Source of the DNA: a virus
DNA length: 64,000 nucleotides
Reading direction: 5' to 3' (one strand)
Virus record (IMG/VR): IMGVR_UViG_3300045412_000547
In this document: positions 1-64,000 of the stretch, piece by piece
Layout of the letters: every line of letters starts with the position of its first letter
Numbering within the stretch: position 1 is the first letter of the stretch
Translations under genes and position numbers: made by a program
Notes under the pieces: generated by a model
Database searches by the model: none
What the model was told of the DNA's origin: nothing
The model's input: the letters and a program-made list of their open reading frames with translations, nothing else

Positions 1-1
1 G

Positions 2-667
2 AGACCTTCTGTTTTTATGCGATTATCTATGTGTAATCTTACATGTAGAGGGTTTGCATCATCAGATTCACCTCATGGTTGCGATAGCTTTATTAGCTGG
101 TCTGTAAAAAATCGTATGACTTTTGATGAAATTTTTGATTACATGTCACAAAATAGTTATAACTGTAATTTAAAAGACGGTGCTATATGGAAGATAACTG
201 GGGGTGAACCTCTTATTCAACAAAAAAATCTATTAGGATTAGTACAAGCCTTTAAAGATCGATATGGCTTTACACCTCATATCGACTTTGAAACAAATGC
301 TACTATTATGCCCGATTCAGAATGGAAAGATAAATGGGGTGCAACGTTTACAACATCTCCAAAGCTTTCTAACAACGGTGATCCTGTAGAGAAACGCTAT
401 AAGCCTGAAGTATTAAAATGGCATGCTAAAAATAATTCTGGTTTTAAATTTGTAGTTAGCGGTGAAGATGAAGTAAAAGAAATATTAGAAAAATACGTAT
501 ATGAGTGTATTGTACCGGTAAATCGAATATGGCTTATGCCTTGTTGTGGAAGCCGCGAAGAACATACACAACAAAGTTCGATTGTTGCAGATTTATGTAA
601 GAAATATAATTTTAAGTTTAGTCCGAGGTTGCAGTTAGTTATTTGGAATAAAGCACTTAAGGTTTAA
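2..667 (+). CDS. queE: 7-carboxy-7-deazaguanine synthase (radical SAM), 5'-truncated by window edge
   Basis: Frame open from position 2 (RPSVFMRLSMCNLTC...GCDS); ITGGEPL, FETNAT, TTSPKLSN, FKFVV, FSPRLQLVIW are QueE motifs. Confidence 0.9.
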   Translation, partial: RPSVFMRLSMCNLTCRGFASSDSPHGCDSFISWSVKNRMTFDEIFDYMSQNSYNCNLKDGAIWKITGGEPLIQQKNLLGLVQAFKDRYGFTPHIDFETNATIMPDSEWKDKWGATFTTSPKLSNNGDPVEKRYKPEVLKWHAKNNSGFKFVVSGEDEVKEILEKYVYECIVPVNRIWLMPCCGSREEHTQQSSIVADLCKKYNFKFSPRLQLVIWNKALKV

Positions 668-1379
668 TAAATCTACCAAACCACGTTCCCCACATAAATA
701 CTCCAAACGGTTCTAATTTTTTTTCCTGCACTAGCTTATCAACAGATTGTCTGACTAATTTACTTTTTTCATCCGAACTAACATAGTCATCTATTACAAC
801 TATACACTTATTTACCATTAGTTCTGAAAATTGATTAATATCTCTCTCAATGTGACCGTCAGAATCAATTAAAATTAAATCTATTTCCTGTAATAATGAG
901 TTAATTTTTTTAACACTATTTTCATCATATGATTTACTTAGTACTAAAGATATTTTTTTATCCACACCCCATTCAACAATATTATTAATAAAGTCATCTA
1001 TAATACTGTTAGAAGGTAAAAAGGGGTGGTTTAATTCGCTGCCACCAGACTCAACAGCAACTACTGGTACACAAGCTTCAAGAGACATTGCTATAGTTCC
1101 ACCGCCCACATAAGCTCCTAAATCTAATATACCCTTTTTAGATAGTTTACCAAAAAGTTTAAGTAGAAATAAAGTATCATTATGAAGCATAGAAATAGCT
1201 TTTAACTGTTTAATTATTTTTAATTTTTCTAAATTATTAGAAACACTAAAAACATATTCATATAAATTATCAATTATTATGTCAGGGTAACTTTTTTCTA
1301 TTTTTTTTTCTAGTGAAATTACATCTAATGACTCGAAATTATTCACATACATATTTACTAGAAATCTTAATCTTATCAA
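657..1379 (-). CDS. Class I SAM-dependent methyltransferase (Methyltransf_24-like); true start probably GTG near 1346
   Basis: ILDLGAYVGGGT motif I; IDLILIDSDGH and IVVIDDY motifs. Confidence 0.75.
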   Translation of the reverse strand: MIRLRFLVNMYVNNFESLDVISLEKKIEKSYPDIIIDNLYEYVFSVSNNLEKLKIIKQLKAISMLHNDTLFLLKLFGKLSKKGILDLGAYVGGGTIAMSLEACVPVVAVESGGSELNHPFLPSNSIIDDFINNIVEWGVDKKISLVLSKSYDENSVKKINSLLQEIDLILIDSDGHIERDINQFSELMVNKCIVVIDDYVSSDEKSKLVRQSVDKLVQEKKLEPFGVFMWGTWFGRFIKP

Positions 1380-1392
1380 ATAAAATATAGAA

Positions 1393-2148
1393 ATGCGAAT
1401 TGCAATTTGTGGATCTGCTTGCCAGGGTAAATCGACTTTAATAAATGATATTATTAATAATTGGCCAATGTATAAAAAATCAGACGAATCTTATAGGCAA
1501 GTTATAAAAGAGGAAAAGCTTAAAATAAACAAAGGAGTAAATCAGGAAGGTCAATGGAAAATTTTAAATTGTCTTATAAATGATGTTCAAAAAACTAGTA
1601 AAGGTGAAAAAATACTTTTTGATCGCTGTCCGTTAGATAATTTAGTTTATTCTCTTTGGAGTAATGGAAAAGGTAGTTCTGATATAGATGATGAATTTAT
1701 AAAAAAATGTATCCCTCTAGTTAAAGAAAGCATGAAATTCATAGATATAATTTTCTTTATTCCAATTACTAAGGCAGCACCTGTAAAGCTTGAGAAAAAA
1801 GCTACTCGAGAAATTGATCGGCTTTTTATTGAAGAAATAGATAACATCTTTAAAGCAATTTCATATCAGGCTAATCAAAATAAATCTCCTTTTTTTGATC
1901 CAGCAGATAGGCCTCCAATTATTGAAATATTTGGTAAACCAGAAGAGCGTATTCAAATGATTAAGTTTTATCTCGGTCAAGATGGTGATTTAATTGATTC
2001 TGATGAAAGTGTATTAAGTTTTGAAAATCTTAGTGAAATGCAGTCTTTACTTGAAACTCAACAGAATATTAGTAATGAAGAAAAACAAGAAAAGAAAATT
2101 AAGGAGCAGATCATGGTAAACAATAAATATTTACGTGACAAAATTTAA
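1393..2148 (+). CDS. P-loop nucleotide kinase (AAA_28 / dNMP-kinase-like)
   Basis: Walker A GSACQGKST; LFDRCPLDNLVYS motif. Confidence 0.75.
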   Translation: MRIAICGSACQGKSTLINDIINNWPMYKKSDESYRQVIKEEKLKINKGVNQEGQWKILNCLINDVQKTSKGEKILFDRCPLDNLVYSLWSNGKGSSDIDDEFIKKCIPLVKESMKFIDIIFFIPITKAAPVKLEKKATREIDRLFIEEIDNIFKAISYQANQNKSPFFDPADRPPIIEIFGKPEERIQMIKFYLGQDGDLIDSDESVLSFENLSEMQSLLETQQNISNEEKQEKKIKEQIMVNNKYLRDKI

Positions 2149-2353
2149 TGACAAGTTTGAACAATTATTGGAAAGCTACCCTACTTCCGTAAGAATAGTG
2201 AAAAGGGAGTTTTATCCTAAAAATTTTAAGCTTTCAGAAAACTTTATTAAAGCTTTTAGAGACGAATACAAAAGACTTGTAGATGAAGGGCACGATAAAA
2301 GAAATGCTTTAAGAAAAATTAATAAAGCATTATTTTTTCACACCAGAGCTTAA
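2135..2353 (+). CDS. Small late protein, candidate internal head protein
   Basis: TAAATA 5 nt upstream of GTG; N-terminus MTKFNDKFEQLLE. Confidence 0.55.
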   Translation: MTKFNDKFEQLLESYPTSVRIVKREFYPKNFKLSENFIKAFRDEYKRLVDEGHDKRNALRKINKALFFHTRA

Positions 2354-3063
2354 AAGAATTTTGTAACTTTGTATTTAAATCCAAGATTAAAATTCAATCT
2401 ATGAGCCTGGGTGTGATATACATCGAATGAAAAGCAGTTGTTTGCCGCGGGTAAAATATTAGTAACGTATAGTGTACCAGAAAGTAGGGGCATTACTGAA
2501 GTATAAGCAGGATTTAAAACTAAATTAATATCAGCTTCAAGAACATCTGTATAAGCTAAATTTGCAGGTAAAGGATTAGAAACTGTTACTGTTTGATATT
2601 GATTGTTAGATTGTATTATACCAGTTCCATAAGCAACATAAACGCTAGTAAAAATATTATCTAAATAAGAAGTAACGGCCGGAACAAAATTAGTTTTTAT
2701 ATCATTGTATTCAGGTGAACCAACAATATAATCTGCACTCATACAAATACCACCTGTGTATATAAACTTATTATAATAGCTGTTTACCAAAGATGCACCT
2801 GTTCGTCCATTTGAACAAAAATTATTTGCTGAAATATTAGCTGCTAAAGTAATTGAGTTTGCAAAAATATCTTGCGCACAAGTAGTGCCCATTATAGTGG
2901 CATTTTTACCTGTATCTGTCTTTACAACATTTAAATTCTCAAACGTTATTGTGTTGGTACCTTGTTCTGTCTGTACTATAAGTAAGTCCCCCTCCACCAA
3001 TTCGGGAACTGCAGGGAGTTGAGAAATATTAACAAAATTACTATTTGACGCGTTGATTGCCAT
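2350..3063 (-). CDS. Late, probably virion structural protein
   Basis: TAAATA 6 nt upstream; N-terminal ISQLPAVPELVEGDLLIV resembles tail-fibre N-termini; N/T/S-rich. Confidence 0.5.
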   Translation of the reverse strand: MAINASNSNFVNISQLPAVPELVEGDLLIVQTEQGTNTITFENLNVVKTDTGKNATIMGTTCAQDIFANSITLAANISANNFCSNGRTGASLVNSYYNKFIYTGGICMSADYIVGSPEYNDIKTNFVPAVTSYLDNIFTSVYVAYGTGIIQSNNQYQTVTVSNPLPANLAYTDVLEADINLVLNPAYTSVMPLLSGTLYVTNILPAANNCFSFDVYHTQAHRLNFNLGFKYKVTKFF

Positions 3064-3097
3064 CTATAGTATTTATATTAAAATATTAAAAGCCCAT

Positions 3098-3916
3098 ATG
3101 AATAAAATCGGTGTAGGTATAGTTACATGTAATCGGCCTACATTCTTTCTTAAAAGTTTAATGAGTATACCCGATTCAATTACAGATATTGTCGTGGTTA
3201 ATGATGGTGATGACTTCGCTGATATTGACAAATTATATAAAAAGAAAAGTTTTATGTATCTTCATAACAGTACAAATTTAGGTGTAGGTAAATCAAAAAA
3301 TAAGTTAATGCGTTATTTATTGAGTAATAATTGTGATCATATTTTTATTATAGAAGACGATATTGTTGTTAAAGATCCTGAAGTGTTTAATGCATATACT
3401 AAAGCTAGAAATAAGACTGGTATTCAACATTTTAATTTCGGCTATCACGGTCCTGCTAATAAAGCAGGTATTTCTGGAGGCAAGCCAGTTCCAAGATTTA
3501 TAGTAGATTATGGGGATATCAAAATCGCAATTAACATGCATAGTGTAGGTGCTTTTTGTTATTATACAAAAGAAGTGTTAAATAAAGTTGGTTTAATTGA
3601 TGAAGATTATACTAATGCTTTTGAGCATGTAGATCATGATTACAGAATTGCAAAAGCTGGCTTTGGTACACCTTATTGGAATTTTGCTGATATAGCAAAT
3701 AGCTGTGATTATCTAGAAGAAATAGAGTGCTCAGAACACAGTAGTGCTATACGCCCTAGAAAAGATTGGCAGAAAAATATTCAAGAAGGTGCATTAATAT
3801 TTCAAAAGAAACATGGATATTTACCCTCATGGCAGAACGCTGTACCCGATACACCACAAGATACGGTCAAAGAAATTTTAAAAGTCATTTATAAGAAACA
3901 TGCAATCCGAACTTGA
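3098..3916 (+). CDS. Glycosyltransferase family 2
   Basis: GIVTCNRP, VVVNDG, NLGVGKSKN, IEDD, EHVDH motifs. Confidence 0.85.
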   Translation: MNKIGVGIVTCNRPTFFLKSLMSIPDSITDIVVVNDGDDFADIDKLYKKKSFMYLHNSTNLGVGKSKNKLMRYLLSNNCDHIFIIEDDIVVKDPEVFNAYTKARNKTGIQHFNFGYHGPANKAGISGGKPVPRFIVDYGDIKIAINMHSVGAFCYYTKEVLNKVGLIDEDYTNAFEHVDHDYRIAKAGFGTPYWNFADIANSCDYLEEIECSEHSSAIRPRKDWQKNIQEGALIFQKKHGYLPSWQNAVPDTPQDTVKEILKVIYKKHAIRT

Positions 3917-4649
3917 TATTTTAATTCCTGTTTCAATTGATCACGAGGATAGACTGAGAAACTTGTCTATAGTTTTAAACTATTTAACCAAAGCTAGGTT
4001 TAAAAATGTATATGTTCGAGAATATTATAAAGAAGAACCTAAGGCTAAAAATTTACTACAACAATATACTCAATATAAATACACTTCTTTTAAAAATGAA
4101 AAGGATTATTTTAATAAGATGAAATGTATTAATGAATTGTTTGATTTTACTAGCAATCAAATTGCTTGTTGGTATGACGTCGACGTATTAGTAAATAAAA
4201 AAAGTCTTATTGATTCAATAATATTGATTAAGGAAGGTAAATATGATATTGTTTACCCTTATGATGGTAAATTTTATGATATATCTGCAGAAACCGTTAA
4301 AAAACTAGTAACTGATTTAAATACACCTATAGAACTTAAGGAATGTATTTTATTCAATAAAAGTTCTTGGGGAGGATGTGCCGTATTTTCTAGCAATGCT
4401 TTCTTAAGAGGCGGTAAATGTAATCCTAATTTTAAAAATGTTGGTTATGACGATGATGAATTTTTAATGCGGTTCAGACGTCTTGGATTTAACATTGGTA
4501 GAACTGATGGTGTATTATTACACCTAAATCACTTTAGAGGTAACACATCGTTTAATTATAATGACTATACGCAAGATAATATTAATGAAGTTACAAAAGT
4601 TACACATATACCTCTTGAAGAATTAAAACAGTATATTAAGAAATGGTAA
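3900..4649 (+). CDS. GT-A glycosyltransferase with GT7-like C-terminal region
   Basis: DxD (YDVDV); GG..NPNFKNVGYDDDEF; LLHLNH. Confidence 0.8.
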   Translation: MQSELDILIPVSIDHEDRLRNLSIVLNYLTKARFKNVYVREYYKEEPKAKNLLQQYTQYKYTSFKNEKDYFNKMKCINELFDFTSNQIACWYDVDVLVNKKSLIDSIILIKEGKYDIVYPYDGKFYDISAETVKKLVTDLNTPIELKECILFNKSSWGGCAVFSSNAFLRGGKCNPNFKNVGYDDDEFLMRFRRLGFNIGRTDGVLLHLNHFRGNTSFNYNDYTQDNINEVTKVTHIPLEELKQYIKKW

Positions 4650-5494
4650 TGATTACAGCTCGATTAAAAGGCGGATTAGGTAATCAAATGTTTCAAATAG
4701 GAACAGTATTAGCGCTTGCTAAAAAATTTAAAGATAATTATGGTATTGATTATAACATAAAACATTATTCCGGTCAGGGTTTTCCACATCTTAAATATAA
4801 AGACAATATTTTTAAAAACATTCCTATTATAGATTTCAAAGTAACCGATTTTAAAGTATATAATGAGCCAAAGTTTAATTATGTAGAAATACCGAAAACA
4901 AAGGAAAACCTTATAATTGATGGATACTTTCAAACACAAAAATATTTTTTAGATTTTAAAGAAGATGTAAAAAATATGTTTTATTTTGACCCGTCTTTAA
5001 AAGAGGCTGTAGATAGAAAAGTAAGATCTATAAAAAATGTAGCTGAAAAAAATAAAGTTACAGTTATGCACGTGCGTAGAGGAGAATATACTCTTCTTCC
5101 TAAAATACACCCCGTACAGCCTTTAGAGTTTTTTAATAAAGCTTATGAAATTTGTAATGACGGAGATACTTGTTTCATCATCATAACCGACACACCGGAT
5201 TGGTGTAGGTATAATTTTAAACAAAAAAATGTCTTTTTCTTTCAATCAGGATTTAACTTTTTTCATGACCATAAAGGCGGGGGTCTAAGCGAGTTATATG
5301 ATCTGTATATAGCATCTTCTGCAGATAAAAATATTATTTCTAATAGTTCGTTTGGCTGGTGGGGTGCATATCTTGGCAAACCAAAAGAAAACGTTATTTG
5401 CCCTCGTCATTGGTTTGGAGAGAGTGTATGGTTTAAACCTACCAATTGGAAGGATTGGGAAGATATATTTGTTGATGGTTGGGAGATATTATGA
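4643..5494 (+). CDS. Alpha-1,2-fucosyltransferase-like (GT11)
   Basis: GGLGNQMFQ, GYFQT, MHVRRGEY, IISNSSFGWWGAYL. Confidence 0.9.
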   Translation: MVMITARLKGGLGNQMFQIGTVLALAKKFKDNYGIDYNIKHYSGQGFPHLKYKDNIFKNIPIIDFKVTDFKVYNEPKFNYVEIPKTKENLIIDGYFQTQKYFLDFKEDVKNMFYFDPSLKEAVDRKVRSIKNVAEKNKVTVMHVRRGEYTLLPKIHPVQPLEFFNKAYEICNDGDTCFIIITDTPDWCRYNFKQKNVFFFQSGFNFFHDHKGGGLSELYDLYIASSADKNIISNSSFGWWGAYLGKPKENVICPRHWFGESVWFKPTNWKDWEDIFVDGWEIL

Positions 5495-6330
5495 AAAATA
5501 TTTTAATTTTAGGATCTGAAGGACAAATTGGTAAGCCGCTAGAGGAATATCTAAACACAAAAGGATATAGAGTTGTTGGGCTCGATATAACAAAATCTGC
5601 TTATCATGATTTGAGAGAGTATGATAATTCTATTATTAGTGGTTATATAAAAAATACTGACTTTGTTTATTTTTTAGCGTTTGATGTAGGGGGGTCAAGA
5701 TACTTAAAAGAATATCAATATACGTATGATTTTATTGATAATAATACGCGTATAATTGCAAACACATTTCATTTTTTGAGATTATATAATAAACCATTTA
5801 TTTTTGCTTCTAGTCAAATGTCTAATATGAGTTACTCTCCTTACGGCGTTACTAAAGCTTTAGGAGAATATTACGCAAAGAATTTAAACGGGAGAATCGT
5901 TAAATTTTGGAATGTTTACGGCATAGAAAATGATATGGCCAAAGCGCATGTAATAACGGATTTTATTTTAAAAGCAAAGCACAATAATATTATCGATATG
6001 ATGACAGATGGCCAAGAAGAGAGACAGCTTTTATACAGCGAGGATTGTTGTAAGTGCTTAGAAATTGTTGCTAATAACTTTGATAAAATTTCAAAAGACA
6101 AAGAATTACATATAACTAATTTTGAGTGGTTTAAAATTATTGATGTTGCTTACAAAATAGCGAATCTGTTTCCTGGCACAACAGTTATACCTTCGACTAA
6201 TAAAGACACGGTACAGTTAAATAAAAAAAATGAACCTGATCCTTACATTTTAAATTTTTGGAAGCCAGAAGTAACTATTAATGAAGGTTTAGCCAAAATT
6301 TCCTCCTTTTATAAGAATAGTAATTTTTAA
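5491..6330 (+). CDS. NAD-dependent nucleotide-sugar epimerase/dehydratase (extended SDR)
   Basis: GSEGQIG Rossmann motif; FASS; YGVTK (YxxxK); WNVYG. Confidence 0.85.
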   Translation: MKNILILGSEGQIGKPLEEYLNTKGYRVVGLDITKSAYHDLREYDNSIISGYIKNTDFVYFLAFDVGGSRYLKEYQYTYDFIDNNTRIIANTFHFLRLYNKPFIFASSQMSNMSYSPYGVTKALGEYYAKNLNGRIVKFWNVYGIENDMAKAHVITDFILKAKHNNIIDMMTDGQEERQLLYSEDCCKCLEIVANNFDKISKDKELHITNFEWFKIIDVAYKIANLFPGTTVIPSTNKDTVQLNKKNEPDPYILNFWKPEVTINEGLAKISSFYKNSNF

Positions 6331-6368
6331 GCTATTGAAGTTTATATTTTTTTAGTAATATATATAAC

Positions 6369-7115
6369 ATGGATAATCTAATTCTTGGTCAGCAGTGGGG
6401 CGGGTTAGGAGATAACCTTCAATTTTCGACATTGCCTGAGCTTTATAGTAAGGTAAACAAAGAAGTATATATATCCTCAAGCAACGTAGTAAGAAATACC
6501 GAAATAAAAGAAATAGTATGGGATAAAAACCCTTTTATAAAAGGAACTTTAAATTTATCTCAGAATATTGGCGGTCATTTATTTTACTCTATTCCTAAAA
6601 GTGCATGGGAAAAAAAATGTAACATAATAAAAAAATGGGAGCTTGTTCACGGCTTTAATTCTGATGATGATTTTCCTTTACCTAAAATTTATTACAAACC
6701 TAATTTATTAGAAGCTTATTCTAATAAAATTGTAGCGGATTTTACTGCTACCACTTTAAATGAGCATTATAGTAGTGATTTATCTGTAATTAAAAATTAT
6801 ACTTTAAAAAACTATAATAAAAACGATTTCTTTATTTTACGACCATCTTCTAAAAATATTCAAAAACAATCATTAGCTAAATCTAATTTTGAACATCAAG
6901 TTGTTGAGTATAGTAATATTTTTGAATATGCAGATATTATTTTTTCTGCTAAAAGATTTGTATGTTTCTACAGTGGTGGTATGGTTTTAGGATCTGCCCT
7001 AAGAAAAAGTGATATAGACTGTATATTTCCGCCTCACCCGGATTATTACATAGAACATGAAATGCCTTATTATTATTTTCCAAATGTAAAATATATAGAA
7101 ACACTTAAAAAATGA
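6369..7115 (+). CDS. Putative GT-B glycosyltransferase (GT9-like)
   Basis: GGLGDNLQFSTLP N-terminal motif; FVCFYSGGMVL; position within the GT block. Confidence 0.5.
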   Translation: MDNLILGQQWGGLGDNLQFSTLPELYSKVNKEVYISSSNVVRNTEIKEIVWDKNPFIKGTLNLSQNIGGHLFYSIPKSAWEKKCNIIKKWELVHGFNSDDDFPLPKIYYKPNLLEAYSNKIVADFTATTLNEHYSSDLSVIKNYTLKNYNKNDFFILRPSSKNIQKQSLAKSNFEHQVVEYSNIFEYADIIFSAKRFVCFYSGGMVLGSALRKSDIDCIFPPHPDYYIEHEMPYYYFPNVKYIETLKK

Positions 7116-7735
7116 TAGAAAACTATGAATTAATGCCTACCGGTGCTATAAAGCAAGTAAATATAAAACCGTTTAAATATGATTATGAGTATATAGAAAA
7201 GTCTTTTAATAAAATAGATAATAATTCTATGTCTTGCTTAAGGATTGGAAATATTTTAGGTACTATAGGCTATATACCTCAATCCTTACTTGATGTGGGT
7301 TATGGCAATGGCAATTTTTTAGAGTGGTGCTCGAAGATTATTCCTAACTGTTATGGTAACGATATTGAGCCAGCTTATCCATTACCGGAGCACATAAAAT
7401 TTGTTAATAATATTACTGATCAGTTTTATGAAGTAATTACTTTTTTTGATTGTTTAGAACATTTTGCTTCTATTGATTTTTTTAATGATTTAAAGTGTAG
7501 ATGGTTGGTGATAAGCTTACCATGGTGTCATTATTTTTCTGATGATTGGTTTAGATCATGGAAACATAGAAAAGTCGATGAACACATTTGGTATTTTAAT
7601 GATGATTCGTTAAGACAGACGTTAGAGCAATATAATTTTACATTAGTAAGATCAAACAATATTGAAGATACTATAAGAAAGCACGAAGCTTATCCTAATA
7701 TCTTGACACAAATATTTTTAAAAAATGAAACTTAA
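7112..7735 (+). CDS. SAM-dependent methyltransferase
   Basis: LLDVGYGNGNFL; ITFFDCLEH; EHIWYF. Confidence 0.85.
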   Translation: MIENYELMPTGAIKQVNIKPFKYDYEYIEKSFNKIDNNSMSCLRIGNILGTIGYIPQSLLDVGYGNGNFLEWCSKIIPNCYGNDIEPAYPLPEHIKFVNNITDQFYEVITFFDCLEHFASIDFFNDLKCRWLVISLPWCHYFSDDWFRSWKHRKVDEHIWYFNDDSLRQTLEQYNFTLVRSNNIEDTIRKHEAYPNILTQIFLKNET

Positions 7736-8588
7736 AATTGTTCAAGATAATTCTGCTTGTGGCCTTGGTTCTACAATTTTAAGAGTTATTCATAATTTAC
7801 AGTATATTCAAAACGACGATCTTTTATATTTTGAAATGAGAAACCTTTTATATTCAAGCAAAGGAAATACTTGGAATAAATTTTTTCACCAGCCTTTTGA
7901 AGATAAAAAAAATGAAATAGAATATTTATTTAACAAGGGAGAATACGAAATTATAACACGTTGGTATAAATGTGGTAATTTTGTTTTAGATTATGCTAAA
8001 GATCAAAATAAAGACCAATTTTTAGATCGCGAATTTGTTGATTCGATACGTAAAATCACAAGAAAATATTTAAAAATTAAAAAAGAAATATCTGGTATAG
8101 GTAATTTTTTTGTCAAAAACAACTATGGTATGCAAAATGTTTTATCTATTCACAAAAGAGGTACAGACCATTTTGTTACAGGGGGACATGCAGCAGGACA
8201 AAAATATTTAATGGATTATAAAGCTGTGATTAAACCAGCTATAGAAAAAGCTTTAAAAGAAAATAAATGCGACAAGATATTTTTAGCTACAGACGAGCAA
8301 GAAACATATGATAATGTAAAAAATGATTTTGGCAGTATAGTTTTAAAATATAACACAGAGCTTATGCCTACAGGTTCAGACGGTGGTCTTCATTATTCTA
8401 ATGCTTATAGTGATGACGCTAAAAAATATAAATTAGGTGTAGATATGCTCACGGATGTTATTATAATGGCTTCTTGCAAATACAGTCTGTGTATGAGAAG
8501 TAATGTTTCTTTTTTAAATATTCTACTTCGGGATAATTACAATTATGAATTTATTGACAACCATATTGATTATGGAAGATGGTATTGA
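7725..8588 (+). CDS. NodZ/GT23-like (O-fucosyltransferase-like) glycosyltransferase
   Basis: SIHKRGTD, IFLATDE, DVIIMASC...SNVS motifs. Confidence 0.75.
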   Translation: MKLKIVQDNSACGLGSTILRVIHNLQYIQNDDLLYFEMRNLLYSSKGNTWNKFFHQPFEDKKNEIEYLFNKGEYEIITRWYKCGNFVLDYAKDQNKDQFLDREFVDSIRKITRKYLKIKKEISGIGNFFVKNNYGMQNVLSIHKRGTDHFVTGGHAAGQKYLMDYKAVIKPAIEKALKENKCDKIFLATDEQETYDNVKNDFGSIVLKYNTELMPTGSDGGLHYSNAYSDDAKKYKLGVDMLTDVIIMASCKYSLCMRSNVSFLNILLRDNYNYEFIDNHIDYGRWY

Positions 8589-8606
8589 TTATGGAAAGGT
8601 TAGATA

Positions 8607-9449
8607 ATGATAAAAGTAAACTTATTTGATGGTACGTTCGGACATTCTTTAAATGAGAATGGGTTTCTAACTTCTACAAAAGATAGAAAACCTACGTTAA
8701 TTTCATATAAAGAAAAATTAATGTCTTATGATGGTATAACTGTTTTTAGTGATGAATATATGTACAGTGATTTTCCCGAACAGGTCAAAACAAAAACTAA
8801 GGTTGGATGGTGTATTGAATCGCCTGGTGTTAAACCTCAAGTTACGCAAAATTTAGAAAAAATAGATAACCGGTTCGATTATATCATCACCTTTAGAAGA
8901 GATTTAATTGAAAAAAATCCAAAAAAATATCTACCGGCTATTGTTGGTGGTACTTGGATAAACGAAAATGATCATGGGTTATATAAAGATGAAAAATCTA
9001 AAAATTGTTCTATTATACTTTCAGGTAAATCCTTTTTACCCGGACAGCAATTAAGACATGCAATTTATCGTCAAGTACAGGGTATAGATGCATTTGGCGG
9101 TGGTACTAAAACCGGACACATATTCGATAAATTAGATTCTTTAAAGAACTATAAGTTTACTTTTGTTATCGAAAACTGTCAATACTATAATTATTTTACA
9201 GAAAAACTTATAGATGCTTTTGTAACAGGCTGTATACCTATATATTGGGGCTGTCCTAATATAGGTGATTTTTTTGATTTAAAAGGATTAATTTTGTTTA
9301 ATAGTTTAACTGATATTAAAAAGCTAAAACTATCTAATAATTATTTTATTGAAAGGTCAGTTAATATTAAAAATAACTTTAAAAAAGCACAAGAGTACCT
9401 CTCTTCGGATGATTCTTTAGCTAAAACAATAAAAAAATATATTTTATGA
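8607..9449 (+). CDS. GT10 fucosyltransferase-like protein
   Basis: YKFTFVIENC..NYFTEKLIDAFVTGCIPIYWG signature. Confidence 0.85.
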   Translation: MIKVNLFDGTFGHSLNENGFLTSTKDRKPTLISYKEKLMSYDGITVFSDEYMYSDFPEQVKTKTKVGWCIESPGVKPQVTQNLEKIDNRFDYIITFRRDLIEKNPKKYLPAIVGGTWINENDHGLYKDEKSKNCSIILSGKSFLPGQQLRHAIYRQVQGIDAFGGGTKTGHIFDKLDSLKNYKFTFVIENCQYYNYFTEKLIDAFVTGCIPIYWGCPNIGDFFDLKGLILFNSLTDIKKLKLSNNYFIERSVNIKNNFKKAQEYLSSDDSLAKTIKKYIL

Positions 9450-10438
9450 AATATGCATTAGTATGTGGCGCAGGTGGTTTTATTGGAAACCATTTAGTAA
9501 ATAAATTAAAAGATCTTGGTTACTGGGTAAGAGGAGTAGATTTAAAATCTCCAGAATTTAGCAGTACAAATGCAGATGATTTTATTGTAGGTGATTTACG
9601 AGACAGACAAATAGTAAAAGATAGTTTATATGTATTGAAAGATAGCAATACAAACAGTAAAGAAATTTATGTAGATGAAATATATCAATTAGCTGCTGAT
9701 ATGGGCGGAGCAGGATATATTTTTACTGGTGATCATGATGCCGATGTAATGCATAATTCTGCATCGATTAATTTAAATGTTGTTGATCTGGCTACTAAAT
9801 TTAAAGTTAAAAAATTATTTTACAGTAGTAGTGCATGCATGTATCCGGAGCATAATCAATTGGACCCTGATAACCCAAATTGTGAAGAAAGCTCTGCATA
9901 CCCAGCTAATCCAGACAGCGAATACGGTTGGGAGAAATTATTTAGTGAACGTTTATATTTAGCTTATAAGCGAAATTATGGGTTAAACGTAAAGATTGCT
10001 CGTTTTCATAATATTTTTGGCCCGCTCGGCTCATGGAATAACGGAAAAGAGAAAGCTCCCGCTGCTATTTGTAGAAAAGTGGCCCAAGCAGTTGACGGGG
10101 GCGAAATTGAGATTTGGGGAGACGGTAATCAAACGAGAAGCTTTTTGTATGTTGATGAATGTTTAGATGGGATTATTAAATTAATGGAATCTAATTTTGA
10201 AGGCCCTGTAAATATAGGATCTGAAGAAAAAGTTTCTATTAATCAATTAGTAAATATTGTTTCTAAAATAGCAGGTAAAACTTTAATTAAAAAGCATATT
10301 AAAGGGCCTACAGGAGTAAGAGGTAGAAATTCAGATAATAAACTGATTAAAGAAAAAGTTGGATGGGCACCATCTCAACCTCTAGAAGTAGGCCTTAGTA
10401 AAACGTATGCTTGGATCAATAAAATGATATATGTATGA
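9446..10438 (+). CDS. GDP-mannose 3',5'-epimerase-like SDR
   Basis: GAGGFIG, QLAADMGGAGYI, YSSSACMYP, YGWEK, RFHNIFGP, EKAPAAICRK, GVRGRNSDN. Confidence 0.85.
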   Translation: MKYALVCGAGGFIGNHLVNKLKDLGYWVRGVDLKSPEFSSTNADDFIVGDLRDRQIVKDSLYVLKDSNTNSKEIYVDEIYQLAADMGGAGYIFTGDHDADVMHNSASINLNVVDLATKFKVKKLFYSSSACMYPEHNQLDPDNPNCEESSAYPANPDSEYGWEKLFSERLYLAYKRNYGLNVKIARFHNIFGPLGSWNNGKEKAPAAICRKVAQAVDGGEIEIWGDGNQTRSFLYVDECLDGIIKLMESNFEGPVNIGSEEKVSINQLVNIVSKIAGKTLIKKHIKGPTGVRGRNSDNKLIKEKVGWAPSQPLEVGLSKTYAWINKMIYV

Positions 10439-10492
10439 CTATTATTGAACTTATTTTTTTTATTGCAGTTCTTGCTTACCTTATTAAAATAA

Positions 10493-11095
10493 TTGGAGAA
10501 CATTAATGTGATTTCTGAAGACATTAAAATTTATGACGGTAGTTTAATTCACAGTCGCTTTGCTTATAAATTCTTCAAAGAACGTACATTACCTATTGGA
10601 AATATTCTAGCGTTTCGTGCGCCTATGAAAGTTGAAGCAGAAGGAATGATTGATACTGAGGACGTTTTAAATAATGATTTTATTTATAGTGAAGATGCTA
10701 TTAATTTTGTTTGGGAAATACCATATTTAGATCCTTTTGGCGCGGTTGCCTGGCAAAGACTGTTTAATACGCAGGTAGCAAATATTTTAAGTACTTCTTA
10801 CCTTAAGGCCCCTATTACTGTAGACGGAGACGATATGATCGTTCAGAAAGAGCATACTCAAGGCGGTGTCACCCAAACTAGTGGTAAATGCAGTGTGAGT
10901 ATAACTTATGTAAAGAACGGAACTGCGCTAGGTCATACAGGTATTAATATTAAAGCCGGTAAAAAAGCTCCTGCATTTGCTTTTTCTACTAATTTAGATG
11001 ATACCCAGGCTATCGGGCTTATGCAGGATGCAATAAAGCTTTTTTATACTTTAAACGATGATATTTTTATCGCTACTACTAAAGTTATCACTTGA
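10493..11095 (+). CDS. DUF366-like protein (LplA/BirA-like ligase fold)
   Basis: YDGSLIH, AFRAPMKV, MIDTED, QRLF, GDDM, KCSVSI, HTGINI match my recollection of DUF366. Confidence 0.65.
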   Translation: MENINVISEDIKIYDGSLIHSRFAYKFFKERTLPIGNILAFRAPMKVEAEGMIDTEDVLNNDFIYSEDAINFVWEIPYLDPFGAVAWQRLFNTQVANILSTSYLKAPITVDGDDMIVQKEHTQGGVTQTSGKCSVSITYVKNGTALGHTGINIKAGKKAPAFAFSTNLDDTQAIGLMQDAIKLFYTLNDDIFIATTKVIT

Positions 11096-11460
11096 GTACA
11101 ATTTTTGATTTTTTAAGCGATATTTTATTTACAAAAAATAAGACTGCATATAAGTCTATTGATGATAGTAAATCATTCTCACCATACCTCATAAATCGAT
11201 GGATTAGTATGTATTCTCCAGATTGTGCTTTAATGGTAAATAGCATTGGAAAATATATATCAACATTTGAAAACAAACTCGACTTTTACAATCTTTTAGT
11301 AGCTGTAATACCAAAAAAAGTTAGAAAAAATATAAGCTATGTAAAGAAAATTAAAGACGAGACAAAACCTAAAGAGGATAGTATTGATTTAGTTGGGCTT
11401 CTTAGTAAAAAACACGAAATTTCTAAAAGAGAAGTAAAGGAATATCTATCGATTGAATAA
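11092..11460 (+). CDS. gp62: Clamp-loader small subunit (T4 gp62-like)
   Basis: IFDFL..I, FSPYLINRWISM..DC, ISKREVKEYL pattern and size. Confidence 0.65.
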   Translation: MSTIFDFLSDILFTKNKTAYKSIDDSKSFSPYLINRWISMYSPDCALMVNSIGKYISTFENKLDFYNLLVAVIPKKVRKNISYVKKIKDETKPKEDSIDLVGLLSKKHEISKREVKEYLSIE

Positions 11461-11486
11461 ATAAAGCGCTCGCATAAGTCATTTTA

Positions 11487-11933
11487 ATGAGCGCGAATAT
11501 AGACTTATTATCTGTCAAAAAGTCATTAATTGACTTATCGGAGACACCTAAAAATTCATTTAATTCAGTTTTTACAGGTTATAATTTAAAAAAACTTTTA
11601 GATGATATTTTATTAGTAAAGTTTGTTGATGAAGCTGAGGACGGGGCTTCTATTATTAGAAACGGTATAGTTGTTCCTCTTAATACAGATACCCGTGCAT
11701 GGAGAATAGGAGAAGTTATACTTGCGGGCCCCAATATTAAATATACCCAGATTGGCGATTACGTATGCTTTCCTAACAATCTTGGAATACCGATAGCTAA
11801 TTTAGATGTAGATAATTATGGTACATTAAAAAAAGGAGTATTCCTAAATGAACAGAGAATTTTTGGTATTTGTTCATTAAGGAAAGATAATGAAAGTGTC
11901 GCTTCCCACATTAAAAAACGTTCTTCTAAGTAA
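11487..11933 (+). CDS. GroES-like co-chaperonin (likely capsid-folding cofactor)
   Basis: LDDILLV, GIVVP, GEVILAGP, IGDYVCFP, LNEQRIFG. Confidence 0.75.
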   Translation: MSANIDLLSVKKSLIDLSETPKNSFNSVFTGYNLKKLLDDILLVKFVDEAEDGASIIRNGIVVPLNTDTRAWRIGEVILAGPNIKYTQIGDYVCFPNNLGIPIANLDVDNYGTLKKGVFLNEQRIFGICSLRKDNESVASHIKKRSSK

Positions 11934-12267
11934 TGTGGGGGAAATAAAATTTATTCGTAGGAGACCAAAGCTTGGTTCTCCTCCTACTAGACGTATGCTT
12001 TGTACAAATAGTTTAAAGCTTTTAAATAGTACAGAAGGTAGACTTGCTTTAAATTATAGGCCTGCTATGCGTACTCCTCGTTTTAATCCTACAGAAAAAA
12101 ATCTTTTAATAACCTGGGACATCTTTATGCAGGATTATCGTTGTGTTAATATGTCAGCCTGCGAGCTTATTACATTTATACCTGCAGGTCAAGAGTTTTG
12201 GAAATACTTTAATGAAGTATTAGCCGGTATGTCTCAAAAACAAAAAATAGATTTTATGAACGCATGA
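11890..12267 (+). CDS. Hypothetical protein, WYL_2/DUF2693-like SH3-fold candidate
   Basis: EIKF.RR..RRMLCTN and TWDI..QDYR pattern. Confidence 0.45.
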   Translation: MKVSLPTLKNVLLSNVGEIKFIRRRPKLGSPPTRRMLCTNSLKLLNSTEGRLALNYRPAMRTPRFNPTEKNLLITWDIFMQDYRCVNMSACELITFIPAGQEFWKYFNEVLAGMSQKQKIDFMNA

Positions 12268-12611
12268 CATCTGTTGAACAAATAGAAAAAAGTGTAAATA
12301 ACTTTCTTCAAAAGAAAGTCAAATTTTTACTTGATACTAAGACTTTAAAAGAGGGTAAGATACTATTATTTTGTTTAAAAGATTTTTACTGTATTTTTAC
12401 GCTTATATCTGAGGTAAAAAATAATAAAAAAATATTATATGAGATCCCCTACCCTTTTAATATAGAAGTTTTTGATGAAAAAATAGTTTTTGATTATACG
12501 GTTGATACTTTTTGTAGAGGAGATAAGAATTTAAAAGATATTATTAATAGAATTAAGACAAAGAAACCTTTTAAACTTTTTAATAAAAAACTTACAATTT
12601 TATCTGTATAA
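12264..12611 (+). CDS. Hypothetical protein
   Basis: Coupled to upstream gene by ATGA overlap. Confidence 0.6.
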   Translation: MTSVEQIEKSVNNFLQKKVKFLLDTKTLKEGKILLFCLKDFYCIFTLISEVKNNKKILYEIPYPFNIEVFDEKIVFDYTVDTFCRGDKNLKDIINRIKTKKPFKLFNKKLTILSV

Positions 12612-12640
12612 TTTGAATTATAATAAGATATAATATTAAT

Positions 12641-14272
12641 GTGCTGAGTAGATATTTAGGTCACTTCCCAAAAGAATACAACCCTAGTTCCCAGCAAGTA
12701 AAATTAATTAAAGGTGTTGAGAGAGCGTTTAATAATAGTAAAAAATTTGTTGTTTGTAGTGCTCCAACGGGGTCGGGTAAAAGTTTTTTAGCTAAAACAT
12801 TATCCGGATTAAGTCAAAAACCTTCTACAGAATTTAAAAATTTAATTACTTCATATAAGGCTTATAAGCAAGATTACGTGGGTAATTATAATCATGAAGT
12901 AGAATGCTTATCGGAACCCCCATTCGGGACATTTGCTTTAACTATAACGAAATCACTTCAAGATCAGTATTTAAAATTATTTCCTGATACCGACTTATTA
13001 AAAGGCAAAACTAACTATGCCTGCAATGTAGATACAAGATTCGATGTTGAAACCGCCCCTTGTGTGTTTTTACCAAAGCTGAGGGACGATTGTTGGGAGA
13101 AAAACTTTTGTGCTTACTATACACAAAGAAACAAATCATTACTTTCCCAATTTTCAGTTTTAAACTATAAAATGTTTTTAAGTCTACCAAACCATGTGAA
13201 GCGGAAAAACTTTATTATTTGTGACGAAGCATCGGAATTAGAAGATGAGCTTGTTAAGAGATTTTCTGCAGAAATTATATATGATAAATTAAGAAATTAT
13301 GGTATAGAGTATAAGCCTATTATATCAGAAAACCGTGAAAGAGCGTTTAGCTGGACTAACGATTTAATTTTAACATTAAGCGAAAAAATAAATACACTCA
13401 TAGTAAAAGCATCTAAGAAAGAAGGAGCTTTATCACAGCCTGATCGCATAAAGCTTTTATATTTAAAAAATATTCACCGCTCGTTACTCACCGTAAATGC
13501 AAATTGGAGAGAAAGCGAATACATTGTCGATTTTGATGCAAAAAAAGTTTCATTTTTACCATTACGCGTAAATAGACTTTCCAAACATATCTTCGATTAT
13601 GCTGATAATATTTTGCTTATGTCTGCTACTATTATTGATCATAAAAATTTTGCACGGAGTCTAGGAATAGAAGATTATACGTATGTTGAGGTTGATAGTG
13701 ATTTTGATTCGCAAAAATCTCCTATATATGTAACATCAAAAAATAAGCTTAACTATAAAAATATAAAAAATGTTTTACCTGTTATTTGTGATCAAATAAA
13801 GTCTATTGTCAATCATCATATCACAGAAAAAGGAATTATACATACCCATTCTAATGAAATTACCGAAACATTAAAAACAAAACTTAAAGATAATTGCCGG
13901 TTTTTATTTCGCGATGATCTTACCAATAATGAAGAAATTTTAAAAGAGCATTTTGAATCGCATTTACCAACAATTTTAGTAAGCCCTTCTTTAGCATATG
14001 GTATAGATTTAAAAGACGACTTAGCGCGGTTTCAAATTATAGTAAAATTACCATATCCACCTTTATCATCTAAAAGAATTAAAAAACTTTTTGATTTAGA
14101 TAAAGATTGGTATGAAAATAAAATGCTAAATGCACTAGTACAGGCTTGCGGGCGTGCAACAAGAAGTAAGCAAGATTTTTCAACTACATACATACTGGAT
14201 GGTAATATTTTTAATACACTTAAACGCGTAAAAGTCAAACTTCCGAAATATTTTATAGATAGAATTTGTTAA
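12641..14272 (+). CDS. DinG/Rad3-like SF2 helicase
   Basis: APTGSGKS, KSLQDQY, KGKTNYAC with further Cys (FeS-like), DEAS, MSAT, GIDL, QACGRATRSKQD. Confidence 0.85.
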   Translation: MLSRYLGHFPKEYNPSSQQVKLIKGVERAFNNSKKFVVCSAPTGSGKSFLAKTLSGLSQKPSTEFKNLITSYKAYKQDYVGNYNHEVECLSEPPFGTFALTITKSLQDQYLKLFPDTDLLKGKTNYACNVDTRFDVETAPCVFLPKLRDDCWEKNFCAYYTQRNKSLLSQFSVLNYKMFLSLPNHVKRKNFIICDEASELEDELVKRFSAEIIYDKLRNYGIEYKPIISENRERAFSWTNDLILTLSEKINTLIVKASKKEGALSQPDRIKLLYLKNIHRSLLTVNANWRESEYIVDFDAKKVSFLPLRVNRLSKHIFDYADNILLMSATIIDHKNFARSLGIEDYTYVEVDSDFDSQKSPIYVTSKNKLNYKNIKNVLPVICDQIKSIVNHHITEKGIIHTHSNEITETLKTKLKDNCRFLFRDDLTNNEEILKEHFESHLPTILVSPSLAYGIDLKDDLARFQIIVKLPYPPLSSKRIKKLFDLDKDWYENKMLNALVQACGRATRSKQDFSTTYILDGNIFNTLKRVKVKLPKYFIDRIC

Positions 14273-14280
14273 ATAATAAA

Positions 14281-15054
14281 GTGAGGAACCGTACATTTAA
14301 TTTCGAGGTAAAGGACCTTGTTACTCAGTTCGTTGCGGCTTTTGACGATATTATTATCAAAAGATACGACAAGAATAGGGTAGCCCAAAGTTTACTTCAA
14401 GTCAGATATGTTTATTCCCCAAAACAAAGAGTAATGTACGATTTGGTCAACAAGGCGCAGAACATAACGGTACCAGTTGTTGCTATAAGCATTTCAAACG
14501 TTGCAAGAGACGAAACTCGTGTTTTTAATAAATTGGCTGGTTTTAATTTCCCTGGGTCAAATTTAAATGTTAAGTCTAATTTTTTAGCTAGCCCAATACC
14601 TATTAACATAACTGTCAATATGTCTATCCTTTCAAAGTTTCAATCTGATATGGATCAGATTATTTCAAACTTTGTACCTTACAACAACCCCTATATAATA
14701 ATATCTTGGAAAATACCATCTGATTTACTAAGTCAAAAACAAGAGATTAGAAGTGAAATATTGTGGAGCGGTAGTATTAATCTTACTTACCCTACTGATA
14801 TAAATGCATCAGAAAAATATAAGATTGTTGGTGATACTTCATTTACAATAAAAGGTTGGATGTTTCAAGTTAAACAGCAAGATGTGGGCAATATCTATCA
14901 AATTGATACTCACTTCCACGCTCAAAGAAATGTTCCACTTTATGATGATGTTACTACATTAATGATGGGTACAAGTACATTGTCTGAAACCGAATCATTT
15001 AGTCTATCTGGTAGCCCTCTTATTACAGATGTTATATACTCATACCCGGGGTGA
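14281..15054 (+). CDS. gp15: Tail sheath stabiliser/completion protein
   Basis: FVAAFDDIIIKRYD, VYSPKQR, DMDQIISNFVPYNNP, FTIKGWMF; TAAATA 5 nt upstream of GTG. Confidence 0.75.
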   Translation: MRNRTFNFEVKDLVTQFVAAFDDIIIKRYDKNRVAQSLLQVRYVYSPKQRVMYDLVNKAQNITVPVVAISISNVARDETRVFNKLAGFNFPGSNLNVKSNFLASPIPINITVNMSILSKFQSDMDQIISNFVPYNNPYIIISWKIPSDLLSQKQEIRSEILWSGSINLTYPTDINASEKYKIVGDTSFTIKGWMFQVKQQDVGNIYQIDTHFHAQRNVPLYDDVTTLMMGTSTLSETESFSLSGSPLITDVIYSYPG

Positions 15055-15096
15055 TGTTTATACCTTTATGTTTGAATACTTTTAATAAATAATATT

Positions 15097-16890
15097 ATGG
15101 CTGATTCCAATAGGGAAAGTACGTTTGGTCGGGACTTAATGAAGTTTATTTCGAATAAGCTTCCTTACAAAGAACTCTCTCTTGCTGATAAAATTAACGA
15201 TCTTAATCCCAAGTACAATCTATTTTTTGATAAAGGTACAAAGAAAAGCGAAGCTTTAGCAAGACAAAGTGTTTCATCATCTGTCTTATATACAGATGAC
15301 CTTGTAGCCAATGTCTTACAAAATAAAGATTATCACGAATTCATGTATGCAAACATACAACCGGATAAATCTCGCCGGTTAATGGATTATCGCGTTATGG
15401 CAGCTTTTTCAGAAGTTGCTAACGCTTTGGATGAAATATGTGATGAATTTATTAATAAGGATGATAATGGAGAAATAGTAAAGTTAAAATTTCGTGATGT
15501 AAATTTATCAGAAGACGTAAAGCAAGAAATTAAAAAAGAGTTTCAAAAATATATAGGTTATTTTGATTTAGAACATAACGGTTGGGAGTATGTAAGACAA
15601 ATGCTCGTAGATGCAGAGATATATTTTGAACATATTATTCATAAAAAATTTCCCGAAGAAGGTGTTCTTGGCGTAATACAAATACCCTCCGATCTAATTG
15701 ATCCTATTTTTGGTAACGTACAAAACATGTTGATTAAGGGTTATCTTTTAAAGAAGCCTGTTTTTGATTTAAAGAATCCAACTAAGATTATTAAAACTGA
15801 ATTTGTACCTATGGACGTTAATCAAGTAACGTACATTAATTCAGGCATATGGAATGAAAGCAAAACTGTTCGTCTTCCTTTTATAGAAAATGCGCGCCGA
15901 GCATATCGCCAGCTTAGCCTTATAGAAGATTCTATCGTTATTTATAGACTTGTCAGGGCTCCGGAGCGGTTAGTTTTTAATGTTGATGTAGGTAATATGC
16001 CCCCTCCAAAAGCAGAAGCTTACTTAAGAAAGCTTATGCAACAATATTGGAGTAAAAAAACTTTTGATGCTGATCAAGCAGCCACCGTTCAAAAATTTAA
16101 CCCTCAATCAATGTTAGATAGTTTTTGGTTTGCTAAAAGAGCGGGCAGTGAAGGCACTACAGTTACGCCTTTACCTGGTGGCCAGAACCTTGGTGAACTT
16201 ACAGATTTGATGTATTTTGTTCAAAAATTATACAAAGCTTTAAAAGTACCGGTTACGAGAATTAACCCAGAAGACACATACAAAGATGGCGCTGATATTC
16301 TTAGAGAAGAGTTAAAATTTGCTCGATTTATTATAAGGCTACAACAAACTTTTACATCAGGTTTCAAAAACGGCTTTATTACTCATTTAAAGCTTAAAAA
16401 ACTTTGGGAAAAACATGAATTAAAAGAAACACATTTAGATTTATATTTTAATGTTCCAACTAACTTTTATGAGTTAAGGGAAAACCAAAAATTTCAATTA
16501 AAAGCTGAAAACTTTAATGCTATCACTCAGAGTGAATTAGTATCTAAAACTTATGCTCAAAAGAAATACCTTGGTTGGTCTGAAACAGACATTATGGCAA
16601 ATAGAGAATTTTTACGCAAAGATAGAGAATTGCTTTGGGAGTTAGATCAGATTACACAAGGCGGTCCGGATTGGAGAGAGGGTGGGGTAGCTGCCGCGGG
16701 TGGTGGTCAACCATCTGAAGGTGGCGGTGCGTTAGGCGGCCCTAGCGGGTTACCACCGGCCCCTCCTGAATTTGGACCTGGCCCGGGACCTGAAGCTGGT
16801 GGCGCGCCTCCTGCAGGCGGTGCACCGACCCCTGGCGGAGCAGCTCCTGCCGGGGGGGCTGGAGGAGCAGGAGGGCCTACACCGGCTTAA
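15097..16890 (+). CDS. gp20: Portal vertex protein with Gly/Pro/Ala-rich C-terminal tail
   Basis: YRVMA, IEDSIVIYRLVRAPERLVFNVDVGNMP, LPGGQNLG, REELKFARFI. Confidence 0.95.
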   Translation: MADSNRESTFGRDLMKFISNKLPYKELSLADKINDLNPKYNLFFDKGTKKSEALARQSVSSSVLYTDDLVANVLQNKDYHEFMYANIQPDKSRRLMDYRVMAAFSEVANALDEICDEFINKDDNGEIVKLKFRDVNLSEDVKQEIKKEFQKYIGYFDLEHNGWEYVRQMLVDAEIYFEHIIHKKFPEEGVLGVIQIPSDLIDPIFGNVQNMLIKGYLLKKPVFDLKNPTKIIKTEFVPMDVNQVTYINSGIWNESKTVRLPFIENARRAYRQLSLIEDSIVIYRLVRAPERLVFNVDVGNMPPPKAEAYLRKLMQQYWSKKTFDADQAATVQKFNPQSMLDSFWFAKRAGSEGTTVTPLPGGQNLGELTDLMYFVQKLYKALKVPVTRINPEDTYKDGADILREELKFARFIIRLQQTFTSGFKNGFITHLKLKKLWEKHELKETHLDLYFNVPTNFYELRENQKFQLKAENFNAITQSELVSKTYAQKKYLGWSETDIMANREFLRKDRELLWELDQITQGGPDWREGGVAAAGGGQPSEGGGALGGPSGLPPAPPEFGPGPGPEAGGAPPAGGAPTPGGAAPAGGAGGAGGPTPA

Positions 16891-16894
16891 TTAA

Positions 16895-17974
16895 ATGGAT
16901 TGCTCCTCTGTAACACCTATTTCAGCTTTTCAAAGTACAAATCTTAATAGTAAGATTGATTCATTTTCCCGTCTAGGTAATCGTATTAGCCGGTCTATGG
17001 GCGCTCCTATGGTAAATTTGGAGATACATCAAGATCAATTAAATGAAAATATAGCTATTGCCTGTGAAATGTTTGCTAAATTTGCCGGTTATACACAAGA
17101 AACTTTAGTATTTGATTCAGATCTTTATAAAGATGGAAAGGGATTAAAGCTTGACGAGTTATTTAGTATTACACCCAATTTTAATCGGGTTAATGATCCT
17201 TCTAAACCAGTTTATGTAGCAAATATCTCTCTACCTGCAGCTATTTTTTTATCATCAACTTCTCTTTCTTCCACTTACTTGGATGGTATTTTTAAAAATC
17301 AAATTTTAACACAAACAAATTTTCTATCAGTTATCAATTTTAACAATTCTTTATTATCTGCTTTTACACCTTCATCAAATATAAATGCTGAAAAAATAGT
17401 TAACAGCTTTGACTATGATATTATGGATTATAGAAAAGTTATTGACGTTTACGATTTTGAAGAAGGAACATCTACGGGTATAAACACGCTATTTACTATT
17501 GAGCAAACTTTAGCGCAACAAACATATTTTAGTTACGCTATGGGCAACTATGGTTTTGATTTAATTAGTTGGTATGTTTTGAAACAATGGTTAGATATTA
17601 GAGAAAACATGTTAGCAATAAAAAGAGCGGTCAATTTTGATGAACGTACACAATATCTAACCATGAACCCTCCACCACGCACGCCGGGATCAGGCTCTCG
17701 GTTTTATGGAGTCGTTGGTTGCTATGTTGAAAGACCTTTAAGGGACTTAATAAAAGAACCTTGGGTATATCAATATGCTCTAGCTTTATCAAAAATAGCT
17801 ATTGGTAACGTTCGTGGAAAATACACAGGTACTACATTATTTGGAGGAGGGCAAATTAATTCTAATGATTTACTAAGTCAAGGTCTTAAAGAAAAAGAGG
17901 AATTAGAGCGAAAGCTTTACGAAGGTGCACCAGGTTTAGGCGATGCAGCACCACCTGCGTTTTTTGTCGGGTAA
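16895..17974 (+). CDS. gp13: Neck protein
   Basis: MGAPMVNLEI..DQL; WVYQYALAL...GKYTGTTLFGGGQIN. Confidence 0.85.
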   Translation: MDCSSVTPISAFQSTNLNSKIDSFSRLGNRISRSMGAPMVNLEIHQDQLNENIAIACEMFAKFAGYTQETLVFDSDLYKDGKGLKLDELFSITPNFNRVNDPSKPVYVANISLPAAIFLSSTSLSSTYLDGIFKNQILTQTNFLSVINFNNSLLSAFTPSSNINAEKIVNSFDYDIMDYRKVIDVYDFEEGTSTGINTLFTIEQTLAQQTYFSYAMGNYGFDLISWYVLKQWLDIRENMLAIKRAVNFDERTQYLTMNPPPRTPGSGSRFYGVVGCYVERPLRDLIKEPWVYQYALALSKIAIGNVRGKYTGTTLFGGGQINSNDLLSQGLKEKEELERKLYEGAPGLGDAAPPAFFVG

Positions 17975-17975
17975 A

Positions 17976-18434
17976 ATGCGCCCTATTCAAAAAAACGATA
18001 ATTTTAGACAAGGTTTATTTAAGCCAAAAAACCCGCAAAAATATCTTGGCAAAGGCATGCCTGTATATAGGTCCGGTTGGGAACTTAAATTTTTTAGATG
18101 GTGTGATGACAACCCTAATGTTCTAGAATGGGCCAGTGAGTCTGTAATCATTCCATATGTAAGCCCAATCGATCAAAAAGTACATAGATATTATACAGAC
18201 GGTATAATTGCTATAAAAGAACAAGATAATATTAAAAAATATATTATTGAAATTAAGCCTAGTAAGCAAACAGTCAAACCAGAAAATTCAAATAGAAAAA
18301 AAATGTCGACAAAAATATATGAGGCTACAAGGTATGTACAAAATACAGCTAAATGGGAGGCTGCTAAAAAATGGTGTGAAAAAAAGGGTTATAAATTTTT
18401 AATCCTTACTGAGAAAGAATTAGGAATTAGATAG
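17976..18434 (+). CDS. gp4: Head completion nuclease (TnsA-like)
   Basis: FKPKNPQKYLG, YRSGWELKFF..CD, WASE, HRYYTD, IEIKP, KWEAA. Confidence 0.9.
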   Translation: MRPIQKNDNFRQGLFKPKNPQKYLGKGMPVYRSGWELKFFRWCDDNPNVLEWASESVIIPYVSPIDQKVHRYYTDGIIAIKEQDNIKKYIIEIKPSKQTVKPENSNRKKMSTKIYEATRYVQNTAKWEAAKKWCEKKGYKFLILTEKELGIR

Positions 18435-18455
18435 TATAAAGAATAAATATTTTAT

Positions 18456-19127
18456 ATGGCTTTTAGACTACTTGTAGAAACACCAGCTCCGGACGAGCAA
18501 TTTGAGTATATTGTTGAGGAAAAGAACCCTAAAGAACCATCTAAATTGTATATTTCTGGGCCTTACATGATGTGTGAAACTATTAATAAAAATCTGCGTA
18601 AATATAGTAAAGATGACATGACGCGGGAAGTTAATCGTTATGTTAAGGAAATGGTTGAACCTAAAAGGGCCATGGGTGAATTAAATCACCCTACATCTGC
18701 AGAAGTAAATTTAGAACGCGCTTGTCATATGGTTACAGAACTTAAAATGCAAGACAATTTTGTATTTGGAAAATCCCAAGTACTTTCTACTCCAATGGGA
18801 TTATTAGTTCGTTCTCTTATTAATGATGGTGCAAGAGTTGGCATGTCTAGCCGTGCCTTGGGTAAGCTTGTAGAGGAAAAAAATGGAATTAATCTTGTTC
18901 AAGATATGAGATTAATTGCTATAGATTGTGTTGCTGATCCGTCGTGTCCTAAAGCTTTTGTTAATGGTATTTTAGAAAGCAAAGAATTTGTTTTAAAAGC
19001 TGACGGTAGCTTAGAAGAGTTTTATGGTAAGTTTGAGCAAGCAGTTTCAAATTTACCCAAAAAAGAAGTTGCCCACTATTTAAAGGAACAAATTATGTCT
19101 TTCTTTAAATCTCTTGGAAATCATTAA
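18456..19127 (+). CDS. gp21: Prohead core protease
   Basis: NKNLRKY, GELNHP, GMSSRALG, DCVADPS. Confidence 0.93.
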   Translation: MAFRLLVETPAPDEQFEYIVEEKNPKEPSKLYISGPYMMCETINKNLRKYSKDDMTREVNRYVKEMVEPKRAMGELNHPTSAEVNLERACHMVTELKMQDNFVFGKSQVLSTPMGLLVRSLINDGARVGMSSRALGKLVEEKNGINLVQDMRLIAIDCVADPSCPKAFVNGILESKEFVLKADGSLEEFYGKFEQAVSNLPKKEVAHYLKEQIMSFFKSLGNH

Positions 19128-19148
19128 CAATAGCAATAAATAATAAAA

Positions 19149-19451
19149 ATGAGCAAAGCTAAAAAAAAGACAGTTTCGCAGGATGAAATTGACGTAAAAA
19201 AGTCGGATCTGGATAAAGATGGTAAATTGTCAAAATATGAAAAGGCGAGAGGTAAAGCTATTGATAAAGCTAGAGGCGGAAACGGCAAAATGCCTAAAAA
19301 GACGAATAATGAAAGTATAAGCGTTGTAAGGTTTTTACAGCAACTTTCTCAAAAAAATTATGCCGAGGCTAATAAATATTTAAGCGAGGTTGTAGATTCA
19401 AAGTTAAAGACTAAGATTCAAACAGCCTTGAAGAACAAATTATTTAAATGA
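19149..19451 (+). CDS. Small head-associated late protein
   Basis: Between gp21 and gp22; TAAATA upstream; DLDKDGKLSKYE loop. Confidence 0.6.
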   Translation: MSKAKKKTVSQDEIDVKKSDLDKDGKLSKYEKARGKAIDKARGGNGKMPKKTNNESISVVRFLQQLSQKNYAEANKYLSEVVDSKLKTKIQTALKNKLFK

Positions 19452-20332
19452 GCAAATCTGTTACAGACATTCTTAAAGAAGCAACCAAAGATATTCTTTC
19501 TGAAGATATCTTAAAAGAAATCGAATTGGCTTTCAATACTACAGTTAATGATAAAGTAAAAATTCATGTTGAAAAAGCTCTCAATGAACAGGATGAGGAT
19601 TACGCAAAAAAATTAGAAAAGCTTGTTGATGTTATCGATGCTGACCATACAACTAAATTAAATCAAGTTGTCGAAGCAATAGATAAAAATCATGCTAAAA
19701 AACTTCAAACGATTGTCGAAAAATACGAAAAGACAATTAAAGAGGAAGCGGTAGGTTTCAAAAATAATTTAGTTGAACAAGTAAGCAAATATTTAGAAAT
19801 TTACCTGGACGAGAAAATTCCTTCCGCTCAGATTCAAGATGCAGTAAACAATAAGAGAGCAACTAAAATGTTAAGCGAAATGCGTAATATGCTTTCTGTT
19901 AATGATGCTCTTGCAAAAGACAGCATTAAAGAAGCTGTTATAGATGGAAAGAATAGACTTGATGAAGCTGTTAAACAGCTTGAAGCCGCTGATTCAAAAG
20001 TTAAGAAATTAAGTGAATCATTAAATAAAGCTGAAGCACAGCTTGTCTTAGAAAAGAAATTATCTTCATTAGATAGCGATAAAAAAGCTTACATGAAGAA
20101 AATGCTTTCTGGCAAGACGCCGCAGTTTATAAATGAAAATTTTGATTATACACTTAAGCTGTTTGAAAAAACTGAAGAAGAGCGGCTTGCAAATCTTAAG
20201 GAAGAGGCAGTAACAGAGAGCGTAGCTCAAAAAGTAGATCGCCCTGTTATTGAAGAAAAAGCAAAGTCTAGTAATGATGAACTAAGAGACCCTGCTTTTG
20301 ATCTCTATCTTAAAGAGCTCAATAAATATTAA
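19448..20332 (+). CDS. gp22: Prohead core scaffold protein
   Basis: Coiled-coil, E/K-rich, directly upstream of the major capsid gene. Confidence 0.8.
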   Translation: MSKSVTDILKEATKDILSEDILKEIELAFNTTVNDKVKIHVEKALNEQDEDYAKKLEKLVDVIDADHTTKLNQVVEAIDKNHAKKLQTIVEKYEKTIKEEAVGFKNNLVEQVSKYLEIYLDEKIPSAQIQDAVNNKRATKMLSEMRNMLSVNDALAKDSIKEAVIDGKNRLDEAVKQLEAADSKVKKLSESLNKAEAQLVLEKKLSSLDSDKKAYMKKMLSGKTPQFINENFDYTLKLFEKTEEERLANLKEEAVTESVAQKVDRPVIEEKAKSSNDELRDPAFDLYLKELNKY

Positions 20333-20404
20333 TTTTTAGAGCTTCTGAGGCATTTGCCTGAATAGAATCCCAAGGTCGACACATTAAGGAGACTTAATAT
20401 ATAT

Positions 20405-21913
20405 ATGGCACAAATTCGTCCTTCACAGGCGTACATCGATGAGAATCGCGCAAAGGTATTGCTCGAAAAGTGGAGCCCAGTATTGGATTACACTTCCGAC
20501 AATGTCCGCGCAATCGAAGATGATCACACCCGCTTAAACACCGCTATTCTTTTGGAAAACCAAGAGAAGTGGTGCTTTGAAGCTTACGGTACAAATAGTG
20601 GTAACATTGCTGGTGGTACGACAAGTGTTTTCGGTTCCGTCAATGCTGGCGGTACCGGTGGCGCTTTTCCCCCGAACAGTGACTCCTATGCCCCGGGTGA
20701 TGCTCGCCTTCCTAAGATTCTTATTCCGATGATTCGTCGTACGTTCCCGGAATTGATCACTAACGAAATCGTTGGTGTTCAGCCGATGAGCGGCCCTGTT
20801 GGATTAGCTTTTGCCCTCAGATACAGATATGACGGTGATGCACTCGGTGCTACTAACGGTAAAGGTCTTGACGGCTCATTAGCCTCAGGCACTACCGTGT
20901 GGCCGGGCGCTTCAGCCGGCGGTTCTGATGGAGCTGAATTAGGTTATCAGTACCTCGATACGAGATTTACTGGTACATCTTCTTCTGCTTTGGTTGGTGA
21001 TTCAACTTTCTTCCCCTTCGTCCCTCAGGACCAAGGTGTTGCTCAGTTGCTCGCTAACTTTGAGTTAACCTCTAAGATTCCCCAGATTGTAGTTAGCTTC
21101 GAAAAGACAGCTGTTGAAGCTGGAACTCGTAGGCTCGCTGCTCGCTGGTCAGTTGAACTCGAGCAAGACTTGAAGAACATGAACGGTATTGATATCGACA
21201 CGGAACTCACTAACGCAATGTCGTATGAGTTACAGGCCGAAATCGACCGTGAAATGATAATCAGAATGATCCAGACTGCACTCAATGCCGGTTTCGGCAC
21301 TGGGTTCTCGGTATGGTCACCCGCTTCGGCGGATGGTCGTTGGCTCGTAGAGCGCAACCGCGATTTCTATCAGAGGTTAATCATCGAGGCTAACAGAATC
21401 GCTGTCCGTAACCGCCGTGGCGCGGCTAACTTCGTCGTTGCAACACCTCGTGTGTGTGCAATCCTCGAAATGTTACCCGAGTTCCAGTGGGCACCGGTAC
21501 AGGGAAATGTTAACACACAGCCCGTTGGTGTAGCAAAGGTTGGTTCACTTGGTGGCCGTTTCAACGTTTACCGTGATACGAGAACAGAAGCCCAATTCCA
21601 AGCCTACCCCGGAGGTAACTTCGGTGGTATCGGTGCTGGCGCCGCTGGTGGCACACGCTCCCAGCCGGTTGAATACGCGCTTCTCGGTTATAAGGGTCCG
21701 GAGTTTTATGACACCGGTATCATTTATTGCCCGTACATCCCGGTAATGGTGCAGCGCACAATTGGCCCGAACGACTTCTCTCCGAGAGTCGGGTTGCTTA
21801 CTCGCTATGGCGTTGTAGACAACATCTTCGGTGCTAACTTGTACTATCACGTAATTATCTTACGTGGTTTAGGCACTGCATTTACACCTGGAACACAATC
21901 CGTGTACTTCTAA
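20405..21913 (+). CDS. gp23: Major capsid protein
   Basis: LLEKWSPVL, LLENQ, GVQPMSGPVGL, WSVELEQDL, EIDRE, YCPYIP, TRYG; AAGGAG SD upstream. Confidence 0.97.
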   Translation: MAQIRPSQAYIDENRAKVLLEKWSPVLDYTSDNVRAIEDDHTRLNTAILLENQEKWCFEAYGTNSGNIAGGTTSVFGSVNAGGTGGAFPPNSDSYAPGDARLPKILIPMIRRTFPELITNEIVGVQPMSGPVGLAFALRYRYDGDALGATNGKGLDGSLASGTTVWPGASAGGSDGAELGYQYLDTRFTGTSSSALVGDSTFFPFVPQDQGVAQLLANFELTSKIPQIVVSFEKTAVEAGTRRLAARWSVELEQDLKNMNGIDIDTELTNAMSYELQAEIDREMIIRMIQTALNAGFGTGFSVWSPASADGRWLVERNRDFYQRLIIEANRIAVRNRRGAANFVVATPRVCAILEMLPEFQWAPVQGNVNTQPVGVAKVGSLGGRFNVYRDTRTEAQFQAYPGGNFGGIGAGAAGGTRSQPVEYALLGYKGPEFYDTGIIYCPYIPVMVQRTIGPNDFSPRVGLLTRYGVVDNIFGANLYYHVIILRGLGTAFTPGTQSVYF

Positions 21914-21972
21914 TCAACTGATTAGAATCGACAAAAAGAAAGTATTTTCACCTAGTAAGTCCTAGGAAATTT

Positions 21973-22006
21973 AAAAAGAGGGATCTTGCGGTCTCTCTTT
22001 TTTTTT
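21973..22006 (+). terminator. Rho-independent terminator after the capsid gene
   Basis: AAGAGGGATC-TTGC-GGTCTCTCTT stem (with G.U pairs) followed by a T run. Confidence 0.8.
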
Positions 22007-22039
22007 GTAAAAATATAAACTTTTAGAATAAATATTTAC

Positions 22040-22405
22040 ATGGCAATTTTTAATAGCATGGTAGCAAACCCGCAGGCAACAGACCCGGTTTCATTAAATC
22101 TTTCTTTAACATCTAACGGTGTTATTATTAGAAGTTTAGGTAGTAATGCTAGTGCCATTTTATTTAATAAAGAAAATACTCTTACTGGTTCAACAACGTT
22201 AATCACTGTTACAGCAAACAACGTTGCCACAAGATTTTCTATTGATAATAGTTATAATAATAAGCTTATTTCTATATTATTAACTAACGGTACAGCATTT
22301 GAATTTACTTTAAATATTGCAACAAACGATGCTCAGACACTTACAGATGCTGGCTTTAATTCGGTTAGTCCTGAAAAATTAAGACGTACAAATTTAGAAG
22401 GCTAA
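22040..22405 (+). CDS. Late protein, possible capsid decoration
   Basis: TAAATA 5 nt upstream; N/T/S-rich; follows gp23. Confidence 0.55.
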   Translation: MAIFNSMVANPQATDPVSLNLSLTSNGVIIRSLGSNASAILFNKENTLTGSTTLITVTANNVATRFSIDNSYNNKLISILLTNGTAFEFTLNIATNDAQTLTDAGFNSVSPEKLRRTNLEG

Positions 22406-23320
22406 TTACTGCCTGACAGTTTTCGTAAAGTACTTAAACTTATCAACTAGGTTTCTATCTAATAAATCATAACTGCTTGCGCGAGTTGGATTAATATCAA
22501 TACCGCCACGCCGGACATATAAACACGATACAACTAACTCTTCAGGGTTAAATTTATCATAAAAACGTTTATAAATTGTCTCACAAATCTCTTCATGAAA
22601 ATGACATTCATCTCGGAATGATATAATATATTGCAGTAATGAAACTTTATTAATTTCATACCTACCTTTGTAATGTATGTAAACATCGCCCCAATCTGGC
22701 TGAGATGTTACTCTGCAGTTACTTTTTAATAAAGCAGAATGAAATCTTTGGGTCCTAGATTCTGGTATTTCAATAGCATTTAAAAGATTAGGATTCTCAC
22801 TATAAGATAATGCTTGTATCATCGTTACATCAATTTCTAATTCTAAATTAGGATATTCACTATTGGGAAATACTGGAGGATAATAAGCACCATCATCAAT
22901 AGATGTAGTAGATCTTACATATACAAGGACATCTGTTTTTAATAGTAAAGAAAGATCTATACTAATTTTATCTTGTAATTGATTCAATACACTTATAATA
23001 TTACCTTTAAATTTTTCCATGTTAAATGAGTTAAGATACAATTTGATCGATTTAGATTCTACGATGTACTCACTATTACAGGGATAAACAATTTTTGCTA
23101 TTGCTGCTATTGGCATGCCTTCTGCTGTTAAACAAGATACTTCATATGCATTCCAAATATCATATCCTTTAAAAGGTAAATTGTCGTCCTTTATGCCTAA
23201 ATGTTTTCTATTATTTTGTCTTGGTTCAGGTACTAATAAAGACGGGTCATATGTACATTTGTAACCAGTAATCTTGCCTAAATGCTTTGAAATATTACTA
23301 TTATCGAGTTGTGTGTTCAT
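22406..23320 (-). CDS. queF: NADPH-dependent preQ0 reductase (two-domain type)
   Basis: DIWNAYEVS, ESKSIKLYLNSF QueF motif, SNCRVTSQPDWG catalytic Cys, FHE, RRGGIDINP. Confidence 0.93.
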   Translation of the reverse strand: MNTQLDNSNISKHLGKITGYKCTYDPSLLVPEPRQNNRKHLGIKDDNLPFKGYDIWNAYEVSCLTAEGMPIAAIAKIVYPCNSEYIVESKSIKLYLNSFNMEKFKGNIISVLNQLQDKISIDLSLLLKTDVLVYVRSTTSIDDGAYYPPVFPNSEYPNLELEIDVTMIQALSYSENPNLLNAIEIPESRTQRFHSALLKSNCRVTSQPDWGDVYIHYKGRYEINKVSLLQYIISFRDECHFHEEICETIYKRFYDKFNPEELVVSCLYVRRGGIDINPTRASSYDLLDRNLVDKFKYFTKTVRQ

Positions 23321-23888
23321 TTATTATTAATTTAATTTGATTCATCCTTTCTTCAATTGTTCCTTTTAGTCTATATACCCTATCTTTCCATTGCGATTGC
23401 TTTATATAGTGTTCGAACTTTTCTATCATTATATTTCTAAAATTCTGATCTACACTTCTTTCACCGTCATCAATCAGTATTACATCAGTAGGGTCAGGAT
23501 ATAAAATAATATCGTATTTAGTATGATATCTAAGCCAATACCACATAGACTGCATCCATACATTATCACTAACTAGTTTTTTATCGTGAAAATAATCTGT
23601 ATATAAAAACCCATCCATAAGACACCTATCATGAACTGCATTTTTACATGATGACAATATATCAGCTCTAAATAAATTTTCTAGTTCTTTATTAATAATT
23701 AACAGTTGAGTAATGTCATTAGCACCTTCTTCGTTTATACTAACATTAAATTCTCTTTTAACTAACCGAGTAACTTCATCAATATAAAAAAACCTATCTC
23801 CAAGCCATTTAATACTCTCTTCTTCTTTCATTTTCTTTAGCAAAGTAGTTTTACCTGAACAATGCGGGCCCGTAAACGTTATATTCAC
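23301..23888 (-). CDS. P-loop nucleotide kinase (AAA_28 / dNMP-kinase-like)
   Basis: GPHCSGKTT; HDRCLMDGFLYT; DDGERS. Confidence 0.8.
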   Translation of the reverse strand: MNITFTGPHCSGKTTLLKKMKEEESIKWLGDRFFYIDEVTRLVKREFNVSINEEGANDITQLLIINKELENLFRADILSSCKNAVHDRCLMDGFLYTDYFHDKKLVSDNVWMQSMWYWLRYHTKYDIILYPDPTDVILIDDGERSVDQNFRNIMIEKFEHYIKQSQWKDRVYRLKGTIEERMNQIKLIINEHTTR

Positions 23889-24044
23889 TAACTATATCTT
23901 AACGGAATAATTTTTTAATACAAGCTTTTAATTTCTTAAAAATAGTTATTGTGGCATTGTCAGCTATTTCTTGTAATTTAAAATATCCCTTTAGTAGATG
24001 ATTATCATCATCAACCCAAACATACTTCGGGCGCTCTTTTTTCT

Positions 24045-24392
24045 TCATTTACACCATTTTCTTCTTTTTACTATTTCGGCAATAATACAATATACCGAAG
24101 TATCACTAAAAGCATCGAATACAGGCTCATTTGCTGTATCAAAAGTTTTTTTACGTAGCACAAGATTAATTAATCTTTGAATCTTATCATTCAACCGTAC
24201 AACAATAGCAGAAACTGATGCTGTTATATCTTCTTGTTTAAATAAATCGGAACCTAGGCTAATATTATGTGGTCCGTAGTCAAATTGTTTTTTACAAAAC
24301 GTCTCATAATGTTCAGATTGTATTTTTTTAAATTCACTACATGTTTCAGGATATGTAGTTTCTACATATTGAATAATTTCTTGAGAGGTCAT
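24045..24392 (-). CDS. Nucleotide-modification-associated domain 1 (DUF1599/Nmad1)-like protein
   Basis: KKQFDYG, VRLNDKIQRLINL, NEPVFDAFSDTSVYCII. Confidence 0.7.
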   Translation of the reverse strand: MTSQEIIQYVETTYPETCSEFKKIQSEHYETFCKKQFDYGPHNISLGSDLFKQEDITASVSAIVVRLNDKIQRLINLVLRKKTFDTANEPVFDAFSDTSVYCIIAEIVKRRKWCK

Positions 24393-24961
24393 TTCTCTAA
24401 TATCTTACATCCTTTTAAAAAACTTATCCATAAATCTAGCGCCACTTTTCTTAATTTAGTATAGACATCGTCTAAAGATAATCCATCAATTTGCTCTCCT
24501 TGACTCATCAAAATTTCACCTTCATCTACACCCGGTGTGACACGATGTATGACACAACCAGCCAATTTATATCCTTCACGGAAAGCCCTCTCTTGCGGAT
24601 TAAATCCTTTCATAGAAGGAAACTTATCAATAAGGCCGGGATGCAAATTATATATCTCATACTTTTCACAAATCTGCTTTGGTATAATTCTTAAGTAGCC
24701 GTGTAAAGTCACAATCGGATTACTATATACACTCAAAACATTTTCATAATTTTCAATAGTCGGTTTATTCGGTATCATATACCAGGTATGTGGCTTATTT
24801 AATTTAGTAGCACGAAACTTAGTTAGTTCGATTAATTTTTGATTTATCCCGTCCTTGGTATGTCTATTGGTAACTATACTGTCAGGATACACACCAAGTG
24901 CATTACTTAAGTCGTAAATTTCAGTTCCTGTTTGTGAAAAAAATGTAACCCAGGGTCTCAT
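24389..24961 (-). CDS. dpdN: PurN-like formyltransferase, probable preQ1 formyltransferase
   Basis: FFSQTGT, LHGYLRII, NLHPGL, GCVIHRVTPGVDEGEIL; lies between a TGT-like gene and queF. Confidence 0.7.
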   Translation of the reverse strand: MRPWVTFFSQTGTEIYDLSNALGVYPDSIVTNRHTKDGINQKLIELTKFRATKLNKPHTWYMIPNKPTIENYENVLSVYSNPIVTLHGYLRIIPKQICEKYEIYNLHPGLIDKFPSMKGFNPQERAFREGYKLAGCVIHRVTPGVDEGEILMSQGEQIDGLSLDDVYTKLRKVALDLWISFLKGCKILEK

Positions 24962-25770
24962 CTACGAATAATTTTTTTAAACATATTTACGTTATAATTT
25001 AAAATATTCAATTGCGTAGGTGTAAGCTCGTGGTCAATTAAATCAGCTAACTTTGTTGTTGGTTTTGTGGGTATACCATAATCAGCATCATATTTTAAGC
25101 CGTGTATAGCGGCGACAACCGGGTTACTTGTATCACAACTTACAATATTATAAATATTTTTATCAACATAAAATCTAAATTCTTTTGCTAACGAACAACC
25201 AAGTAAATGGTGTGGTTTATTCCAATTCCATAAACCACAATCAATTAGCTGTGATATAAACCGCTTTCTTCCTGAACAAAACTTTTCTAATTTTGAATGA
25301 CCTTCACCGGTTACTTGATAATAACTTAAATCAAAGCTAATCGCAATCATATCTGTTTCATTAGACATAAATTCATAACAATCTTTCAAGTCTTGCCAAT
25401 TTTTACCTTGTATAGCACCAATAGCTCGAGAAAAGAAAGAACTTTTTAATGCTCCGGCCTGATCTCTAAAATTTATATAACTATCAATCGTAGCATCTGA
25501 ATCTTCTAAAACATCTGGTACAATAAACATATTTGGCTGTATGTCTAGTGCTGCTTGAAAAAATTTATCCCTATTAAAAGCAGTACCGAGTTCAAATATA
25601 GAGTTATCTAATAGAACTTCTCGGTTATGTATATTCCGTGCTGTTTTAAAATAATTGTAATAATTAGATTTTGTCTCAAATAAATGAACTAATGCGTAGT
25701 CAAAATCATTATATGTCTGTGAATAATCTATAATAGATATGGGAGATTCGTGAGATACTTTTATTAGCAT
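24958..25770 (-). CDS. dpdA: TGT-like TIM-barrel guanine transglycosylase (DpdA family, possibly DpdA3-like)
   Basis: TGT-order motifs LLDNSIFELG, VPD, GAIQG, IAISF, HHLLG, SCDTSNP; first gene of the queF operon. Confidence 0.7.
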   Translation of the reverse strand: MLIKVSHESPISIIDYSQTYNDFDYALVHLFETKSNYYNYFKTARNIHNREVLLDNSIFELGTAFNRDKFFQAALDIQPNMFIVPDVLEDSDATIDSYINFRDQAGALKSSFFSRAIGAIQGKNWQDLKDCYEFMSNETDMIAISFDLSYYQVTGEGHSKLEKFCSGRKRFISQLIDCGLWNWNKPHHLLGCSLAKEFRFYVDKNIYNIVSCDTSNPVVAAIHGLKYDADYGIPTKPTTKLADLIDHELTPTQLNILNYNVNMFKKIIRR

Positions 25771-25804
25771 CCTAATATTATATAAGTAAATACTCGTATA
25801 TCAA
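25771..25804 (-). promoter_or_regulatory. Sigma70-like promoter of the deazaguanine operon (leaderless geometry)
   Basis: Minus strand TTGATA-N16-TATAAT-N6-ATG. Confidence 0.7.
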
Positions 25805-28776
25805 TGTCTGATTATCCACAGTATTTAGGAAATTATTTAGGAATAGTAATACAGAATAACGACCCAGCTAAACGTGGTCGAATTAAGGTTTTTGTTCCCC
25901 ATATAACGCCCACAGTTTACAAAAACTGGAATGAAGTCAATAAAGATAAGCAGTTTAAGTTTTTAGGGGCAAATATTAATAGCGATTTGACAGATATAAT
26001 GGAGGACTTAAAAAGAATTTTGCCTTGGGCTGAATGTGCAGCTCCTATAGCAGGGGAGTCGAGTAGTGGTCGTTATAATAAATTTTACAATGTCGGTTCT
26101 ATTAGCGATAGTAGTAAGTTAAAGTTAACAGTGAATTCATTGTCAAGCAGTGAAATAAATTATAAGAATGTCGTTGAAAAATATCAGTATACACAAAATT
26201 TTGATCTTATAGGAGAAAAACCCGGTGCAGTTTACGATAAAGATTATTTTCGGTTAAATGATGCTTTTATTAACCCTAAGGAAACAAACGCAAACAATAC
26301 AAACATTTTTGCTTTTAATTATTTACCTGAAACTTACAGCAATGCTGCAAAAGGAAGTTTTAGTATACCCAACGTAGGCGCGCACGTCTGGATATTTTTT
26401 AATGCAGGTGACCCTTTAAAACCAGTTTATTTTGCTGCTTCTTACGGTAATGAAGATTGGAGAACAATTTACCAGACTACCACGGGTGGCAGCGAGTCTT
26501 TTGATGGAACATCATTTAATGCTGATAAAGGTTTAGATTATCCAGGAACTTACGAAAACATACAAAAAGAAAATTATGATATTAACACAGAAGTTTATAG
26601 AAACAAATATGTACTAAATCAAAAAGGTGGTACTATACAAATAGTAAATACCGATAACCGAGAATCAATAAAGATGTCTCATTTTTCCGGTTCATTTAAA
26701 GAATTTACAAATCTAGTAAATGTTGAACTTGCTACTAATAATGATCAAAAGTTAGTTTTGAATGATCAGTTTTTAACAGTTCGGGGAGATAGAAACGAAT
26801 TTACTGGAAATAATTTAGATTTTTTAGTACAAGGAGATCATTATTTAAAAATTGGAAATTTAAAAGCTGACTATCATAAAAAATGGAGAGAGATAGTTAA
26901 AGAAATAGCAGATACAAAGCAGTTATTTGAAATCAGAAGAGCTGAAAGAATAGAAGATAGTATTTTACAGCTTACAGCTCCCGGTCAATTTAAAAGCGGG
27001 CAGCATGCAGATTGTCCAGTCTGTACTGCAATTAAAGATATGTATGGTAAAAAAGATAGATACTGGGCTTATAATAACTCTACAAAAAATGATTACAAAA
27101 ATGAAGTTTTTGGTACTATAGCTGACACTGCGGGCGATTTTATTTTTAGTCAAACTATAATTGGAGGTGCAATCGGCTTTGCAGCAAAAAAAGTAGGTGT
27201 TCAGGGAAAGCCGGAATTTGGAAGCGGTCCAGAATTATCTCAAAAATTCTTTGGTGGTGATTCAGGAGGAAACAATGGACCTGGATGGATATTTGGGGTA
27301 AGGTGCCCGGCTTGTAATCCCGACCCCGGTGAAGAACGTTTTATAATGCTTGGCGAATCAAGACCCACTCCAGGTAAGAGTCCAAGTTCTGCAGATGGTA
27401 CATTTGCAAATGAAACGCGTAAGCGGTTCGTTAAAGAATTAACTCTTAGAAAAATGAAAGAATTAGCAGATCTAGAAAAGAAAATGGGAATTGGTGGAAG
27501 TCAAATCATTGAAATAACAAAGCACAAATTCGAAAACATTGGTATGACAATGAATGATTTTGGGTCTGTTCGAGTAGATGCAAAAGGTAAGATGGAAGTT
27601 TCAGAAGTACGTGTTGGAAAAGGTGGGGTATTTTATAATAGAACACCTTCACCTCTTGTAGAATATGTTCATGTAGATGATCTACCAGGGGGTAATTACA
27701 CATTAAACGTATGCAATCGTTACAACCTTCAAGTAGGTGCCGGGGGTATAAATTTTAAATCTTATGGGCCAGTGAATATGACAGGCACGATAATGAATAT
27801 TGCTGGTACCCAGGTTAATGTAGCAAGTGAAAACGAAGTCAATATTGATGGCGGAAAGCGGTTATCGTTAGTGGGCGATATACTTAGTTTACGTCAGCGT
27901 AATGGTGGTCAAGTTGTTGTCGAAGGCAATCTAGGAGTAACAAAAAACGTTATTATAGCCGGTGGCCTTCATGTTGAAGGAGAACTATGCGCTAATCATA
28001 TAACACTACCAAAAGAAATTCAAGCCACAGAACAAGCCACGCTCCAAGGAGCTCCCACAGTATTAGAACCAATGTCTAATACAAAAGGTAAAATACTTGG
28101 TTTTGGTGTACCCCTTTCAAATTGGCCGGTACCTATAGTTAATGAATTTGGTACTGTAGCATATGAACCAGGTACTGCAGGTGTTTCGGGCCCTCCATAT
28201 ATAGGATTTACAGATGCTACTATTCCATGTGGACGGCTACAAGTTAATACACCTATTGGATATATTAAAGCTGATTTAACTGTTGGGTATATACCAGCAG
28301 GTACATGCAATGTTCAAGGAACAGATTCTCAAGGTGCAACTGTTATATGCACTAACATAATTCCTATTGAAGTTAAAGCATCTAGATTAATATCCGGTGG
28401 TCTCGATGTACCGGTTTTAGCATCATCTAATGGTAGTAGTGTGGCAGGATTTGATACTCCAGTATTTGGATCCGGTGTAGGATCAAATCTCCCGTCAGGA
28501 CCTATAGGAGGTGCTGGTTTAATTGGTGCAGGATGTGTAAAAGGATCCGATGCAGGTATAGCGGGTCTTAATGCAGAACTAATGCCTATTATGATTTACG
28601 GTACCGGTAGAGATGAAAATAGTATAACCATTAAACCTCATAGCCACCAGTTTATTGGTATAGCAACAGATCCTAAAGAGCGTAATGTTGATGTTAGAGA
28701 AGTAGCGCTAGCTATGAATAGTGGATCTCCGGTACCACCAGAACCTGTTAATAATGCGAAAAAGACTAACGCTTAA
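25804..28776 (+). CDS. gp5: Baseplate hub/central spike (gp5/VgrG-like), no recognisable lysozyme domain
   Basis: OB-fold motifs GIVIQNNDPAKRGRIKV and PNVGAHVWIFF..GD..KPVY; beta-helix-like repeats; C-terminal HSH. Confidence 0.75.
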   Translation: MSDYPQYLGNYLGIVIQNNDPAKRGRIKVFVPHITPTVYKNWNEVNKDKQFKFLGANINSDLTDIMEDLKRILPWAECAAPIAGESSSGRYNKFYNVGSISDSSKLKLTVNSLSSSEINYKNVVEKYQYTQNFDLIGEKPGAVYDKDYFRLNDAFINPKETNANNTNIFAFNYLPETYSNAAKGSFSIPNVGAHVWIFFNAGDPLKPVYFAASYGNEDWRTIYQTTTGGSESFDGTSFNADKGLDYPGTYENIQKENYDINTEVYRNKYVLNQKGGTIQIVNTDNRESIKMSHFSGSFKEFTNLVNVELATNNDQKLVLNDQFLTVRGDRNEFTGNNLDFLVQGDHYLKIGNLKADYHKKWREIVKEIADTKQLFEIRRAERIEDSILQLTAPGQFKSGQHADCPVCTAIKDMYGKKDRYWAYNNSTKNDYKNEVFGTIADTAGDFIFSQTIIGGAIGFAAKKVGVQGKPEFGSGPELSQKFFGGDSGGNNGPGWIFGVRCPACNPDPGEERFIMLGESRPTPGKSPSSADGTFANETRKRFVKELTLRKMKELADLEKKMGIGGSQIIEITKHKFENIGMTMNDFGSVRVDAKGKMEVSEVRVGKGGVFYNRTPSPLVEYVHVDDLPGGNYTLNVCNRYNLQVGAGGINFKSYGPVNMTGTIMNIAGTQVNVASENEVNIDGGKRLSLVGDILSLRQRNGGQVVVEGNLGVTKNVIIAGGLHVEGELCANHITLPKEIQATEQATLQGAPTVLEPMSNTKGKILGFGVPLSNWPVPIVNEFGTVAYEPGTAGVSGPPYIGFTDATIPCGRLQVNTPIGYIKADLTVGYIPAGTCNVQGTDSQGATVICTNIIPIEVKASRLISGGLDVPVLASSNGSSVAGFDTPVFGSGVGSNLPSGPIGGAGLIGAGCVKGSDAGIAGLNAELMPIMIYGTGRDENSITIKPHSHQFIGIATDPKERNVDVREVALAMNSGSPVPPEPVNNAKKTNA

Positions 28777-29732
28777 TTATATCCAATATCTACATAATAC
28801 AAAGCTTCTAAATCTTCGCCCCCGGCGTAACTAATTGCACTTTGAAGGTCTTGTTGTATCTCATTTAATTTCCAGAGATATGTATTATGCTGCATGGGAA
28901 TTAATTCCAATTTACCTTCTACGTTATTTTCCGTTCCTTTATTATAAAAACTAGCAGATCCGTAATATTCTTTATAAAATAATGTCGGGCTATTTGGGTC
29001 TCTAACTAGTAGTGAGGGGCTGTCGTATAAACATGCAAACATACCGCCGCACATTACCATGCTGGCCCCGGCTACAATAGCTTTTGCTATATCTCCATTA
29101 CAACGTATTCCTCCATCGGCAATAATATCTACCTTACATCTTTCCGCTATGCTTTGAATACAGGTAAACATAGGCATTGTAAAGCCAGTTTTATCTTTTG
29201 TAGTACATACATATCCTTGACCAATGCCTACTTTTATACCATCCGTACCCCATCCAACCAAATCTTCTGCAGCTTGAGAGGTAGCAATATTGCCTGCTAT
29301 AACATATGTTTCGCTTGTTTTTAAATTACAAATATGTTCTAACATGTTTTTTACAAACGAATGGTGACCGTGGGCAACATCAATAGTTACAAAATCTAAT
29401 CGTAAATTGTTTGCAAATATATTTTCTAAATCTATATAATCTTTATCATGTACCCCTACACTAATAGAAATAGTCTTCCACCCTTCTTTATTAGCCTTTT
29501 TTACAAACTCAAAATTATCTACATTAAATCTATGCATAATATAAAAGTATTCGTTTTCAGATAATAGTTTTGCTAATTTTTCATTGATAGAACATTTCAT
29601 ATTGGAAGGCACAACAGGCACTTTAAATATATGGTTACCTAACTTAGTAAATGTAGAAGCAACTTTACGAGTAGGAAGACCAGACATTTTTGGAATTAAG
29701 AAAATGTCTTTATAGTGTAAGAAACGCTTCAC
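28773..29732 (-). CDS. guaC: GMP reductase
   Basis: PSNM, YFYIMHRF, TIDVAHGH, IAGNIAT, KVGIGQGYVCTT, IADGGIR, QDLQSAISYAGG. Confidence 0.9.
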   Translation of the reverse strand: MKRFLHYKDIFLIPKMSGLPTRKVASTFTKLGNHIFKVPVVPSNMKCSINEKLAKLLSENEYFYIMHRFNVDNFEFVKKANKEGWKTISISVGVHDKDYIDLENIFANNLRLDFVTIDVAHGHHSFVKNMLEHICNLKTSETYVIAGNIATSQAAEDLVGWGTDGIKVGIGQGYVCTTKDKTGFTMPMFTCIQSIAERCKVDIIADGGIRCNGDIAKAIVAGASMVMCGGMFACLYDSPSLLVRDPNSPTLFYKEYYGSASFYNKGTENNVEGKLELIPMQHNTYLWKLNEIQQDLQSAISYAGGEDLEALYYVDIGYN

Positions 29733-29749
29733 CTATCTAATTATAGGTA

Positions 29750-29965
29750 TTATTTTAATTTTCTACTACTTAACCAATTAGATCTATGGTTCATTACCCA
29801 ATCCATCAATGCTCTCTCAAAACCAACATCAAAACCTGCTTTTTCAGACATATACCATTTATTTTCTAATATACAATTTCTCTCTTCAAGAAATCGTTGA
29901 TATAATGCAGATGTTGAGTAGTTATATTCCATACAAATGTGCTGGCCAGACAAACACCTACTCAT
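29750..29965 (-). CDS. Small DUF4032-like protein
   Basis: EERNCILENKWYMSEKAGFDVGFERALMDW. Confidence 0.6.
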   Translation of the reverse strand: MSRCLSGQHICMEYNYSTSALYQRFLEERNCILENKWYMSEKAGFDVGFERALMDWVMNHRSNWLSSRKLK

Positions 29966-29983
29966 TTATATTATTTATTGATT

Positions 29984-30460
29984 TTATGGTCGATAATGTA
30001 TGTCGAGATCCCTTTCATTGACAGTATCATACACAGTATTAAATTTATCTGTAAAGGTAAATTTTCTTAACATAAAATTATTATAACTTATTTCACCGAT
30101 AAGAAAAACAGTATAAGGATTTTTATCATAATCTACATACGCTAAAACAAATCGCTTTATATCTTCTGTTAGTGAGTTAAATTTACGTCTCACTAATAAT
30201 CTTTTTGGTGATTTAGTATACGTTGTTGTTTTAACTTGCGCTCCATTGATACCAAAATCAACTCCATCGTCTCCTTTATTGTTCCATACATCCCAATTTG
30301 GACTTACATTAATAAAAAGCCCGTAAGCAACTTCACCAAGGCGGCCAACTAAATGATTTTTAAAAGACCCAGTATTTTTATACACGTCCTTTTTTTCAAC
30401 TAATAAGGCAAATTCTTTAGCTTTTTGAAATTGATCTTCAGAAAGAAGTATTTTTTTCAC
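29984..30460 (-). CDS. Putative PD-(D/E)xK nuclease-fold protein
   Basis: GRLGEVA ... GDDGVDF ... QVKTT spacing. Confidence 0.5.
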   Translation of the reverse strand: MKKILLSEDQFQKAKEFALLVEKKDVYKNTGSFKNHLVGRLGEVAYGLFINVSPNWDVWNNKGDDGVDFGINGAQVKTTTYTKSPKRLLVRRKFNSLTEDIKRFVLAYVDYDKNPYTVFLIGEISYNNFMLRKFTFTDKFNTVYDTVNERDLDIHYRP

Positions 30461-30572
30461 TATGAATATTTAAAAAATAAAAAAAGCTTTTCAAGTATAC
30501 CAGTAACCTTCGAAAAGATTCCCACCTACCCGCCCCTGGTATACGAATATACTACGTCGCCTTCAAAAGTAT

Positions 30573-30803
30573 TTATTGGGACTCATATAACTTTTTTTGT
30601 AAGTTTAAAATAAATTCTTTTTTTTCTTCTTTTAGCTTATTTTTTAATTTTTCTAATTCGTAAAGCGTTACATCTACTCTTAAACTTTTTAAAAATTGCT
30701 CTTTAGGCTCTACGTTACAACCAGAAAATGAGTTTTCAAATATATAAAACAAAACTCCTATTTCTTCATCTGTACAATTTTTTAATACTTCGGAAGTTAT
30801 CAC
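30573..30803 (-). CDS. Hypothetical protein
   Basis: Start overlaps the nrdB stop. Confidence 0.55.
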   Translation of the reverse strand: MITSEVLKNCTDEEIGVLFYIFENSFSGCNVEPKEQFLKSLRVDVTLYELEKLKNKLKEEKKEFILNLQKKLYESQ

Positions 30804-31864
30804 AGTTTAATATCTTCAAAAGCCGTATCATCAATATTGGTATCGCGAGCCCCGATCTTATATGCAGATATTTCTGTTTCTTGAGGTGCTACCTGAACCT
30901 TACTACTATCTAAGTAGCTATCCAGCCATCCTGAGATAGGATTATCTTTTTGATTAAAAATCTTTTTATAACCTAAAGAGCGTAATCTTGAATCACATAG
31001 CCATTTTGCATAACCTCCGAGTACATCTGCATTAAGACCCAATAAAGAACCTTTACTAAAAAGATAGTGTGCCCATTCAACTTCACTTTGAGCAGCCTGT
31101 TCATATACTGCGTAAATTTTATCCTCGCTCTTTTTCACCATTGAAGTAAAGCCTTCTTTATCTTCATCACGTAAAATTTTTAGTAAATTACTAGTTATTG
31201 CAAAATGCTGCGATTCATCACGTTGAATTAATTTAATAATTTTAGCATTACCCTCCATTTTACCACGATAGCCAAAATAGAAAGAACATGCAAAGCTTAC
31301 ATAAAAAACCAGCCCTTCCATACAGTTAACAGATAATATACAATCAAATATCTTTTGTTTTACATCTTTTTTTGTATCGTCCCCTAATATTTTATCAAAA
31401 TTATTTCTTATCAGTTCAGCGCGTTCTACAATTTCCTTATCTTCCATAATACTATCAAAAAAAGCAGATGCATCCGGATGAACATTGTTAAGTAAATAAG
31501 AATAACTATAGCTATGAATACCTTCAAAGCGTTGCCAAGTATTCATACATATTTCTAGTTCTGGATTTGATACATAATCTTTTAATGAATGTATAGACCT
31601 TGAAAGCATACTATCCCCAAGAGTTTGAAACTTTAAATTTGTATCAAATACAAAACGTTCCGGTCCGTCTAGTTCCTTATAATCATTTCTATCTTTCTGT
31701 AAAGTTATTTCATGAGGCCACCAAAAAAATTCTTCTTGTTTTTTAAACAGCTCAAAAAAGATAGGGTACTTAAATTTATCATATCTCTGTAAATTTAAAT
31801 CCTCGCCAAAAAATAGCGGTTGTTTTGTATAGTCTATGTTTTTAAGATTAAGCACGGTTTTCAT
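30800..31864 (-). CDS. nrdB: Ribonucleotide reductase class Ia beta subunit
   Basis: FFWWPHE, EGIHSYSY, EGLVFYVSF, RDESQH, VQVAPQETEISAY. Confidence 0.95.
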   Translation of the reverse strand: MKTVLNLKNIDYTKQPLFFGEDLNLQRYDKFKYPIFFELFKKQEEFFWWPHEITLQKDRNDYKELDGPERFVFDTNLKFQTLGDSMLSRSIHSLKDYVSNPELEICMNTWQRFEGIHSYSYSYLLNNVHPDASAFFDSIMEDKEIVERAELIRNNFDKILGDDTKKDVKQKIFDCILSVNCMEGLVFYVSFACSFYFGYRGKMEGNAKIIKLIQRDESQHFAITSNLLKILRDEDKEGFTSMVKKSEDKIYAVYEQAAQSEVEWAHYLFSKGSLLGLNADVLGGYAKWLCDSRLRSLGYKKIFNQKDNPISGWLDSYLDSSKVQVAPQETEISAYKIGARDTNIDDTAFEDIKL

Positions 31865-31870
31865 TATTTA

Positions 31871-34126
31871 TCACAACTTACATGCACCGCTAGAACAATT
31901 ATCTTCTTTATTTTGACTTATATCTTTATCGCCGTCATCAGTGTTGTTATAATATAAACTTATTAAGCCTATACTATATGCATACATTATCTCTTTCATA
32001 ACTTTACTGTCCGGCAAAATATGGTTTGAATAATGATTATAGTTATAATAAACATTAGTAGAAATAGCCATATCGATATATTTTTGAATAACAGCATTAA
32101 CATTTAAAAGACCCATATTATCTTTAAAATTAAAAGCTAAGTCATAGTTATCGTGATATTTTCCAATTCCTGGTACTAATACCGGTAGTTTACTCATTTT
32201 CGATGTTTTATATGTTATTAAACTACGAACTGGCTCTACCCCATTTGTAGAACTTTGAATTACAGAACTGGACTCACATGGCATACAGGATGATAATGTA
32301 GAGTGTCTTAAACCATATTCTTTTACCTGTTTTCTCAATAATTCCCAGTCACACGATAATTTTCTCTTGACTATACCATCAATATTCTTTTTATACGTAT
32401 CTATAGTAAAAATATTTTTACTGTATTTTGTATTTTGATATTTTTCGCACTTACCTTTTTCTCTAGCTAAATTACAACTTGACGATAATAGATAATATTG
32501 AAAATGTTCCATCCATTCATCAAGCAGTGTCAAGGCTTCTTTTTCGCCATACTTGACTCCGTTTTTAGCAAAAAAGGCAGCAAGATTGGTAATACCAACA
32601 CCTAAACTTCTTCTCTTTTTAGCAAAATTCTCAGCAGCTTTATTAAAGTAATCCTGTATGTCGATTATTTCATCTAAAAACCGTACAATTAAATCACATG
32701 TTTTTTCTAGATCTTTAAAATCCTTTACTTCCAGCATATTTACTGCAGATAAGATACACATACCAATTTCTGCATCTGAGTCGTGAAAATCGTTCAAAGG
32801 TATGGTAGGGTGAATAACTTCTGTACACAAATTACTCATAGTTACTTTATCTAACCAAGAACTATGCTCATTAGCAGTATCAACATTTAAAATATAAATA
32901 CGCCCTGTTTCGACCCTCTCTTTTACAATTAATGAAAACAGTTTCCTAGCAGACACTAATTTTTTTCGCTTAATTCTTCTATCTTGCTCGCATTCTTTAT
33001 AAATTTTGTCAAAAGAAGATGTGCCCCATGCTTCATATAAATGCGGTACATCATGCGGACTAAACAAAAACACCTTTTCGTCTTTAATTACACGGTCATA
33101 AAATAGCTTAGACATACCAACGGTATAATCTAATTTTCTAACTCTATTATCGTCCGTACCAGCATTATTTTTTAAAACAACAACATCCTCAATCTCATAA
33201 TGCCACCATTGAATATTAACCGTAGCAGATCCTCCTCGTAACCCATTTTGCTGCCATGCTTTAACGGATGCTTCGTAAATTTTTAAAAAAGGTATAAGCC
33301 CGGTATGTACTACCTCTCCATTAGCTACCGGAGAGCCTATTGCTCTAATTTTTGAAATATCAATACCAATACCACAGCGACTTGCGGTGGCGATTGAAAC
33401 AGCTGTTCCCGATGCCGTAATGCTTTCCTTATTATCATTAACACCTATTAAGCAGCAGCTAGCATACTTTCGCGAATTGGTTCTAACCCCAGCCATAACC
33501 GGGGTAGGTAAATTAATTTTATGTTTGGAAATACTATTATAAAATTTTTTTACATAATCCAAACGAACATTTTTTGGATAATTAATAAACCCGTACAGCG
33601 CTATCAATGCATAAGCAAACTGGGGTGTTTCGTAAATAATATTAGTGACTCTATTTTTAATGAGATATTTGTCACATAACTGCTTCAAACCAGCGTAGGT
33701 AAAAAGAAAATCTTTATCATGGTCTATAAACTCACCGGCTTTATTAAGTTCATCTTCTGTATATTTCTCTAAAATACAAGGGTCATAAATTTTATTTTTG
33801 ATGCCATTTTTGATAACATCAAGAAGGCGGGGAGCGTGTCTCCCTCCCCATACATCTTTTCTTAATTGATAATTTAAAAGCTTACATGCTACGTATTGAT
33901 AATTTGGAGTTTCAAGCGAAATTAAATTTGCTGTCGATTCAATAAGGACTTGATGTATATCCTTTGTAGAAATATTATCCTGTAAATTTAAACGCGTATT
34001 AATTTCGATATCAGAAAGATGCACATCTGATATATTGCTTATGGCCCAATTAATAACTTTATGAATTTTATCTATGTTAAATTTTTCTTTTTCTCCGCTC
34101 CTTTTCGTTACATAGATATTACTCAT
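31871..34126 (-). CDS. nrdA: Ribonucleotide reductase class Ia alpha subunit with ATP cone
   Basis: VTKRSG, PTPVMAG, SCCLI, SNLCTE, MPCESSS, C-terminal CSSGACKL. Confidence 0.96.
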   Translation of the reverse strand: MSNIYVTKRSGEKEKFNIDKIHKVINWAISNISDVHLSDIEINTRLNLQDNISTKDIHQVLIESTANLISLETPNYQYVACKLLNYQLRKDVWGGRHAPRLLDVIKNGIKNKIYDPCILEKYTEDELNKAGEFIDHDKDFLFTYAGLKQLCDKYLIKNRVTNIIYETPQFAYALIALYGFINYPKNVRLDYVKKFYNSISKHKINLPTPVMAGVRTNSRKYASCCLIGVNDNKESITASGTAVSIATASRCGIGIDISKIRAIGSPVANGEVVHTGLIPFLKIYEASVKAWQQNGLRGGSATVNIQWWHYEIEDVVVLKNNAGTDDNRVRKLDYTVGMSKLFYDRVIKDEKVFLFSPHDVPHLYEAWGTSSFDKIYKECEQDRRIKRKKLVSARKLFSLIVKERVETGRIYILNVDTANEHSSWLDKVTMSNLCTEVIHPTIPLNDFHDSDAEIGMCILSAVNMLEVKDFKDLEKTCDLIVRFLDEIIDIQDYFNKAAENFAKKRRSLGVGITNLAAFFAKNGVKYGEKEALTLLDEWMEHFQYYLLSSSCNLAREKGKCEKYQNTKYSKNIFTIDTYKKNIDGIVKRKLSCDWELLRKQVKEYGLRHSTLSSCMPCESSSVIQSSTNGVEPVRSLITYKTSKMSKLPVLVPGIGKYHDNYDLAFNFKDNMGLLNVNAVIQKYIDMAISTNVYYNYNHYSNHILPDSKVMKEIMYAYSIGLISLYYNNTDDGDKDISQNKEDNCSSGACKL

Positions 34127-34178
34127 ATAAATTGAAAAAAATACTTATTAATCTTACTGTATAAAAAACAGTTTTTTA

Positions 34179-34769
34179 CTAAAGAAGCATAAAATTATTT
34201 TTTTTATACAATTCTATAATTTTTTCGTTACTAAAATTATAAATATTCCGATTACTTAAGATAAAAATATTATTACTACTTATAGCTTGGCTGAAATGAA
34301 CTTGTTTAGAATTATATTCGTATAGTTTAGTCAAACTTAAATCTTTTCTACTTTTTAGTGTTATTTTTTTTAATTCAGTACCGTTTATAGGATATACGCC
34401 TTTTTCTAAATAAACACTACATTCATTACAAGACAAATTAAATTCTGATAAAATTTGCTCATATAATTTAAGAGAAATAGAATCTTTAATATTTAAGTTT
34501 AATGCTTCTAGCCTTTTTACCAAATTAATATATTCTGGCTTTAAATATATTTCTACACCCTTAAAAAATTTTAAAACCGGTATAGCATTGGCTGTAGGGT
34601 GAACAACGCTTCGAGGATTTAATGATTCTTTAAAACAAACTCTTTCTTGATCATACTTATTTTTAATTAGTTGACCAATAAAAATAAAAGGATATTTGTT
34701 TTGAGAAATCAAATTAAACTGCTCTATATCAGGCGCTACATTTACTAACGAAACATTAATCATGTACAT
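34179..34769 (-). CDS. Hypothetical protein
   Basis: 196-aa ORF with a sigma70-like promoter upstream. Confidence 0.55.
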   Translation of the reverse strand: MYMINVSLVNVAPDIEQFNLISQNKYPFIFIGQLIKNKYDQERVCFKESLNPRSVVHPTANAIPVLKFFKGVEIYLKPEYINLVKRLEALNLNIKDSISLKLYEQILSEFNLSCNECSVYLEKGVYPINGTELKKITLKSRKDLSLTKLYEYNSKQVHFSQAISSNNIFILSNRNIYNFSNEKIIELYKKNNFMLL

Positions 34770-34809
34770 GATTATAATACATGAAACGGTAAATCAATAA
34801 TATTATTTT

Positions 34810-35178
34810 TTATTGAAAATTTTTTATAAAATGTGTTAGTATTACCACTAAAATAGCTGTAGCAGATGAAATGATACTTGTAGATAATGTTGTACGAAAC
34901 CCCCACTTATTTTTTAAAATTACATCTTTTGAATTAAATTCTTTATGTATTTGGTCAGCTAAATGATTAAATTTTTCTGTTACTACTTCTGTAATATGAT
35001 CAAATTTATTTTCCAGCTTTTCATCGAGACTTTTTATTTGTTCCTCAAGCTTTACAACTTGAGTTACTAGTGCAGGTGTACCGTTACCTCTATATAAAGT
35101 TTTATAGATATTCTCTAAATCGTTTTTTAGCTTAGACAATTCTTCTACTTTTATGCTAAAGTTATTCTTATTTTTCAT
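34810..35178 (-). CDS. Coiled-coil protein with C-terminal hydrophobic helix (possible holin or membrane protein)
   Basis: LYRGNGTPALVTQVVKLE coiled coil; ISSATAILVVILTHFI. Confidence 0.5.
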   Translation of the reverse strand: MKNKNNFSIKVEELSKLKNDLENIYKTLYRGNGTPALVTQVVKLEEQIKSLDEKLENKFDHITEVVTEKFNHLADQIHKEFNSKDVILKNKWGFRTTLSTSIISSATAILVVILTHFIKNFQ

Positions 35179-35179
35179 A

Positions 35180-35413
35180 TTATGAAACTGGGAATGTATA
35201 GGACAAAATACCTTTTGGTAGTGTATAGACTTTGCCGCGTTGTTTACCGGAAAGTTCTTTAACAACTACCGTTAATCGATCGCCGGTAATAATAGGTCCC
35301 ATACTCACATCCACATTACCTAAATTTATAGTGTAGGCTCTAATACCCTTCTTTACATCATAAATTTGTAACCGGTTGCGTCCCATTAAGGCCGCTGTAT
35401 ACAGTTTTTGCAT
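35180..35413 (-). CDS. Hypothetical late protein (start MQKLY)
   Basis: TAAATA upstream; avoids overlap with the divergent fibre gene. Confidence 0.55.
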   Translation of the reverse strand: MQKLYTAALMGRNRLQIYDVKKGIRAYTINLGNVDVSMGPIITGDRLTVVVKELSGKQRGKVYTLPKGILSYTFPVS

Positions 35414-35468
35414 ATCTTCTAAATATTTATGTATATAATCAACTACTTTTAATAAATATTTCAAAGAA

Positions 35469-36791
35469 ATGTCTGAATACGTAACAAAAATATTAATTCG
35501 CAGAGGAAACGATCTTTCCCGTAGAACAGCTAATACAACGGGTATTATATTGGACAACGGAGAACCAGGCTGGACTATAGATACAAAAAGACTTTATGTT
35601 GGGGACGGTGTAACGTACGGGGGAATACCTGTGGGAAGCCGAAACCTAGGCTCCGTAGGTCGTTTGTTTGAAGGATCAGTCACCGGCTTTACGAATGAGG
35701 CTATACAAGTTTTTGCATTAAGCGGTGTTGAAGTTGGTGATGTTGTTTATGACAGAACAACTAGAGTTTTATATAGTCTCTCAAGTATATCTAACTTTCC
35801 CCCTCTCACTTCCGATATTGTGAGATATGATTTTAATGTTTTGTTAAATGAAGGTAATTTAGAATTTGATAACCAAAATAGAGTTAAAATTAAAACTAAC
35901 GGCGTAGGTGTGTTCGAATTAAATCCTTCCGTTGCTGGTCCTGGGTTACAGAAGCTAGAAGGTTCTTTCATTCAAATAGGAACAGGTCCAACCGGTGTCA
36001 CTAATACCATGATGAATTTTATGCCTCCTAACTCTGTAAAAGTCAATAATGGTACAGCATTTCAGTCTCCATCCGATTTAAATATTAATCCCAATAGTGT
36101 TTTGGGTAGAACATCTACCGGATCTTTAACGAGCATATATATCACTTCAGTTTTATCTTATGCAAATTTTGAGGGGGGTAACGGGGTAAGAGTGGTTAGT
36201 GATGGTACTTCTACCAGCGTGTCTTTAAGCTCTGAAGTACTTAACATGACTGAAGCTGGTGTCTTTATCTACAGACCACTATATACATACGCACCGGTAT
36301 CATTTACACAAAGCGTACACTGTCAACAATCCCTTACTTTAAGTAGAGGATTAACATCCGATTTTAATACACTTTCTCTTTTTAACGGCGACTGTGTTGT
36401 GCATAAACGGCTGTTAACCCGCGAAGCCGCCGGCTTCAAATCTACATTAAGTGCTGTGGGTACAATAACATGTGATAATGATATTATTGCGTTTGCTACA
36501 TCAGATAAAAAATTAAAAGTTAATATTAAACCTGTTTCAAATGCTTTAGAGAAAGTAGATAACTTAACAGGATATAGTTTTAATTGGAATACACAAAATA
36601 CGCCTTACGAACATTTAAAAGGAAGAGATGTAGGTTTTATTGCAGATGAAGTTGAGCAAATATTACCGGAAGCTGTAACTACTCGTAATGATGGTATTAA
36701 AGCTGTAAATTATGATAAGGTTGTCCCGTTACTTGTACAAAGCATAAAAGAGTTGAAAAAAGAAATTCAAACGCTTAAACATAATAAATGA
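35469..36791 (+). CDS. Tail fibre-type protein with C-terminal S74 intramolecular chaperone
   Basis: N-terminal ILIRRG...GEPGWTIDTKRLYVGDG; SDKKLK cleavage motif, GFIADEVEQILPEAV, VNYDKVVPLLVQSIKEL. Confidence 0.85.
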   Translation: MSEYVTKILIRRGNDLSRRTANTTGIILDNGEPGWTIDTKRLYVGDGVTYGGIPVGSRNLGSVGRLFEGSVTGFTNEAIQVFALSGVEVGDVVYDRTTRVLYSLSSISNFPPLTSDIVRYDFNVLLNEGNLEFDNQNRVKIKTNGVGVFELNPSVAGPGLQKLEGSFIQIGTGPTGVTNTMMNFMPPNSVKVNNGTAFQSPSDLNINPNSVLGRTSTGSLTSIYITSVLSYANFEGGNGVRVVSDGTSTSVSLSSEVLNMTEAGVFIYRPLYTYAPVSFTQSVHCQQSLTLSRGLTSDFNTLSLFNGDCVVHKRLLTREAAGFKSTLSAVGTITCDNDIIAFATSDKKLKVNIKPVSNALEKVDNLTGYSFNWNTQNTPYEHLKGRDVGFIADEVEQILPEAVTTRNDGIKAVNYDKVVPLLVQSIKELKKEIQTLKHNK

Positions 36792-36988
36792 AAAGATTTA
36801 ATAAATTTTTTGAAGATTTTAATATTCAAAAAAGAAGTACAATTAGTTCGACAGATGCAGGTACTACCCGCGGAGATTCGTTTTTAGATTTTACCAATCG
36901 AATGGAAAAAATGGTATTAAATGATTTAGCGGAAATTCGTAAGAAACAAAAAATAAAAAATAAAAGAAAAAAATTAAGAGAAAAATAA
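36788..36988 (+). CDS. Small basic protein, candidate internal head protein
   Basis: MKRFNKFFE N-terminus; Lys-rich tail. Confidence 0.5.
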   Translation: MKRFNKFFEDFNIQKRSTISSTDAGTTRGDSFLDFTNRMEKMVLNDLAEIRKKQKIKNKRKKLREK

Positions 36989-37080
36989 TCGAGAGTTTAC
37001 TATAGCTCTTCATCTAACTTGCTTGGCCCATTTACTCTGTAAGATTTCTTTTAATCGTCCCAAAAAAAATTATAGTATGT

Positions 37081-38712
37081 TTAACTTACAGACCAGCCTT
37101 TATTTGTAGCAATGTTTTTGTTGCTTGCATCATATCCAGGATTTCCTGAAACTAAAAGTTGCTTTGCATTGTTTCCATATGAAGCACCAGAATATAAGGA
37201 TGTGTATAATACATTTAAGGCATTTGCATCCATATTTTGATTTCGTAAATCAACGTAAAAATAACTTGTCATTCCTGTAAAGTCTGCCCCCACAATTCTA
37301 TTTTGACTTACTCCATTGAAATCCATGGTTTTTATTAAAGTATCTGCCCTAAATCTAACCCAACGCCCAGACCCTAAAGGAATAATCCCACCATAATCAT
37401 GATAAACGTTCCATAAATTAAAATAATAGGTCCCCGCACCACAGCACCTTCTAGTGTACCCATTCCAGTTATTGTTCATCGTGATCCAATCAGTAGCTTG
37501 GCTTTCGGAGCCAATTCTTGGAGTTGTAACAATTCCCATTACTCGACGGGTATTTGTATTTCCTGCACTACTGGTAAAATTATAATATATATAGTACCAA
37601 TAATCTGGAGGAGGGGGAGCAGATGTACGGGTAGGGGTGTTTGATTGTGTTAAAGTAGTAGTTGTTGTTGGAGTTTGTGTGTTAGAAAGTGTAACTGTTG
37701 TACTTGGAGTAGGCGTCTGTGTCTGGGTATTCGATAAAGTAACCGTGGTGCTGGGGGTTTGTGTCTGGGTATTCGATAAAGTAACCGTGGTAGTGGGTGT
37801 TTGCGTTTGAGTTTTTGTTTGCGTAGGTGTTTGTGTTTGCGTGGGTGTTTTTGTTTGCGTGTTAGAAGGTGTGGACGTTGTTGTCAAGGTAGTGGTAGAA
37901 GTGTTAGTGGGCGTGATGGTGGGAGCAGGAGTAGCCGTATTAGTAGGCGTTTTTGTTTGTGTGGGGGTTTGAGTGTTTGAAGAAGTGGCCGTGGGAACGG
38001 GAGTACGGGTAGGTGTAGGTGTTTGCGTGGTAGTAGAATTAGGAGTAACGCCTGCCGTGGAGGTATGGGTAGGTGTGAAAGAGGGAGTAGCTGTGGCTGT
38101 AGCATCGGGAGTTCGGGTCGGGGTACTCTGGGGTGTACCTGTGGGAGTAAGAGTAGATTGCGGCGTTGGAGTCAAGGTAACTGTGGGAGTACACGTCGGA
38201 GTCGATGCCGGTGTTGAAGTGGGGGTAGGACTAGGTTCAGGGTTTTCCAATAAGAAGTCTCCGAACGCTACCACCAGATAGGAACTTCCTGGCTCGAATG
38301 TTGTAAACGGAGAAGTAAAACCGAATTGATAGGATGCAAAACCTGTGCCTGACTTGTTAACAATTAATACACTTTCTAAATAATCCCTGTAAAGAGAAAA
38401 ATCTACAGGAATACTATACGGGTAGGTAAAAATATTATATCGGCGTTTAAATTGTATGAAAGGGGGTTTACCTAAATCGGGAAGAGACATTCCAAAATTA
38501 GGACCAGCCTTCTTCACAACAAGATAACCGGTGGCCGGTTGAAATTGTGTGATAGGAGAACTAAAACCGGGTTGGTAAACTTGAAACCCCGACTTACTGT
38601 TATTGATACCAGCTAAAAAGTCTACATAAACATCGTAGTCAACAAAAGGATAGGAAAACGGACTGTTAAATTGCAATAGGGTATATTTTTGTGTAAAATT
38701 TAATTGTCTCAC
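37081..38712 (-). CDS. Late protein with about 210-aa Thr/Pro mucin-like linker between two globular regions
   Basis: PTPTSTP/TQTPT repeats; duplicated N-terminal module ([10 protein letters not shown] / [10 protein letters not shown]); TAAATA 5 nt upstream. Confidence 0.75.
37680..37860. repeat. Coding tandem repeats ([12 protein letters not shown] and TQTKTPTQT units)
   Basis: TGTGTCTGGGTATTCGATAAAGTAACCGTGGT at about 37718 and 37760, degenerate third copy near 37680. Confidence 0.8.
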
Positions 38713-38720
38713 CCTATTAT

Positions 38721-39311
38721 TTATGTTTCTTGTCGAACAGGATAGTAATATTCAGCATTTTTGTAAAGCCGCTTTAATGTATAAGAGGGGGTTCCTATTT
38801 TATCAGACGCTGCAATTAATTTGTTTTTTTCTTTAAATATAACCTCTATGTGACCAGGTCTTGATGCTTTCACAGGTTGATATACAGCAATAATAATTGT
38901 ATTTTCAGGAAGGTTCTTAAGATCTTTGAAAGGTATTTCTACATAATCTGAATTATTTTCAAATATCGATCTGTATCGCTTTGCATGAATTATCCCGACT
39001 GAAGATACAGTATGAGGAATTGTGCTACTCCCTACTCTAGATTTAACAAGAGCACTTCTTAAGCTAAGCTGAGGAAACGCTTTAGAATGTCTTTCATGTA
39101 TATTATTAAGAAGGGCCGTTGCAAATTTAGCACATCGTCCACTACTGTAAGGTTTTGTAAGTTTTTTTACATCAGTTTTAAACTCTAAAAATTCCGTGTA
39201 TGTAAGGTTCGGTTTAATAACCCTTTCAGTTTCTAAATACGCAGCTTCTGAAATTTTTGTCGCATTTAAAAGTAATAGAAGTAGAGTCGATAGGTACAAT
39301 TTATTTTTCAT
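38721..39311 (-). CDS. Signal-peptide-bearing CHAP/NlpC-P60-like cell-wall hydrolase candidate
   Basis: Hydrophobic N-terminus; GRCAKF (Cys) and PGHIEV (His); ASD. Confidence 0.55.
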
Positions 39312-39408
39312 AAATTAAAATTAACACTATTGACCGTGCTGGGTCGCAAAACTAGAATGATTAGTTAGGTTTTGCATAGTCGTATTTTATTAAATTTAAA
39401 AATGAAAA

Positions 39409-39810
39409 TCAACTGCTAGGAGTTGACGGGGGTAGAGTCTGAGGTACAACCGGCTTTGGTTTCGGTTTTAACTTCTTTTGAACATCTATAATAGCTTTTA
39501 GTTTACGTATAGTAGTATACATTGTTTCGTAAATATTAACAAAATCCTGTGGTTCGTCAGTACGGCCCATGCGAAGCATTTCTCTTAAGTCTTCTTTGAC
39601 GTGCTTTTTAATTTGACTTAGTTTTAGTACTCCATATCCTTTAATTAATACTTTTGGATCCCACGGATCTTTAGTTGTACCGTAAATAACGCCTTCTTCT
39701 GCTTCCCTATACTCTTTTGCAGGGTACATATATGAGTCATTATTACGAGTAGTATTGTTTATACCTAAATTGGTATATTGCTCATATATACGTTTTTGGT
39801 CTTTATTCAC
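39409..39810 (-). CDS. Late protein, candidate internal head protein
   Basis: TAAATA 6 nt upstream; MNKDQKRIYEQY. Confidence 0.55.
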   Translation of the reverse strand: MNKDQKRIYEQYTNLGINNTTRNNDSYMYPAKEYREAEEGVIYGTTKDPWDPKVLIKGYGVLKLSQIKKHVKEDLREMLRMGRTDEPQDFVNIYETMYTTIRKLKAIIDVQKKLKPKPKPVVPQTLPPSTPSS

Positions 39811-39812
39811 CC

Positions 39813-39822
39813 TAAATATTTA
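39813..39822. promoter_or_regulatory. Bidirectional late-promoter-like palindrome TAAATATTTA
   Basis: Lies between divergent starts at 39810 (-) and 39826 (+). Confidence 0.55.
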
Positions 39823-39825
39823 TGT

Positions 39826-40068
39826 ATGTGGGGTTCGAGTAAAGGGGAAAATAGTCGACAAAAAAAAGAAGCATACCAAATTATAATAGAAAACATAGAT
39901 TTATTTCAAGTATGTGAGGCATGTGATGCAATAATACCCGTTATCTATAAAATCTGCCCGATTTGTAAAAATTATAGATTTAATAACAACGAACATTATG
40001 TAAAAAAGTCGTTAAAAAATTTTATAAATAGAGACGAGTCTGGTTTTATATATACAGACTTTATATAA
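39826..40068 (+). CDS. Zinc-ribbon protein
   Basis: CEAC ... CPIC. Confidence 0.6.
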   Translation: MWGSSKGENSRQKKEAYQIIIENIDLFQVCEACDAIIPVIYKICPICKNYRFNNNEHYVKKSLKNFINRDESGFIYTDFI

Positions 40069-40283
40069 AAATATATTCGTTTAAGTGTTGGGACAAAAAT
40101 TTAATTTTTTCTTGTAACTCTTTTTGTTTTTGGCCTTTTGAGTTTTTAGAAACTTTATAGAGATCCAGTATCATATCGGCCGTTATTTTTTGTGTCTTTT
40201 TAGAGCTACTTTTAGTAGTCATAATAATATTTATTCTAAATGTTACATAGTTGATATTTTTTTATTTTCGCATAATTAGTTAT

Positions 40284-40472
40284 ATGAATACAATTGAAAC
40301 TCTTAAAGCCACAGTAGAAGAAATTGCAGCAGAATTTACAAAATTTGATTCTGGTAACAATTTAGCCGGTACCCGCGCTAGAAAAGCATGCCAGGTCTTA
40401 ATTAAGACTGCTCGCGAGATTCGTAAGCAAATTCAAGAAGCTAAAGCTAGTCGTAAAGCTGGCAAAGCCTAG
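40284..40472 (+). CDS. Histone H1-like Hc1 family protein
   Basis: KFDSGNNLAGTRARKA..L...AREIRK signature. Confidence 0.75.
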   Translation: MNTIETLKATVEEIAAEFTKFDSGNNLAGTRARKACQVLIKTAREIRKQIQEAKASRKAGKA

Positions 40473-40536
40473 TATTTATTCGGTAAATAGTTAAATTATA
40501 TCGAAAAAAAACATAGTCTTACTATTAAGTAATTCT

Positions 40537-40842
40537 ATGAAGTTAAATCTATCTGTAACTAAAGGCGATATTGAAAATGGCGAAAAAGCACAACCTAATA
40601 ACTGTGCTATCGCAAGGGCGTTAAAAAGAAACGTAGCTGGCTTAAAAGAGGTAGCTGTGTTTGTAAATCATGCGCACTTTCGAGTTAACAAAAATAAAAA
40701 AACTGTTAACTACGTTTGCAGTATACCGAAAAAGGCTAATAAGTTTATTAGAGACTTCGACCGCGGGTTAGCCGTGACCCCGTTCAAGTTAAAATTAAAC
40801 TTTACCCCTCTTACCTCGTATAAGTCGTTCGCAAACTACTAA
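40537..40842 (+). CDS. Hypothetical phage protein
   Basis: DIENG...CAIARALKR...FIRDFD motif. Confidence 0.6.
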   Translation: MKLNLSVTKGDIENGEKAQPNNCAIARALKRNVAGLKEVAVFVNHAHFRVNKNKKTVNYVCSIPKKANKFIRDFDRGLAVTPFKLKLNFTPLTSYKSFANY

Positions 40843-41042
40843 GCGAACTTCATAGACGGGCGCTCTTCTTCAGAAAAGAGCTCTAGAATTCGTATATTAT
40901 CCAATATATACCATTCATGGTTTATTTTTATACAGTTTTTAGAAGGGGATAATTCGTTCACCTTCCCTTCATAAACAATATGTCGGCTAACCGGGTAGTT
41001 AATAAACAGTATTTTTCTTTCAACTAACTCTTCTAAATTCAT
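40839..41042 (-). CDS. Hypothetical protein
   Basis: 67-aa ORF, protein-like composition. Confidence 0.5.
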   Translation of the reverse strand: MNLEELVERKILFINYPVSRHIVYEGKVNELSPSKNCIKINHEWYILDNIRILELFSEEERPSMKFA

Positions 41043-41242
41043 TTTCTCTTTTTACCTGCATCACTCCTTTTAGCACGAAACATAGCTTTATGATTATGTC
41101 CTATAGCTTTAATAGGACGTATAAACTGTTCCCTCAAGGATTTTGCTATTCTTTTATTCATATCACCACGGTAACCACTAATTATTTTTGACATTCTTCT
41201 ATTTTAGAGGAACCAATAATATGTGCAAATTAATAAATATAT

Positions 41243-41716
41243 ATGGTGAATTCGGACAATAAATTAATTTTGGAACAATACAAAAAAATTCAAGAAGGTC
41301 TAATAGATAGAACAAAGGCTAATATTTCTTCTATAGGCGGTGAAGTCAGAGGGCTAAAACAAAGGATTGGGGGTCATATAAAAGGAGCAATCGCAGGATA
41401 TAATAAAGATGATGAAGCTTATAATACTGCAAAACAAGAAATAGAAAGCGGTAAAAACCTAGGATTAGATGCAAAAACTAACTCTATTGTCAGATCGCAT
41501 TTTAAAAAATTAAGAGCTGTTATACAAGATTTTACAGATGACTTAACTGAGTTAGATATATTATCCCGAGAAAATGCCCGTTGGTACAATGATGAATTAA
41601 TGAAAGTTATTGAGAATATGACTAAAAAAGAAACAGTACAAAATTTACCAGTACCGGAAAAACCTAAAATTGTTCCAAGAGGAACGGCTGCTGCTTTAGA
41701 AGAACCCGCTGTTTAA
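41243..41716 (+). CDS. Late protein, candidate internal head protein
   Basis: TAAATA upstream; MVNSDNKLILEQY..IQEG. Confidence 0.55.
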   Translation: MVNSDNKLILEQYKKIQEGLIDRTKANISSIGGEVRGLKQRIGGHIKGAIAGYNKDDEAYNTAKQEIESGKNLGLDAKTNSIVRSHFKKLRAVIQDFTDDLTELDILSRENARWYNDELMKVIENMTKKETVQNLPVPEKPKIVPRGTAAALEEPAV

Positions 41717-42141
41717 AGAAAAAATACTTTTAAATTTTCACCATCTTTTACAACAGAAAAGGATCTAAATTGAGCTCGATCTTCGTTTAATTTGTTATAA
41801 AGATCTGGCCAGTCTTCTTCAGTGGTGTTAATAACTTTACCGGAATACATAACAAAATTAAAATTATTATTTGTTTGTTCAATAAAATAGTCAAATTGTG
41901 GAGATTTGCTTTTTATAAAATCAGTTAAAACAGGAAGTAGCTTTTCTTTATTTTTATAACAAAAATCTTCTACACGGGTCTTACAAGAACAGTTAGTCCC
42001 ATTACTAATCATACTTTCTATATCTGCATAAAGTTCTACCGGATATTTTTCTTTAAGTAGGTCTCTAAACTCTGGGCTCGAATAAATAAGCTGACTGAAA
42101 TAATTTCTAACAACGTTTTCGTTGTCTAGCAATAAATTCAT
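41713..42141 (-). CDS. CxC-motif protein, paralogue of 42138-42587
   Basis: NCSCK; GKV...FRSFSVVKDGENLKVFFL. Confidence 0.65.
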   Translation of the reverse strand: MNLLLDNENVVRNYFSQLIYSSPEFRDLLKEKYPVELYADIESMISNGTNCSCKTRVEDFCYKNKEKLLPVLTDFIKSKSPQFDYFIEQTNNNFNFVMYSGKVINTTEEDWPDLYNKLNEDRAQFRSFSVVKDGENLKVFFL

Positions 42142-42587
42142 AAAAAATAAATTTTTAATTTACTGCTGTCTTTAACTATGTGGCAACTTCTATATATAAA
42201 TTTTTCTTGATCCATCTTAATCTTAAATTGTAGAAATTCTTCCGGTGTATCGTCTATTTCAAAAACTTTACCGTATACTTCGGTATAAGAATATTTTTTT
42301 TCAATTATAGAAGGCTCTATTGCAGGTAATAAATTTTTAGTAAATAAAGAGTTTTTTTCATCTTTAAACCAATTATTTAAGAATTCAAAAATAATTCGTC
42401 TATTAGATTCAACATAAGACAAGATTTTATTTCTACATTCACAAGCAGGATTTTGTTTAAATGAATCAATTTGAGGTGAAATTAAAGGAGCAAAATTTTT
42501 TAAACTTTCTATCAACGGCCGAGGCCCGATATAAATAATATCTAATACTACATGAGGAAAATATTTATAATCTTCATTAAAATTCAT
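42138..42587 (-). CDS. CxC-motif protein, paralogue of 41713-42141
   Basis: ACECR; GKV...YRSCHIVKDSSKLKIYFL. Confidence 0.65.
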   Translation of the reverse strand: MNFNEDYKYFPHVVLDIIYIGPRPLIESLKNFAPLISPQIDSFKQNPACECRNKILSYVESNRRIIFEFLNNWFKDEKNSLFTKNLLPAIEPSIIEKKYSYTEVYGKVFEIDDTPEEFLQFKIKMDQEKFIYRSCHIVKDSSKLKIYFL

Positions 42588-42672
42588 ATTAAAAATTTAT
42601 TTAATCATATCAAAAATTCAATACAATAATTACGTAAGTAAGCTCTCACATTTAAAGACACATTAAAGTTGC

Positions 42673-44304
42673 CTAATTTGCAGATCCCGGGGTTGCAGTG
42701 TAACCACCATATAGCATTGCATGACCTGAAATATCATTAGCCCACATAACTAAAGACATTGGATTAGAAGCATCGACTTCAGCCCAATCCTCACCACCCA
42801 CAGTATGATCCCAATTACAATATCCCATGCTAACAGGGAAAGGGCAAGGTACTGTTGTTTGTAATTGTTGTATGATAGGTATGTTGCACCCATGATAGCA
42901 TTTGTTCGGAGGCGGTCCCGGTTCACAACAAGGTCTTTGTTCACTATCTTCGTTACCTATTTGTTTCGTAAATGAATAACACTTACATATATTTTCGTAG
43001 TTTTCGATCTTGCTTTTCCAATTTTCTAGCCATGCCTTAAAAGTATCAACAAAGTTCTTTACATCTTTTTCAGTTGTAAGAAATAAATCATATATCTGCA
43101 GCCCAAAATTATCTAGATCTTCTACCCCTTGTTCAACTGCTTCTTTAGTCCAAAATTTCCTTGAATAACCTATAATATCTTCAAAAGTATTAGGAAAAGG
43201 GGTACCATGCGCACCAACAGCAGAATGTATCATGCTCCATATATCTCGTGCAGAATAAGGTTCCATATTTCCTTGTATAAATTCACAGGGTTTACCTAAA
43301 CAACTGCCGCATCCCCTCGCGCAGGAATCTTTAACAGAGTTTACAAACTCTTTAACCTTACATTTATATTTTGCTGTAAAAGCATCTACTAATGCTTCTA
43401 AAAGGCCTGTAGCTGGTGTATTAAGAAAATTATCAATAGTTTTCTTAAATTCATCTCTTATCCACATTTTTCCAATTTTTACTAATGAAAAACAAAACAA
43501 TTCCCCGGCTGGTAAGGCGCTCCAATTAGTATGTAATCTTTTTCCTTTTTCTGCTGCCCAAGAAGGAGTATTATTTAGTTTTTGCATATCTTCTTCATGC
43601 CACTTAATTCCTATTGCCATTTTTGAAGAAACAGTTGTTAAGCAAGCTATAGCTTCATTAAGAGCTTTTATGGTGCCGTTTTTATCTTCAATATAGCATC
43701 CTGTTTTTTCACAGGGCCCATCGTCACCGTAAGTAATAAAGCTCGCAGGGCATCTCCTAGGCTTTTTAATTCTATCAAATTCCGGCCATTTATTACCATC
43801 TAAGCAAGACCCGGATACAAGCCAAATATTTAAAGCAGATTCCATATCTTTCCATACCTTACTTGCTGCATTATAATCAGCAAGACCAGAGTTGCATAAA
43901 CAACCTTTATCGTCATCATTCTCAATGTCCTCCTCTAAAAGAGAAGGCACATAACAAAAAACGTTGCTTCCTATTTGGTTTGAAAGTTCAGGAAAAGTAT
44001 TGACCGCATGCACAAAAAAAGAATTGAATACAGCCAGTATACTACCTTCCGCGGCTGAAGATTGTCGGAATACTGAATAAAATGCAGTTCCGGCTAAAAA
44101 AAGAGCTCCTGCGGCGCTCTCCCAGAATGTTATAAACAAACCATCAAATAACGCTTTGGCTTGTGCTGCTAATTCATTACTAGGATCTGATACAGTGTTC
44201 CAAGCGGCAACAGGTAATGGCGGGCAATAACAGCAAGTACTTGTGCACTCGCTTGATGTAGGCCCATTCGGCCACTTTGGAGGAGGTGGTGTCGGTCTTG
44301 CCAT
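42673..44304 (-). CDS. Cysteine-rich late protein of unknown function
   Basis: About 26 Cys in 543 aa; TAAATA 5 nt upstream. Confidence 0.7.
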   Translation of the reverse strand: MARPTPPPPKWPNGPTSSECTSTCCYCPPLPVAAWNTVSDPSNELAAQAKALFDGLFITFWESAAGALFLAGTAFYSVFRQSSAAEGSILAVFNSFFVHAVNTFPELSNQIGSNVFCYVPSLLEEDIENDDDKGCLCNSGLADYNAASKVWKDMESALNIWLVSGSCLDGNKWPEFDRIKKPRRCPASFITYGDDGPCEKTGCYIEDKNGTIKALNEAIACLTTVSSKMAIGIKWHEEDMQKLNNTPSWAAEKGKRLHTNWSALPAGELFCFSLVKIGKMWIRDEFKKTIDNFLNTPATGLLEALVDAFTAKYKCKVKEFVNSVKDSCARGCGSCLGKPCEFIQGNMEPYSARDIWSMIHSAVGAHGTPFPNTFEDIIGYSRKFWTKEAVEQGVEDLDNFGLQIYDLFLTTEKDVKNFVDTFKAWLENWKSKIENYENICKCYSFTKQIGNEDSEQRPCCEPGPPPNKCYHGCNIPIIQQLQTTVPCPFPVSMGYCNWDHTVGGEDWAEVDASNPMSLVMWANDISGHAMLYGGYTATPGSAN

Positions 44305-44312
44305 ATAATTAT

Positions 44313-45014
44313 TTATGAAATATTAATAACTTTCATTGTTGTGTTGTTTAAAGGATTTATATAAAACATACCTACAAAATTAGACCAGTTTAAATTAGAA
44401 ATATTTTTATTTAATGTTATAGGAGTATTGTATGTAATATTTGCTAATTGAATACTAGATGTAGATTGATTTGTATTTTTAAAAACACTGCAAATAGCTG
44501 ATCTAAGAGAGTCTAAAACCAAGTTTACTTGAAAAGTATTTCCTGGTACTTTTGCTTCATTTTTAAAAGCATCGATATAAGTGTTTCTGTTAAAATCTAA
44601 ATTTTGTGTTTGGTTTTGTTCAATTTCATAACCAACGCGGGGATGACCATTATTAACACTTAAGTTTTTCATAGGTAATAGGGGTACATTACATGATGCA
44701 TTTGATTCAAAAATAGATACTGCATAAAAATTTTTATAAAAATAATAGTTTACACCGGACCCGTCGCAACCACCTATATTTTGATTTGGAGGATAGACTA
44801 AAACATTATTATTTAAGCTATACTCAGAAAGCGGTTTAATAGTTTTAGATGTTTTATATATATATTCTGGGTATTGAAAAGCTACCATAAAAATATCTTT
44901 AATTATATTCTCTGGTATATCTTGAGAAACATCAAAGGAAGCAGTAAGTACTCTTTCTAAAATAGCATTGTTTTCAATTTTTAAAATACCTTCTTTTGGT
45001 TGTAGGGTAATCAT
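44313..45014 (-). CDS. Hypothetical, probably structural protein
   Basis: Tightly packed in the 48720-42673 operon. Confidence 0.6.
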   Translation of the reverse strand: MITLQPKEGILKIENNAILERVLTASFDVSQDIPENIIKDIFMVAFQYPEYIYKTSKTIKPLSEYSLNNNVLVYPPNQNIGGCDGSGVNYYFYKNFYAVSIFESNASCNVPLLPMKNLSVNNGHPRVGYEIEQNQTQNLDFNRNTYIDAFKNEAKVPGNTFQVNLVLDSLRSAICSVFKNTNQSTSSIQLANITYNTPITLNKNISNLNWSNFVGMFYINPLNNTTMKVINIS

Positions 45015-45017
45015 AAA

Positions 45018-48000
45018 TTATTCTGGATAAGTGGGTAGAGGTAGAGATGTTGCTTGCGGAATGCTAAATACTTTAGAATTAGTTCCAATTAAGGTTCTCG
45101 ACTTACGTCTTGAATGCATAATACTTAAAGTTCCATAAACATTAGATATATCATAAAAGACAAAATCATTACTATTGTCATAAGCTAATGCAGTTATATA
45201 GCTGCCGGAGTCTGTAATAAAGTAGCTATTATAGTTAAATATTTTTTTAGACAAAATATTTAAAGACGGAAAGCTGTCTCCATAAAAATAATAAAAATCT
45301 TGTGCACGAGCTGTACTTACATACATATATTTAGTATCAGCTAAAAATATATCTTCATCTTCAATGTATGAATTTTTATCTCTACCTATTTCTGGGTAAT
45401 GAAGAAGCTTATTACATTCAAATGTTATGTTATTGTTTTTGAAGACGGAAAGGGGAAGAAAAAAATTATCTAAATAACCGAGTGAAATATTATTAGAAAT
45501 ATGACTAAAAGAACTTAAGCCTATACTAACTGAAGACAAGCTATAATCGACAGATTGATCTAAATTAAAAATATTATTAGGATCAATAAATGTAAATACT
45601 ATTTTATTATTATCAATTTTAAATGAGCCTCCTGTGTTTCCTATTGTAACGTTTGCAGCACTAAGGGAAGAATTAAAACGTTGACCAGAAAGACCAGTAT
45701 ATATGTAAAGATCAAGGTTATTAACTTTAAGGAAGTTATATAATGAACCAGAAAACGGAATTATAAAAGTATCATCATATGTTAAATTTTCTTTATAAAT
45801 ATTTGTGTTATTTAACAAAGCAGAATAAAGATAAGGCACACTTCCTTTACTTAACACTAAAGACGTATCTACTGTTGGAATAAAAAGTGTACCTGGAGCG
45901 TTTCTTAAAGATTTTTTTAATTTTACATGGTTTACTTGATCATAGGTGTAAGAAGTGTAATAACTGCTTAGAGCGGGAGGTATTTTATTATTCCACCCAT
46001 CTTGAATCCAAGTATAATTTACTAAATATACATCACCGGTGTAACCAAGAGGGGATGTGTTAAGCATTAAAATGGTTGGTAAATTGTTATAGAAATTATC
46101 TTGTAGAGGTATAGCGGTGGTGGTATATACAAGACTATAATCAGGGCCGTTTCCTGGATTTGTAATACATGCATATACAGCAAATGAAAAAGGTGTTACT
46201 TTATTATTACTATCTTTTTTAATAAAAGTTTTTTCTAGAAAATCATATTCAACAACTGTGTTAAAAAGCCTTTTTGCAGATGAAAGACCATTACTATAGC
46301 TGATTGTATAATTTGAAGATAAAAACGAATAAGGCGAATTTGTAAGCTCAACAACGCCTGCACTGATATTTATAAATTGACTGCCAGAAACGGGTAGCGT
46401 AGAAACAGAATACCAGTATGAATTAATATTCCAACTAGTTGGTATAATTGTAAGAGTATACTGATAATAATATTCGTTTGTATATGTTTGTCCTGTTCCG
46501 GTAAGAGGATGATTAATACCCCATACAGGCATTTTATCGTAAAAAGGAGCACCTACAAAGTTATATTTTGGAACATCCATTTCAAAATAATATCTAAATT
46601 TTTCAGATTCTATGTTGAAAAATGAAGATAAGTTGAGAACATGAGCAGGAACAACTAGGGAAGTTAGAGCATGGACTCTACTAACTCCTTCCCCATATAT
46701 ATCTGACCATATAGTTGTATCTGCAGGAATATATGCTGGATATAATGAAGTCAAGATAGGTGAATGTGAATAAAAACTTGACGGTATATCAAAAATTGTT
46801 ATTATATTGTCCTGAAACTCTGGATCTAATTTCCAGATAGCAACATCACCATTAAAAGAGGAAAGATGTAATGGCTCATTCATAAAGCCGGTTAATGCCG
46901 CGAGATCTACATAAAGACCGCTTAATTCCTTTGCATAAGCATTATATGTACCAGTTAATTTTGCAAAAGCTGTCTTTACTATTTTTGAATTATATAAATC
47001 TTGTTGATTGTTATATGAATCTAAGTTTGTTTTTACTTGATATAAATCAATTATAATACCAGCACCTATATTGTTTTTATTATCAATAGAAAAACCATAA
47101 TTTCCAAGTGCACAGAGGACATTAAATAGCGTAATTGGATAAAATTTTTGCCCGTTATTTTTAAAATTTATGCATTTATATGCTATAGTAGTCCCCCCCG
47201 GGGACCAAGGATTTCCTCCCTCTAAGAACTGAGATCTAGGTATTTTAAGATTATTGATATTACTTGATAGTTGTGGATAATAATTTACAATAAAATATTC
47301 ACCGGGGTTAAAGTTGGCTGTAAGGGGTAAATTATATAAATTTAAATCAAAAATTGCAGATGTGGGAAATGCGGGATCTACTAATACGCCTGATAACTTT
47401 AGGGGTGACGAAAAATTATTTCCAAAATTTCTAAAATTATTTGCTAATACATTATTAAAAGTATCATTTGTATTAGGTATAAACGTAAAGTTATTTGTAT
47501 CTGGAATATAATTTACTAAGTTCTCAAACCCGGAAAGATGGGATAAATAAAATAAATCGTTTTTGTAAAAACCGGTATTTACAGGTATGACATTACTAGT
47601 TAATGAATTTAATAATGTTTTTATTCTTATAAATGAATCGTACTCACCAATATTTCTAAATAGCGTTGCAAAATCAAACGTTATTGGGCTGTAGGAAACA
47701 TATTTTGGTAAATATTGAAAATATGATTGATTATAAAAATCTGGATAAACTTTATCATTTTTATTATCATTGTATAGTAAATTAAATACATCTTCTTCCC
47801 TATCTACAAGGATGGATTGAAATGAAGTTATTCTGTAAGAGTACGGTGCTTTATTTACAGCATATCTTAAATTAATTGTAGAAAGAACTCTTGCGTAATC
47901 AGAGGTAAGATAGGATGTAGATGGTATTCCGGTAATTCCGTTTAAAATTGTTTTATTTGAAATAATACTTGTAAGATAACTATGTTTTTGACGATTGGTT

Positions 48001-48344
48001 GTTATTGAATTAAGATATTCGCTAAGACGAGTCCTGCTGCCGTCTTTAAGTGTTCCTATAATCTCGTAAAGGCCCCAACCGCTCAAATGCGGTGTTGATA
48101 CAAGTGGTGTAAATGTACCATTAACAGAAGAATCATATTCACCGCTTAGAGTTGGAAATAAAGAAAATTCAATTTTTTCCCAATTCAAATTATTCTGAGG
48201 AAAATCTTTATTTACAAATTTTAATTCACCGGGTATATAGTTATTCTGTAATCCAAGAATTAATTTTTTAAAATCATCTTGTGAAGGACGGTCCCCAGTC
48301 TTAAAATTAAACAAACTATTGTTAAAAAAATAATTAGTAGACAT
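45018..48344 (-). CDS. Large Asn/Ser/Tyr-rich putative virion/tail protein
   Basis: 1108 aa; N-terminal FKTGDRPSQDDFKKLI resembles tail-attachment motifs; recurring LSG/LSS/LTG. Confidence 0.6.
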   Translation of the reverse strand: MSTNYFFNNSLFNFKTGDRPSQDDFKKLILGLQNNYIPGELKFVNKDFPQNNLNWEKIEFSLFPTLSGEYDSSVNGTFTPLVSTPHLSGWGLYEIIGTLKDGSRTRLSEYLNSITTNRQKHSYLTSIISNKTILNGITGIPSTSYLTSDYARVLSTINLRYAVNKAPYSYRITSFQSILVDREEDVFNLLYNDNKNDKVYPDFYNQSYFQYLPKYVSYSPITFDFATLFRNIGEYDSFIRIKTLLNSLTSNVIPVNTGFYKNDLFYLSHLSGFENLVNYIPDTNNFTFIPNTNDTFNNVLANNFRNFGNNFSSPLKLSGVLVDPAFPTSAIFDLNLYNLPLTANFNPGEYFIVNYYPQLSSNINNLKIPRSQFLEGGNPWSPGGTTIAYKCINFKNNGQKFYPITLFNVLCALGNYGFSIDNKNNIGAGIIIDLYQVKTNLDSYNNQQDLYNSKIVKTAFAKLTGTYNAYAKELSGLYVDLAALTGFMNEPLHLSSFNGDVAIWKLDPEFQDNIITIFDIPSSFYSHSPILTSLYPAYIPADTTIWSDIYGEGVSRVHALTSLVVPAHVLNLSSFFNIESEKFRYYFEMDVPKYNFVGAPFYDKMPVWGINHPLTGTGQTYTNEYYYQYTLTIIPTSWNINSYWYSVSTLPVSGSQFINISAGVVELTNSPYSFLSSNYTISYSNGLSSAKRLFNTVVEYDFLEKTFIKKDSNNKVTPFSFAVYACITNPGNGPDYSLVYTTTAIPLQDNFYNNLPTILMLNTSPLGYTGDVYLVNYTWIQDGWNNKIPPALSSYYTSYTYDQVNHVKLKKSLRNAPGTLFIPTVDTSLVLSKGSVPYLYSALLNNTNIYKENLTYDDTFIIPFSGSLYNFLKVNNLDLYIYTGLSGQRFNSSLSAANVTIGNTGGSFKIDNNKIVFTFIDPNNIFNLDQSVDYSLSSVSIGLSSFSHISNNISLGYLDNFFLPLSVFKNNNITFECNKLLHYPEIGRDKNSYIEDEDIFLADTKYMYVSTARAQDFYYFYGDSFPSLNILSKKIFNYNSYFITDSGSYITALAYDNSNDFVFYDISNVYGTLSIMHSRRKSRTLIGTNSKVFSIPQATSLPLPTYPE

Positions 48345-48720
48345 AAATTTTATTTGTTAAGTTTAAACTAGAACAGATATTTGTTACAGTATCTATATCC
48401 ATGGTCCCGGTTTGCTCTATAGTAAAGTATTTACCAGTAACATTGGTAACAGAGGTATAAGTAGAAATTACCCCAGCTGTTAATAAGCTAAACATTGTTG
48501 CAAAAAAATTATCTCTATTAGCGTAAGTATAGACTAAAGACGTGAAGGTATTAATTAATTCATATCTTCTATTTTTTAAGGTTTCAGGAAACCATTGATA
48601 ATCGTAATTTGTAAAACTGTCTTCGAACCATTGTCTGTTTAAAGTATTACCTTGTATACAGGAAAGAGGATAAAAGTGCAAGTCTTTACCGAAAAAAAAT
48701 TCTACTCTTGAAAACGCCAT
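48334..48720 (-). CDS. Hypothetical, probably structural protein
   Basis: Overlaps both neighbours in the operon. Confidence 0.55.
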   Translation of the reverse strand: MAFSRVEFFFGKDLHFYPLSCIQGNTLNRQWFEDSFTNYDYQWFPETLKNRRYELINTFTSLVYTYANRDNFFATMFSLLTAGVISTYTSVTNVTGKYFTIEQTGTMDIDTVTNICSSLNLTNKIYVY

Positions 48721-49184
48721 TATCTTGACTCACTATTAGTATTAGTTACCCCTGCATTAATATTTTTTGGTAAAATTGAAGTATTATTTGTTTCAGCTTT
48801 TTTCGCTTCTTTCATATATTCCGTACCAATACGAATCCCTTCATCCCTAAATTCTGGATTTTGATTCATAAACTCCCAAAAAATTCCAACTAACGCACTC
48901 ACAGCGTTCATACTATCTTTACTTCGATTTTCACTTGCTTGGTTTAAGGTTTCAGATGTTTGTACTATTTTAACAGTATTCGGATATTCTTGACTCAATT
49001 CTTGAGCTGTTTTATTTTTAATTTTATCTGTTACCATTCGAGCCCTGTTGTCATTAGCTTGCAAACCGGACGCTAAAATAACAGAGGCAGCAATAACAGC
49101 TTTTATTTTATCTAGCATAGTACCTTCTTCTAAAACATAAATTTGTTTATAATTTTCGTATATATTAATTATGTCTAAATTCAC
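48720..49184 (-). CDS. Late protein with internal hydrophobic helix, candidate internal/ejected protein
   Basis: MNLDIINIYENY..VLEEG followed by AVIAASVILASGLQA. Confidence 0.55.
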   Translation of the reverse strand: MNLDIINIYENYKQIYVLEEGTMLDKIKAVIAASVILASGLQANDNRARMVTDKIKNKTAQELSQEYPNTVKIVQTSETLNQASENRSKDSMNAVSALVGIFWEFMNQNPEFRDEGIRIGTEYMKEAKKAETNNTSILPKNINAGVTNTNSESR

Positions 49185-49210
49185 GACATATATATTTATA
49201 TAAAAAGAAG

Positions 49211-49669
49211 TTAAAACGATGTGGAAAACAAAACTTTATCTACAAATTCTTTAGTTTTATTTTTACCGATAAGTGCCAGAGGGCGCCCAAGGTTTTAGGA
49301 TTTTGTCTTTGCTTTAATATATTATTAAAGTCTTTTGGTGGGCTTATAAAAATGAAGTCGGGTGAGAAAAAGTCGGCCCACTCGGGTAATGTCCTCTGAT
49401 ACTCCTTTAGCTCTTGGCACAACTGAGATAGATATATGTTTTTTTCCTTTGAATATGTTATGTCGCAAAATATGCCGGTAATATTGCCGTTGAGTGCTAT
49501 CAAATCGAAACCAAAAATGCCACATTCGTGAGAATAGTGAGGGTACGAAACGCAATGTATCACCGATATTCTTCTGTTTGAACTTTGAAAATATTCTAAG
49601 TATCCGTATATTATTTGACAATTTGCGAAAAACCAATTTTGCCAAACGTGCTTTCCTTGATACTATCAT
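49211..49669 (-). pseudogene. Frameshifted ferredoxin-dependent bilin reductase (PcyA/PcyX-like)
   Basis: IHCVSYP, IFGFDLIA, RTLPEWADFFS, QRQNPKT in one frame; the start ATG (49669) and the C-terminal IGKNKTKEFVDKVLF are out of frame with it. Confidence 0.7.
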
Positions 49670-49806
49670 AGCTTTATTTTGTCAGGATGTTGGGCATCCT
49701 CAGCGGACTGTAAAGTTGGTACTTCGGGATATTTTGTCTCTTGTTCTTCAACGGACAAAGGTGAGCAACCTGCAAAAATTAAAGACAATAATATTACTTT
49801 TTTCAT
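49666..49806 (-). CDS. Small lipoprotein (46 aa; absent from the ORF track)
   Basis: Manual translation MKKVILLSLIFAGCSPLSVEEQETKYPEVPTLQSAEDAQHPDKIKL; lipobox FAGC. Confidence 0.7.
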   Translation of the reverse strand: MKKVILLSLIFAGCSPLSVEEQETKYPEVPTLQSAEDAQHPDKIKL

Positions 49807-49901
49807 TTACTCAAATTAAAAACTTTTTGTAATTATTTCTTTTTTTGTCAGATTTTTTATTAGTGTTTTCATATTTGCATCTTGATATATTAAATATTAA
49901 A

Positions 49902-50081
49902 GTGAAAAGTTTCAAGGTTTTTTATTTAGAAGAAAAAAGAAAAAAGCGGAAGAAAAAAAGAAAAAGAAAATCTTTCTTTCGTCCATATGGTTGGTGGGGA
50001 TGGGGTCCGGGTTATTACGGGGGGTTGCCCGGGGGAGGATATGACGGAGGATATGAGGGAGGCGATAGTGGGAGTGAGTAA
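49902..50081 (+). CDS. Small late protein: polybasic stretch plus Gly/Tyr/Trp tail
   Basis: TAAATA 5 nt before GTG; MKSFKVFYLEEKRKKRKKKRKRK... Confidence 0.65.
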   Translation: MKSFKVFYLEEKRKKRKKKRKRKSFFRPYGWWGWGPGYYGGLPGGGYDGGYEGGDSGSE

Positions 50082-50332
50082 TGTTATACAGAAAAAAGTA
50101 TTCTGATTGTAGGTTATTTTGGATTGTAAATCCAATAAATAACCATACCAAGGAATTATATCTAGTATGGCTTTTTGATAAGAATCGATTTGGGATACGC
50201 AAGTATTTTGTTTATAAAAATAATGCTAGAAAACCGCCCTTCACTGATATAATACGAATATATGATATTGATGAACGAGATCGTGTTAGATTTACGGAAG
50301 AAGGCATTTCAATAGCTGTCGAGACTAAATAA
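50081..50332 (+). CDS. MxY...FTxEG family protein
   Basis: MLY ... FTEEGI. Confidence 0.65.
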   Translation: MLYRKKYSDCRLFWIVNPINNHTKELYLVWLFDKNRFGIRKYFVYKNNARKPPFTDIIRIYDIDERDRVRFTEEGISIAVETK

Positions 50333-50410
50333 TTACATGGGCACGTTCAGTGTGTTTGAAATATTTTATTATGTTACCATTGCATTAGCTGTCTTCTACG
50401 GGCTAAGTTA

Positions 50411-50560
50411 ATGAGTGCATGGCTCATAGCTGTAGTCACTGTGCTATACGCCAGTATATCTATATCTTACTTAATAAAGGGCAATTTTGGTATGGCTTGG
50501 ATTTGGGGTGGTTATGCTTTTGCTAATGGCGGTTTTCTTTACTTAGAGCTTAATAAATAA
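50411..50560 (+). CDS. Small two-helix membrane protein (absent from the ORF track)
   Basis: Manual translation MSAWLIAVVTVLYASISISYLIKGNFGMAWIWGGYAFANGGFLYLELNK. Confidence 0.6.
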   Translation: MSAWLIAVVTVLYASISISYLIKGNFGMAWIWGGYAFANGGFLYLELNK

Positions 50561-50640
50561 TTGATTTATTTCATACGTACAAAGGAACCCCTTCTAAGAC
50601 TTTTAGGATACTTTCTTTGCAGAAAAGAAATTTTATTTAT

Positions 50641-51033
50641 TTAAAGACTTATTGCAAACCCCTCATAAGTAAAATTTTGTAAGATATCTTTTGTCATTCC
50701 TCGTTCTTTACAAAACTTTTTATAAATGACGTATTCGGATTTTTGATCTATGTTTAATTTAGATATATCCGGTCTGTGTCTAGGTTTATGAGCTTGTTCT
50801 ATAGACCAATAACGTATTTCATGGGCATGCTCGTAATATGTATAGTTTAAATTCAACTTGATGCAACCATCTGGATTCCTGCCTGAAAAAAACCCATCCC
50901 AATCCGCCATCGTGATATTATTAAAAATAACAAGCCCCGGAAACCATCCGCCCGGATTCCATCCGTTTGCATAACCTACCTCTACCAGATATGGCTTAGT
51001 TGCACCGTAACGATAGTATTTAATATACCTCAT
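50641..51033 (-). CDS. MxY...FTxEG family protein
   Basis: MRY ... FTYEGF. Confidence 0.65.
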   Translation of the reverse strand: MRYIKYYRYGATKPYLVEVGYANGWNPGGWFPGLVIFNNITMADWDGFFSGRNPDGCIKLNLNYTYYEHAHEIRYWSIEQAHKPRHRPDISKLNIDQKSEYVIYKKFCKERGMTKDILQNFTYEGFAISL

Positions 51034-51356
51034 TTTTTACTTCTAAAAAATAAGTTTGTCCTAACAATACTTTTGGGTATGCCTTCTTCACTAAAAAATT
51101 TTATCAAATCAAAAACATAATCATATGTTGTTTTATTTAGTACATCATTAAATAAAAAATTTTCATGATCGGAACGAGGACTTGTCCAGCCCTGGGAATA
51201 TGCATACCAAGGCAATTCATTATATTTGAGTTTTCTCTGAGAATCTAAATTTAATGGTACTTTGTAAATTCCAAAACAAGTAAACGCATCTCTTTTAGTT
51301 ACTACAAACTCATTATTGAGGTTATTAAGAGGTATTTTCTGAACTTGGTATTTCAT
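51030..51356 (-). CDS. MxY...FSxEG family protein
   Basis: MKY ... FSEEGIP. Confidence 0.65.
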   Translation of the reverse strand: MKYQVQKIPLNNLNNEFVVTKRDAFTCFGIYKVPLNLDSQRKLKYNELPWYAYSQGWTSPRSDHENFLFNDVLNKTTYDYVFDLIKFFSEEGIPKSIVRTNLFFRSKK

Positions 51357-51760
51357 ATACTAAGAGGTATTCCTTCCTGCGAAAAAGGACGTAAAGCATT
51401 TACACAAAAATAATTATAATAAACATTATAATAAGATTGAGAAACGTAGTTACCGTTTTCACTTTTCAATACATATCTTGTTTTCAATAGATTATATAAG
51501 GTATAATACTCAATTTCAAAATCATCATGTTTTTCTCCATAAAATTTGCCTTGCTTTAATTCATTTGCTGTAATGTTGTAAGGTACTATATTCCAGACTA
51601 CTTCACCGAATTTTTTTTCTGGTAACGTTTCTTTCGACTCTAAATCATAAGTACGAGCATTCTTTGAACAAAAAATGATACCTTGAAGACAATACTCTTG
51701 ACCGGAAAGATGATAGGTGATTGGAATATCTTTCATCAATAATAAATGTTGGTATCTCAT
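51353..51760 (-). CDS. MxY...FSxEG family protein
   Basis: MRY ... FSQEGIP. Confidence 0.65.
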   Translation of the reverse strand: MRYQHLLLMKDIPITYHLSGQEYCLQGIIFCSKNARTYDLESKETLPEKKFGEVVWNIVPYNITANELKQGKFYGEKHDDFEIEYYTLYNLLKTRYVLKSENGNYVSQSYYNVYYNYFCVNALRPFSQEGIPLSI

Positions 51761-52290
51761 GATACCTTACGTTTGAGATAAAATGAAAATCCTTCCATAC
51801 TATAATCTTCTAATGCTTTTGATAGATATAAGTTTGCATGGTTAAGAAAATAATGATTAATTCCAATGTCCAAATCGTTGTAGAGACTTATTCCTATGGA
51901 ATCAAAATTGATATCCATTGGCCCGTAATCGCCAAACTTACGATATAGACGCCACTTCACACAATTCTTCATTAAACTACCAAGGTTCTCTTCTCCACCG
52001 AGGAACTCTTTCGGTTTAAAAGGCTTATTTTGTTTTAAAGAATTTTTACGTTTGAGATAAGTCATACTCACTATTACAAATATTTTCCCGTAATTATATG
52101 CAGAAAAATTTATTGAATTATCTAAAAACCTTTTCTCTCTTTGAGGATTCCATATGTTTTCCGCATCTCGCTCTGCTTGGGCAGGTATTGTTTGTCCTGT
52201 TTGATTAAAAGGTAAATGCAAAGGCCTTTTAGGAACCAGGTAGTGCCAAAAAGTTTTATCTGTTAATCCAATATAATGACCGTAAATCAT
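51757..52290 (-). CDS. MxY...YSxEG family protein (start revised to MIYGHY)
   Basis: TAAATA 5 nt upstream of ATG 52290; YSMEGF. Confidence 0.65.
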   Translation of the reverse strand: MIYGHYIGLTDKTFWHYLVPKRPLHLPFNQTGQTIPAQAERDAENIWNPQREKRFLDNSINFSAYNYGKIFVIVSMTYLKRKNSLKQNKPFKPKEFLGGEENLGSLMKNCVKWRLYRKFGDYGPMDINFDSIGISLYNDLDIGINHYFLNHANLYLSKALEDYSMEGFSFYLKRKVS

Positions 52291-52353
52291 ACCAGTATTT
52301 ATATATAAAAATTTTTTAAGGGAAAAAACAATATATATATACATAGAGATTAT

Positions 52354-52695
52354 ATGTTATACGAAATATGTAGACGGTCGCTCCATGCAAAGAGGAAATT
52401 TGCACATTTGTTAGATGACAAATGGCATTGCAACCTTCGTGTCTATTGCCCGCCCTGGGGAAAGTATAGACGTATAGATTTTAACGAACAGCCTTTATTA
52501 TTTCCGTATATACCTTTAACCGGTGTTAATGTTAGAAAAAGCTTTATAAAACGGTACAAACTATCGTTTAATTATAACAGCACCGGCTTAGCCGCCACCG
52601 GCTATTATACCTCATACGAACCTATAAAATATATATATGCTCTGGTACAATACAGGTATACCATAGAGGGCTTCTTAAGGCATTATTATATATAA
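52354..52695 (+). CDS. MxY...YTxEG family protein
   Basis: MLY ... YTIEGF; close paralogue of 52818-53129. Confidence 0.65.
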   Translation: MLYEICRRSLHAKRKFAHLLDDKWHCNLRVYCPPWGKYRRIDFNEQPLLFPYIPLTGVNVRKSFIKRYKLSFNYNSTGLAATGYYTSYEPIKYIYALVQYRYTIEGFLRHYYI

Positions 52696-53218
52696 TTTTT
52701 TGTCACAAGACAGCGTGTTATACTTATAGGCCGAAGGCCAATTCGGCCAGAATATAAATATATCTGTATATAAATATATCTGTGCACTCAATGTTAGACA
52801 ATTTATAGCGGTATTATATGTTATACCAACTAATCTGGAATAATAAGTTACGAAGTCGAAAAGATGTCCAGATCGACGCACTGATCAAGGAGTTCAATGT
52901 GTACTGCCCCCGCCTGGAAAAGTATAAAGATTTTAAAAATGTTCTAGTATTGAGTTATGTACCTTTCACCAATGTCCTTCAAAGCTTTATGAAACGGTAC
53001 GAAATAAAACGTATAGAAGATACTTATCCATATTATTCCACACACATACCCATTGGGCTTGCATATTCTCGAAAAAGTAATGGTTACAAATTTACTATAG
53101 AGGGCTTCTTGATTGATGGATATATATAATTTTTTGTCACAAACAATCGTGTTATACTTATAGGCCGTAGGCCAATTCGGCCAGAATATAAATATATCTG
53201 TGCGTTACAATATTAGAC
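52687..53218 (+). repeat. Direct repeat of about 100 bp (copies near 52687-52809 and 53121-53218) with promoter motifs and a stem-loop
   Basis: TATATATAATTTTTTGTCACAA...GTGTTATACTTATAGGCCGwAGGCCAATTCGGCCAGAATATAAATATATCTGT in both copies. Confidence 0.9.
52818..53129 (+). CDS. MxY...FTxEG family protein
   Basis: MLY ... FTIEGF. Confidence 0.65.
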   Translation: MLYQLIWNNKLRSRKDVQIDALIKEFNVYCPRLEKYKDFKNVLVLSYVPFTNVLQSFMKRYEIKRIEDTYPYYSTHIPIGLAYSRKSNGYKFTIEGFLIDGYI

Positions 53219-53466
53219 GATTATCGAATTTGGGTCCGAAAAAGGGTCTTATTGAATTAATCGGCTATAAAATACATGATGCAGGTGTAGAAGATATAAA
53301 TAATATACACTTACGAGACCTAGTTTATTGGGTCTATGTTTATAGTAGTACCATGGAAGGCACAAATAGAGATAAACACCGTTATAAAGAAAAGAGTAAT
53401 AGGCATATGTCCCCTTATACATCATACACCGTGGAAGGTATTGTGTCTATGACATACATAAAATAA
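53200..53466 (+). CDS. MxY...YTxEG family protein
   Basis: MRY ... YTVEGI; TATAAATA 5 nt upstream. Confidence 0.65.
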   Translation: MRYNIRRLSNLGPKKGLIELIGYKIHDAGVEDINNIHLRDLVYWVYVYSSTMEGTNRDKHRYKEKSNRHMSPYTSYTVEGIVSMTYIK

Positions 53467-53786
53467 GGTTTTATATTAGTAGCATATGGTAGCTTCCGGG
53501 CAAAAATTCGGACAAATAAAATCCTACCCATATAGTTATATAAAAATTTTGCAAAAAAAATTTTTCGGCATGCACTTATTAGAAGGTACAAAAGGTTTTT
53601 TGTATCTATAAATTCCCGTGACTGGTTTTAGATAGCGGGGGGTGTTTTAGAACCCCACTTTAGTTTTAGAACAGGACCTGTTTATCTAGAAGGGGGGTCG
53701 TCTTTATGAATGTACCATATAGCGATATAGCACATCGTAAGCCAAATAGAGACTATGATTAGTACGGCCACACCACCCACCTTGCT

Positions 53787-54704
53787 TTACTTGCCTTCCT
53801 GACGGACGGCTATATGCCAGATAGCCTCTCCTCCTCGGCCCTTCTTAATGACCAAACCTTCTGAGACAAGTTCACGTAAGAGATAGCCCAGACGAGTACT
53901 ATCCATCTTAAGCTTATCACAAGCTTGCTTCAGAGTAAGCTGCTTATTAGACTCTAACAACGATATTAGTTGTTTACGTTGCTCGATCTTTGGTTGTTTC
54001 TTTTTATTAATCTTCTGAGGTACGACCACTTCTGAATTAAAATCGTAACCTGCATACAACATCTGCGTCATCAGCTCGTGGGCAGGACCAAATCGATTCT
54101 TATCAAAATAGATTCGTCGCATATTAGCTTCTCCATCGCGTACTCCGCTGATGCCCATATTGACATCGACAGCATGGATTATAAGAGAAGAGCCTTTAAT
54201 GCCTCCTGCCTTGGTATGGTGACAGACCATAAAGATGGCACACTCCGTTTCCTTAGCTCGGACAACTAGCTTTTCGATTAGATACTTTTCGAGCTCTCGA
54301 TTACGCAGCTTACCAGCCGTTAGACCTTGGAAGGAATCGACAACAACGACATCGAGGTTATCCATCTGCTTGGATATGGTATCGACATCAGCCTCGTTAC
54401 AGACCATCAAGTCGGTGACGTCTAATCGCTTACAAGTAAGAGCTAGCTGGGCCACACTCTCTTCGGTAGAACAGTAACCGACTTTATAGCCGTTCTTGTG
54501 AAGGGCTTGGAGAAGCTGTAACATGAGAGTAGTCTTCCCCAGACCCGCTCGGGCAGTCAAGGTGATTGAACTACCTGGGAGTATACCACCCCCAAACGCA
54601 GCATCCACCTTCTCAATTCCCGTCTGCATCCTCCGATAGAAGACATCTGGTATGACCACATTCTTAACTTTAACAAATTTAGTAGGCTCTAATTTAACGT
54701 TCAT
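53787..54704 (-). CDS. radA: RadA/Sms-like ATPase with C-terminal wHTH, lacking Zn-finger and Lon-like domains
   Basis: TGIEKVD..FGGGILPGS, ARAGLGKTT, TEES, VVDSFQ, HAVD, KNRFG. Confidence 0.75.
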   Translation of the reverse strand: MNVKLEPTKFVKVKNVVIPDVFYRRMQTGIEKVDAAFGGGILPGSSITLTARAGLGKTTLMLQLLQALHKNGYKVGYCSTEESVAQLALTCKRLDVTDLMVCNEADVDTISKQMDNLDVVVVDSFQGLTAGKLRNRELEKYLIEKLVVRAKETECAIFMVCHHTKAGGIKGSSLIIHAVDVNMGISGVRDGEANMRRIYFDKNRFGPAHELMTQMLYAGYDFNSEVVVPQKINKKKQPKIEQRKQLISLLESNKQLTLKQACDKLKMDSTRLGYLLRELVSEGLVIKKGRGGEAIWHIAVRQEGK

Positions 54705-54735
54705 GTGAGTATTGTCGATGAAAATTTTGAACTCG

Positions 54736-55365
54736 TCAACTATTACTATTAGCGTAATCTTGGAGTAGTTGGCGAGTCACCACCGACAGCTTGCCTCCTT
54801 TCTCTTCTACCATCTTGGCTAAATCTATGTCCACGGCTACGAACCGCTTCTTGTATTTGTTAACCACCGATCCTCCATCACTGGATCGGACCACTCCTTT
54901 GTCATGGAGCTTTTCAAACGCTTTACCCTCTTTAGTCTTGAGAAAGCCCGCTACTAACTTCATACCTTGCTCATTGAGAGAGGTCTGCGCATAACCGCGA
55001 TTACGGACCTTGGTGACAGTTAACCCGAACGACTCCGCCCTCTTCTTGAAGTGCTTATTATGATACTGATTGGCATTACAGTCGGTGATGTTCTTCACGT
55101 AGTTGGCGTAATGGGCCATTTCGTGGATGACAGTCTCTAAGACGCCTTCCAAAGGCCGTTTAAGAGTGTCCGGACAGATGTTGATTTCATTCTTGTTAGA
55201 CTTTCCTTCTTTCCATTTACCTCGGAAGAACCATCCCAGATAAGCGGTCTTCCCTCGATTAGGAATGAGCGTGAAATAAGGATCGGGCAGCTTTGAATCC
55301 AACTCCTTGTTGAGGTAATTAAAGCTATCATGAAGGCAGGTAATGATATCACCGATGGTATTCAT
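54736..55365 (-). CDS. SprT-like zinc metalloprotease
   Basis: EINI...HEMAH...YHNKHFK. Confidence 0.8.
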   Translation of the reverse strand: MNTIGDIITCLHDSFNYLNKELDSKLPDPYFTLIPNRGKTAYLGWFFRGKWKEGKSNKNEINICPDTLKRPLEGVLETVIHEMAHYANYVKNITDCNANQYHNKHFKKRAESFGLTVTKVRNRGYAQTSLNEQGMKLVAGFLKTKEGKAFEKLHDKGVVRSSDGGSVVNKYKKRFVAVDIDLAKMVEEKGGKLSVVTRQLLQDYANSNS

Positions 55366-55637
55366 GACTTCACCTCTCTGACAACAGGTCTATAAGTTAT
55401 GTCATGGACAATCTTATTGGAAAGGAAGTGTACCGCTGACCGACGAGAGGGAAACGAGAACGAAACATCCCGTTTACCAGACATTAGGTTAGTACCACTT
55501 CCTAACGGCATACCTTTATACCTCATAGAGAGGTTATCGAGCATGTCTTCCTCTTGGGAAAACATATACTCCCGCTTCACATACATACAAACGTAGAACT
55601 TGTCACTTTTCATGAGATGATCTCCTTTCGTTTTCAT
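55362..55637 (-). CDS. Hypothetical early protein
   Basis: Own promoter TTGACG-N16-GACAAT-N6-ATG. Confidence 0.6.
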   Translation of the reverse strand: MKTKGDHLMKSDKFYVCMYVKREYMFSQEEDMLDNLSMRYKGMPLGSGTNLMSGKRDVSFSFPSRRSAVHFLSNKIVHDITYRPVVREVKS

Positions 55638-55758
55638 ATCTATATTGTCAATGAAATTTGGAATTCGTCAACTTTTTTGTTTGTGGGCTCCAAAAATATG
55701 AATGACAAAAAAAACTATAATGATTGATGCCACCCAGATAGCTAAAAAAAGAGGATAG

Positions 55759-55965
55759 TTAATTTGATTGTGAGGAATCATGTAGTACCCCCTCTTCTCT
55801 AAGGCCATCTCTAACTTGGTTTTTAAGCTCTTCGTAAAATCCTATCTCTTCGTTAGTACTCCGATAACGCGTTCCGTTGAAACAGACGGTTATAAAGCAC
55901 TTTTTCGAAGTGGACTCGTACACGAAATCAATCCCTTGATCGGCCATCAATTGGGTTATATTCAT
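55759..55965 (-). CDS. Hypothetical early protein
   Basis: ORF in the early cassette array. Confidence 0.55.
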   Translation of the reverse strand: MNITQLMADQGIDFVYESTSKKCFITVCFNGTRYRSTNEEIGFYEELKNQVRDGLREEGVLHDSSQSN

Positions 55966-55982
55966 GTATAGGCCTTTATTAT

Positions 55983-56231
55983 TTAGAGCGAGACCTTTAC
56001 TAGTTTATTAGGACGGAAAATAGCCATCGAACCTTTCACCGCTACCACGTACATGGGAGGTTGGGTATTCTTCAATGCCATCACTCCTCCTAGACGATTG
56101 CGGAGACGACCTTCTTTAACCATCACCATATCGCCAGGTGCGAAAGCAAAACCTCGACCTGTGCCCCCGTAATGTTTCTTCCAGTTAAAATATACCATCT
56201 TGTCATTTGTTTTGGGTCTGTTGTTTTTCAT
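55983..56231 (-). CDS. Small KOW/SH3-like early protein
   Basis: FAPGDMVMVKEG...GGV; promoter TTGATG-N16-CATAAT-N7-ATG. Confidence 0.55.
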   Translation of the reverse strand: MKNNRPKTNDKMVYFNWKKHYGGTGRGFAFAPGDMVMVKEGRLRNRLGGVMALKNTQPPMYVVAVKGSMAIFRPNKLVKVSL

Positions 56232-56272
56232 TGTTGGTATTATGATTGAAAATTTTTATTCATCAATCTATT

Positions 56273-56566
56273 TCAATCATCATCACTATCATCCTTTTTC
56301 AAATAATCATTAATCTTTATCTTCTTGAAGTCGAACGGATTAGCACCATTAATCGCTTTACGAACTCTCTCTAAACCCGTCTCATTCAATATAATAACGG
56401 TACTATAATCTTCCTCTCCATCATTATACAACTTCAATCCATTAACTTCACAATTATAACTATTATAACTACCAATTACTTCTTGTAACTCCTTCTCACT
56501 ATCAATCGTAGTAAAAAAGGCATCACCCCCACATTCCGTATCGATATTCAATACCGCATATTTCAT
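56273..56566 (-). CDS. Acidic early protein with C-poor coding strand
   Basis: AAGGAG SD; about 19 C in 294 nt of coding strand. Confidence 0.6.
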   Translation of the reverse strand: MKYAVLNIDTECGGDAFFTTIDSEKELQEVIGSYNSYNCEVNGLKLYNDGEEDYSTVIILNETGLERVRKAINGANPFDFKKIKINDYLKKDDSDDD

Positions 56567-56646
56567 TTTTTATCTCCTTTTTTATAAAAATGAAATTCGG
56601 AATTCGTCAACTGTAAAGTAAAAGTTTACAGTTGCTCCTGTAAAAT

Positions 56647-56865
56647 TTACAATTTTCCATTCTCAAACACAAACTTCCTACCAATTTGAATGGTAGTGAG
56701 AAATTCATCTCCAAGTTTAGTTGGTTTATAGATTTTAGTAGTGATAGAATTATCATTAGTACACCACCCATAATTCATGGGTACATCCTGAAAACAGTTC
56801 TCTCCATACACCTTTTTGAGGTGTTTGATATGATGTTCAACAATCTTCATCAATAGCCTCATCAC
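56647..56865 (-). CDS. Hypothetical early protein
   Basis: ORF in the array. Confidence 0.5.
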   Translation of the reverse strand: MMRLLMKIVEHHIKHLKKVYGENCFQDVPMNYGWCTNDNSITTKIYKPTKLGDEFLTTIQIGRKFVFENGKL

Positions 56866-57034
56866 ACTGATATCGTTCGAAAATATCGGGACGGTACTTG
56901 CTTATCTTCTCGTTGTGACAATCGGGACAGGTCCGGCACAGCGGGATGCCGTGTCCGTCATACACCCATTCGGATGTCCTACCTGAGCCGCACCTGCATT
57001 CCTGAAACACACTCAGTTCAACAATCTTACTCAT
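56837..57034 (-). CDS. Small zinc-binding protein
   Basis: CRCGSG ... DGHGIPLCRTCPDC. Confidence 0.65.
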   Translation of the reverse strand: MSKIVELSVFQECRCGSGRTSEWVYDGHGIPLCRTCPDCHNEKISKYRPDIFERYQCDEAIDEDC

Positions 57035-57256
57035 TTAACCTCCTTGGTAGGTAATCTTACTCAATTCGTTTATGGCTTTATCAAACTCTCCCATCACCTC
57101 ACTCTTGGGAAAAAAGGGTTTGTAGTTAGGTTTGTGCAAGGGAATGTCATCCATATTTAACTCTACCATCCGCTTTAACTTGGACAGAACACCAATGGTA
57201 TAGCCAATGGAATATGATGTGGTCTCTTCACTATTAAATGCTTTTGTATTTATCAT
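57035..57256 (-). CDS. Hypothetical early protein
   Basis: Promoter TTGACC-N16-TATAAT-N7-ATG. Confidence 0.6.
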   Translation of the reverse strand: MINTKAFNSEETTSYSIGYTIGVLSKLKRMVELNMDDIPLHKPNYKPFFPKSEVMGEFDKAINELSKITYQGG

Positions 57257-57307
57257 ACCTGTTATTATAAGGGAAGTTGTGTTTTGGTCAACTCAAAAAT
57301 AGGATAC

Positions 57308-57457
57308 TTATTTAAGAATATCCTCAATATCTCTGAGATACTCAGACACATCAGTCAATTTTTCCTTCCCCCCACTCTCATAATATTCATAACCTGCATC
57401 ATCCACCAACTGCTTTAGTACTGCTGTAATGTATTTCTTTTGTGCTTTTGTCATCAT
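57308..57457 (-). CDS. Small early protein (49 aa; absent from the ORF track)
   Basis: MMTKAQKKYITAVLKQLVDDAGYEYYESGGKEKLTDVSEYLRDIEDILK; promoter TTGACT-N16-CATAAT-N6-ATG. Confidence 0.6.
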   Translation of the reverse strand: MMTKAQKKYITAVLKQLVDDAGYEYYESGGKEKLTDVSEYLRDIEDILK

Positions 57458-57487
57458 ACTCCTATTATGGCTGAATTTAAGATTGAG

Positions 57488-57670
57488 TCAACTAGAGACT
57501 TCTCTGTAGTTTAAGCTACTTATCAACCACCCATATTTTTGGGTAATCAAATCGCTTAATTCATTCTCTACATCCAAGTTTTTCGGTACTTTTATTTCCA
57601 AGGAGGTCGGTAAATCAACATCCTCACCATCAGTATCCCATACAATGTTAGTTACTTTTATATTTTTCAT
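57488..57670 (-). CDS. Hypothetical early protein
   Basis: VTNIVWDTDGE..LP...ISD-like..YGW pattern seen in small phage proteins. Confidence 0.6.
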   Translation of the reverse strand: MKNIKVTNIVWDTDGEDVDLPTSLEIKVPKNLDVENELSDLITQKYGWLISSLNYREVSS

Positions 57671-58146
57671 ACATCTCTAGAAGCTCCTTCTAACAATTTA
57701 ATTTCCTTTTTATCCTTCTTTATATTCCTGATTTGAACATTGTTAAGAGGAAATGCTTTGTAATATTTAAAATTATTATTCTCATCATTAATGGAAATAG
57801 CATTATCCAACATTGCATTTCTATCAGATTTCATATCTATAACTTGATACACTCCAAAATATTCACCTGGAAGGGCAATATGGGGACCAATGCCCTTGCC
57901 CTTACCATTTATAAAAATACCGTAATTCACCTTTACACCCTTAAAATCATTTCTAGTTTTAAGCTCTTGTCTGGTTAAACCATCACAAACTTTACGATAA
58001 TTTTCTGTATCAGAATAATCAGGAAGAGAGGAAGGCTTGTACCAGAAATTAAGATAATAAACTTTACTACAAATAGATTGGGTAGGGGTGATTTGAATAT
58101 CCATCCAAGCAAACTTCTTAGGGCTAGCTAATTTATAGATTTTCAT
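57667..58146 (-). CDS. Hypothetical early protein
   Basis: Promoter TTGATA-N16-AATAAT-N6-ATG. Confidence 0.6.
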   Translation of the reverse strand: MKIYKLASPKKFAWMDIQITPTQSICSKVYYLNFWYKPSSLPDYSDTENYRKVCDGLTRQELKTRNDFKGVKVNYGIFINGKGKGIGPHIALPGEYFGVYQVIDMKSDRNAMLDNAISINDENNNFKYYKAFPLNNVQIRNIKKDKKEIKLLEGASRDV

Positions 58147-58176
58147 ATTTTCATTATTACTGAATTTGAGATTTTA

Positions 58177-58407
58177 TCAACTAAAATTACAATCAAAGTT
58201 CTTTCCAGTATCAGAAAGATTCTCTCCATAATTGAGAAGTGATTCTGCAATACATTCTAAATCACCATTATCTTCTGCATTCTTACTATTATAATATCTC
58301 TTTGCCCATTTCATATCTGACTTCTTGATAGTTTCCTCAAACTCCTCAATAGCATCAAATACATTTTGCATTAGTTTTTCTAACTGTTCTGCTCTTTGAA
58401 TTGTCAT
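58177..58407 (-). CDS. Hypothetical early protein
   Basis: AAGGAG SD; helical acidic ORF. Confidence 0.6.
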   Translation of the reverse strand: MTIQRAEQLEKLMQNVFDAIEEFEETIKKSDMKWAKRYYNSKNAEDNGDLECIAESLLNYGENLSDTGKNFDCNFS

Positions 58408-58445
58408 AATACTCCTTATTATATGGGCAAATTCGATTTAGACTA

Positions 58446-58712
58446 CTATATTTTTATAAAGCTAATATCTGAGTCTAAGGGAAAGGGATTATCTATATAC
58501 CACACCTTCTTGTCACTTGACCTTACATTTGTCTTGTTCCAATGAAAGGTGCTTTTTAATACATCCACATCCTCCTTATCATTCCTATTAGGTAACATAT
58601 CCAATGACCTATTTAAGGTTTGATTAAAGTGGGAGTGTAGATAGGTATGGTCTACTTCCTTTAAACCCTTACCCTTCCAGTCCACCATAATATATTTCCC
58701 TTTTTCTATCAT
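58446..58712 (-). CDS. Hypothetical early protein
   Basis: Promoter TTGGCC-N17-TATAAT-N7-ATG. Confidence 0.6.
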   Translation of the reverse strand: MIEKGKYIMVDWKGKGLKEVDHTYLHSHFNQTLNRSLDMLPNRNDKEDVDVLKSTFHWNKTNVRSSDKKVWYIDNPFPLDSDISFIKI

Positions 58713-58739
58713 ACTTTCTATTATATTGGCAAAATTGAT

Positions 58740-58967
58740 TTAGGCCAAATTATTTTCCTTATTATATTTTTTCCAATCAACAAACTTTGTTAAATCAATA
58801 CACCCTTCCATATCTATTCCCCACCTATCTATAGTTTCTATTAAATGTACACTACCTTCTATTCCTTCTATACTACCCTTATTAAGTTCTACAAAATCGT
58901 ACATTTTGTAAAAGGCCTTTTCGAATTGTTTATATAGTTGTTTGTATTGTTGTTGTTTATTTAACAT
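58740..58967 (-). CDS. Hypothetical early protein
   Basis: Promoter TTGCTA-N16-TACAAT-N6-ATG. Confidence 0.6.
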   Translation of the reverse strand: MLNKQQQYKQLYKQFEKAFYKMYDFVELNKGSIEGIEGSVHLIETIDRWGIDMEGCIDLTKFVDWKKYNKENNLA

Positions 58968-59216
58968 ACCTATATTGTACGGGAATTTTGGGTTATAGCA
59001 ACTTTTATTTTGTCAAAGTTTTTTATTGATAAAATTGTAGTTTCCTTTAAACTAAATATACCACCTTAAGATTAGGGCAGGAGGGAGGAGAACTGGACCT
59101 TAACTTTACGCGTAAAGTTTAAGTTAATTTATTGTAAAGGGACTTAGGATTTAGTCAATATTAAAAGCATAATAATTTTTTATTGACCCAAACTAAATTT
59201 CCCGTATAATAAAAGT
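58968..59216. promoter_or_regulatory. Four sigma70-like promoters plus a central 18-bp palindrome
   Basis: P1(-) 58974-59001, P2(+) 59026-59053, P3(-) 59131-59158, P4(+) 59183-59210, all with 16-bp spacers; AACTTTACGCGTAAAGTT at 59102-59119. Confidence 0.7.
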
Positions 59217-59567
59217 ATGAAAATTAATAAAAATTGTGTTTGTAAGGAGACTAAAAAGTTAAATAGAAAAATTAGGGAGCTTTTTGTTAGGGAGATAGAT
59301 AAAGTAAAGTTAAAGAATTATAGGGGGGTGTGTAAGGGAGAGGATGTGGTAAAATATAATTGTGATAGGTATAAAAATAAATTAAAGAAGGGGTATAGTG
59401 TGGTGTGGAAAAGTATGGTATTGGCTGATAATAGGGAGAAGGAATATAAAAATAAGTTAATGGTGGTGTGGAAGAATATAATTAAAAAAATTGGTAAGGG
59501 GTGGGAGTATAGAGAATTTGATGGAAGGGTGGGAATGTATAAATTATTTGTTACAAAAACTCTGTAG
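59217..59567 (+). CDS. Basic early protein encoded by an almost cytosine-free coding strand
   Basis: TTGACC-N16-TATAAT-N6-ATG; 116 open codons; 6 C in 351 nt. Confidence 0.7.
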   Translation: MKINKNCVCKETKKLNRKIRELFVREIDKVKLKNYRGVCKGEDVVKYNCDRYKNKLKKGYSVVWKSMVLADNREKEYKNKLMVVWKNIIKKIGKGWEYREFDGRVGMYKLFVTKTL

Positions 59568-59733
59568 GGTCTCTGTCTTCAAAGACTTCTTCTAAGTCTT
59601 CTAAAGATGTATTTAACCAGTCTACTTCTGCTAAAGCTGCTTTTATCCTATCATTTTGTTCCTGTTCGCCCTCAGTAATATTCACGTTTTCCTTTATGTC
59701 CGCTTCTTTATTTTCAGAATTTCTGTTTATCAT
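59551..59733 (-). CDS. Small acidic hypothetical protein
   Basis: 60-aa ORF convergent on 59217-59567. Confidence 0.5.
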   Translation of the reverse strand: MINRNSENKEADIKENVNITEGEQEQNDRIKAALAEVDWLNTSLEDLEEVFEDRDPTEFL

Positions 59734-59740
59734 ACCTATA

Positions 59741-59947
59741 TTAATTTATAAGTTCTAATGCTAGATCCAAAATTTCTTCATCCGATTTAAAAGCGGCCTC
59801 TTCTTGAAAGCGCCGAATTTTGTAATCACTCCAGCCTTGTTTTCTGGCCGCTTTAGACATGGCCGTTATAATAGATACTGTATTCAGCCTTTCTAAAGAT
59901 AGAAGGTTTAGGTCAAGCTTATCTACATCTGGTATGTCCATGATCAT
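59741..59947 (-). CDS. Hypothetical protein
   Basis: SKAARKQGWS..I..F.EEA pattern. Confidence 0.55.
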   Translation of the reverse strand: MIMDIPDVDKLDLNLLSLERLNTVSIITAMSKAARKQGWSDYKIRRFQEEAAFKSDEEILDLALELIN

Positions 59948-60171
59948 ATAATATGATATATGATTTAAGCGGGGTTACAAGCTCTTTTCTTTGCCGATAT
60001 AGGCTACTCTGAGTATATATAGTTTATCCCTTTCTCTGTCGACTAGCTTATAAGCCTTCCTACCGTAAAGAGGCCGACATCTCTTGGCCGGGCTGCTGCC
60101 CCCGGAGGGATTAAACCTCGGGGGGGCTGATATTCTGCAACAGGGATAATCGTTGTCTAAACTTTTTTGAG

Positions 60172-60450
60172 TCACTTACTAATTCGGATTATAGGGTACT
60201 CTGTTACCCGAGAATGCTTGGTAACCCAAGGCTGTCCCAGCTTCTCAATAACCGCTTTTATATCTAACGTCGTCCGAGTCGACGTTAAAATATGGAGGTC
60301 ACCGTGAGAGGTTTCAATACAAGGAAGACCAGATTCCTTGATTATCTCAGAGAGAGGTTTAAGGGCCTCCTGGAGTTGGTCGAGTGCCCTCTTAACTTTG
60401 ATATATTTGACTGCTGTTTTTTCTAATTCTGAGGTGGCTAATGTTGTCAT
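60172..60450 (-). CDS. Hypothetical protein (start MTTLAT)
   Basis: Coiled coil then RTTLDIKAV; ATGA coupling with the upstream ORF. Confidence 0.55.
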   Translation of the reverse strand: MTTLATSELEKTAVKYIKVKRALDQLQEALKPLSEIIKESGLPCIETSHGDLHILTSTRTTLDIKAVIEKLGQPWVTKHSRVTEYPIIRISK

Positions 60451-60659
60451 ACAACTAATACCTTTCCGTAGATGAGGATCTGGATAAAGAATACCATACC
60501 CATTAACCACATAACTACTTTTGCAGCTTTCACGAAGCCATTATCTGTCATACTGTCATTGAAGGGAAAGGATGCACAGCTTAAAGCTGCTATCCCTACC
60601 CACTTTAATATATCTAGATACAAAGGCGTGTATTGCAGGACTGCGTTAAAGTCTTTCAT
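60447..60659 (-). CDS. Small membrane protein
   Basis: Two hydrophobic segments; AGGAGG SD. Confidence 0.55.
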   Translation of the reverse strand: MKDFNAVLQYTPLYLDILKWVGIAALSCASFPFNDSMTDNGFVKAAKVVMWLMGMVFFIQILIYGKVLVV

Positions 60660-60955
60660 ACAACCTCCTTTTTGTGTTTACCCTTAGCATTGATTCGAAG
60701 AAGTTCTTTCACTTCAATCTCGTCGAAGCCAGTGGGTCTATGGAGTTCAGAACCTATTTTCTCTCGTATTTGATCGAAGTTAAGTCCTTTTCGCAATTCT
60801 CGTATTGCTTCACGGCAAACATAATATGTCTGAAGCTTTTCTACTTCAAGTCCTAAGCGGTCCGCTTTGGCTTTCAAGTATTTTATATTACTTGTTCTTT
60901 TCTTACCAGTAACTAAGCAAACCAGCTTAGGTAATACATTATGTACTTTAGGCAT
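60656..60955 (-). CDS. Hypothetical basic protein (start MPKVHN)
   Basis: AAGGAG SD; upstream TTGACT-N16-CACAAT. Confidence 0.6.
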   Translation of the reverse strand: MPKVHNVLPKLVCLVTGKKRTSNIKYLKAKADRLGLEVEKLQTYYVCREAIRELRKGLNFDQIREKIGSELHRPTGFDEIEVKELLRINAKGKHKKEVV

Positions 60956-61182
60956 TGTTTTTCTCCTTTCATGTCCATATTGTGATAGAAACCCAGAAAT
61001 AGTCAACTAAAAAATGCAGATTTCTTAGTATTTCTATATTTCGGATCTTCGTCCTATTATTATCAACAATTTACATCGACAACATCTGGGTATTTTCGGA
61101 AAAAAACATTTATTCTTTAAGATTTATATAACTTTTTCTAAGAAAAACATAAGATTTTTGCTTTTTTTCGTAAATATTACAA

Positions 61183-61656
61183 ATGAAATATTTTTTTCGA
61201 TTTGGTGAGTATATGCAACTAGATAGAGATAGATATGTATACTCTTGGATTGATGGAAAATGGCATCCCGGAAAGTTAAAATATAATGATAAATTTTTTG
61301 CTTATTTAGAGAATATTCCCCAATTTGTCAAATTATCATTTCTGAATTGTAACAAAAGAAGAGTATATTATTTTTTTAAAAACATCAGTGTGGAAGGAAT
61401 TATTCTACAGGAACCATACTTAGTAAGACGCAATACAAAACAGTTATATTATAAAGGTCGACCCGTGGATTTAGATTCTTTGGAATTGGATTGTTATGAA
61501 GGATCTTGTACTCCGAGAAAAAATGGTGTTTATTTAGACAACGGAGAAAATATGTTAGCCCATGAAATAGAAGACTTTTTAAATTATCTTCCTAAAGAAG
61601 ATTATGAAACTCTTGTTCAAGATATTTACGGTCATGATTCTTCCGCATATTTATAA
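61183..61656 (+). CDS. Possible MxY...SxEG family member with C-terminal extension
   Basis: MKY ... ISVEGI at mid-protein; TAAATA upstream. Confidence 0.55.
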   Translation: MKYFFRFGEYMQLDRDRYVYSWIDGKWHPGKLKYNDKFFAYLENIPQFVKLSFLNCNKRRVYYFFKNISVEGIILQEPYLVRRNTKQLYYKGRPVDLDSLELDCYEGSCTPRKNGVYLDNGENMLAHEIEDFLNYLPKEDYETLVQDIYGHDSSAYL

Positions 61657-61704
61657 CATAAAAATAATGTTGCCTAAATCTCTTTTTCATTTAATATTTG
61701 GTCA

Positions 61705-61920
61705 ATGAAAAGAAAATCTCGTTTTTTACGAAATAAAACTATACTTCGATCTAACCATACCAGCTCATTGAAGAAGTCGGGGACTTGCACGATTGAAAAA
61801 AAAGAGTTCTATCCTACCTTTAAATATGTGTTAAACCAAGCCAATATGTCTTTACTGGAACGATATGCCAAGCAAATAGAAGCGGAAAAAAACAGGAAAA
61901 ATTTTCCCATTAAAGAATAG
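61705..61920 (+). CDS. Hypothetical basic protein
   Basis: 71-aa ORF. Confidence 0.45.
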   Translation: MKRKSRFLRNKTILRSNHTSSLKKSGTCTIEKKEFYPTFKYVLNQANMSLLERYAKQIEAEKNRKNFPIKE

Positions 61921-61944
61921 CTAATAACTTCTATAAGACTATAA

Positions 61945-62304
61945 ATGACCAAAAAAGAACAAAAGGAGCTAGAAGAAGATAAAAAGCTGTTTATGTCTTG
62001 GTCTCAGGATTTAGATAACCCTATCAATACCTATATGGTGATTTTGTCTAGTCTTTGTGCATTCTTATTGGAAAAACCTAATAATGTCAAAGAGCTTTGT
62101 CAGAGAATGTTTCTCGATTTTCAAGAAAGTAACGCTTTGGAAATTTCCACCGAAGTCAAAAAGCCAGATGATTTAACTGAAGTGGTGGCAAAAGGCTTAG
62201 AATTCTGTGTTCAATTTGATTTAGTTTTACTCAAGGCGGGGCGCTACTTTTTGACTGAAAAAGGTTTTAAGATTGGAAAACAAGTTCGTAGCTTTAAATA
62301 TTAA
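61945..62304 (+). CDS. Hypothetical protein, possible winged helix
   Basis: C-terminal LV...GRYFLTEKG wing motif. Confidence 0.5.
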   Translation: MTKKEQKELEEDKKLFMSWSQDLDNPINTYMVILSSLCAFLLEKPNNVKELCQRMFLDFQESNALEISTEVKKPDDLTEVVAKGLEFCVQFDLVLLKAGRYFLTEKGFKIGKQVRSFKY

Positions 62305-62345
62305 AATAATATATAAACAAAAGTATAAATATAATAAATAATTTT

Positions 62346-62555
62346 ATGAACTGCCCTTTATGTGAAGAATTAAAAGTCTTATCTGAAGAAGATTTAAATG
62401 TAAAGTATTTACAAGCCGTAGAAGTTTTAAAGGCTTCTACACATACCACAGATTTATTGATGGAAAATGTAAATCTCATCAAATTAATTGAAAACGAGTT
62501 TTCTTTTCGGGGAGTAGATTTTTCTGCCCTGAAATCAAGCTTTATAGAGATATAG
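62346..62555 (+). CDS. Hypothetical late protein
   Basis: TAAATA 5 nt upstream; CPLC. Confidence 0.5.
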   Translation: MNCPLCEELKVLSEEDLNVKYLQAVEVLKASTHTTDLLMENVNLIKLIENEFSFRGVDFSALKSSFIEI

Positions 62556-62579
62556 GCCTGGAAACATAAGATAAAAGAT

Positions 62580-62972
62580 TTAAGCGTTTAGATAATCCTG
62601 AACCACGAAGCTGTGGGGCTGGTTTTGGACAAGATCTTTTCGGTCAATCGGTCTCCCTTTTCCTCGCATAAATTCTAAAGCTTCTTGTCGGTCTAAGAAG
62701 TTGTTTTTGTCCGTATAAAAACCTTCTATAAATCTCTTTTTGAACGCATCCATCAAGTGGGTGGAGAAAAAGCGATCGGGGTCCATGTTAAATTTCTCCT
62801 CTTTGATCATCGCTTTATAAGCATCTTCATGACTGTCGCCGGTGTACACGTTTTGCGTGACCGTGTCGTAGATAGCCGCGGCGATGATATTCTCATCGGG
62901 ATTCTTTTTTTGGTATAAAGCCGAAGGCGAAATAACGCTATCTTCGTTATAGAAGTCCCCAAACGACTGCAT
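62580..62972 (-). CDS. Hypothetical protein, candidate internal head protein
   Basis: MQSFGDFYNE leader; IIAAAI...H...EGFYTD..FLDRQEA domain. Confidence 0.6.
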   Translation of the reverse strand: MQSFGDFYNEDSVISPSALYQKKNPDENIIAAAIYDTVTQNVYTGDSHEDAYKAMIKEEKFNMDPDRFFSTHLMDAFKKRFIEGFYTDKNNFLDRQEALEFMRGKGRPIDRKDLVQNQPHSFVVQDYLNA

Positions 62973-62977
62973 AATTT

Positions 62978-63286
62978 CTATCTTCTGTAGGGCTGTCCTT
63001 CCATGGAAAATTCAGGAATAGCCATTCCGAGACTATCATAATCATGTTTCCATTCAGAAATAGGAAACACTGTGAAACCCGGTAATTCTTTTTTGAATTT
63101 AGACCAGCGAATGCCTAATTCTTCGGGGGATCTTCCTCCCATAAACTTTTTACCCATGTAGTTTAAAACTATTTTATTTAAATCTAAATTTGAGGGAACA
63201 TATATATACCCTTGTTCTTGAAACTCTCCTTCTTTCGAATAAAGGGCCATTTCTAAAAGGTCATTAACTTTCAGATCAAAATTCAT
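62978..63286 (-). CDS. Hypothetical protein, candidate internal head protein
   Basis: MNFDLKVNDLLE-MALY leader; ends FSMEGQP. Confidence 0.55.
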   Translation of the reverse strand: MNFDLKVNDLLEMALYSKEGEFQEQGYIYVPSNLDLNKIVLNYMGKKFMGGRSPEELGIRWSKFKKELPGFTVFPISEWKHDYDSLGMAIPEFSMEGQPYRR

Positions 63287-63288
63287 GA

Positions 63289-63654
63289 CTATCTATTTTT
63301 TACACAGTTATTAACTCTTTTTCCTCCCTTGAGTTTGGTGCCTTGTTTGTGATATCCTTTCCAACATTTTGGATCAAGTCTTCTCTCTTCATTTTCTTCT
63401 CTAGTTGTAGATTCTTCGCCCTCAGACATGCCTTGTGCAGAAAGAATATCATTAACATGGGCTGCTATGAAATCAACATCAGTAGGAGCTTTGCCTACCA
63501 TTCCCAAATATTTAGTAACATACATTTTTATATTTTGAATATTAAGATTGGGGGTGCCTCTTATTTTGTCAGCTATAATTTTAGCAGCTTGCTCATCGCT
63601 CACAGAGACTCTATTAGCAAAAGCCTCGTATATTAAATGATCGTCTTTTCTCAT
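63289..63654 (-). CDS. Late protein, candidate internal head protein (start revised to MRKDDHLIYE)
   Basis: TAAATA 5 nt upstream; C-terminal CWKGY..GTK.KGGKRVNNCVK mini-motif. Confidence 0.65.
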   Translation of the reverse strand: MRKDDHLIYEAFANRVSVSDEQAAKIIADKIRGTPNLNIQNIKMYVTKYLGMVGKAPTDVDFIAAHVNDILSAQGMSEGEESTTREENEERRLDPKCWKGYHKQGTKLKGGKRVNNCVKNR

Positions 63655-63658
63655 GTAA

Positions 63659-64000
63659 TTATTTATTCTTCTTAAACAACTTAAAATCAAATACTTGTTC
63701 AAATATTTTAGGATCTTGCCTGTATCCCTCTTTCGATTCATCATTTGCATTGGTAGTATATTGCCAACAAAAATACAGAGGATCGGGTGTTTTGAATCCA
63801 AAGAATTTTAGCACTTGTTTTTGGGTATCTACAACGGTTGGATCATTCCAATTGTGTCCAATTCCTATAAACCCTGCATCTATATTTTTAACTATGTTTT
63901 CTTCCCCCAGAGTGCTGTGTCTATTGTCTATCCATGTAAGTCTTTCAATTAATTTTTGATATATACTATTGGCCTGACCCCACCTAACACTGGCAAAAAA
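63659..64000 (-). CDS. Flavodoxin/FMN-reductase-like protein, 5'-truncated by window edge (absent from the ORF track)
   Basis: Open frame FFASVRWGQANSIYQKLIERL...AGFIGIGHNW...KKNK*. Confidence 0.6.
   Translation of the reverse strand, partial: FFASVRWGQANSIYQKLIERLTWIDNRHSTLGEENIVKNIDAGFIGIGHNWNDPTVVDTQKQVLKFFGFKTPDPLYFCWQYTTNANDESKEGYRQDPKIFEQVFDFKLFKKNK

Follow-up and report, generated by a model that had tools for sequence, protein, structure and literature searches.

Phages with a DpdA3-type transglycosylase replace the guanine of their DNA completely, whereas the DNA preQ0 insertases bring about partial and often sequence-specific modification (Hutinet 2023, PMC10516641). The same work, which is the sole publication on DpdA3, reported complete replacement of G for Campylobacter phage CP220 (Firehammervirus; dADG) and for Cellulophaga phage phiST (dDG), described fdPreQ1 in place of dG in the DNA of Flavobacterium phage immuto_2-6A, and proposed post-replicative insertion for all DpdA families (Hutinet 2023, PMC10516641). 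CP220 and phiST are without QueF or DpdN, and they end at the bases ADG and DG respectively. Among the phage systems in which a base is replaced completely, those studied in most depth, the hydroxymethyl-dC of T4 (gp42, the gp1 kinase and the gp56 dCTPase) and the Z-genome of S-2L (PurZ, MazZ and DatZ), are to our knowledge pre-replicative pathways.

Here we analyzed a stretch of 64,000 nucleotides (IMGVR_UViG_3300045412_000547), called the window throughout, from an uncultured, T4-like phage whose operon is a diverged copy of the known guanine-replacing gene set. The phage is known from metagenome contigs alone.

Organization and recurrence of the operon

Positions 22406-25804 of the minus strand form a single co-oriented operon behind a promoter-like site, with the gene order DpdA3, DpdN, DUF1599-like gene, 49-aa ORF, AAA_28 kinase and QueF (Table 1). 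An earlier note on this DNA had claimed five genes behind one promoter in this interval. The five named genes were all present on the minus strand, but the count had overlooked a sixth, the 49-aa ORF. The six closest relatives (L003-L006, L018 and L027) keep this ORF in the same position, and three metagenome contigs have it among their called genes. The claim of the promoter was borne out as well. The −10 hexamer of the site ends 6 nt 5' of the ATG of DpdA3, and the TTGA and −10 blocks, together with a TATTTAC spacer block, are kept in most of 15 aligned relatives. A second, weaker promoter-like site lies 5' of the kinase gene (23891-23918, minus strand), and with 9 of 12 consensus matches it may be a separate candidate promoter for that gene. 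The same gene order was found in 58 IMG/VR loci, in which the identity of DpdA3 ranges from 38 to 87%. Since so many loci share the order, the arrangement is not due to chance.

Table 1. Position and basis of assignment of the features in the window
Feature	Length	Position	Strand	Basis
QueE (7-carboxy-7-deazaguanine synthase), 3' part, cut by the window edge		1..667	+	phrog_2076, E 8.5e-33
Second AAA_28 kinase, K2	251 aa	1393..2148	+	AAA_28, E 5.6e-8
Two-domain QueF, preQ0 to preQ1 nitrile reductase	304 aa	22406..23320	-	QueF_N, E 2.2e-35; QueF, E 4.2e-22
AAA_28 P-loop kinase, K1	195 aa	23301..23888	-	AAA_28, E 7.5e-13; phrog_2107
Small ORF	49 aa	23899..24048	-	ATG shares an ATGA with the stop codon of the DUF1599-like gene
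DUF1599/Nmad1-like four-helix protein	115 aa	24045..24392	-	Weak family matches among orthologues
DpdN-type formyltransferase	190 aa	24389..24961	-	Formyl_trans_N, E 5.5e-16
DpdA3-type guanine/7-deazaguanine transglycosylase	270 aa	24958..25770	-	Homology and predicted fold
Promoter-like site, TTGATA-16-TATAAT		25777..25804	-	11/12 consensus matches; putative function
GMP reductase	319 aa	28773..29732	-	NF003966, E 5.7e-100, 334.8 bits (cut-off 344)

Comparison with the known phage systems

The order DpdA3, DpdN, kinase, QueF is common to the window and immuto_2-6A. The core genes are orthologous at 42-48% identity (DpdA3 42%, DpdN 48%, QueF 47%), the identity between the kinases is 28%, and FolE, QueD and QueE are phage-encoded in the window phage too. 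Because the sole phage with measured fdPreQ1 has the orthologues of DpdA3, DpdN and QueF, the identification of the operon as a DpdA3-type module for replacing guanine with 7-(formylamino)methyl-7-deazaguanine (fdPreQ1) is supported at the sequence level, as the earlier note had proposed. The operon is an additional member of an already known system. Otherwise the two phages are unrelated at the DNA level. Compared with immuto_2-6A, the window has in addition a DUF1599-like gene and the 49-aa ORF within the operon, a GMP reductase 3 kb off and a second kinase. In contrast, immuto_2-6A is without GMP reductase, and upstream of its cluster are genes for a pyrophosphohydrolase of the PRA-PH type and for a phosphoribosyltransferase.

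CP220 and phiST resemble the window in that a P-loop kinase gene adjoins the DpdA3 homologue, although the kinase of phiST belongs to the AAA_18 and not the AAA_28 family. CP220 also has the second kinase K2 in common with the window phage. The nucleotide hydrolase beside the cluster is of the PRA-PH family in immuto_2-6A, MazG-like in phiST and of the HD-domain type in CP220.

Enzymes of base synthesis

On the basis of orthology to the measured immuto_2-6A system, FolE, QueD and QueE, together with QueC (not located here), would make preQ0 from GTP, QueF would reduce preQ0 to preQ1, and DpdN would formylate the aminomethyl group. The queE gene expected at the start of the window was confirmed there by its phrog_2076 match, and it is complete (247 aa) at 8532-9275 of contig L075, which is 100% identical. 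A search for folE, queD and queC elsewhere in the genome had also been suggested. It located QueD and FolE upstream of QueE on that contig, but the 81 kb of readable genome sequence yielded no QueC; four of five related long contigs carry QueC and FolE.

The QueF of the window scores 122 bits with PF14819 and 79 bits with PF14489, and with TIGR03138 it reaches 264 bits, slightly under the cut-off of 293. The QueF motif ESKSIKLY, the SNC with the catalytic Cys, and HFHEE are all present; judged by these matches, the protein is a two-domain QueF with intact motifs.

DpdN matches PF00551 at 59 bits (cut-off 26) and is 47.8% identical to its immuto counterpart. When 20 DpdN sequences were aligned with E. 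coli PurN, the PurN triad N106, H108 and D144 was invariant, so that the catalytic triad is intact in the alignment and preQ1/dPreQ1 formyltransferase activity is predicted. Identity with PurN itself (GAR transformylase) was rejected, as TIGR00639 gave 56 bits against a cut-off of 150. In addition, N13 of the GAR phosphate loop of PurN is replaced by a nearly invariant Glu in DpdN, and K170 is without an aligned counterpart.

DpdA3 is modelled as a minimal TGT barrel

The transglycosylase of the window is 42% identical to both immuto_2-6A DpdA and CP220 gp056, over 94-98% of the length, and the family profile matches phiST CGPG_00065 with an hhalign probability of 97.7% (E 2e-12). By homology to these three founding members the protein belongs to the DpdA3 subfamily. 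No match, neither to TGT nor to DpdA, was obtained in a Pfam search at E 0.01, and nothing was found in a sequence profile search of the PDB. The AF2 model (pLDDT 91.7, pTM 0.88) has a TGT-type (beta/alpha)8 barrel. The best 50 Foldseek matches to it are all TGT, with E values of about 1e-8, and VIA-align ranked arcTGT (1iq8, Z 18.2), DpdA (7ui4, Z 17.6) and 3unt (Z 16.1) above generic barrels, which reached 15.4 at most. The TGT-type barrel is common to DpdA3, the bacterial DpdA/DpdB/DpdC systems, phage DpdA1/DpdA2 and the TGTs (Z 16-18 for the latter). The difference lies in size and in zinc binding. DpdA3 has about 270 aa, compared with 370-580 in bacterial DpdA, phage DpdA1/DpdA2 and TGTs, and unlike them it is without zinc-binding cysteines. 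An invariant Cys is absent from the family alignment, and the chain stops directly after the barrel. With this length and no invariant Cys, DpdA3 would be without the zinc subdomain, and the model presents it as a bare, minimal TGT barrel. Membership among the canonical tRNA-guanine transglycosylases or bacterial DpdA proteins was rejected on the same features, namely the missing cluster of zinc-binding Cys plus His and the missing Pfam matches.

Two aspartates, D55 (LLDNS) and D213 (CDTSNP), are invariant in 33 DpdA3 sequences and are located at strand ends of the model. They were tentatively matched to the catalytic Asp pair of TGT by motif likeness and a non-significant hhalign result. A putative counterpart of the Gln that reads the base is also conserved, at the motif level.

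The TGT fold and the Formyl_trans_N domain are both common to housekeeping enzymes, and this would fit ordinary auxiliary metabolic genes, in which the TGT-like enzyme acts on tRNA (queuosine precursors) and the PurN-like enzyme on GAR. It seems highly improbable that this is so here. The orthologues sit in a phage with measured fdPreQ1 DNA, the DpdA3 barrel is short and without the zinc subdomain, DpdN departs from PurN both in score and at N13 and K170, tRNA genes are absent from the window, and throughout the 58 loci these genes stay together with QueF in a single operon.

Kinases linked to DpdA3

K1 covers positions 2-164 of the 164 of the AAA_28 model (49.4 bits, cut-off 27), and in its family the Walker A motif GxxxxGKT as well as DRC and DDGxRS show little or no variation. 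Out of 50,697 phage records, its homologues are confined to 18 that bear DpdA3. K1 adjoins DpdA3 in 54 of the 58 loci, and three of the remaining four are cut contigs. More widely, a P-loop kinase stands next to DpdA3 in six lineages; the adjacency is seen also in immuto, CP220, phiST and MA9V-3 (AAA_18 in the last two) and in L087. The label of thymidylate kinase, given by PHROGs and GenBank, was rejected since no NCBIfam family matched at E 0.01. Against the PDB, the K1 profile gave only weak matches to Tmk, dNK, NadR and dGK (E 2e-5 to 7e-3), none of them favoured. In sequence, K1 most resembles the NadR-type nucleoside-kinase family (AAA_28). The earlier note had spoken of a kinase for the modified dNMP. 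The presence of a P-loop kinase was confirmed, but the dNMP specificity was not established, as the AAA_28 family is nearest to nucleoside kinases.

The second kinase, K2, has homologues in the phage collection only in 15 records of CP220-type Campylobacter phages; one of these homologues, CP220 gp006, adjoins a dUTPase. Four related long contigs also carry K2, with identities of 56-63%. In one lineage the kinase beside DpdA3 is fused to FolE2, in a contig of the order QueD-QueE-DpdA3-kinase::FolE2.

Genes that may act on the nucleotide pool

The DUF1599-like gene is present in 38 of the 58 related loci and absent from 20. The window copy gave no PF07659 match at E below 1; 16 of 23 orthologues matched that family weakly (best E 1.8e-4, under the level of a confident call). 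Of the 30 named Atlas clusters that lie nearest, 28 carry DUF1599 (PF07659), in 28-46% of their members. The model has four helices (pLDDT 86), and fold searches with it returned generic helical matches alone (Z 7.6 or less), with no likeness to MazG-type proteins. Comparison by hhalign with the MazZ-type, PRA-PH and MazG proteins of related clusters gave probabilities below 1%. A role of Nmad1 in removing canonical dGTP, as had been suggested, is consistent with the gene position alone, and the searches in sequence and fold found no likeness to MazG-type enzymes.

The same interval, between DpdN and the kinase, is occupied in three loci without the DUF1599 gene (L031, L043 and L044) by a PF18909 dATP/dGTP diphosphohydrolase (E 8e-21), which we take to be of the MazZ type of Z-genome phages. 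The GMP reductase of the window, a candidate GuaC of type 2 (PF00478, 165 bits), is about 3 kb from the operon, and in nine related loci it lies inside it, between DpdN and the DUF1599 gene. Some relatives have an inorganic pyrophosphatase or HIT gene within the operon.

A phosphoribosyltransferase gene is found near the cluster in 15 related loci and in L048, and the Pribosyltran protein of immuto is its homologue; NrdA and NrdB are located 5-8 kb from the operon. This would allow a salvage of ribonucleotides, in which the phosphoribosyltransferase joins the deazaguanine to PRPP, the kinase makes the diphosphate, the phage ribonucleotide reductase gives the deoxy form, and DpdA3 has no other task than to clear the guanine left over in DNA or pool. 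The GMP reductase homologue, inside the operon in the nine loci, might act here on the deazaguanine nucleotide, as an analogue of ToyE in the synthesis of toyocamycin, reportedly described by McCarty and Bandarian in 2008. We regard such a route as unlikely. A search of the window and of 17 kb upstream gave no homologue of the phosphoribosyltransferase, and the strictly linked pair is DpdA3 and the kinase, not the phosphoribosyltransferase. Moreover, immuto is without GMP reductase, and its product retains the 2-amino group, so that nothing points to a deamination of the ToyE kind in that phage.

Exchange on the nucleotide pool or in finished DNA

According to the published post-replicative model (Hutinet 2023, PMC10516641), replication proceeds with ordinary dGTP, and DpdA3 would then put preQ1 or formyl-preQ1 in the place of every guanine of the duplex. 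On this view the kinase, phosphoribosyltransferase and GMP reductase would serve only to recycle or rebalance the large quantity of released guanine (to GTP for FolE, or to IMP). For this the DNA insertase DpdA, the second-best fold match of DpdA3, is a point in favour, as are the phosphoribosyltransferase genes near the cluster and the DpdA3::QueF fusions that occur, which link DpdA3 to the donor of the free base only. The kinase::FolE2 fusion allows a kinase that recycles released guanine to GTP, and it would suit exchange at the DNA level too. We nevertheless find post-replicative exchange possible but rather doubtful. Every host already has Gmk and Ndk, and a strictly linked recycling kinase is therefore harder to explain. 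Depletion of dGTP or GMP by enzymes of the operon would work against any route that first builds G-containing DNA, and an in-operon dGTP diphosphohydrolase and GMP reductase would starve the replication that such a route requires. DpdA3 also lacks the zinc subdomain of its tRNA- and DNA-acting relatives, and the hmC and Z replacements are made before replication. Finally, DpdA3 alone gave no modification of DNA in E. coli in the hands of the published authors, and the ADG nucleoside was reported in the cytoplasm of CP220-infected cells (Hutinet 2023, PMC10516641).

The overall explanation that we prefer is an fdPreQ1 module with exchange on the nucleotide pool, and we would give it an even chance. 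DpdA3 would take a free nucleotide or nucleoside of deoxyguanosine and put the deazaguanine in place of its guanine; K1, possibly with K2, would then phosphorylate this product in the direction of the triphosphate, for incorporation by the phage polymerase. The competing guanine pool would be lowered by the DUF1599-like protein here, by the MazZ-type dGTP diphosphohydrolase in relatives, and by GMP reductase. The nucleotide-type enzymes beside DpdA3 suggest that a pre-replicative reading is plausible, if unproven. Base exchange at the level of nucleotides, put forward in the earlier note, thus gains comparative support from the kinase adjacency, PF18909, GMP reductase, K2 and the minimal barrel. 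It is opposed by the publication, which is post-replicative, and by the closest solved folds, which in the model comparison are those of polynucleotide-acting enzymes, namely tRNA-guanine transglycosylases and the DNA preQ0 insertase DpdA.

T4 and S-2L serve as a comparison for the possible mechanism and not for membership. In both, an enzyme that modifies the nucleotide and a kinase are dedicated to the pathway and a hydrolase removes the canonical dNTP, and the PF18909 diphosphohydrolase in operon relatives parallels the hydrolase of the S-2L-type pathway. Unlike in these phages, the proposed modifying step would have an enzyme of the TGT fold exchange the base at the glycosidic bond, and we know of no precedent for such exchange on free nucleotides. 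Under this proposal DpdA3, instead of being a DNA transglycosylase, would be the first TGT-fold enzyme to replace guanine by a 7-deazaguanine in free nucleotides or nucleosides of deoxyguanosine. Together with one or more obligate kinases and an enzyme that clears dGTP, it would constitute a pathway that operates before replication and supplies the phage polymerase with a modified dNTP. In our judgment the case for this proposal is evenly balanced. If it is true, the published post-replicative model would be overturned for all phages with complete deazaguanine replacement.

Organization of the operon

The window, of about 31% G+C, belongs to an AT-rich T4-like phage, and no DNA-level relatives of it were matched among cultured phages. 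Flanked by the capsid gene and a gp5-like baseplate gene, six same-direction ORFs occupy positions 25770-22406 on the minus strand (see the table). The five genes, the promoter and the QueE gene at the window start described in an earlier note are all real, as judged from the gene calls, the promoter match and the QueE match at that end. The sixth ORF, of 49 aa, had been missed; it is shared with no more than the six closest relatives, and gene calls on three metagenome contigs include it.

The end of the promoter-like site lies 6 nt from the first ATG of the operon (−10 hexamer at 25777-25782 and ATG at 25768-25770, minus strand). Most of 15 aligned relatives, down to about 50% protein identity, share the TTGA block, the −10 block and a spacer block, TATTTAC. 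This ATG has no visible Shine-Dalgarno sequence and stands so close to the −10 hexamer that the operon mRNA would lack a leader or have almost none. At the other end, a terminator-like hairpin directly 3' of the major capsid gene faces the end of the operon. Elsewhere in the window, a run of sugar-modifying genes looks from its Pfam matches like a fucose-type glycan pathway.

Coordinates and properties of the features (window positions unless a related contig is named)
Feature	Position	Strand	Length	Remarks
Operon gene 1 (DpdA3)		minus	270 aa	without Pfam match
Operon gene 2 (DpdN)		minus	190 aa	Formyl_trans_N
Operon gene 3		minus	115 aa	DUF1599-like
Small ORF	23899-24048	minus	49 aa	ATG overlaps stop of DUF1599-like gene (ATGA)
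Operon kinase		minus	195 aa	AAA_28 P-loop protein
QueF		minus	304 aa	two-domain
Promoter-like site	25804-25777	minus		sigma-70-like, TTGATA-16-TATAAT, 11/12 consensus matches
Gp23 major capsid gene	20405-21913
Terminator-like hairpin	21973-22002	plus		13 pairs, then T run
Sugar-modifying gene run	4643-11095	plus		Glyco_transf_11, epimerases, Methyltransf_23, Glyco_transf_10, GDP-mannose-dehydratase-like, DUF366 (Pfam matches on identical contig L074)
GMP reductase	28773-29732	minus		NF003966, E 5.7e-100; 3 kb from operon
K2, second AAA_28 kinase	1393-2148	plus	251 aa	adjoins QueE
CTP_transf_like gene	L075:2122-2787			cytidylyltransferase-like; identical contig, about 6 kb before window start
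PF18909 gene	L031:11586-11951
PF18909 gene	L043:11801-12175
PF18909 gene	L044:5861-6235
Tryptophan-halogenase-like gene	L006:10810-12393			flavin enzyme, PF04820, E 2e-75

Identity of the operon-encoded proteins

Gene 1 shares 42% identity both with the protein annotated as DpdA in Flavobacterium phage immuto_2-6A and with gp056 of Campylobacter phage CP220, and its family profile matches CGPG_00065 of Cellulophaga phage phiST with an hhalign probability of 97.7%. The DpdA3 subfamily was founded on these three proteins (PMC10516641). Gene 1 found nothing in Pfam or NCBIfam, its PDB profile search was empty, and hhalign against a single E. coli Tgt sequence was non-significant. The AF2 model is confident (pLDDT 91.7), and the best 50 Foldseek matches to it are all tRNA-guanine transglycosylases (TGTs). 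Exhaustive structure alignment gave archaeosine TGT (Z 18.2), the DNA preQ0 insertase DpdA (Z 17.6), bacterial TGT (Z 16.1) and QTRT2 (Z 15.9), all four of which outrank generic barrels. It is the fold search on this predicted model, sequence methods having failed, that ties gene 1 to the TGTs. From the family alignment and the model, DpdA3 is a bare barrel of 270 aa with no invariant cysteine and no zinc subdomain. The motifs LLDNS, PD, VQGK, KPHHLLG and CDTSNP are invariant in the family; they resemble the catalytic and base-reading residues of TGT, to which they may tentatively be mapped. Gene 1 was ruled out as a canonical TGT or bacterial DpdA because the zinc subdomain is absent and no family model matches. 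A tRNA-modification role for the operon was also considered and rejected.

The product of gene 2 is 47.8% identical to immuto DpdN and retains the PurN residues N106, H108 and D144. It scores far under the PurN equivalog cut-off, and its reading as PurN, acting in purine synthesis, was rejected in favour of a DpdN-type formyltransferase. Gene 3 probably encodes, on sequence grounds, a diverged DUF1599/Nmad1 protein: the Pfam DUF1599 model misses the window copy but weakly matches 16 of 23 orthologues, and of the 30 named Atlas clusters nearest to it 28 carry DUF1599. A profile search of the PDB, Foldseek and VIA-align returned generic helical matches only, and no useful literature on DUF1599 or Nmad1 was found. 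QueF has both its motif and its catalytic cysteine. The operon kinase matches AAA_28 over its full length; against solved kinases its profile matches are weak and mixed, with no split between nucleoside and NMP kinases. No paper found mentions this kinase, and the word is absent from the main text of PMC10516641.

The remaining preQ1 pathway and accessory genes

Logan contigs with 100% identity to the window across 9.4-12.1 kb reach about 17.4 kb before its start. Within the first 4 kb upstream they carry full-length QueE, PhoH, QueD and FolE. Of the genes folE, queD and queC that the earlier note proposed to look for elsewhere in the genome, the first two are present; QueC was found neither in the window nor in the 17.4 kb read upstream, and is present in four of the five long related contigs. 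A probable GMP reductase gene lies close to the operon, and in nine of 58 related loci such a gene is situated inside it, between DpdN and the DUF1599-like gene. In Microcystis phage Mel-JY01 and in the crAss-like phage cr108_1, too, homologues of the DUF1599-like gene and GMP-reductase-like genes are no more than a few kb apart.

Four related long contigs also have the gene for the second AAA_28 kinase, K2. Its homologues within the phage collection are limited to 15 CP220-type Campylobacter phage records (CP220 gp006, beside dUTPase). A CTP_transf_like gene is present in the same genome, before the window start. NadR consists of an NMN adenylyltransferase half and a ribosylnicotinamide kinase half; K2 and the CTP_transf_like gene recall these two halves, and the role of K2 might instead lie in NAD salvage.

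Comparison across related loci

The 58 IMG/VR loci compared have DpdA3 identities of 38-87%. The kinase follows DpdA3 in 54 of them, and of the remaining four, three are truncated contigs; in L059, the locus with 38% DpdA3 identity, no recognisable kinase adjoins DpdA3. QueF occurs in 47 loci, DpdN in 43 and the DUF1599-like gene in 38, and shorter variants of the operon comprise DpdA3-kinase-QueF or DpdA3-kinase alone. A P-loop kinase stands beside DpdA3 in five more lineages outside the clade, namely immuto, CP220, phiST (AAA_18), Chryseobacterium phage MA9V-3 (AAA_18) and a contig with the order QueD-QueE-DpdA3-kinase::FolE2. Homologues of the operon kinase turn up in only 18 of 50,697 phage records, and each of the 18 also carries DpdA3.

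In three loci without the DUF1599-like gene (L031, L043 and L044), the interval between DpdN and the kinase contains a PF18909 dATP/dGTP diphosphohydrolase (E about 1e-20), a family that we take to be the MazZ type of Z-genome phages; among the five long contigs, PF18909 is found only in the one without a DUF1599 gene. Insertions in other variants of the operon are an inorganic pyrophosphatase, a HIT protein, a cupin, and tryptophan-halogenase-like and ornithine-cyclodeaminase-like enzymes. The halogenase-like gene lies between DpdA3 and DpdN in one relative, L006, and may hint at one more deazaguanine derivative, perhaps a halogenated one. Similar positions are taken by the ornithine-cyclodeaminase-like gene in L045 and the cupin in L033 and L034.

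Natural fusions were also found (P0122-P0126; L087:2947-4455): DpdA3::QueF of 531-568 aa, an intein/LAGLIDADG element in a DpdA3 gene, and a kinase::FolE2 protein of 502 aa. No DpdA3-kinase fusion was seen among the long DpdA3 fusions; at about 460 aa it would fall in the range of the first DpdA3 search, of which the best 120 of 4,408 clusters were viewed. The search for long kinase fusions gave kinase::FolE2 only.

Proposed mode of guanine replacement

As a diverged copy of the system described in 2023, the operon adds a new, enlarged member to the DpdA3/DpdN formyl-preQ1 group; no later work on DpdA3 was found in the literature searched. Orthology to the one phage in which the base was measured makes it very probable that the module specifies formylated preQ1 in DNA. 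As to how the base is inserted, DpdA3 would make the exchange on free nucleotides, not on finished DNA. We favour this mode, with about an even chance of its being correct, because the kinase is strictly linked to DpdA3 and found nowhere else, because a second such kinase exists, because some relatives add pyrophosphatase and HIT genes, and because DpdA3 is reduced to a barrel. In addition, G replacement is complete in all three DpdA3 phages tested, and the authors reported that DpdA3 was inactive on DNA in E. coli and that the ADG nucleoside, a deazaguanine of CP220, was seen in infected cells (PMC10516641); these observations argue for the same mode.

In the published model DpdA3 exchanges guanine on finished DNA, which we regard as possible, if rather doubtful. 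The nearest solved folds to DpdA3 act on polynucleotides, as this model would have it, and the failure to assign the operon kinase to either nucleoside or NMP substrates counts against exchange on the pool. So does the DUF1599-like protein: the earlier note had cast Nmad1 as the remover of dGTP, and its position in the operon does suggest a dGTPase role, but no likeness to MazG-type enzymes is detectable in sequence or fold (by hhalign, none to MazZ-type, PRA-PH or MazG proteins). Recycling of released guanine would fit both the kinase::FolE2 fusion and the phosphoribosyltransferases that lie near many clusters; a loop of this kind would serve either model. On the other hand, the dGTP- and GMP-depleting enzymes inside the operon would starve a route that first builds G-containing DNA, which is a further reason for preferring exchange on free nucleotides.

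Significance

The 4,408 DpdA3-like clusters in the protein database show the DpdA3 system to be very widespread among uncultured aquatic T4-like phages. The value of the present operon lies in the comparative evidence that it brings on how DpdA3 phages achieve complete guanine replacement, and the cultured relatives immuto_2-6A, CP220 and phiST make this question approachable by simple experiments. If the exchange does take place on nucleotides, it would be a new reaction type for the TGT fold, and it would account for DpdA3 not having worked by itself in E. coli. DpdA3, the kinase, a dGTP hydrolase and the preQ1 genes would then be a minimal set for fully 7-deazaguanine-substituted DNA in vivo, of use for restriction-resistant DNA and phage engineering.

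Follow-up and report, generated by a model that had tools for sequence, protein, structure and literature searches.

Eight small genes clustered between positions 50081 and 53466 of a 64,000-nucleotide viral sequence (IMG/VR record IMGVR_UViG_3300045412_000547, the whole of which is referred to here as the window) form, as judged from their sequences, a genuine gene family whose members keep a very short invariant motif at each end while their middles diverge fast. The best explanation of the whole, to which a probability of about one half is assigned, is a lineage-restricted and fast-evolving tandem family that encodes one small domain with constant end strands, changes by recombination and is expressed late. 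The source phage is T4-like and comes from metagenomes.

The array and its setting

An earlier note on this DNA had described eight clustered ORFs of 83-177 aa on both strands, and all eight were found with the ends given for them. These ORFs and the neighboring features are as follows.

49902-50081, plus strand: small non-family ORF of about 59 aa, GTG start, beginning (M)KSFKVFYLEE (T4-CTS-like)
50081-50332, plus strand: o50081, 83 aa, MLY to FTEEGI with 7 residues after the motif; family HMM score of 25.9 bits
50337-50560, plus strand: two small hydrophobic, non-family ORFs (24 aa and 49 aa) 3' of o50081
50571-50636, minus strand: possible remnant of the 3' end of a lost member, reading IKFLFCKESILKVLEGVPLYV and then a stop (…KVLEGVPLYV, stop)
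50641-51033, minus strand: o51033, 130 aa, MRY to FTYEGF with 4 further residues; last gene of the minus-strand operon
51030-51356, minus strand: o51356, 108 aa, MKY to FSEEGI with 15 further residues; overlaps each neighbor by 4 nt
51353-51760, minus strand: o51760, 135 aa, MRY to FSQEGI with 4 further residues
51757-52290, minus strand: o52293, 177 aa, MIY to YSMEGF with 9 further residues; opens the four-gene minus-strand operon
52291-52353, no strand assigned: divergent intergenic region, which houses the predicted late box of the minus-strand operon
52354-52695, plus strand: o52354, 113 aa, MLY to YTIEGF with 6 further residues
52651-52817, plus strand: repeated spacer unit with the 3' motif codons, TTTTTTGTCA, TGTTATACT, a GGCCGAA/TTCGGCC hairpin and two copies of TATAAATA
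52818-53129, plus strand: o52818, 103 aa, MLY to FTIEGF with 6 further residues
53085-53201, plus strand: second spacer copy, whose TATAAATA stops 5 nt short of the o53200 GTG start
53200-53466, plus strand: o53200, 88 aa, GTG start, MRY to YTVEGI with 7 further residues; best-modeled member

The start of o52293 was placed at the ATG at 52290 rather than at the ATG at 52344; it has the late box of the minus-strand operon, TATATAAATA, 5 nt ahead of it, and the gene calls in relatives also give 177 aa. In the non-family ORF at 49902-50081, the leader is followed by a K/R-rich run and then by a G/Y/W-rich tail, and its stop codon overlaps the start of o50081 (TAATG). The 49-aa hydrophobic ORF is a called gene in relatives. 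Hydrophobic segments are absent from the eight window members, which are predicted to be soluble; six of the eight have a pI above 9, and o51033 has a pI of 8.98. Tyr makes up 9.1% of the array proteins relative to a background of 5.0%. A truncated bilin-reductase remnant adjoins the array.

The relic that had been proposed near 50572-50625 is plausible as the 3' remnant of a lost member and was placed at 50571-50636 on the minus strand. The ORF at 61183, suggested as an outlier of the family, does have the M-x-Y start and an EGI motif, the latter in mid-protein: both this ORF and its L013 orthologue (1583-2125) begin M-x-Y, and in both I-S-x-E-G-I occupies residues 68-73 and is followed by an extension of 85-110 aa. 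Membership of these two proteins receives no support from the family HMM or from hhalign, and the family HMM likewise does not support 62978, the other suggested outlier.

Terminal motifs and variable middles

In a six-frame regex search of the 64-kb window, [FY][ST]xEG[IFV] has eight matches, all of which lie inside the array (50291-53442) and 4-15 residues ahead of a stop codon. The motif is well above the level seen in 200 shuffles of the window (mean of 0.3, maximum of 4), and 252 kb of distant relatives contain two matches. An M-[LRKI]-Y start is found in 8/8 array ORFs, as compared with an M-x-Y start in one of 33 long window ORFs. The shared M-x-Y start and [FY]-[ST]-x-E-G-[IF] end of the earlier note are borne out by these comparisons. 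The codons of the motif differ synonymously (AGT or TCG for Ser; ACG, ACT or ACC for Thr; GGC, GGG, GGA or GGT for Gly), and its conservation is therefore at the protein level. Among 34 non-redundant members, M1, Y3 and the Glu and Gly of the C-terminal motif are present in 100%, and the [FY] and [TS] positions are kept in 32 of the 34. Conservation at the N-terminus of these 34 proteins is confined to M1, [LKRI]2 and Y3; positions 4-10 are variable and hold no conserved Glu, which rules out a T4-type CTS leader on the array proteins.

The middles had been called mostly unalignable, and both BLASTP and trimmed profile comparison agree with that description. Among the eight window members, a full-length BLASTP alignment is obtained only for 52354 and 52818 (34% identity, E of 4e-12), and 51356 and 51760 share their last 37 aa (E of 0.003). 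When the ends were trimmed and seven clusters were compared profile to profile with hhalign, the probabilities were at most 8%, like those of reversed controls, with the exception of one cluster pair absent from the window (67%). The 34 members fall into 18 BLAST clusters. When 1.84 billion proteins were searched with a profile, ten matched, every one from the same phage lineage. No match in Pfam, PHROG, PDB or fold searches covers the whole family; scanning 33 members against Pfam at E values up to 0.1 gave neither PF12699 nor PF14489 (QueF), and no PHROG is common to the members. By these searches, the family matches no known family. A diversity-generating retroelement target was also considered and finds no support at this locus: a repeat search of 49.5-53.8 kb found only spacer and motif repeats and no template/variable repeat pair, and no RT-like ORF is present among the neighbors scanned.

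Variation among relatives and strains

Close relatives (AAA_25 identity of at least 84%) carry arrays of 5, at least 14 and 8 members at the same locus. All of these members start M-[LKRI]-Y; the orthologue of o53200 starts (GTG)-L-Y in L012 and MLY in L014. The retrieved flanks of relatives with about 60-64% AAA_25 identity contain no members, and the family has so far been seen in a single small lineage of metagenomic phages of freshwater type. Orthologous members are 42-62% identical where the adjoining AAA_25 is 90-91% identical, a divergence about five times faster than that of the neighbor gene; o52293 and its L012 orthologue, for example, share 42% identity. At this level of identity, orthologues in four phage lineages keep their frame, their length and both motifs. 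Across the family, lengths range from 78 to 177 aa.

Among strain variants, all eight frames are open and kept. In o50081, eight non-synonymous changes and one synonymous change are found, and o52818 and o53200 have synonymous differences only; dN/dS exceeds 1 between strains only in o50081, very few changes underlying these ratios. The ORF at 49902-50081 is identical among the variants. One frameshifted family member exists. Co-occurring strains differ by two members (a two-gene indel), and in the strains with two extra members, homology to the window ends at 52330, in the spacer, and resumes at 52352, at the conserved gene start. The array is a variable locus, and its copy number differs between strains. 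Together with the constant ends, this variability and the changing copy number are consistent with a diversifying "library". The two spacer copies in the window are 86% identical over 117 nt, and the repeat spans the motif as well as the spacer. In one paralogue pair, the flanks are closer than the bodies at the DNA level.

Predicted promoters

Both the portal gene and the prohead protease gene have a late-type box, ATAAAT[AT], 5-6 nt before the start codon, as do o52293 and o53200. In L012, five unit-first members carry such a box at the same 5-6-nt spacing. Upstream of the ORF at 49902-50081, TAAATA (49891-49896) is separated from the GTG by 5 nt. Such late boxes are absent from the adjoining early region (53.8-59.5 kb), and o52354 has none near its start. 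We infer late expression of the array from these boxes, which are predicted promoters: the units would use a T4-type late promoter 5-6 nt before the start codon, and the proteins would be made late, alongside virion parts. The spacer element TGTTATACT resembles an extended -10 element, and o52818 and o53200 may also be transcribed early.

Structure models

The sole usable model, the AF2 model of o53200, has a pLDDT of 77 and a pTM of 0.63. In this model, strands are located at residues 3-7 and 82-87, the C-terminal motif lies within a hairpin at 74-87, and the highest-confidence blocks are the two ends (86 and 88). The o52818 model is of low confidence (pLDDT of 55) and shows an element order similar to that of o53200. 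The proposal of a common fold is based on these two models, one of medium confidence and one poor, both of which were built on one alignment of 33-35 sequences. Fold searches with the o53200 model returned no T-fold protein, and the best Z score was only 2.2. The modeling favors a small domain with the ends as its structural core over ends that are detachable tags.

Proposed explanation and alternatives

In the preferred reading, the array would consist of rapidly diversifying tandem genes that all encode a single small, soluble domain, Tyr-rich, mostly basic and 80-180 aa long. M-x-Y would open the first β-strand, [FY][ST]xEG[IF] and its 5-21-residue tail would form the last β-hairpin, and the two ends together would make up the part of the domain that stays constant, its core or edge, and would not be free tags. 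The region between them, which evolves beyond alignment, would carry specificity. Unequal homologous recombination between the conserved gene starts and the 3'-motif-plus-spacer units would allow the array to grow and shrink. The products may be a binder repertoire that serves the arms race between phage and host, with a role either at the virion (on it or inside it, as an adaptor or a delivered protein) or late in the cell. A more specific version, offered tentatively and judged rather unlikely, has the phage encode a set of small binders that can replace one another on one minimal scaffold: the ends would fit each binder to a partner shared by all (either a site on the virion or, by edge-strand pairing, the members themselves), the middles would recognize different host targets and recombination at the ends would shuffle the cassettes. 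Their addition, deletion and shuffling between co-circulating strains would amount to a germline-encoded "library" for host range or counter-defense.

Unrelated payloads set between constant modules would account equally well for the unalignable middles and the 78-177-aa lengths. In one such explanation, which takes up the earlier note's idea of a docking or sorting element, parallels the T4 internal proteins and is possible but on balance unlikely, the termini act as a sorting or processing signal that sends these payloads to the prohead or a virion part, [ST]-x-E-G is cut between Glu and Gly by a gp21-like protease (a gene for which lies at 18456-19127), and the products are delivered to the host, for example for counter-defense. 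The late-type promoters, the conservation of only the termini and the small, basic character of most window members, like that of T4 internal proteins (IPs), fit this proposal, and the T-even IPs are themselves a highly diverse set whose sole common element is a capsid targeting sequence (PMC3012670). Moreover, gp21-type proteases cut after Glu, the giant-phage cleavage motifs (A-X-E in SPN3US, S-x-E in phiKZ) have a small P3 residue and resemble [ST]-x-E, and SPN3US family B comprises 20 paralogous head proteins, the size of this family differing between phages (PMC5694885). However, the model gives its most confident structure to the ends, which are not tails, and known CTS signals are N-terminal 10-15-mers that end in the cleavage site, whereas the first ten residues here have no conserved Glu. 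Candidate T4-CTS-like leaders of this phage occur instead on other late genes: 63289-63654 has M[RK]KDDHL[IM][YF]E-A, and the small ORF directly upstream of o50081 has (M)KSFKVFYLEE. Neither is present on the array proteins. In addition, P3 is S/T here rather than L/I as in T4, the scaffold protein is rich in [LI]xE sites, and the MCP cleavage site is not placed. A set of virion-surface adaptors or adhesins, whose end strands dock on fiber proteins and whose Tyr-rich variable faces meet different receptors to yield mixed-specificity particles, is distinctly unlikely. The array does lie between an early module and a fiber-like late module, with the minus-strand operon co-oriented with the fiber genes; fiber-like genes directly occupy the same junction in distant relatives; and the late promoters, Tyr enrichment and strain-level gain and loss of members agree with such a role. 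Yet these very small proteins resemble neither gp38-type adhesins nor any fiber or chaperone family, and the neighboring 1108-aa protein at 45018-48344, which with its partners would be the docking site, is itself without a family assignment.

Descent from unimodular QueF is improbable; here the family would be degenerate or neofunctionalized T-fold copies, tied to the 7-deazaguanine pathway, that bind deazapurine bases or modified DNA. In the o52818 subfamily, a local stretch weakly resembles the unimodular QueF hairpin that carries the Cys (residues about 17-56), and the proposal arises from this likeness. TIGR03139 gives sub-threshold matches to three of 33 members (best of 25 bits, E of 1.3e-5, relative to a cut-off of 86.9 bits), and BLASTP of L012:7183-7479 against Dp-1 QueF gives an E of 7e-5 for a 32-residue stretch that surrounds the catalytic Cys (EFxxxCPxxG..DF..SY[IV]P....ES). 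The hhalign comparison of the subfamily with 42 unimodular QueFs yields a probability of 51.5% (E of 1.5e-4) versus 0.2% for the reversed control, and the three subfamily members take the top three places in a set of 1178 real and shuffled sequences. In cluster 1 only, the C-P-x-x-G-x-P-D-F hairpin keeps the catalytic Cys and Asp: C30, P31, D38 and F39 do not vary among six sequences, and the alignment sets them opposite the Dp-1 QueF Cys and Asp. The phage encodes QueF plus other deazaguanine genes. Against this descent, the signal is absent from every other cluster (of about 18) and from the whole-family profile, the score is far below the cut-off, Pfam QueF is not matched, there is no similarity to the phage's own bimodular QueF, and the o53200 fold searches lack T-fold proteins. 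The likeness of the C-terminal motif to the F-T-P-R-G-G-I strand of QueF, of which it would be a leftover, is visual only. Finally, the ORFs could be non-functional, decaying duplicates in a hyperplastic region, with motifs held by recent duplication or gene conversion. The bilin-reductase remnant, the possible relic, the frameshifted member and the paralogue pair with closer flanks would suit this explanation, which is already disfavored and very improbable: the motifs are kept with different codons in clusters without shared DNA similarity, the eight open frames are conserved among strains, some with synonymous-only changes, and diverged orthologues in four lineages retain frame, length and motifs.

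Only nine residues stay fixed across up to about 16 tandem genes, and the combination of fast divergence and size change among strains sampled together is a pattern usually seen where host and phage are in direct conflict. Phages rarely have multigene families, and the known ones, T-even IPs and giant-phage head paralogues, proved to be delivered effectors or virion components. If the constant ends are a docking or scaffold element, they would provide a naturally minimal display scaffold and a route to fast-evolving effectors missed by ordinary homology searches. Restriction to one small phage lineage limits the reach of the family. The weak QueF link in a guanine-modifying phage is a separate lead.

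Comparison with known systems

Like the T-even IPs (IPI, IPII, IPIII and the polymorphic IP locus), the array proteins are small, mostly basic and predicted to be made late; their genes lie at a variable locus, and the proteins are a very diverse set with only short terminal sequence in common. The T4 CTS is an N-terminal 10-mer, MKTYQEFIAE, that ends in an (L/I)xE cleavage site, and IPs are linked to host defense, IPI* acting against GmrSD. In contrast, the main motif of the array is C-terminal and predicted to be structured, the N-terminus is fixed only at M-x-Y with no conserved Glu nearby, and better CTS-like leaders occur on other genes of this phage. The head and ejection paralogues of giant phages (SPN3US family B and the phiKZ PF12699 inner-body proteins) are likewise diverged tandem paralogues, strongly different in number between related phages, in a myovirus with a gp21-like protease that cuts after Glu, but the array proteins are much smaller and have no sequence relationship to them (33 members, Pfam).

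With unimodular QueF (TIGR03139/PF14489), the o52818 subfamily shares a collinear Cys/Asp hairpin segment of about 36-44 residues, although its proteins are 98-113 aa long as compared with about 165-175 aa for QueF. The hallmarks of QueF are a substrate-anchoring H-E motif (FHEDC) and the NADPH motif E(S/L)K(S/A)hK(L/Y)(Y/F/W). In the alignment, the FHE(D/A)C helix segment of two QueFs faces NYTTE/YYST, which has no His-Glu, and only S, K and Y of the NADPH motif remain in the subfamily. The hyperplastic regions of T4-like phages resemble the array in their position at a module junction, their variation between close strains and their small ORFs without database relatives. These regions are usually described as mixtures of unrelated and mostly early small ORFs, whereas the ORFs of the array belong to a single family, with terminal motifs that do not vary and promoters of the late type.

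Eight array genes defined by their two ends

The source phage is a T4-like myovirus of ~31% G+C, and the window comes from a JGI metagenome contig of 172.5 kb. The phage genes in the window include those for the portal and the scaffold protein, for a prohead protease of the gp21 type, and for a major capsid protein (MCP) that resembles gp23. The phage also encodes QueF together with further deazaguanine genes, as well as a class Ia ribonucleotide reductase that is nearest, at ~50% identity, to those of Pelagibacter phage HTVC008M and cyanophages. The array and its surroundings are as follows.

45018-48344: 1108-aa protein without family assignment, in the fibre-like late block
50.08-53.47 kb, both strands: the array, between the fibre-like late block and the early block
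50337-50560 (+): two tiny hydrophobic ORFs of 24 and 49 aa, after o50081 in the same late unit
53787-54704: AAA_25/KaiC-like ATPase, which opens the early block; a SprT-like protein is also found there

The array is a real and unusual tandem, late-type, fast-evolving family whose hallmark is a set of nine terminal residues that are invariant or nearly so. Members o50081, o52354, o52818, and o53200 lie on the plus strand, and o51033, o51356, o51760, and o52293 form a minus-strand operon. All eight ORFs of the earlier note, with the M-x-Y starts and C-terminal hexamers listed there, were found in the sequence. The motif is also more frequent than chance: [FY][ST].EG[IFV] has eight matches in six frames of the whole 64-kb window, all eight of which fall in the array, 4-15 residues ahead of a stop codon, versus a mean of 0.3 and a maximum of 4 in 200 block-wise shuffles. 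More distant relatives, over 252 kb of their DNA, have two matches to the same pattern, and M-x-Y opens just 1 of 33 long ORFs in the window. Because the motif codons differ among members (AGT or TCG for Ser, three codons for Thr, and four for Gly), this conservation is at the protein level.

The array genes are real. Copies that are identical or 96-99.8% identical are present on contigs of five other samples. Between strains, o52818 and o53200 show synonymous changes only, o51760, o51356, and o52354 have dN/dS values of 0.2-0.5 (small counts), and o50081 has eight non-synonymous changes versus one synonymous change (again small counts). Placement of the o53200 GTG start inside a duplicated 5′ region was considered and dropped; a late box, the ATAAAT[AT]-type late promoter element, lies 5 nt upstream, and the o53200 orthologues begin (GTG)-L-Y and MLY.

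Two side observations concern the neighborhood. The 49-aa ORF within 50337-50560 (+) has two likely membrane spans. Beside the array is a truncated remnant of a ferredoxin-dependent bilin reductase (49240-49563, minus strand, with an overlapping frame at 49325-49669, minus strand), which matches profile positions 64-149 of 228 in PF05996 (E 2.8e-7, just below the Pfam cut-off) and looks like a decaying auxiliary metabolic gene.

Constant ends and hypervariable middles among related phages

Using the adjoining ATPase gene as a handle, 23 metagenomic and 3 IMG/VR loci were retrieved. At loci where the ATPase is ≥84% identical, arrays adjoin it. The L011 array has five members, the L013 and L014 arrays have eight, and in the L012 array the motif rule counts at least 14, in addition to two members with a relaxed second motif residue, a frameshifted family member (8592-9004), and four unrelated small genes mid-array (9654-10721, minus strand). 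At loci with 59-68% ATPase identity, the retrieved flanks contain no members and no analogous M-x-Y arrays. Four residues never vary among 34 non-redundant members: M1, Y3, and the motif's E and G. Position 2 is taken by L, K, R, or I, and the residue following the motif G is I, F, or L; 32 of the 34 open the motif with F/Y and then T/S. The tail past the motif, in all 34, spans 5-21 residues with alternating hydrophobic positions.

The gene at 61183 had been listed as a possible outlier member, and neither HMM nor hhalign comparison backs its membership. This gene (61183-61656, plus strand) and L013 1583-2125 (minus strand) are orthologues with 38% identity. Both products start M-[KL]-Y and have I-S-x-E-G-I at residues 68-73, and both continue from there into a conserved C-terminal extension (85-110 aa). 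The two may be relatives of the array family that arose by fusion.

The earlier judgment that the middles are mostly unalignable is borne out. Within the window, o52354 aligns with o52818 (34% identity) and o51356 aligns with o51760 over their last 37 residues, with no other alignable pairs, and the family as a whole splits into 18 BLASTP clusters. With both ends trimmed away (residues 1-4, and the C-terminal part beginning with the motif), profile-profile comparison of the middles of seven clusters gave probabilities of ≤8%, equal to those of reversed-sequence controls, with one pair at 67%. Window members are 42-62% identical to their L011/L012 orthologues, whereas the adjoining ATPase is 90-91% identical. 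A weak mid-region feature that members share in the alignment, W and then x-[VIL]-Y, is without statistical support.

Searches of Pfam, PHROGs, and NCBIfam with single members and a 33-member set gave no family, the exception being a sub-threshold match to QueF. Neither the family profile nor a profile of cluster 1, the o52818 subfamily, hit anything meaningful among PDB sequences, and an ESM Atlas feature search with o52293 gave no usable match. IMG/VR scans with o52354, o51033, and the 1108-aa neighbor gave no relatives, and the array matched none of 50,697 phage records by blastn. The family profile, run against 1.84 billion representative proteins, retrieved 10 matches, all from these contigs or close variants. 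Because leave-one-cluster-out scores are just 6-30 bits, clusters elsewhere could escape detection; the family thus appears restricted to one phage lineage as far as detectable.

The QueF resemblance was traced to the o52818 subfamily. The NCBIfam unimodular QueF model reaches at best 25 bits there (E 1.3e-5; cut-off 86.9), and L012:7183-7479 matches the Streptococcus phage Dp-1 QueF by BLASTP over the catalytic-Cys hairpin (E 7e-5). A profile of 42 unimodular QueFs gave 51.5% probability (E 1.5e-4) versus 0.2% for the reversed control, and three subfamily members took ranks 1-3 among 1178 real and shuffled sequences. This cluster has invariant Cys-Pro and Asp-Phe pairs and lacks the His-Glu segment of QueF. 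The other clusters show no QueF signal, and comparisons with the bimodular QueF that the phage itself encodes, or with a profile of bimodular C-modules, scored no better than shuffled sequences. At most, these matches would point to a QueF-derived segment confined to one subfamily.

Gain and loss of array cassettes

Gain and loss of array cassettes occurs at the strain level: the window phage has two strain variants, L008/L009 taken together with L006, in which two extra members lie between o52293 and o52354. For this two-gene difference between co-occurring strains, homology ends at 52330, in a divergent spacer, and resumes at 52352, which is the conserved gene start ATTATATGTTATAC that is common to the gene starts. 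In addition, a 117-nt unit is repeated with 86% identity behind o52354 and behind o52818, in contrast to the coding bodies of these genes, which are just 34% identical as protein. The unit takes in the final codons of the motif and the stop codon, then a run of T, a hairpin (GGCCGAA/TTCGGCC), and a late box, and a similar hairpin and late box lie upstream of two L012 members. In the simplest mechanism, array size would change through unequal recombination between the constant gene boundaries. Of the relic proposed near 50572-50625, a 21-codon remnant is present after o51033, ending KVLEGVPLYV and a stop; this remnant fits the loss of a member.

Late expression signals

ATAAAT[AT] is found 5-6 nt (range 3-9) before the start codon of ~25 window genes, including those for the portal and prohead protease. 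Examples are listed below.

15097, 18456, 19149, 22040, 37081, 42673 (window): late-box genes

This spacing implies that the late mRNAs of the phage would be near-leaderless. The early block (53.8-59.5 kb) is without the ATAAAT[AT]-plus-start arrangement. In the array, the late box is 5-6 nt before o52293, the first of four genes with 4-nt overlaps, and at the same distance before o53200 with its GTG start. A TTAAATA variant precedes the small ORF at 49902-50081, which overlaps the start of o50081 with its stop, and two TATAAATA boxes lie 45-60 nt upstream of o52818; o52354 has no late box nearby. In L012, the box lies 5-7 nt ahead of five unit-first members. On these signals, the array is most likely expressed late and mostly leaderless. 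The repeated spacer also holds TGTTATACT, an extended -10-like element, and early transcription of two members from this element is therefore possible.

Separately, three ORFs in the window are exactly 543 aa long (12641-14272, 37081-38712, and 42673-44304). The first is a DNA helicase (phrog_2488); the second and third are preceded by late boxes and match no family.

A single small domain or a sorting signal

An AlphaFold2 model of o53200, built from a 35-row alignment, has a mean pLDDT of 77 and a pTM of 0.63. It contains strands at 3-7, 16-20, 24-27, and 43-46, short helices at 49-64, and strands at 74-76 and 82-87. The [FY][ST]xEG[IF] motif covers the turn of the final hairpin, and confidence peaks at the ends (86 for the first ten-residue block and 88 for the last). 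The elements follow a similar order in the model of o52818, which is poor (pLDDT 55) and was left out of the fold search. For o53200, Foldseek against PDB, BFVD, and Atlas gave no clear match (best TM-score by query 0.41), and the best VIA wide hit, to type III secretion chaperones (Z 2.2), is not significant. The o53200 homodimer co-fold score of 0.02 carries no weight either way. The evidence from the models is thin and suggests that the ends belong to the fold of one small domain as structural strands and are not tags that could be detached.

Most likely, each protein is one minimal domain in which the end strands are constant and the binding surface, used in host interaction, is hypervariable. 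The earlier note had instead proposed that the termini form a constant docking or sorting element. The constant ends stand; the docking or sorting function is possible and at present less supported than the single-domain reading. In giant phages, which have tandem families of head-protein paralogues, gp21-type proteases cleave behind a Glu whose P3 neighbor is small (PMC5694885), a pattern that resembles the [ST]-x-E of the family and would suit a sorting signal. However, family members are without an N-terminal leader resembling a capsid targeting sequence (CTS), their ends look structured in the model, and far better CTS-like leaders are found on other late genes of the phage. A proposed mirror of the array motif in the MCP, WCFE↓A, was unsupported. 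No MCP cleavage site was matched to the motif; the T4 gp23 cleavage site aligns by BLAST to a Glu-free stretch of this MCP, with three upstream Glu sites possible.

The CTS-like leaders are found in the following genes. The first four share the leader M[RK]KDDHL[IM][YF]EA, followed by unrelated bodies of 109-232 aa, and each is preceded by ATAAATA, 5 nt, and ATG.

Window 63289-63654 (-): M[RK]KDDHL[IM][YF]EA gene
L013 410-739 (-): M[RK]KDDHL[IM][YF]EA gene
L013 2149-2847 (-): M[RK]KDDHL[IM][YF]EA gene
L013 2-409 (-): M[RK]KDDHL[IM][YF]EA gene
Window 49902-50081 (+): small late ORF with a GTG start and a CTS-like (M)KSFKVFYLEE start, directly upstream of o50081

The shared leader resembles the T4 CTS, with a putative (L/I)xE↓A site, and the four products are candidate internal proteins. 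In the ORF at 49902-50081, the leader is followed by a K/R-rich run (KRKKRKKKRKRK) and then a G/Y/W-rich tail. This ORF is identical in every strain variant and is predicted to be translationally coupled to o50081. The nearest known parallel to the array family is the set of T-even internal proteins, which are described as highly diverse and defence-related, with the CTS as their sole common part (PMC3012670).

Follow-up and report, generated by a model that had tools for sequence, protein, structure and literature searches.

Messages that lack one letter or word are familiar as ACA-less mRNAs, which resist MazF, and as the G-less or C-less cassettes used for in vitro transcription. The omission of an NTP has been described (PMC8969151). 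Natural selection on transcript composition has been described for Rho, whose targets are long stretches with more C than G together with T richness, and a purine bias prevents premature termination (Dierksheide et al. 2026, PMC13323073). Among phages, the PeSL cassettes of the T4-type phages RB49 and phi1 (Arbiol et al. 2010, PMC2839356) are small ORFans of hyperplastic early regions, each transcribed from its own strong sigma-70-like promoter, and recombination between the promoter repeats shuffles, inverts, fuses and deletes them. In the DNA of Flavobacterium phage immuto_2-6A, every G is replaced by fdPreQ1 (formyl-preQ1), DpdA3 enzymes giving complete replacement, and fdPreQ1 DNA resists restriction enzymes with G-containing sites (PMC10516641).

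Here we describe a predicted early gene that is nearly free of cytosine, in a phage whose guanine-replacement genes correspond to those of immuto_2-6A. By examining its composition, its homologues and the distribution of such genes among phages, we hypothesize, with a probability of about 40%, that the ban on C in fdPreQ1 phages serves to keep the template strand free of modified G. The original prediction for this locus knew of no described case; our literature search likewise gave no publication on natural cytosine-free genes.

The DNA analysed (64,000 nucleotides of IMG/VR virus record IMGVR_UViG_3300045412_000547, hereafter the window) is part of a large T4-like phage encoding a gp20 portal, a gp23 capsid protein, a ribonucleotide reductase and many glycosyltransferases; its closest cultured capsid relative has 33% identity. 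Its guanine-replacement genes are as follows:

22406..25770, minus strand: guanine-replacement operon, syntenic with the fdPreQ1 operon of Flavobacterium phage immuto_2-6A
24958-25770, minus strand: DpdA3-like transglycosylase, 270 aa, 42% identity to immuto DpdA (E 4e-67)
24389-24961, minus strand: DpdN-like formyltransferase, 48% identity to immuto DpdN
23301-23888, minus strand: P-loop kinase, operon member following a small ORF
22406-23320, minus strand: QueF, operon member

The order DpdA-DpdN-kinase-QueF is the same in the window and in immuto_2-6A, at 42-48% identity, and DpdA3, DpdN and QueF are encoded together in the window, as in fdPreQ1 phages. The premise of the original prediction, that this phage is equipped to modify guanine, therefore stands, and judging by gene content the modification is likely to be fdPreQ1. 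At one end of the window (17-667) lies a partial radical-SAM protein, QueE-like by its Fer4_12 match; G001, a complete 229.7-kb IMG/VR phage whose operon is the same at 65-80% identity to that of the window, has QueC, a QueE-like gene and QueF. Close to the deazaguanine operon, at 28773-29732 on the minus strand, is an IMPDH/GMP-reductase-like gene whose G001 homologue is inside the operon, between DpdN and the kinase; this gene may bear on the supply of the modified base.

The gene with which we are concerned lies in the early region:

59217..59567, plus strand: C-poor predicted early gene, 116 aa, supported by a shuffle test, family alignments and pN/pS

Its 351 nt consist of A144, G101, T100 and C6 (29% G, 70% purines), with the six C at 59251, 59280, 59425, 59554, 59560 and 59562. 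The intervening C-free runs at 59281-59424 (144 nt) and 59426-59553 (128 nt) are the longest of the 64-kb window, the next longest being 72 nt, and the lowest-C 350-nt stretch of the window falls in the region of this ORF, with 3 C (window mean 57, sd 14.5). Coding-strand C content averages 14.5% (sd 3.9) over 96 non-overlapping window ORFs; at 1.7% (z = -3.3) this ORF is alone in the 0-2% bin, and the 2-4% bin is empty, so that it is unique below 4%. Arg is encoded by AGR in 8/8 cases and Ser by AGT in 2/2, and the protein contains no Pro, His or Gln, one Ala and three Thr. Given the codon usage of the window itself, the chance probability is P ~1e-10 for the synonymous choices alone and P ~1e-11 for the missing P/H/Q/A/T residues. 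A recount thus reproduced all the C and G counts, C positions and C-free runs that had been reported for the gene, and its codon and amino-acid peculiarities were verified. We rejected an assembly, bisulfite or deamination artefact, because T is not raised (28.5% vs 31%) and G is raised instead, and because the same pattern recurs in independent assemblies. Pure mutational bias was also rejected, as amino-acid usage is reshaped too and the synonymous sites are saturated without C.

Several neighbours (58740-58967, 58177-58407 and 56273-56566, all on the minus strand) are C-poor (6.5-9%) with a G-rich coding strand, and the small early neighbours show intermediate use of G-ending codons, a like gradient being present in G001 and immuto_2-6A. 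Elsewhere in the window, a long Thr/Pro/Gln-rich repeat domain (of the TPTQTKTPT... type) occupies 37600-38112 on the minus strand, inside ORF 37081-38712. The plus strand there has 154 G in 350 nt and a 66-nt C-free run, a compositional mirror image of the C-free gene that is caused by a repetitive protein on the opposite strand; a similar Thr/Pro repeat gave a false match in IMG/VR record G009.

As no stop codon includes a C, stops abound in C-free sequence, and the remaining two sense frames of the ORF contain 9 and 26 of them. The reading frame itself was open in 0 of 200,000 composition-preserving shuffles (P below 5e-6) and is therefore maintained. Among homologues pN/pS is below 1: close family pairs have values of 0-0.4, and distant pairs differ at ~0.5-0.7 of synonymous positions on three-letter sites, near saturation, with no C fixed. 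Together these observations indicate selection on both protein and nucleotide sequence. The open frame and the pN/pS values also led us to reject an origin solely as a non-coding G-rich element or R-loop. On these sequence comparisons, 59217-59567 is a genuine predicted early gene, the sole member in its genome of a pool of swappable small early cassettes. The predicted product is small, basic and Cys/Trp-rich, with a conserved core NCxRYxNKLxNGYxVVWKS...VW...GWEY. It has no Pfam or PHROG match; its AlphaFold model (pLDDT 72) gave no match to PDB or BFVD by Foldseek, and the ESM Atlas gave no lead.

The surroundings of the gene are those of a mobile unit:

59183..59210, plus strand: sigma-70-type early promoter TTGACC-16 nt-TATAAT with spacer motif AATTTCCCG, 11/12 consensus matches
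59131..59553, plus strand: conserved mobile cassette consisting of an upstream element, the promoter and the ORF minus its original stop, delimited by colinearity with metagenome contig L002
59554..59567, plus strand: new 3' tail, codons T-K-T-L and a stop, which is flanking DNA read after rearrangement
59062..59097, minus strand: cassette-boundary element, a poly-C/CT tract and then AAGGTGGT (minus strand), from sequence reading
58974..59001, minus strand: promoter of the same class, TTGCTA-16 nt-TACAAT with spacer AAATTCCCG, for a divergent early gene
58740-58967, 58177-58407, 57035-57256, 56273-56566 and 54736-55365, minus strand: early genes with co-oriented homologues elsewhere

The near-consensus promoter that had been proposed is present; its -10 hexamer ends 6 nt before the ATG, and the mRNA is probably leaderless or nearly so. 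The cassette is 423 bp long and present in a single copy. Between the window and L002 the proteins are 96% identical, and homology breaks at both cassette ends (59131 and 59553). The coding part of the cassette contains three C, the same three as in L002, with no gain since the two split; the 5-codon tail, which overlaps the end of a convergent ORF (59551-59733, minus strand), holds the other three of the six. In contigs L001, L002 and L060 the boundary element lies upstream of cassettes and in their orientation; in the window it is inverted with respect to the C-free gene and serves the divergent gene at 58740-58967 (7.9% C). In G001 and in the metagenome loci, the minus-strand early genes listed above have homologues that point the same way as the C-free gene, and together with the inverted boundary element this means that the window cassette was flipped. 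Its inversion relative to its neighbours accounts for the absence of any other plus-strand gene from 53.8 to 61 kb, a reported feature that holds for ORFs of at least 100 aa. No terminator-like site was found in 58600-60000. A near-perfect 14+14 nt palindrome (ACCTTAACTTTACG / CGTAAAGTTTAAGT) lies at 59097-59124, by the left breakpoint and between the divergent promoters: a possible junction scar, operator or bidirectional stop.

The gene has no DNA match and no protein match in GenBank phages, and a protein search of IMG/VR found no protein relative. A promoter-motif scan of IMG/VR gave 41 matches, of which the sole real one was the G001 locus (L035). Scanning 49 IMG/VR capsid relatives, nearly all of them fragments lacking the early region, for C-free runs gave one extra match, which was a Thr/Pro repeat read on the other strand. 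Metagenomes were more productive: in addition to the L002 copy, L001 contains a homologue with 50% identity and zero C, followed by two genes that also have zero C, one of them unrelated, and an exhaustive profile search with one metagenome scan yielded 45 more loci with homologues. These have 36-54% identity and 0-1 C in nearly all cases, and often stand in co-oriented tandem arrays with unrelated C-free genes, forming C-poor stretches of up to ~1.4 kb. The collected set comprises 71 distinct C-free ORFs with 59 C in 18,342 nt (0.32%). In one distant relative of the window protein (in L058) the C content reaches 6.4%, and Ala, Thr, Gln and His are all in use; one family has both a C-free and a C-containing member (L060 615-785 vs L035 2665-2865). 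The avoidance of C is thus real, acts at the nucleotide level and is conserved across deep divergence.

Three observations concern individual members of this collection. The ORF at L060 136-420 is chimeric: over the first 175 nt (58 codons) it is C-free and homologous to the window family, and the rest contains C and resembles the C-terminus of L035 ORF 3296-3532 (minus strand), so that by its sequence it is a recombination product between cassettes. A conserved C-free mini-ORF or leader of 15-19 codons (M-L/F-N-K-V/I-I-E/K-I-V-K-W...) begins 6 nt after the -10 box at L001 480-545, L002 446-490, L035 2834-2893 (minus strand) and L060 1085-1140; it overlaps the start of the next gene (ATGAATAA), precedes C-free and C-containing cassette genes alike, and may be a translational-coupling leader. 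Database homologue P0004 begins with MTGVQTCALPICFPVTIPGQ, apparently an assembly or adaptor artefact joined to what is otherwise a genuine member of the family.

Comparison of the cassettes reveals where the ban begins and ends. Their promoter consensus is TTGAC, a 16-nt spacer ending in AAATTCCCG, TATAAT, and an ATG 6 nt further on, the start often reading AGGAGT ATGATG. Besides occurring in the -35 hexamer, cytosine is common only between -16 and -13 relative to the ATG; in C-free cassettes it is absent from the -10 hexamer through to the next promoter, and in arrays the stop codon runs straight into the next -35 hexamer. Selection therefore holds the whole transcription unit C-free, from behind one promoter to the next, and a transcription unit without C means a transcribed DNA strand without G. 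The promoters themselves are not free of G: the -35 hexamer keeps it, and the template strand of the spacer has three. Selection acts per nucleotide: synonymous codons with C do not occur, and Pro, His, Gln, Ala and Thr have been sacrificed. The 39 distinct residual C lie mostly at codon position 2 (24, in Thr, Ala and Pro codons) and only six at position 3, which implies that each C is costly, yet is bought when an amino acid is needed. ACA is their commonest context (13/39), so ACA-specific RNases are not the reason for the ban; ACA-type mRNase sites, an alternative offered by the original prediction, were rejected as the cause.

Guanine changes as well. The C-free ORFs have 27-37% G, where dropping C-containing codons alone would give 22%, and among A/G-ending synonymous codons 55% end in G, compared with 21% in long genes and 33% in other small early genes of the window. 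T in the cassettes is below the expectation for C-free coding, and purines reach ~70%. In the T4-like lineage G is raised, and G+C is thereby held near the genome value.

A co-occurrence of C-free ORFs with dpd/que genes was found: all three genomes with DpdA3-DpdN-QueF (the window, G001 and immuto_2-6A) contain a C-free gene, compared with 0/9 other phages. Each of the three has one ORF under 2% C and none at 2-4%, and the next lowest ORFs are mostly adjoining early cassettes at ~5-9%. In immuto_2-6A the gene is gp143 (NC_055915.1 68330-68686; locus L191 4331-4687), with 5 C in 357 nt, coding for an acidic protein of 118 aa without similarity to the window family; the capsid proteins of immuto_2-6A and the window share 33% identity over about half the length. 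The trait has consequently arisen, or been kept, in two distant lineages. The immuto_2-6A gene is one of 16 arrayed cassettes whose Bacteroidota-type promoter repeat reads GTTGC...TATATTTAGGTATCAATAATTAAAAC; the conserved leader C of this repeat is kept in 15/16 copies and missing only at gp143, and the C-free stretch of gp143 extends 33 nt beyond the stop, up to the next promoter. One gp143 relative has the same five C, none of its 19 changes creating a C. By contrast, L209 184-540, which is 81% identical, has 12 C (3.4%): 8/47 changes create C, several of them in synonymous TAC, TTC, TGC and AAC codons, from which it follows that the ban can lapse. C-freeness is common to several unrelated small proteins, including the acidic gp143, which makes a special basic product that enables transcription unlikely; the bootstrap role originally ascribed to a basic product is thus not upheld.

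The nine other phages contain no gene with a C-free run of at least 104 nt, a criterion by which weaker cases would be missed. They comprise two phages with DpdA3, CP220 (in which all G is replaced by dADG) and CP21; MA9V-3, with a distant DpdA; KVP40, phi-Grn1 (modification measured as low-level), pf16 and Vibrio 2.275.O, with QueF; and the T4-like cyanophages P-HM2 and S-SSM7. The idea that any complete G replacement gives C-free genes was accordingly rejected, as CP220 and CP21 have none, and CP220 in particular, with its complete dADG, indicates that complete replacement is insufficient.

We favour a template strand without modified G as the cause of the ban, because among the explanations considered it alone predicts the association with the operon; the boundaries of the ban, which follow the transcription unit, are a further point for it. 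The DpdA3-DpdN-QueF set would replace every G of the DNA with fdPreQ1, as in immuto_2-6A, and a template without modified G would be fully readable, at the very start of infection, by the host's unmodified RNA polymerase. Such a gene would also be readable while host attack or base-exchange intermediates affect modified guanines, and every template G would be a sizeable cost for the most time-critical early genes. The C-free cassettes may, tentatively and with rather less than even chances, be a first-wave or last-stand set of genes whose expression does not depend on the fate of modified guanines.

Several findings count against this explanation. On templates with 7-substituted deazaguanine, transcription in vitro is inhibited at initiation, with no pausing and no slower elongation (PMC4838386). 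The cassette promoters keep their G. The original proposal of a template without G is upheld in part: the ban follows the transcription unit and the operon co-occurs with it, but a slowing of the polymerase by the modified base does not agree with these data. Early neighbours with promoters of the same class have 8-13% C and presumably work; the ban is relaxed in the L058 and L209 relatives mentioned above (6.4% and 3.4% C); and only two independent lineages, both aquatic, lie behind the association. The G excess is not predicted by template-strand avoidance, under which synonymous G enrichment needs a separate argument of compensation, and this enrichment is unclear in immuto_2-6A (22% vs 17%). 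Moreover, mRNA, non-template and template strand share one sequence, and template G and RNA C are inseparable by sequence alone.

A rival reading is a liability of C in the nascent RNA, whether through ddhCTP termination (viperin-type), a stall under CTP scarcity in starved aquatic hosts or cutting by a C-specific RNase from host or phage, all of which early messages without C would evade. Such a liability would account for a ban that follows the transcription unit including leader and trailer, for a residual-C pattern that implies a high cost per C, and for the generally low C of early cassettes (5-9%). It also agrees with the choice of letter: because ATG and the three stop codons lack C, a standard ORF can dispense with this base and with no other. 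It does not, however, predict the association with DpdA3-DpdN-QueF; the tested T4-like cyanophages of oligotrophic hosts have no such genes, and early neighbours with the same promoter class carry normal-to-low C. We consider an RNA-level cause rather unlikely. Extreme avoidance of Rho by early, leaderless, poorly coupled transcripts with no C and much G would explain the ~70% purines of the cassettes, T below the expectation for C-free coding, and the preference for G-ending synonymous codons (55% vs 21%, with an intermediate skew in window early genes); the window ORF does show the relevant feature (more than 150 nt of sense strand with G above C and little T). Yet a gene at 8% C and 22% G should already be safe, and avoidance of Rho needs neither zero C nor the loss of five amino acids; six third-position C in 18 kb is far past any known weak-selection bias, the G enrichment is unclear in immuto_2-6A, and nothing ties Rho to a guanine-replacement operon. 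Rho is thus an improbable cause.

Avoidance of restriction sites is a known phage strategy, and a strand without C holds no recognition word made of both G and C, so that a C-free stretch is nearly free of sites by construction. Against this, the borders of the ban coincide with promoter elements and not with arbitrary DNA, the promoters themselves contain CCCG and TTGAC, fdPreQ1 DNA already resists enzymes with G-containing sites (PMC10516641), and one protected 350-bp gene cannot save a 200-kb genome; we give this DNA-level explanation very little credence. The window copy might, finally, be a legacy, recently imported or flipped from an array that enforces the rule and now drifting, a reading that is compatible with the others. 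It is a lone inverted copy that has lost its original stop and gained a new tail, its cassette contains three C against 0-1 in most homologues, it is convergent with other early genes and has no terminator, and relaxed relatives exist. Its ORF is nevertheless intact and its promoter near consensus, the L002 copy (96%) has the same three C with none gained in the cassette since the split, and the presence of exactly one such gene in G001 and in immuto_2-6A looks maintained and not accidental. On balance we doubt that legacy explains the gene, although the window copy is inverted and slightly eroded and the pressure on it here may be gone. A template strand without modified G remains the reading we prefer for the cassettes as a group.

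These are natural three-letter genes encoding proteins made from fifteen kinds of amino acid, in which selection charges for each C of the transcript or each G of the template, and no published mechanism accounts for them. If the favoured explanation is true, this would be the first case of DNA hypermodification shaping the alphabet of genes and their proteins. As immuto_2-6A is cultured, with a culturable host and a defined DNA modification, the question is directly testable, and the answer would reveal either how host RNA polymerase or defence handles hypermodified DNA or a new C-directed threat to phage RNA. In practical terms, the genes are natural C-less expression cassettes, and C-free runs of ~100 nt or more are a simple metagenome signature for such phages.

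Compared with the known systems, the C-free cassettes most resemble PeSL cassettes in architecture: they share the strong promoter and the modular shuffling, gene order and orientation varying between the window, G001 and the metagenome loci. Unlike PeSL units, which have a G/C-rich stem-loop terminator and a Shine-Dalgarno leader, they have no stem-loop terminator (none was found in the window), their -10 hexamer lies 6 nt from the ATG, and they obey a one-letter ban unreported for PeSL genes. With the Rho-avoiding purine bias they share an excess of purines, and of G relative to C, that is strand-specific, linked to transcription and upheld by selection at synonymous sites; that bias is mild (54% purine) and genome-wide, whereas the C ban is absolute, applies only to single cassettes and has cost five amino acids. 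ACA-less messages differ in that ACA is not avoided in the C-free cassettes (13/39 residual C), and G-less cassettes in being laboratory constructs for which our literature search found no natural counterpart; both are like the C-free cassettes in that the target letter or word is absent, so that a nucleotide- or sequence-specific hit is escaped. The 2023 account of the immuto_2-6A fdPreQ1 system (PMC10516641) describes chemistry and restriction protection and no gene-composition rule, and the modification of the window phage is predicted only; the two phages nonetheless share the same operon order, and immuto_2-6A, like the window, carries a C-free early gene, gp143.
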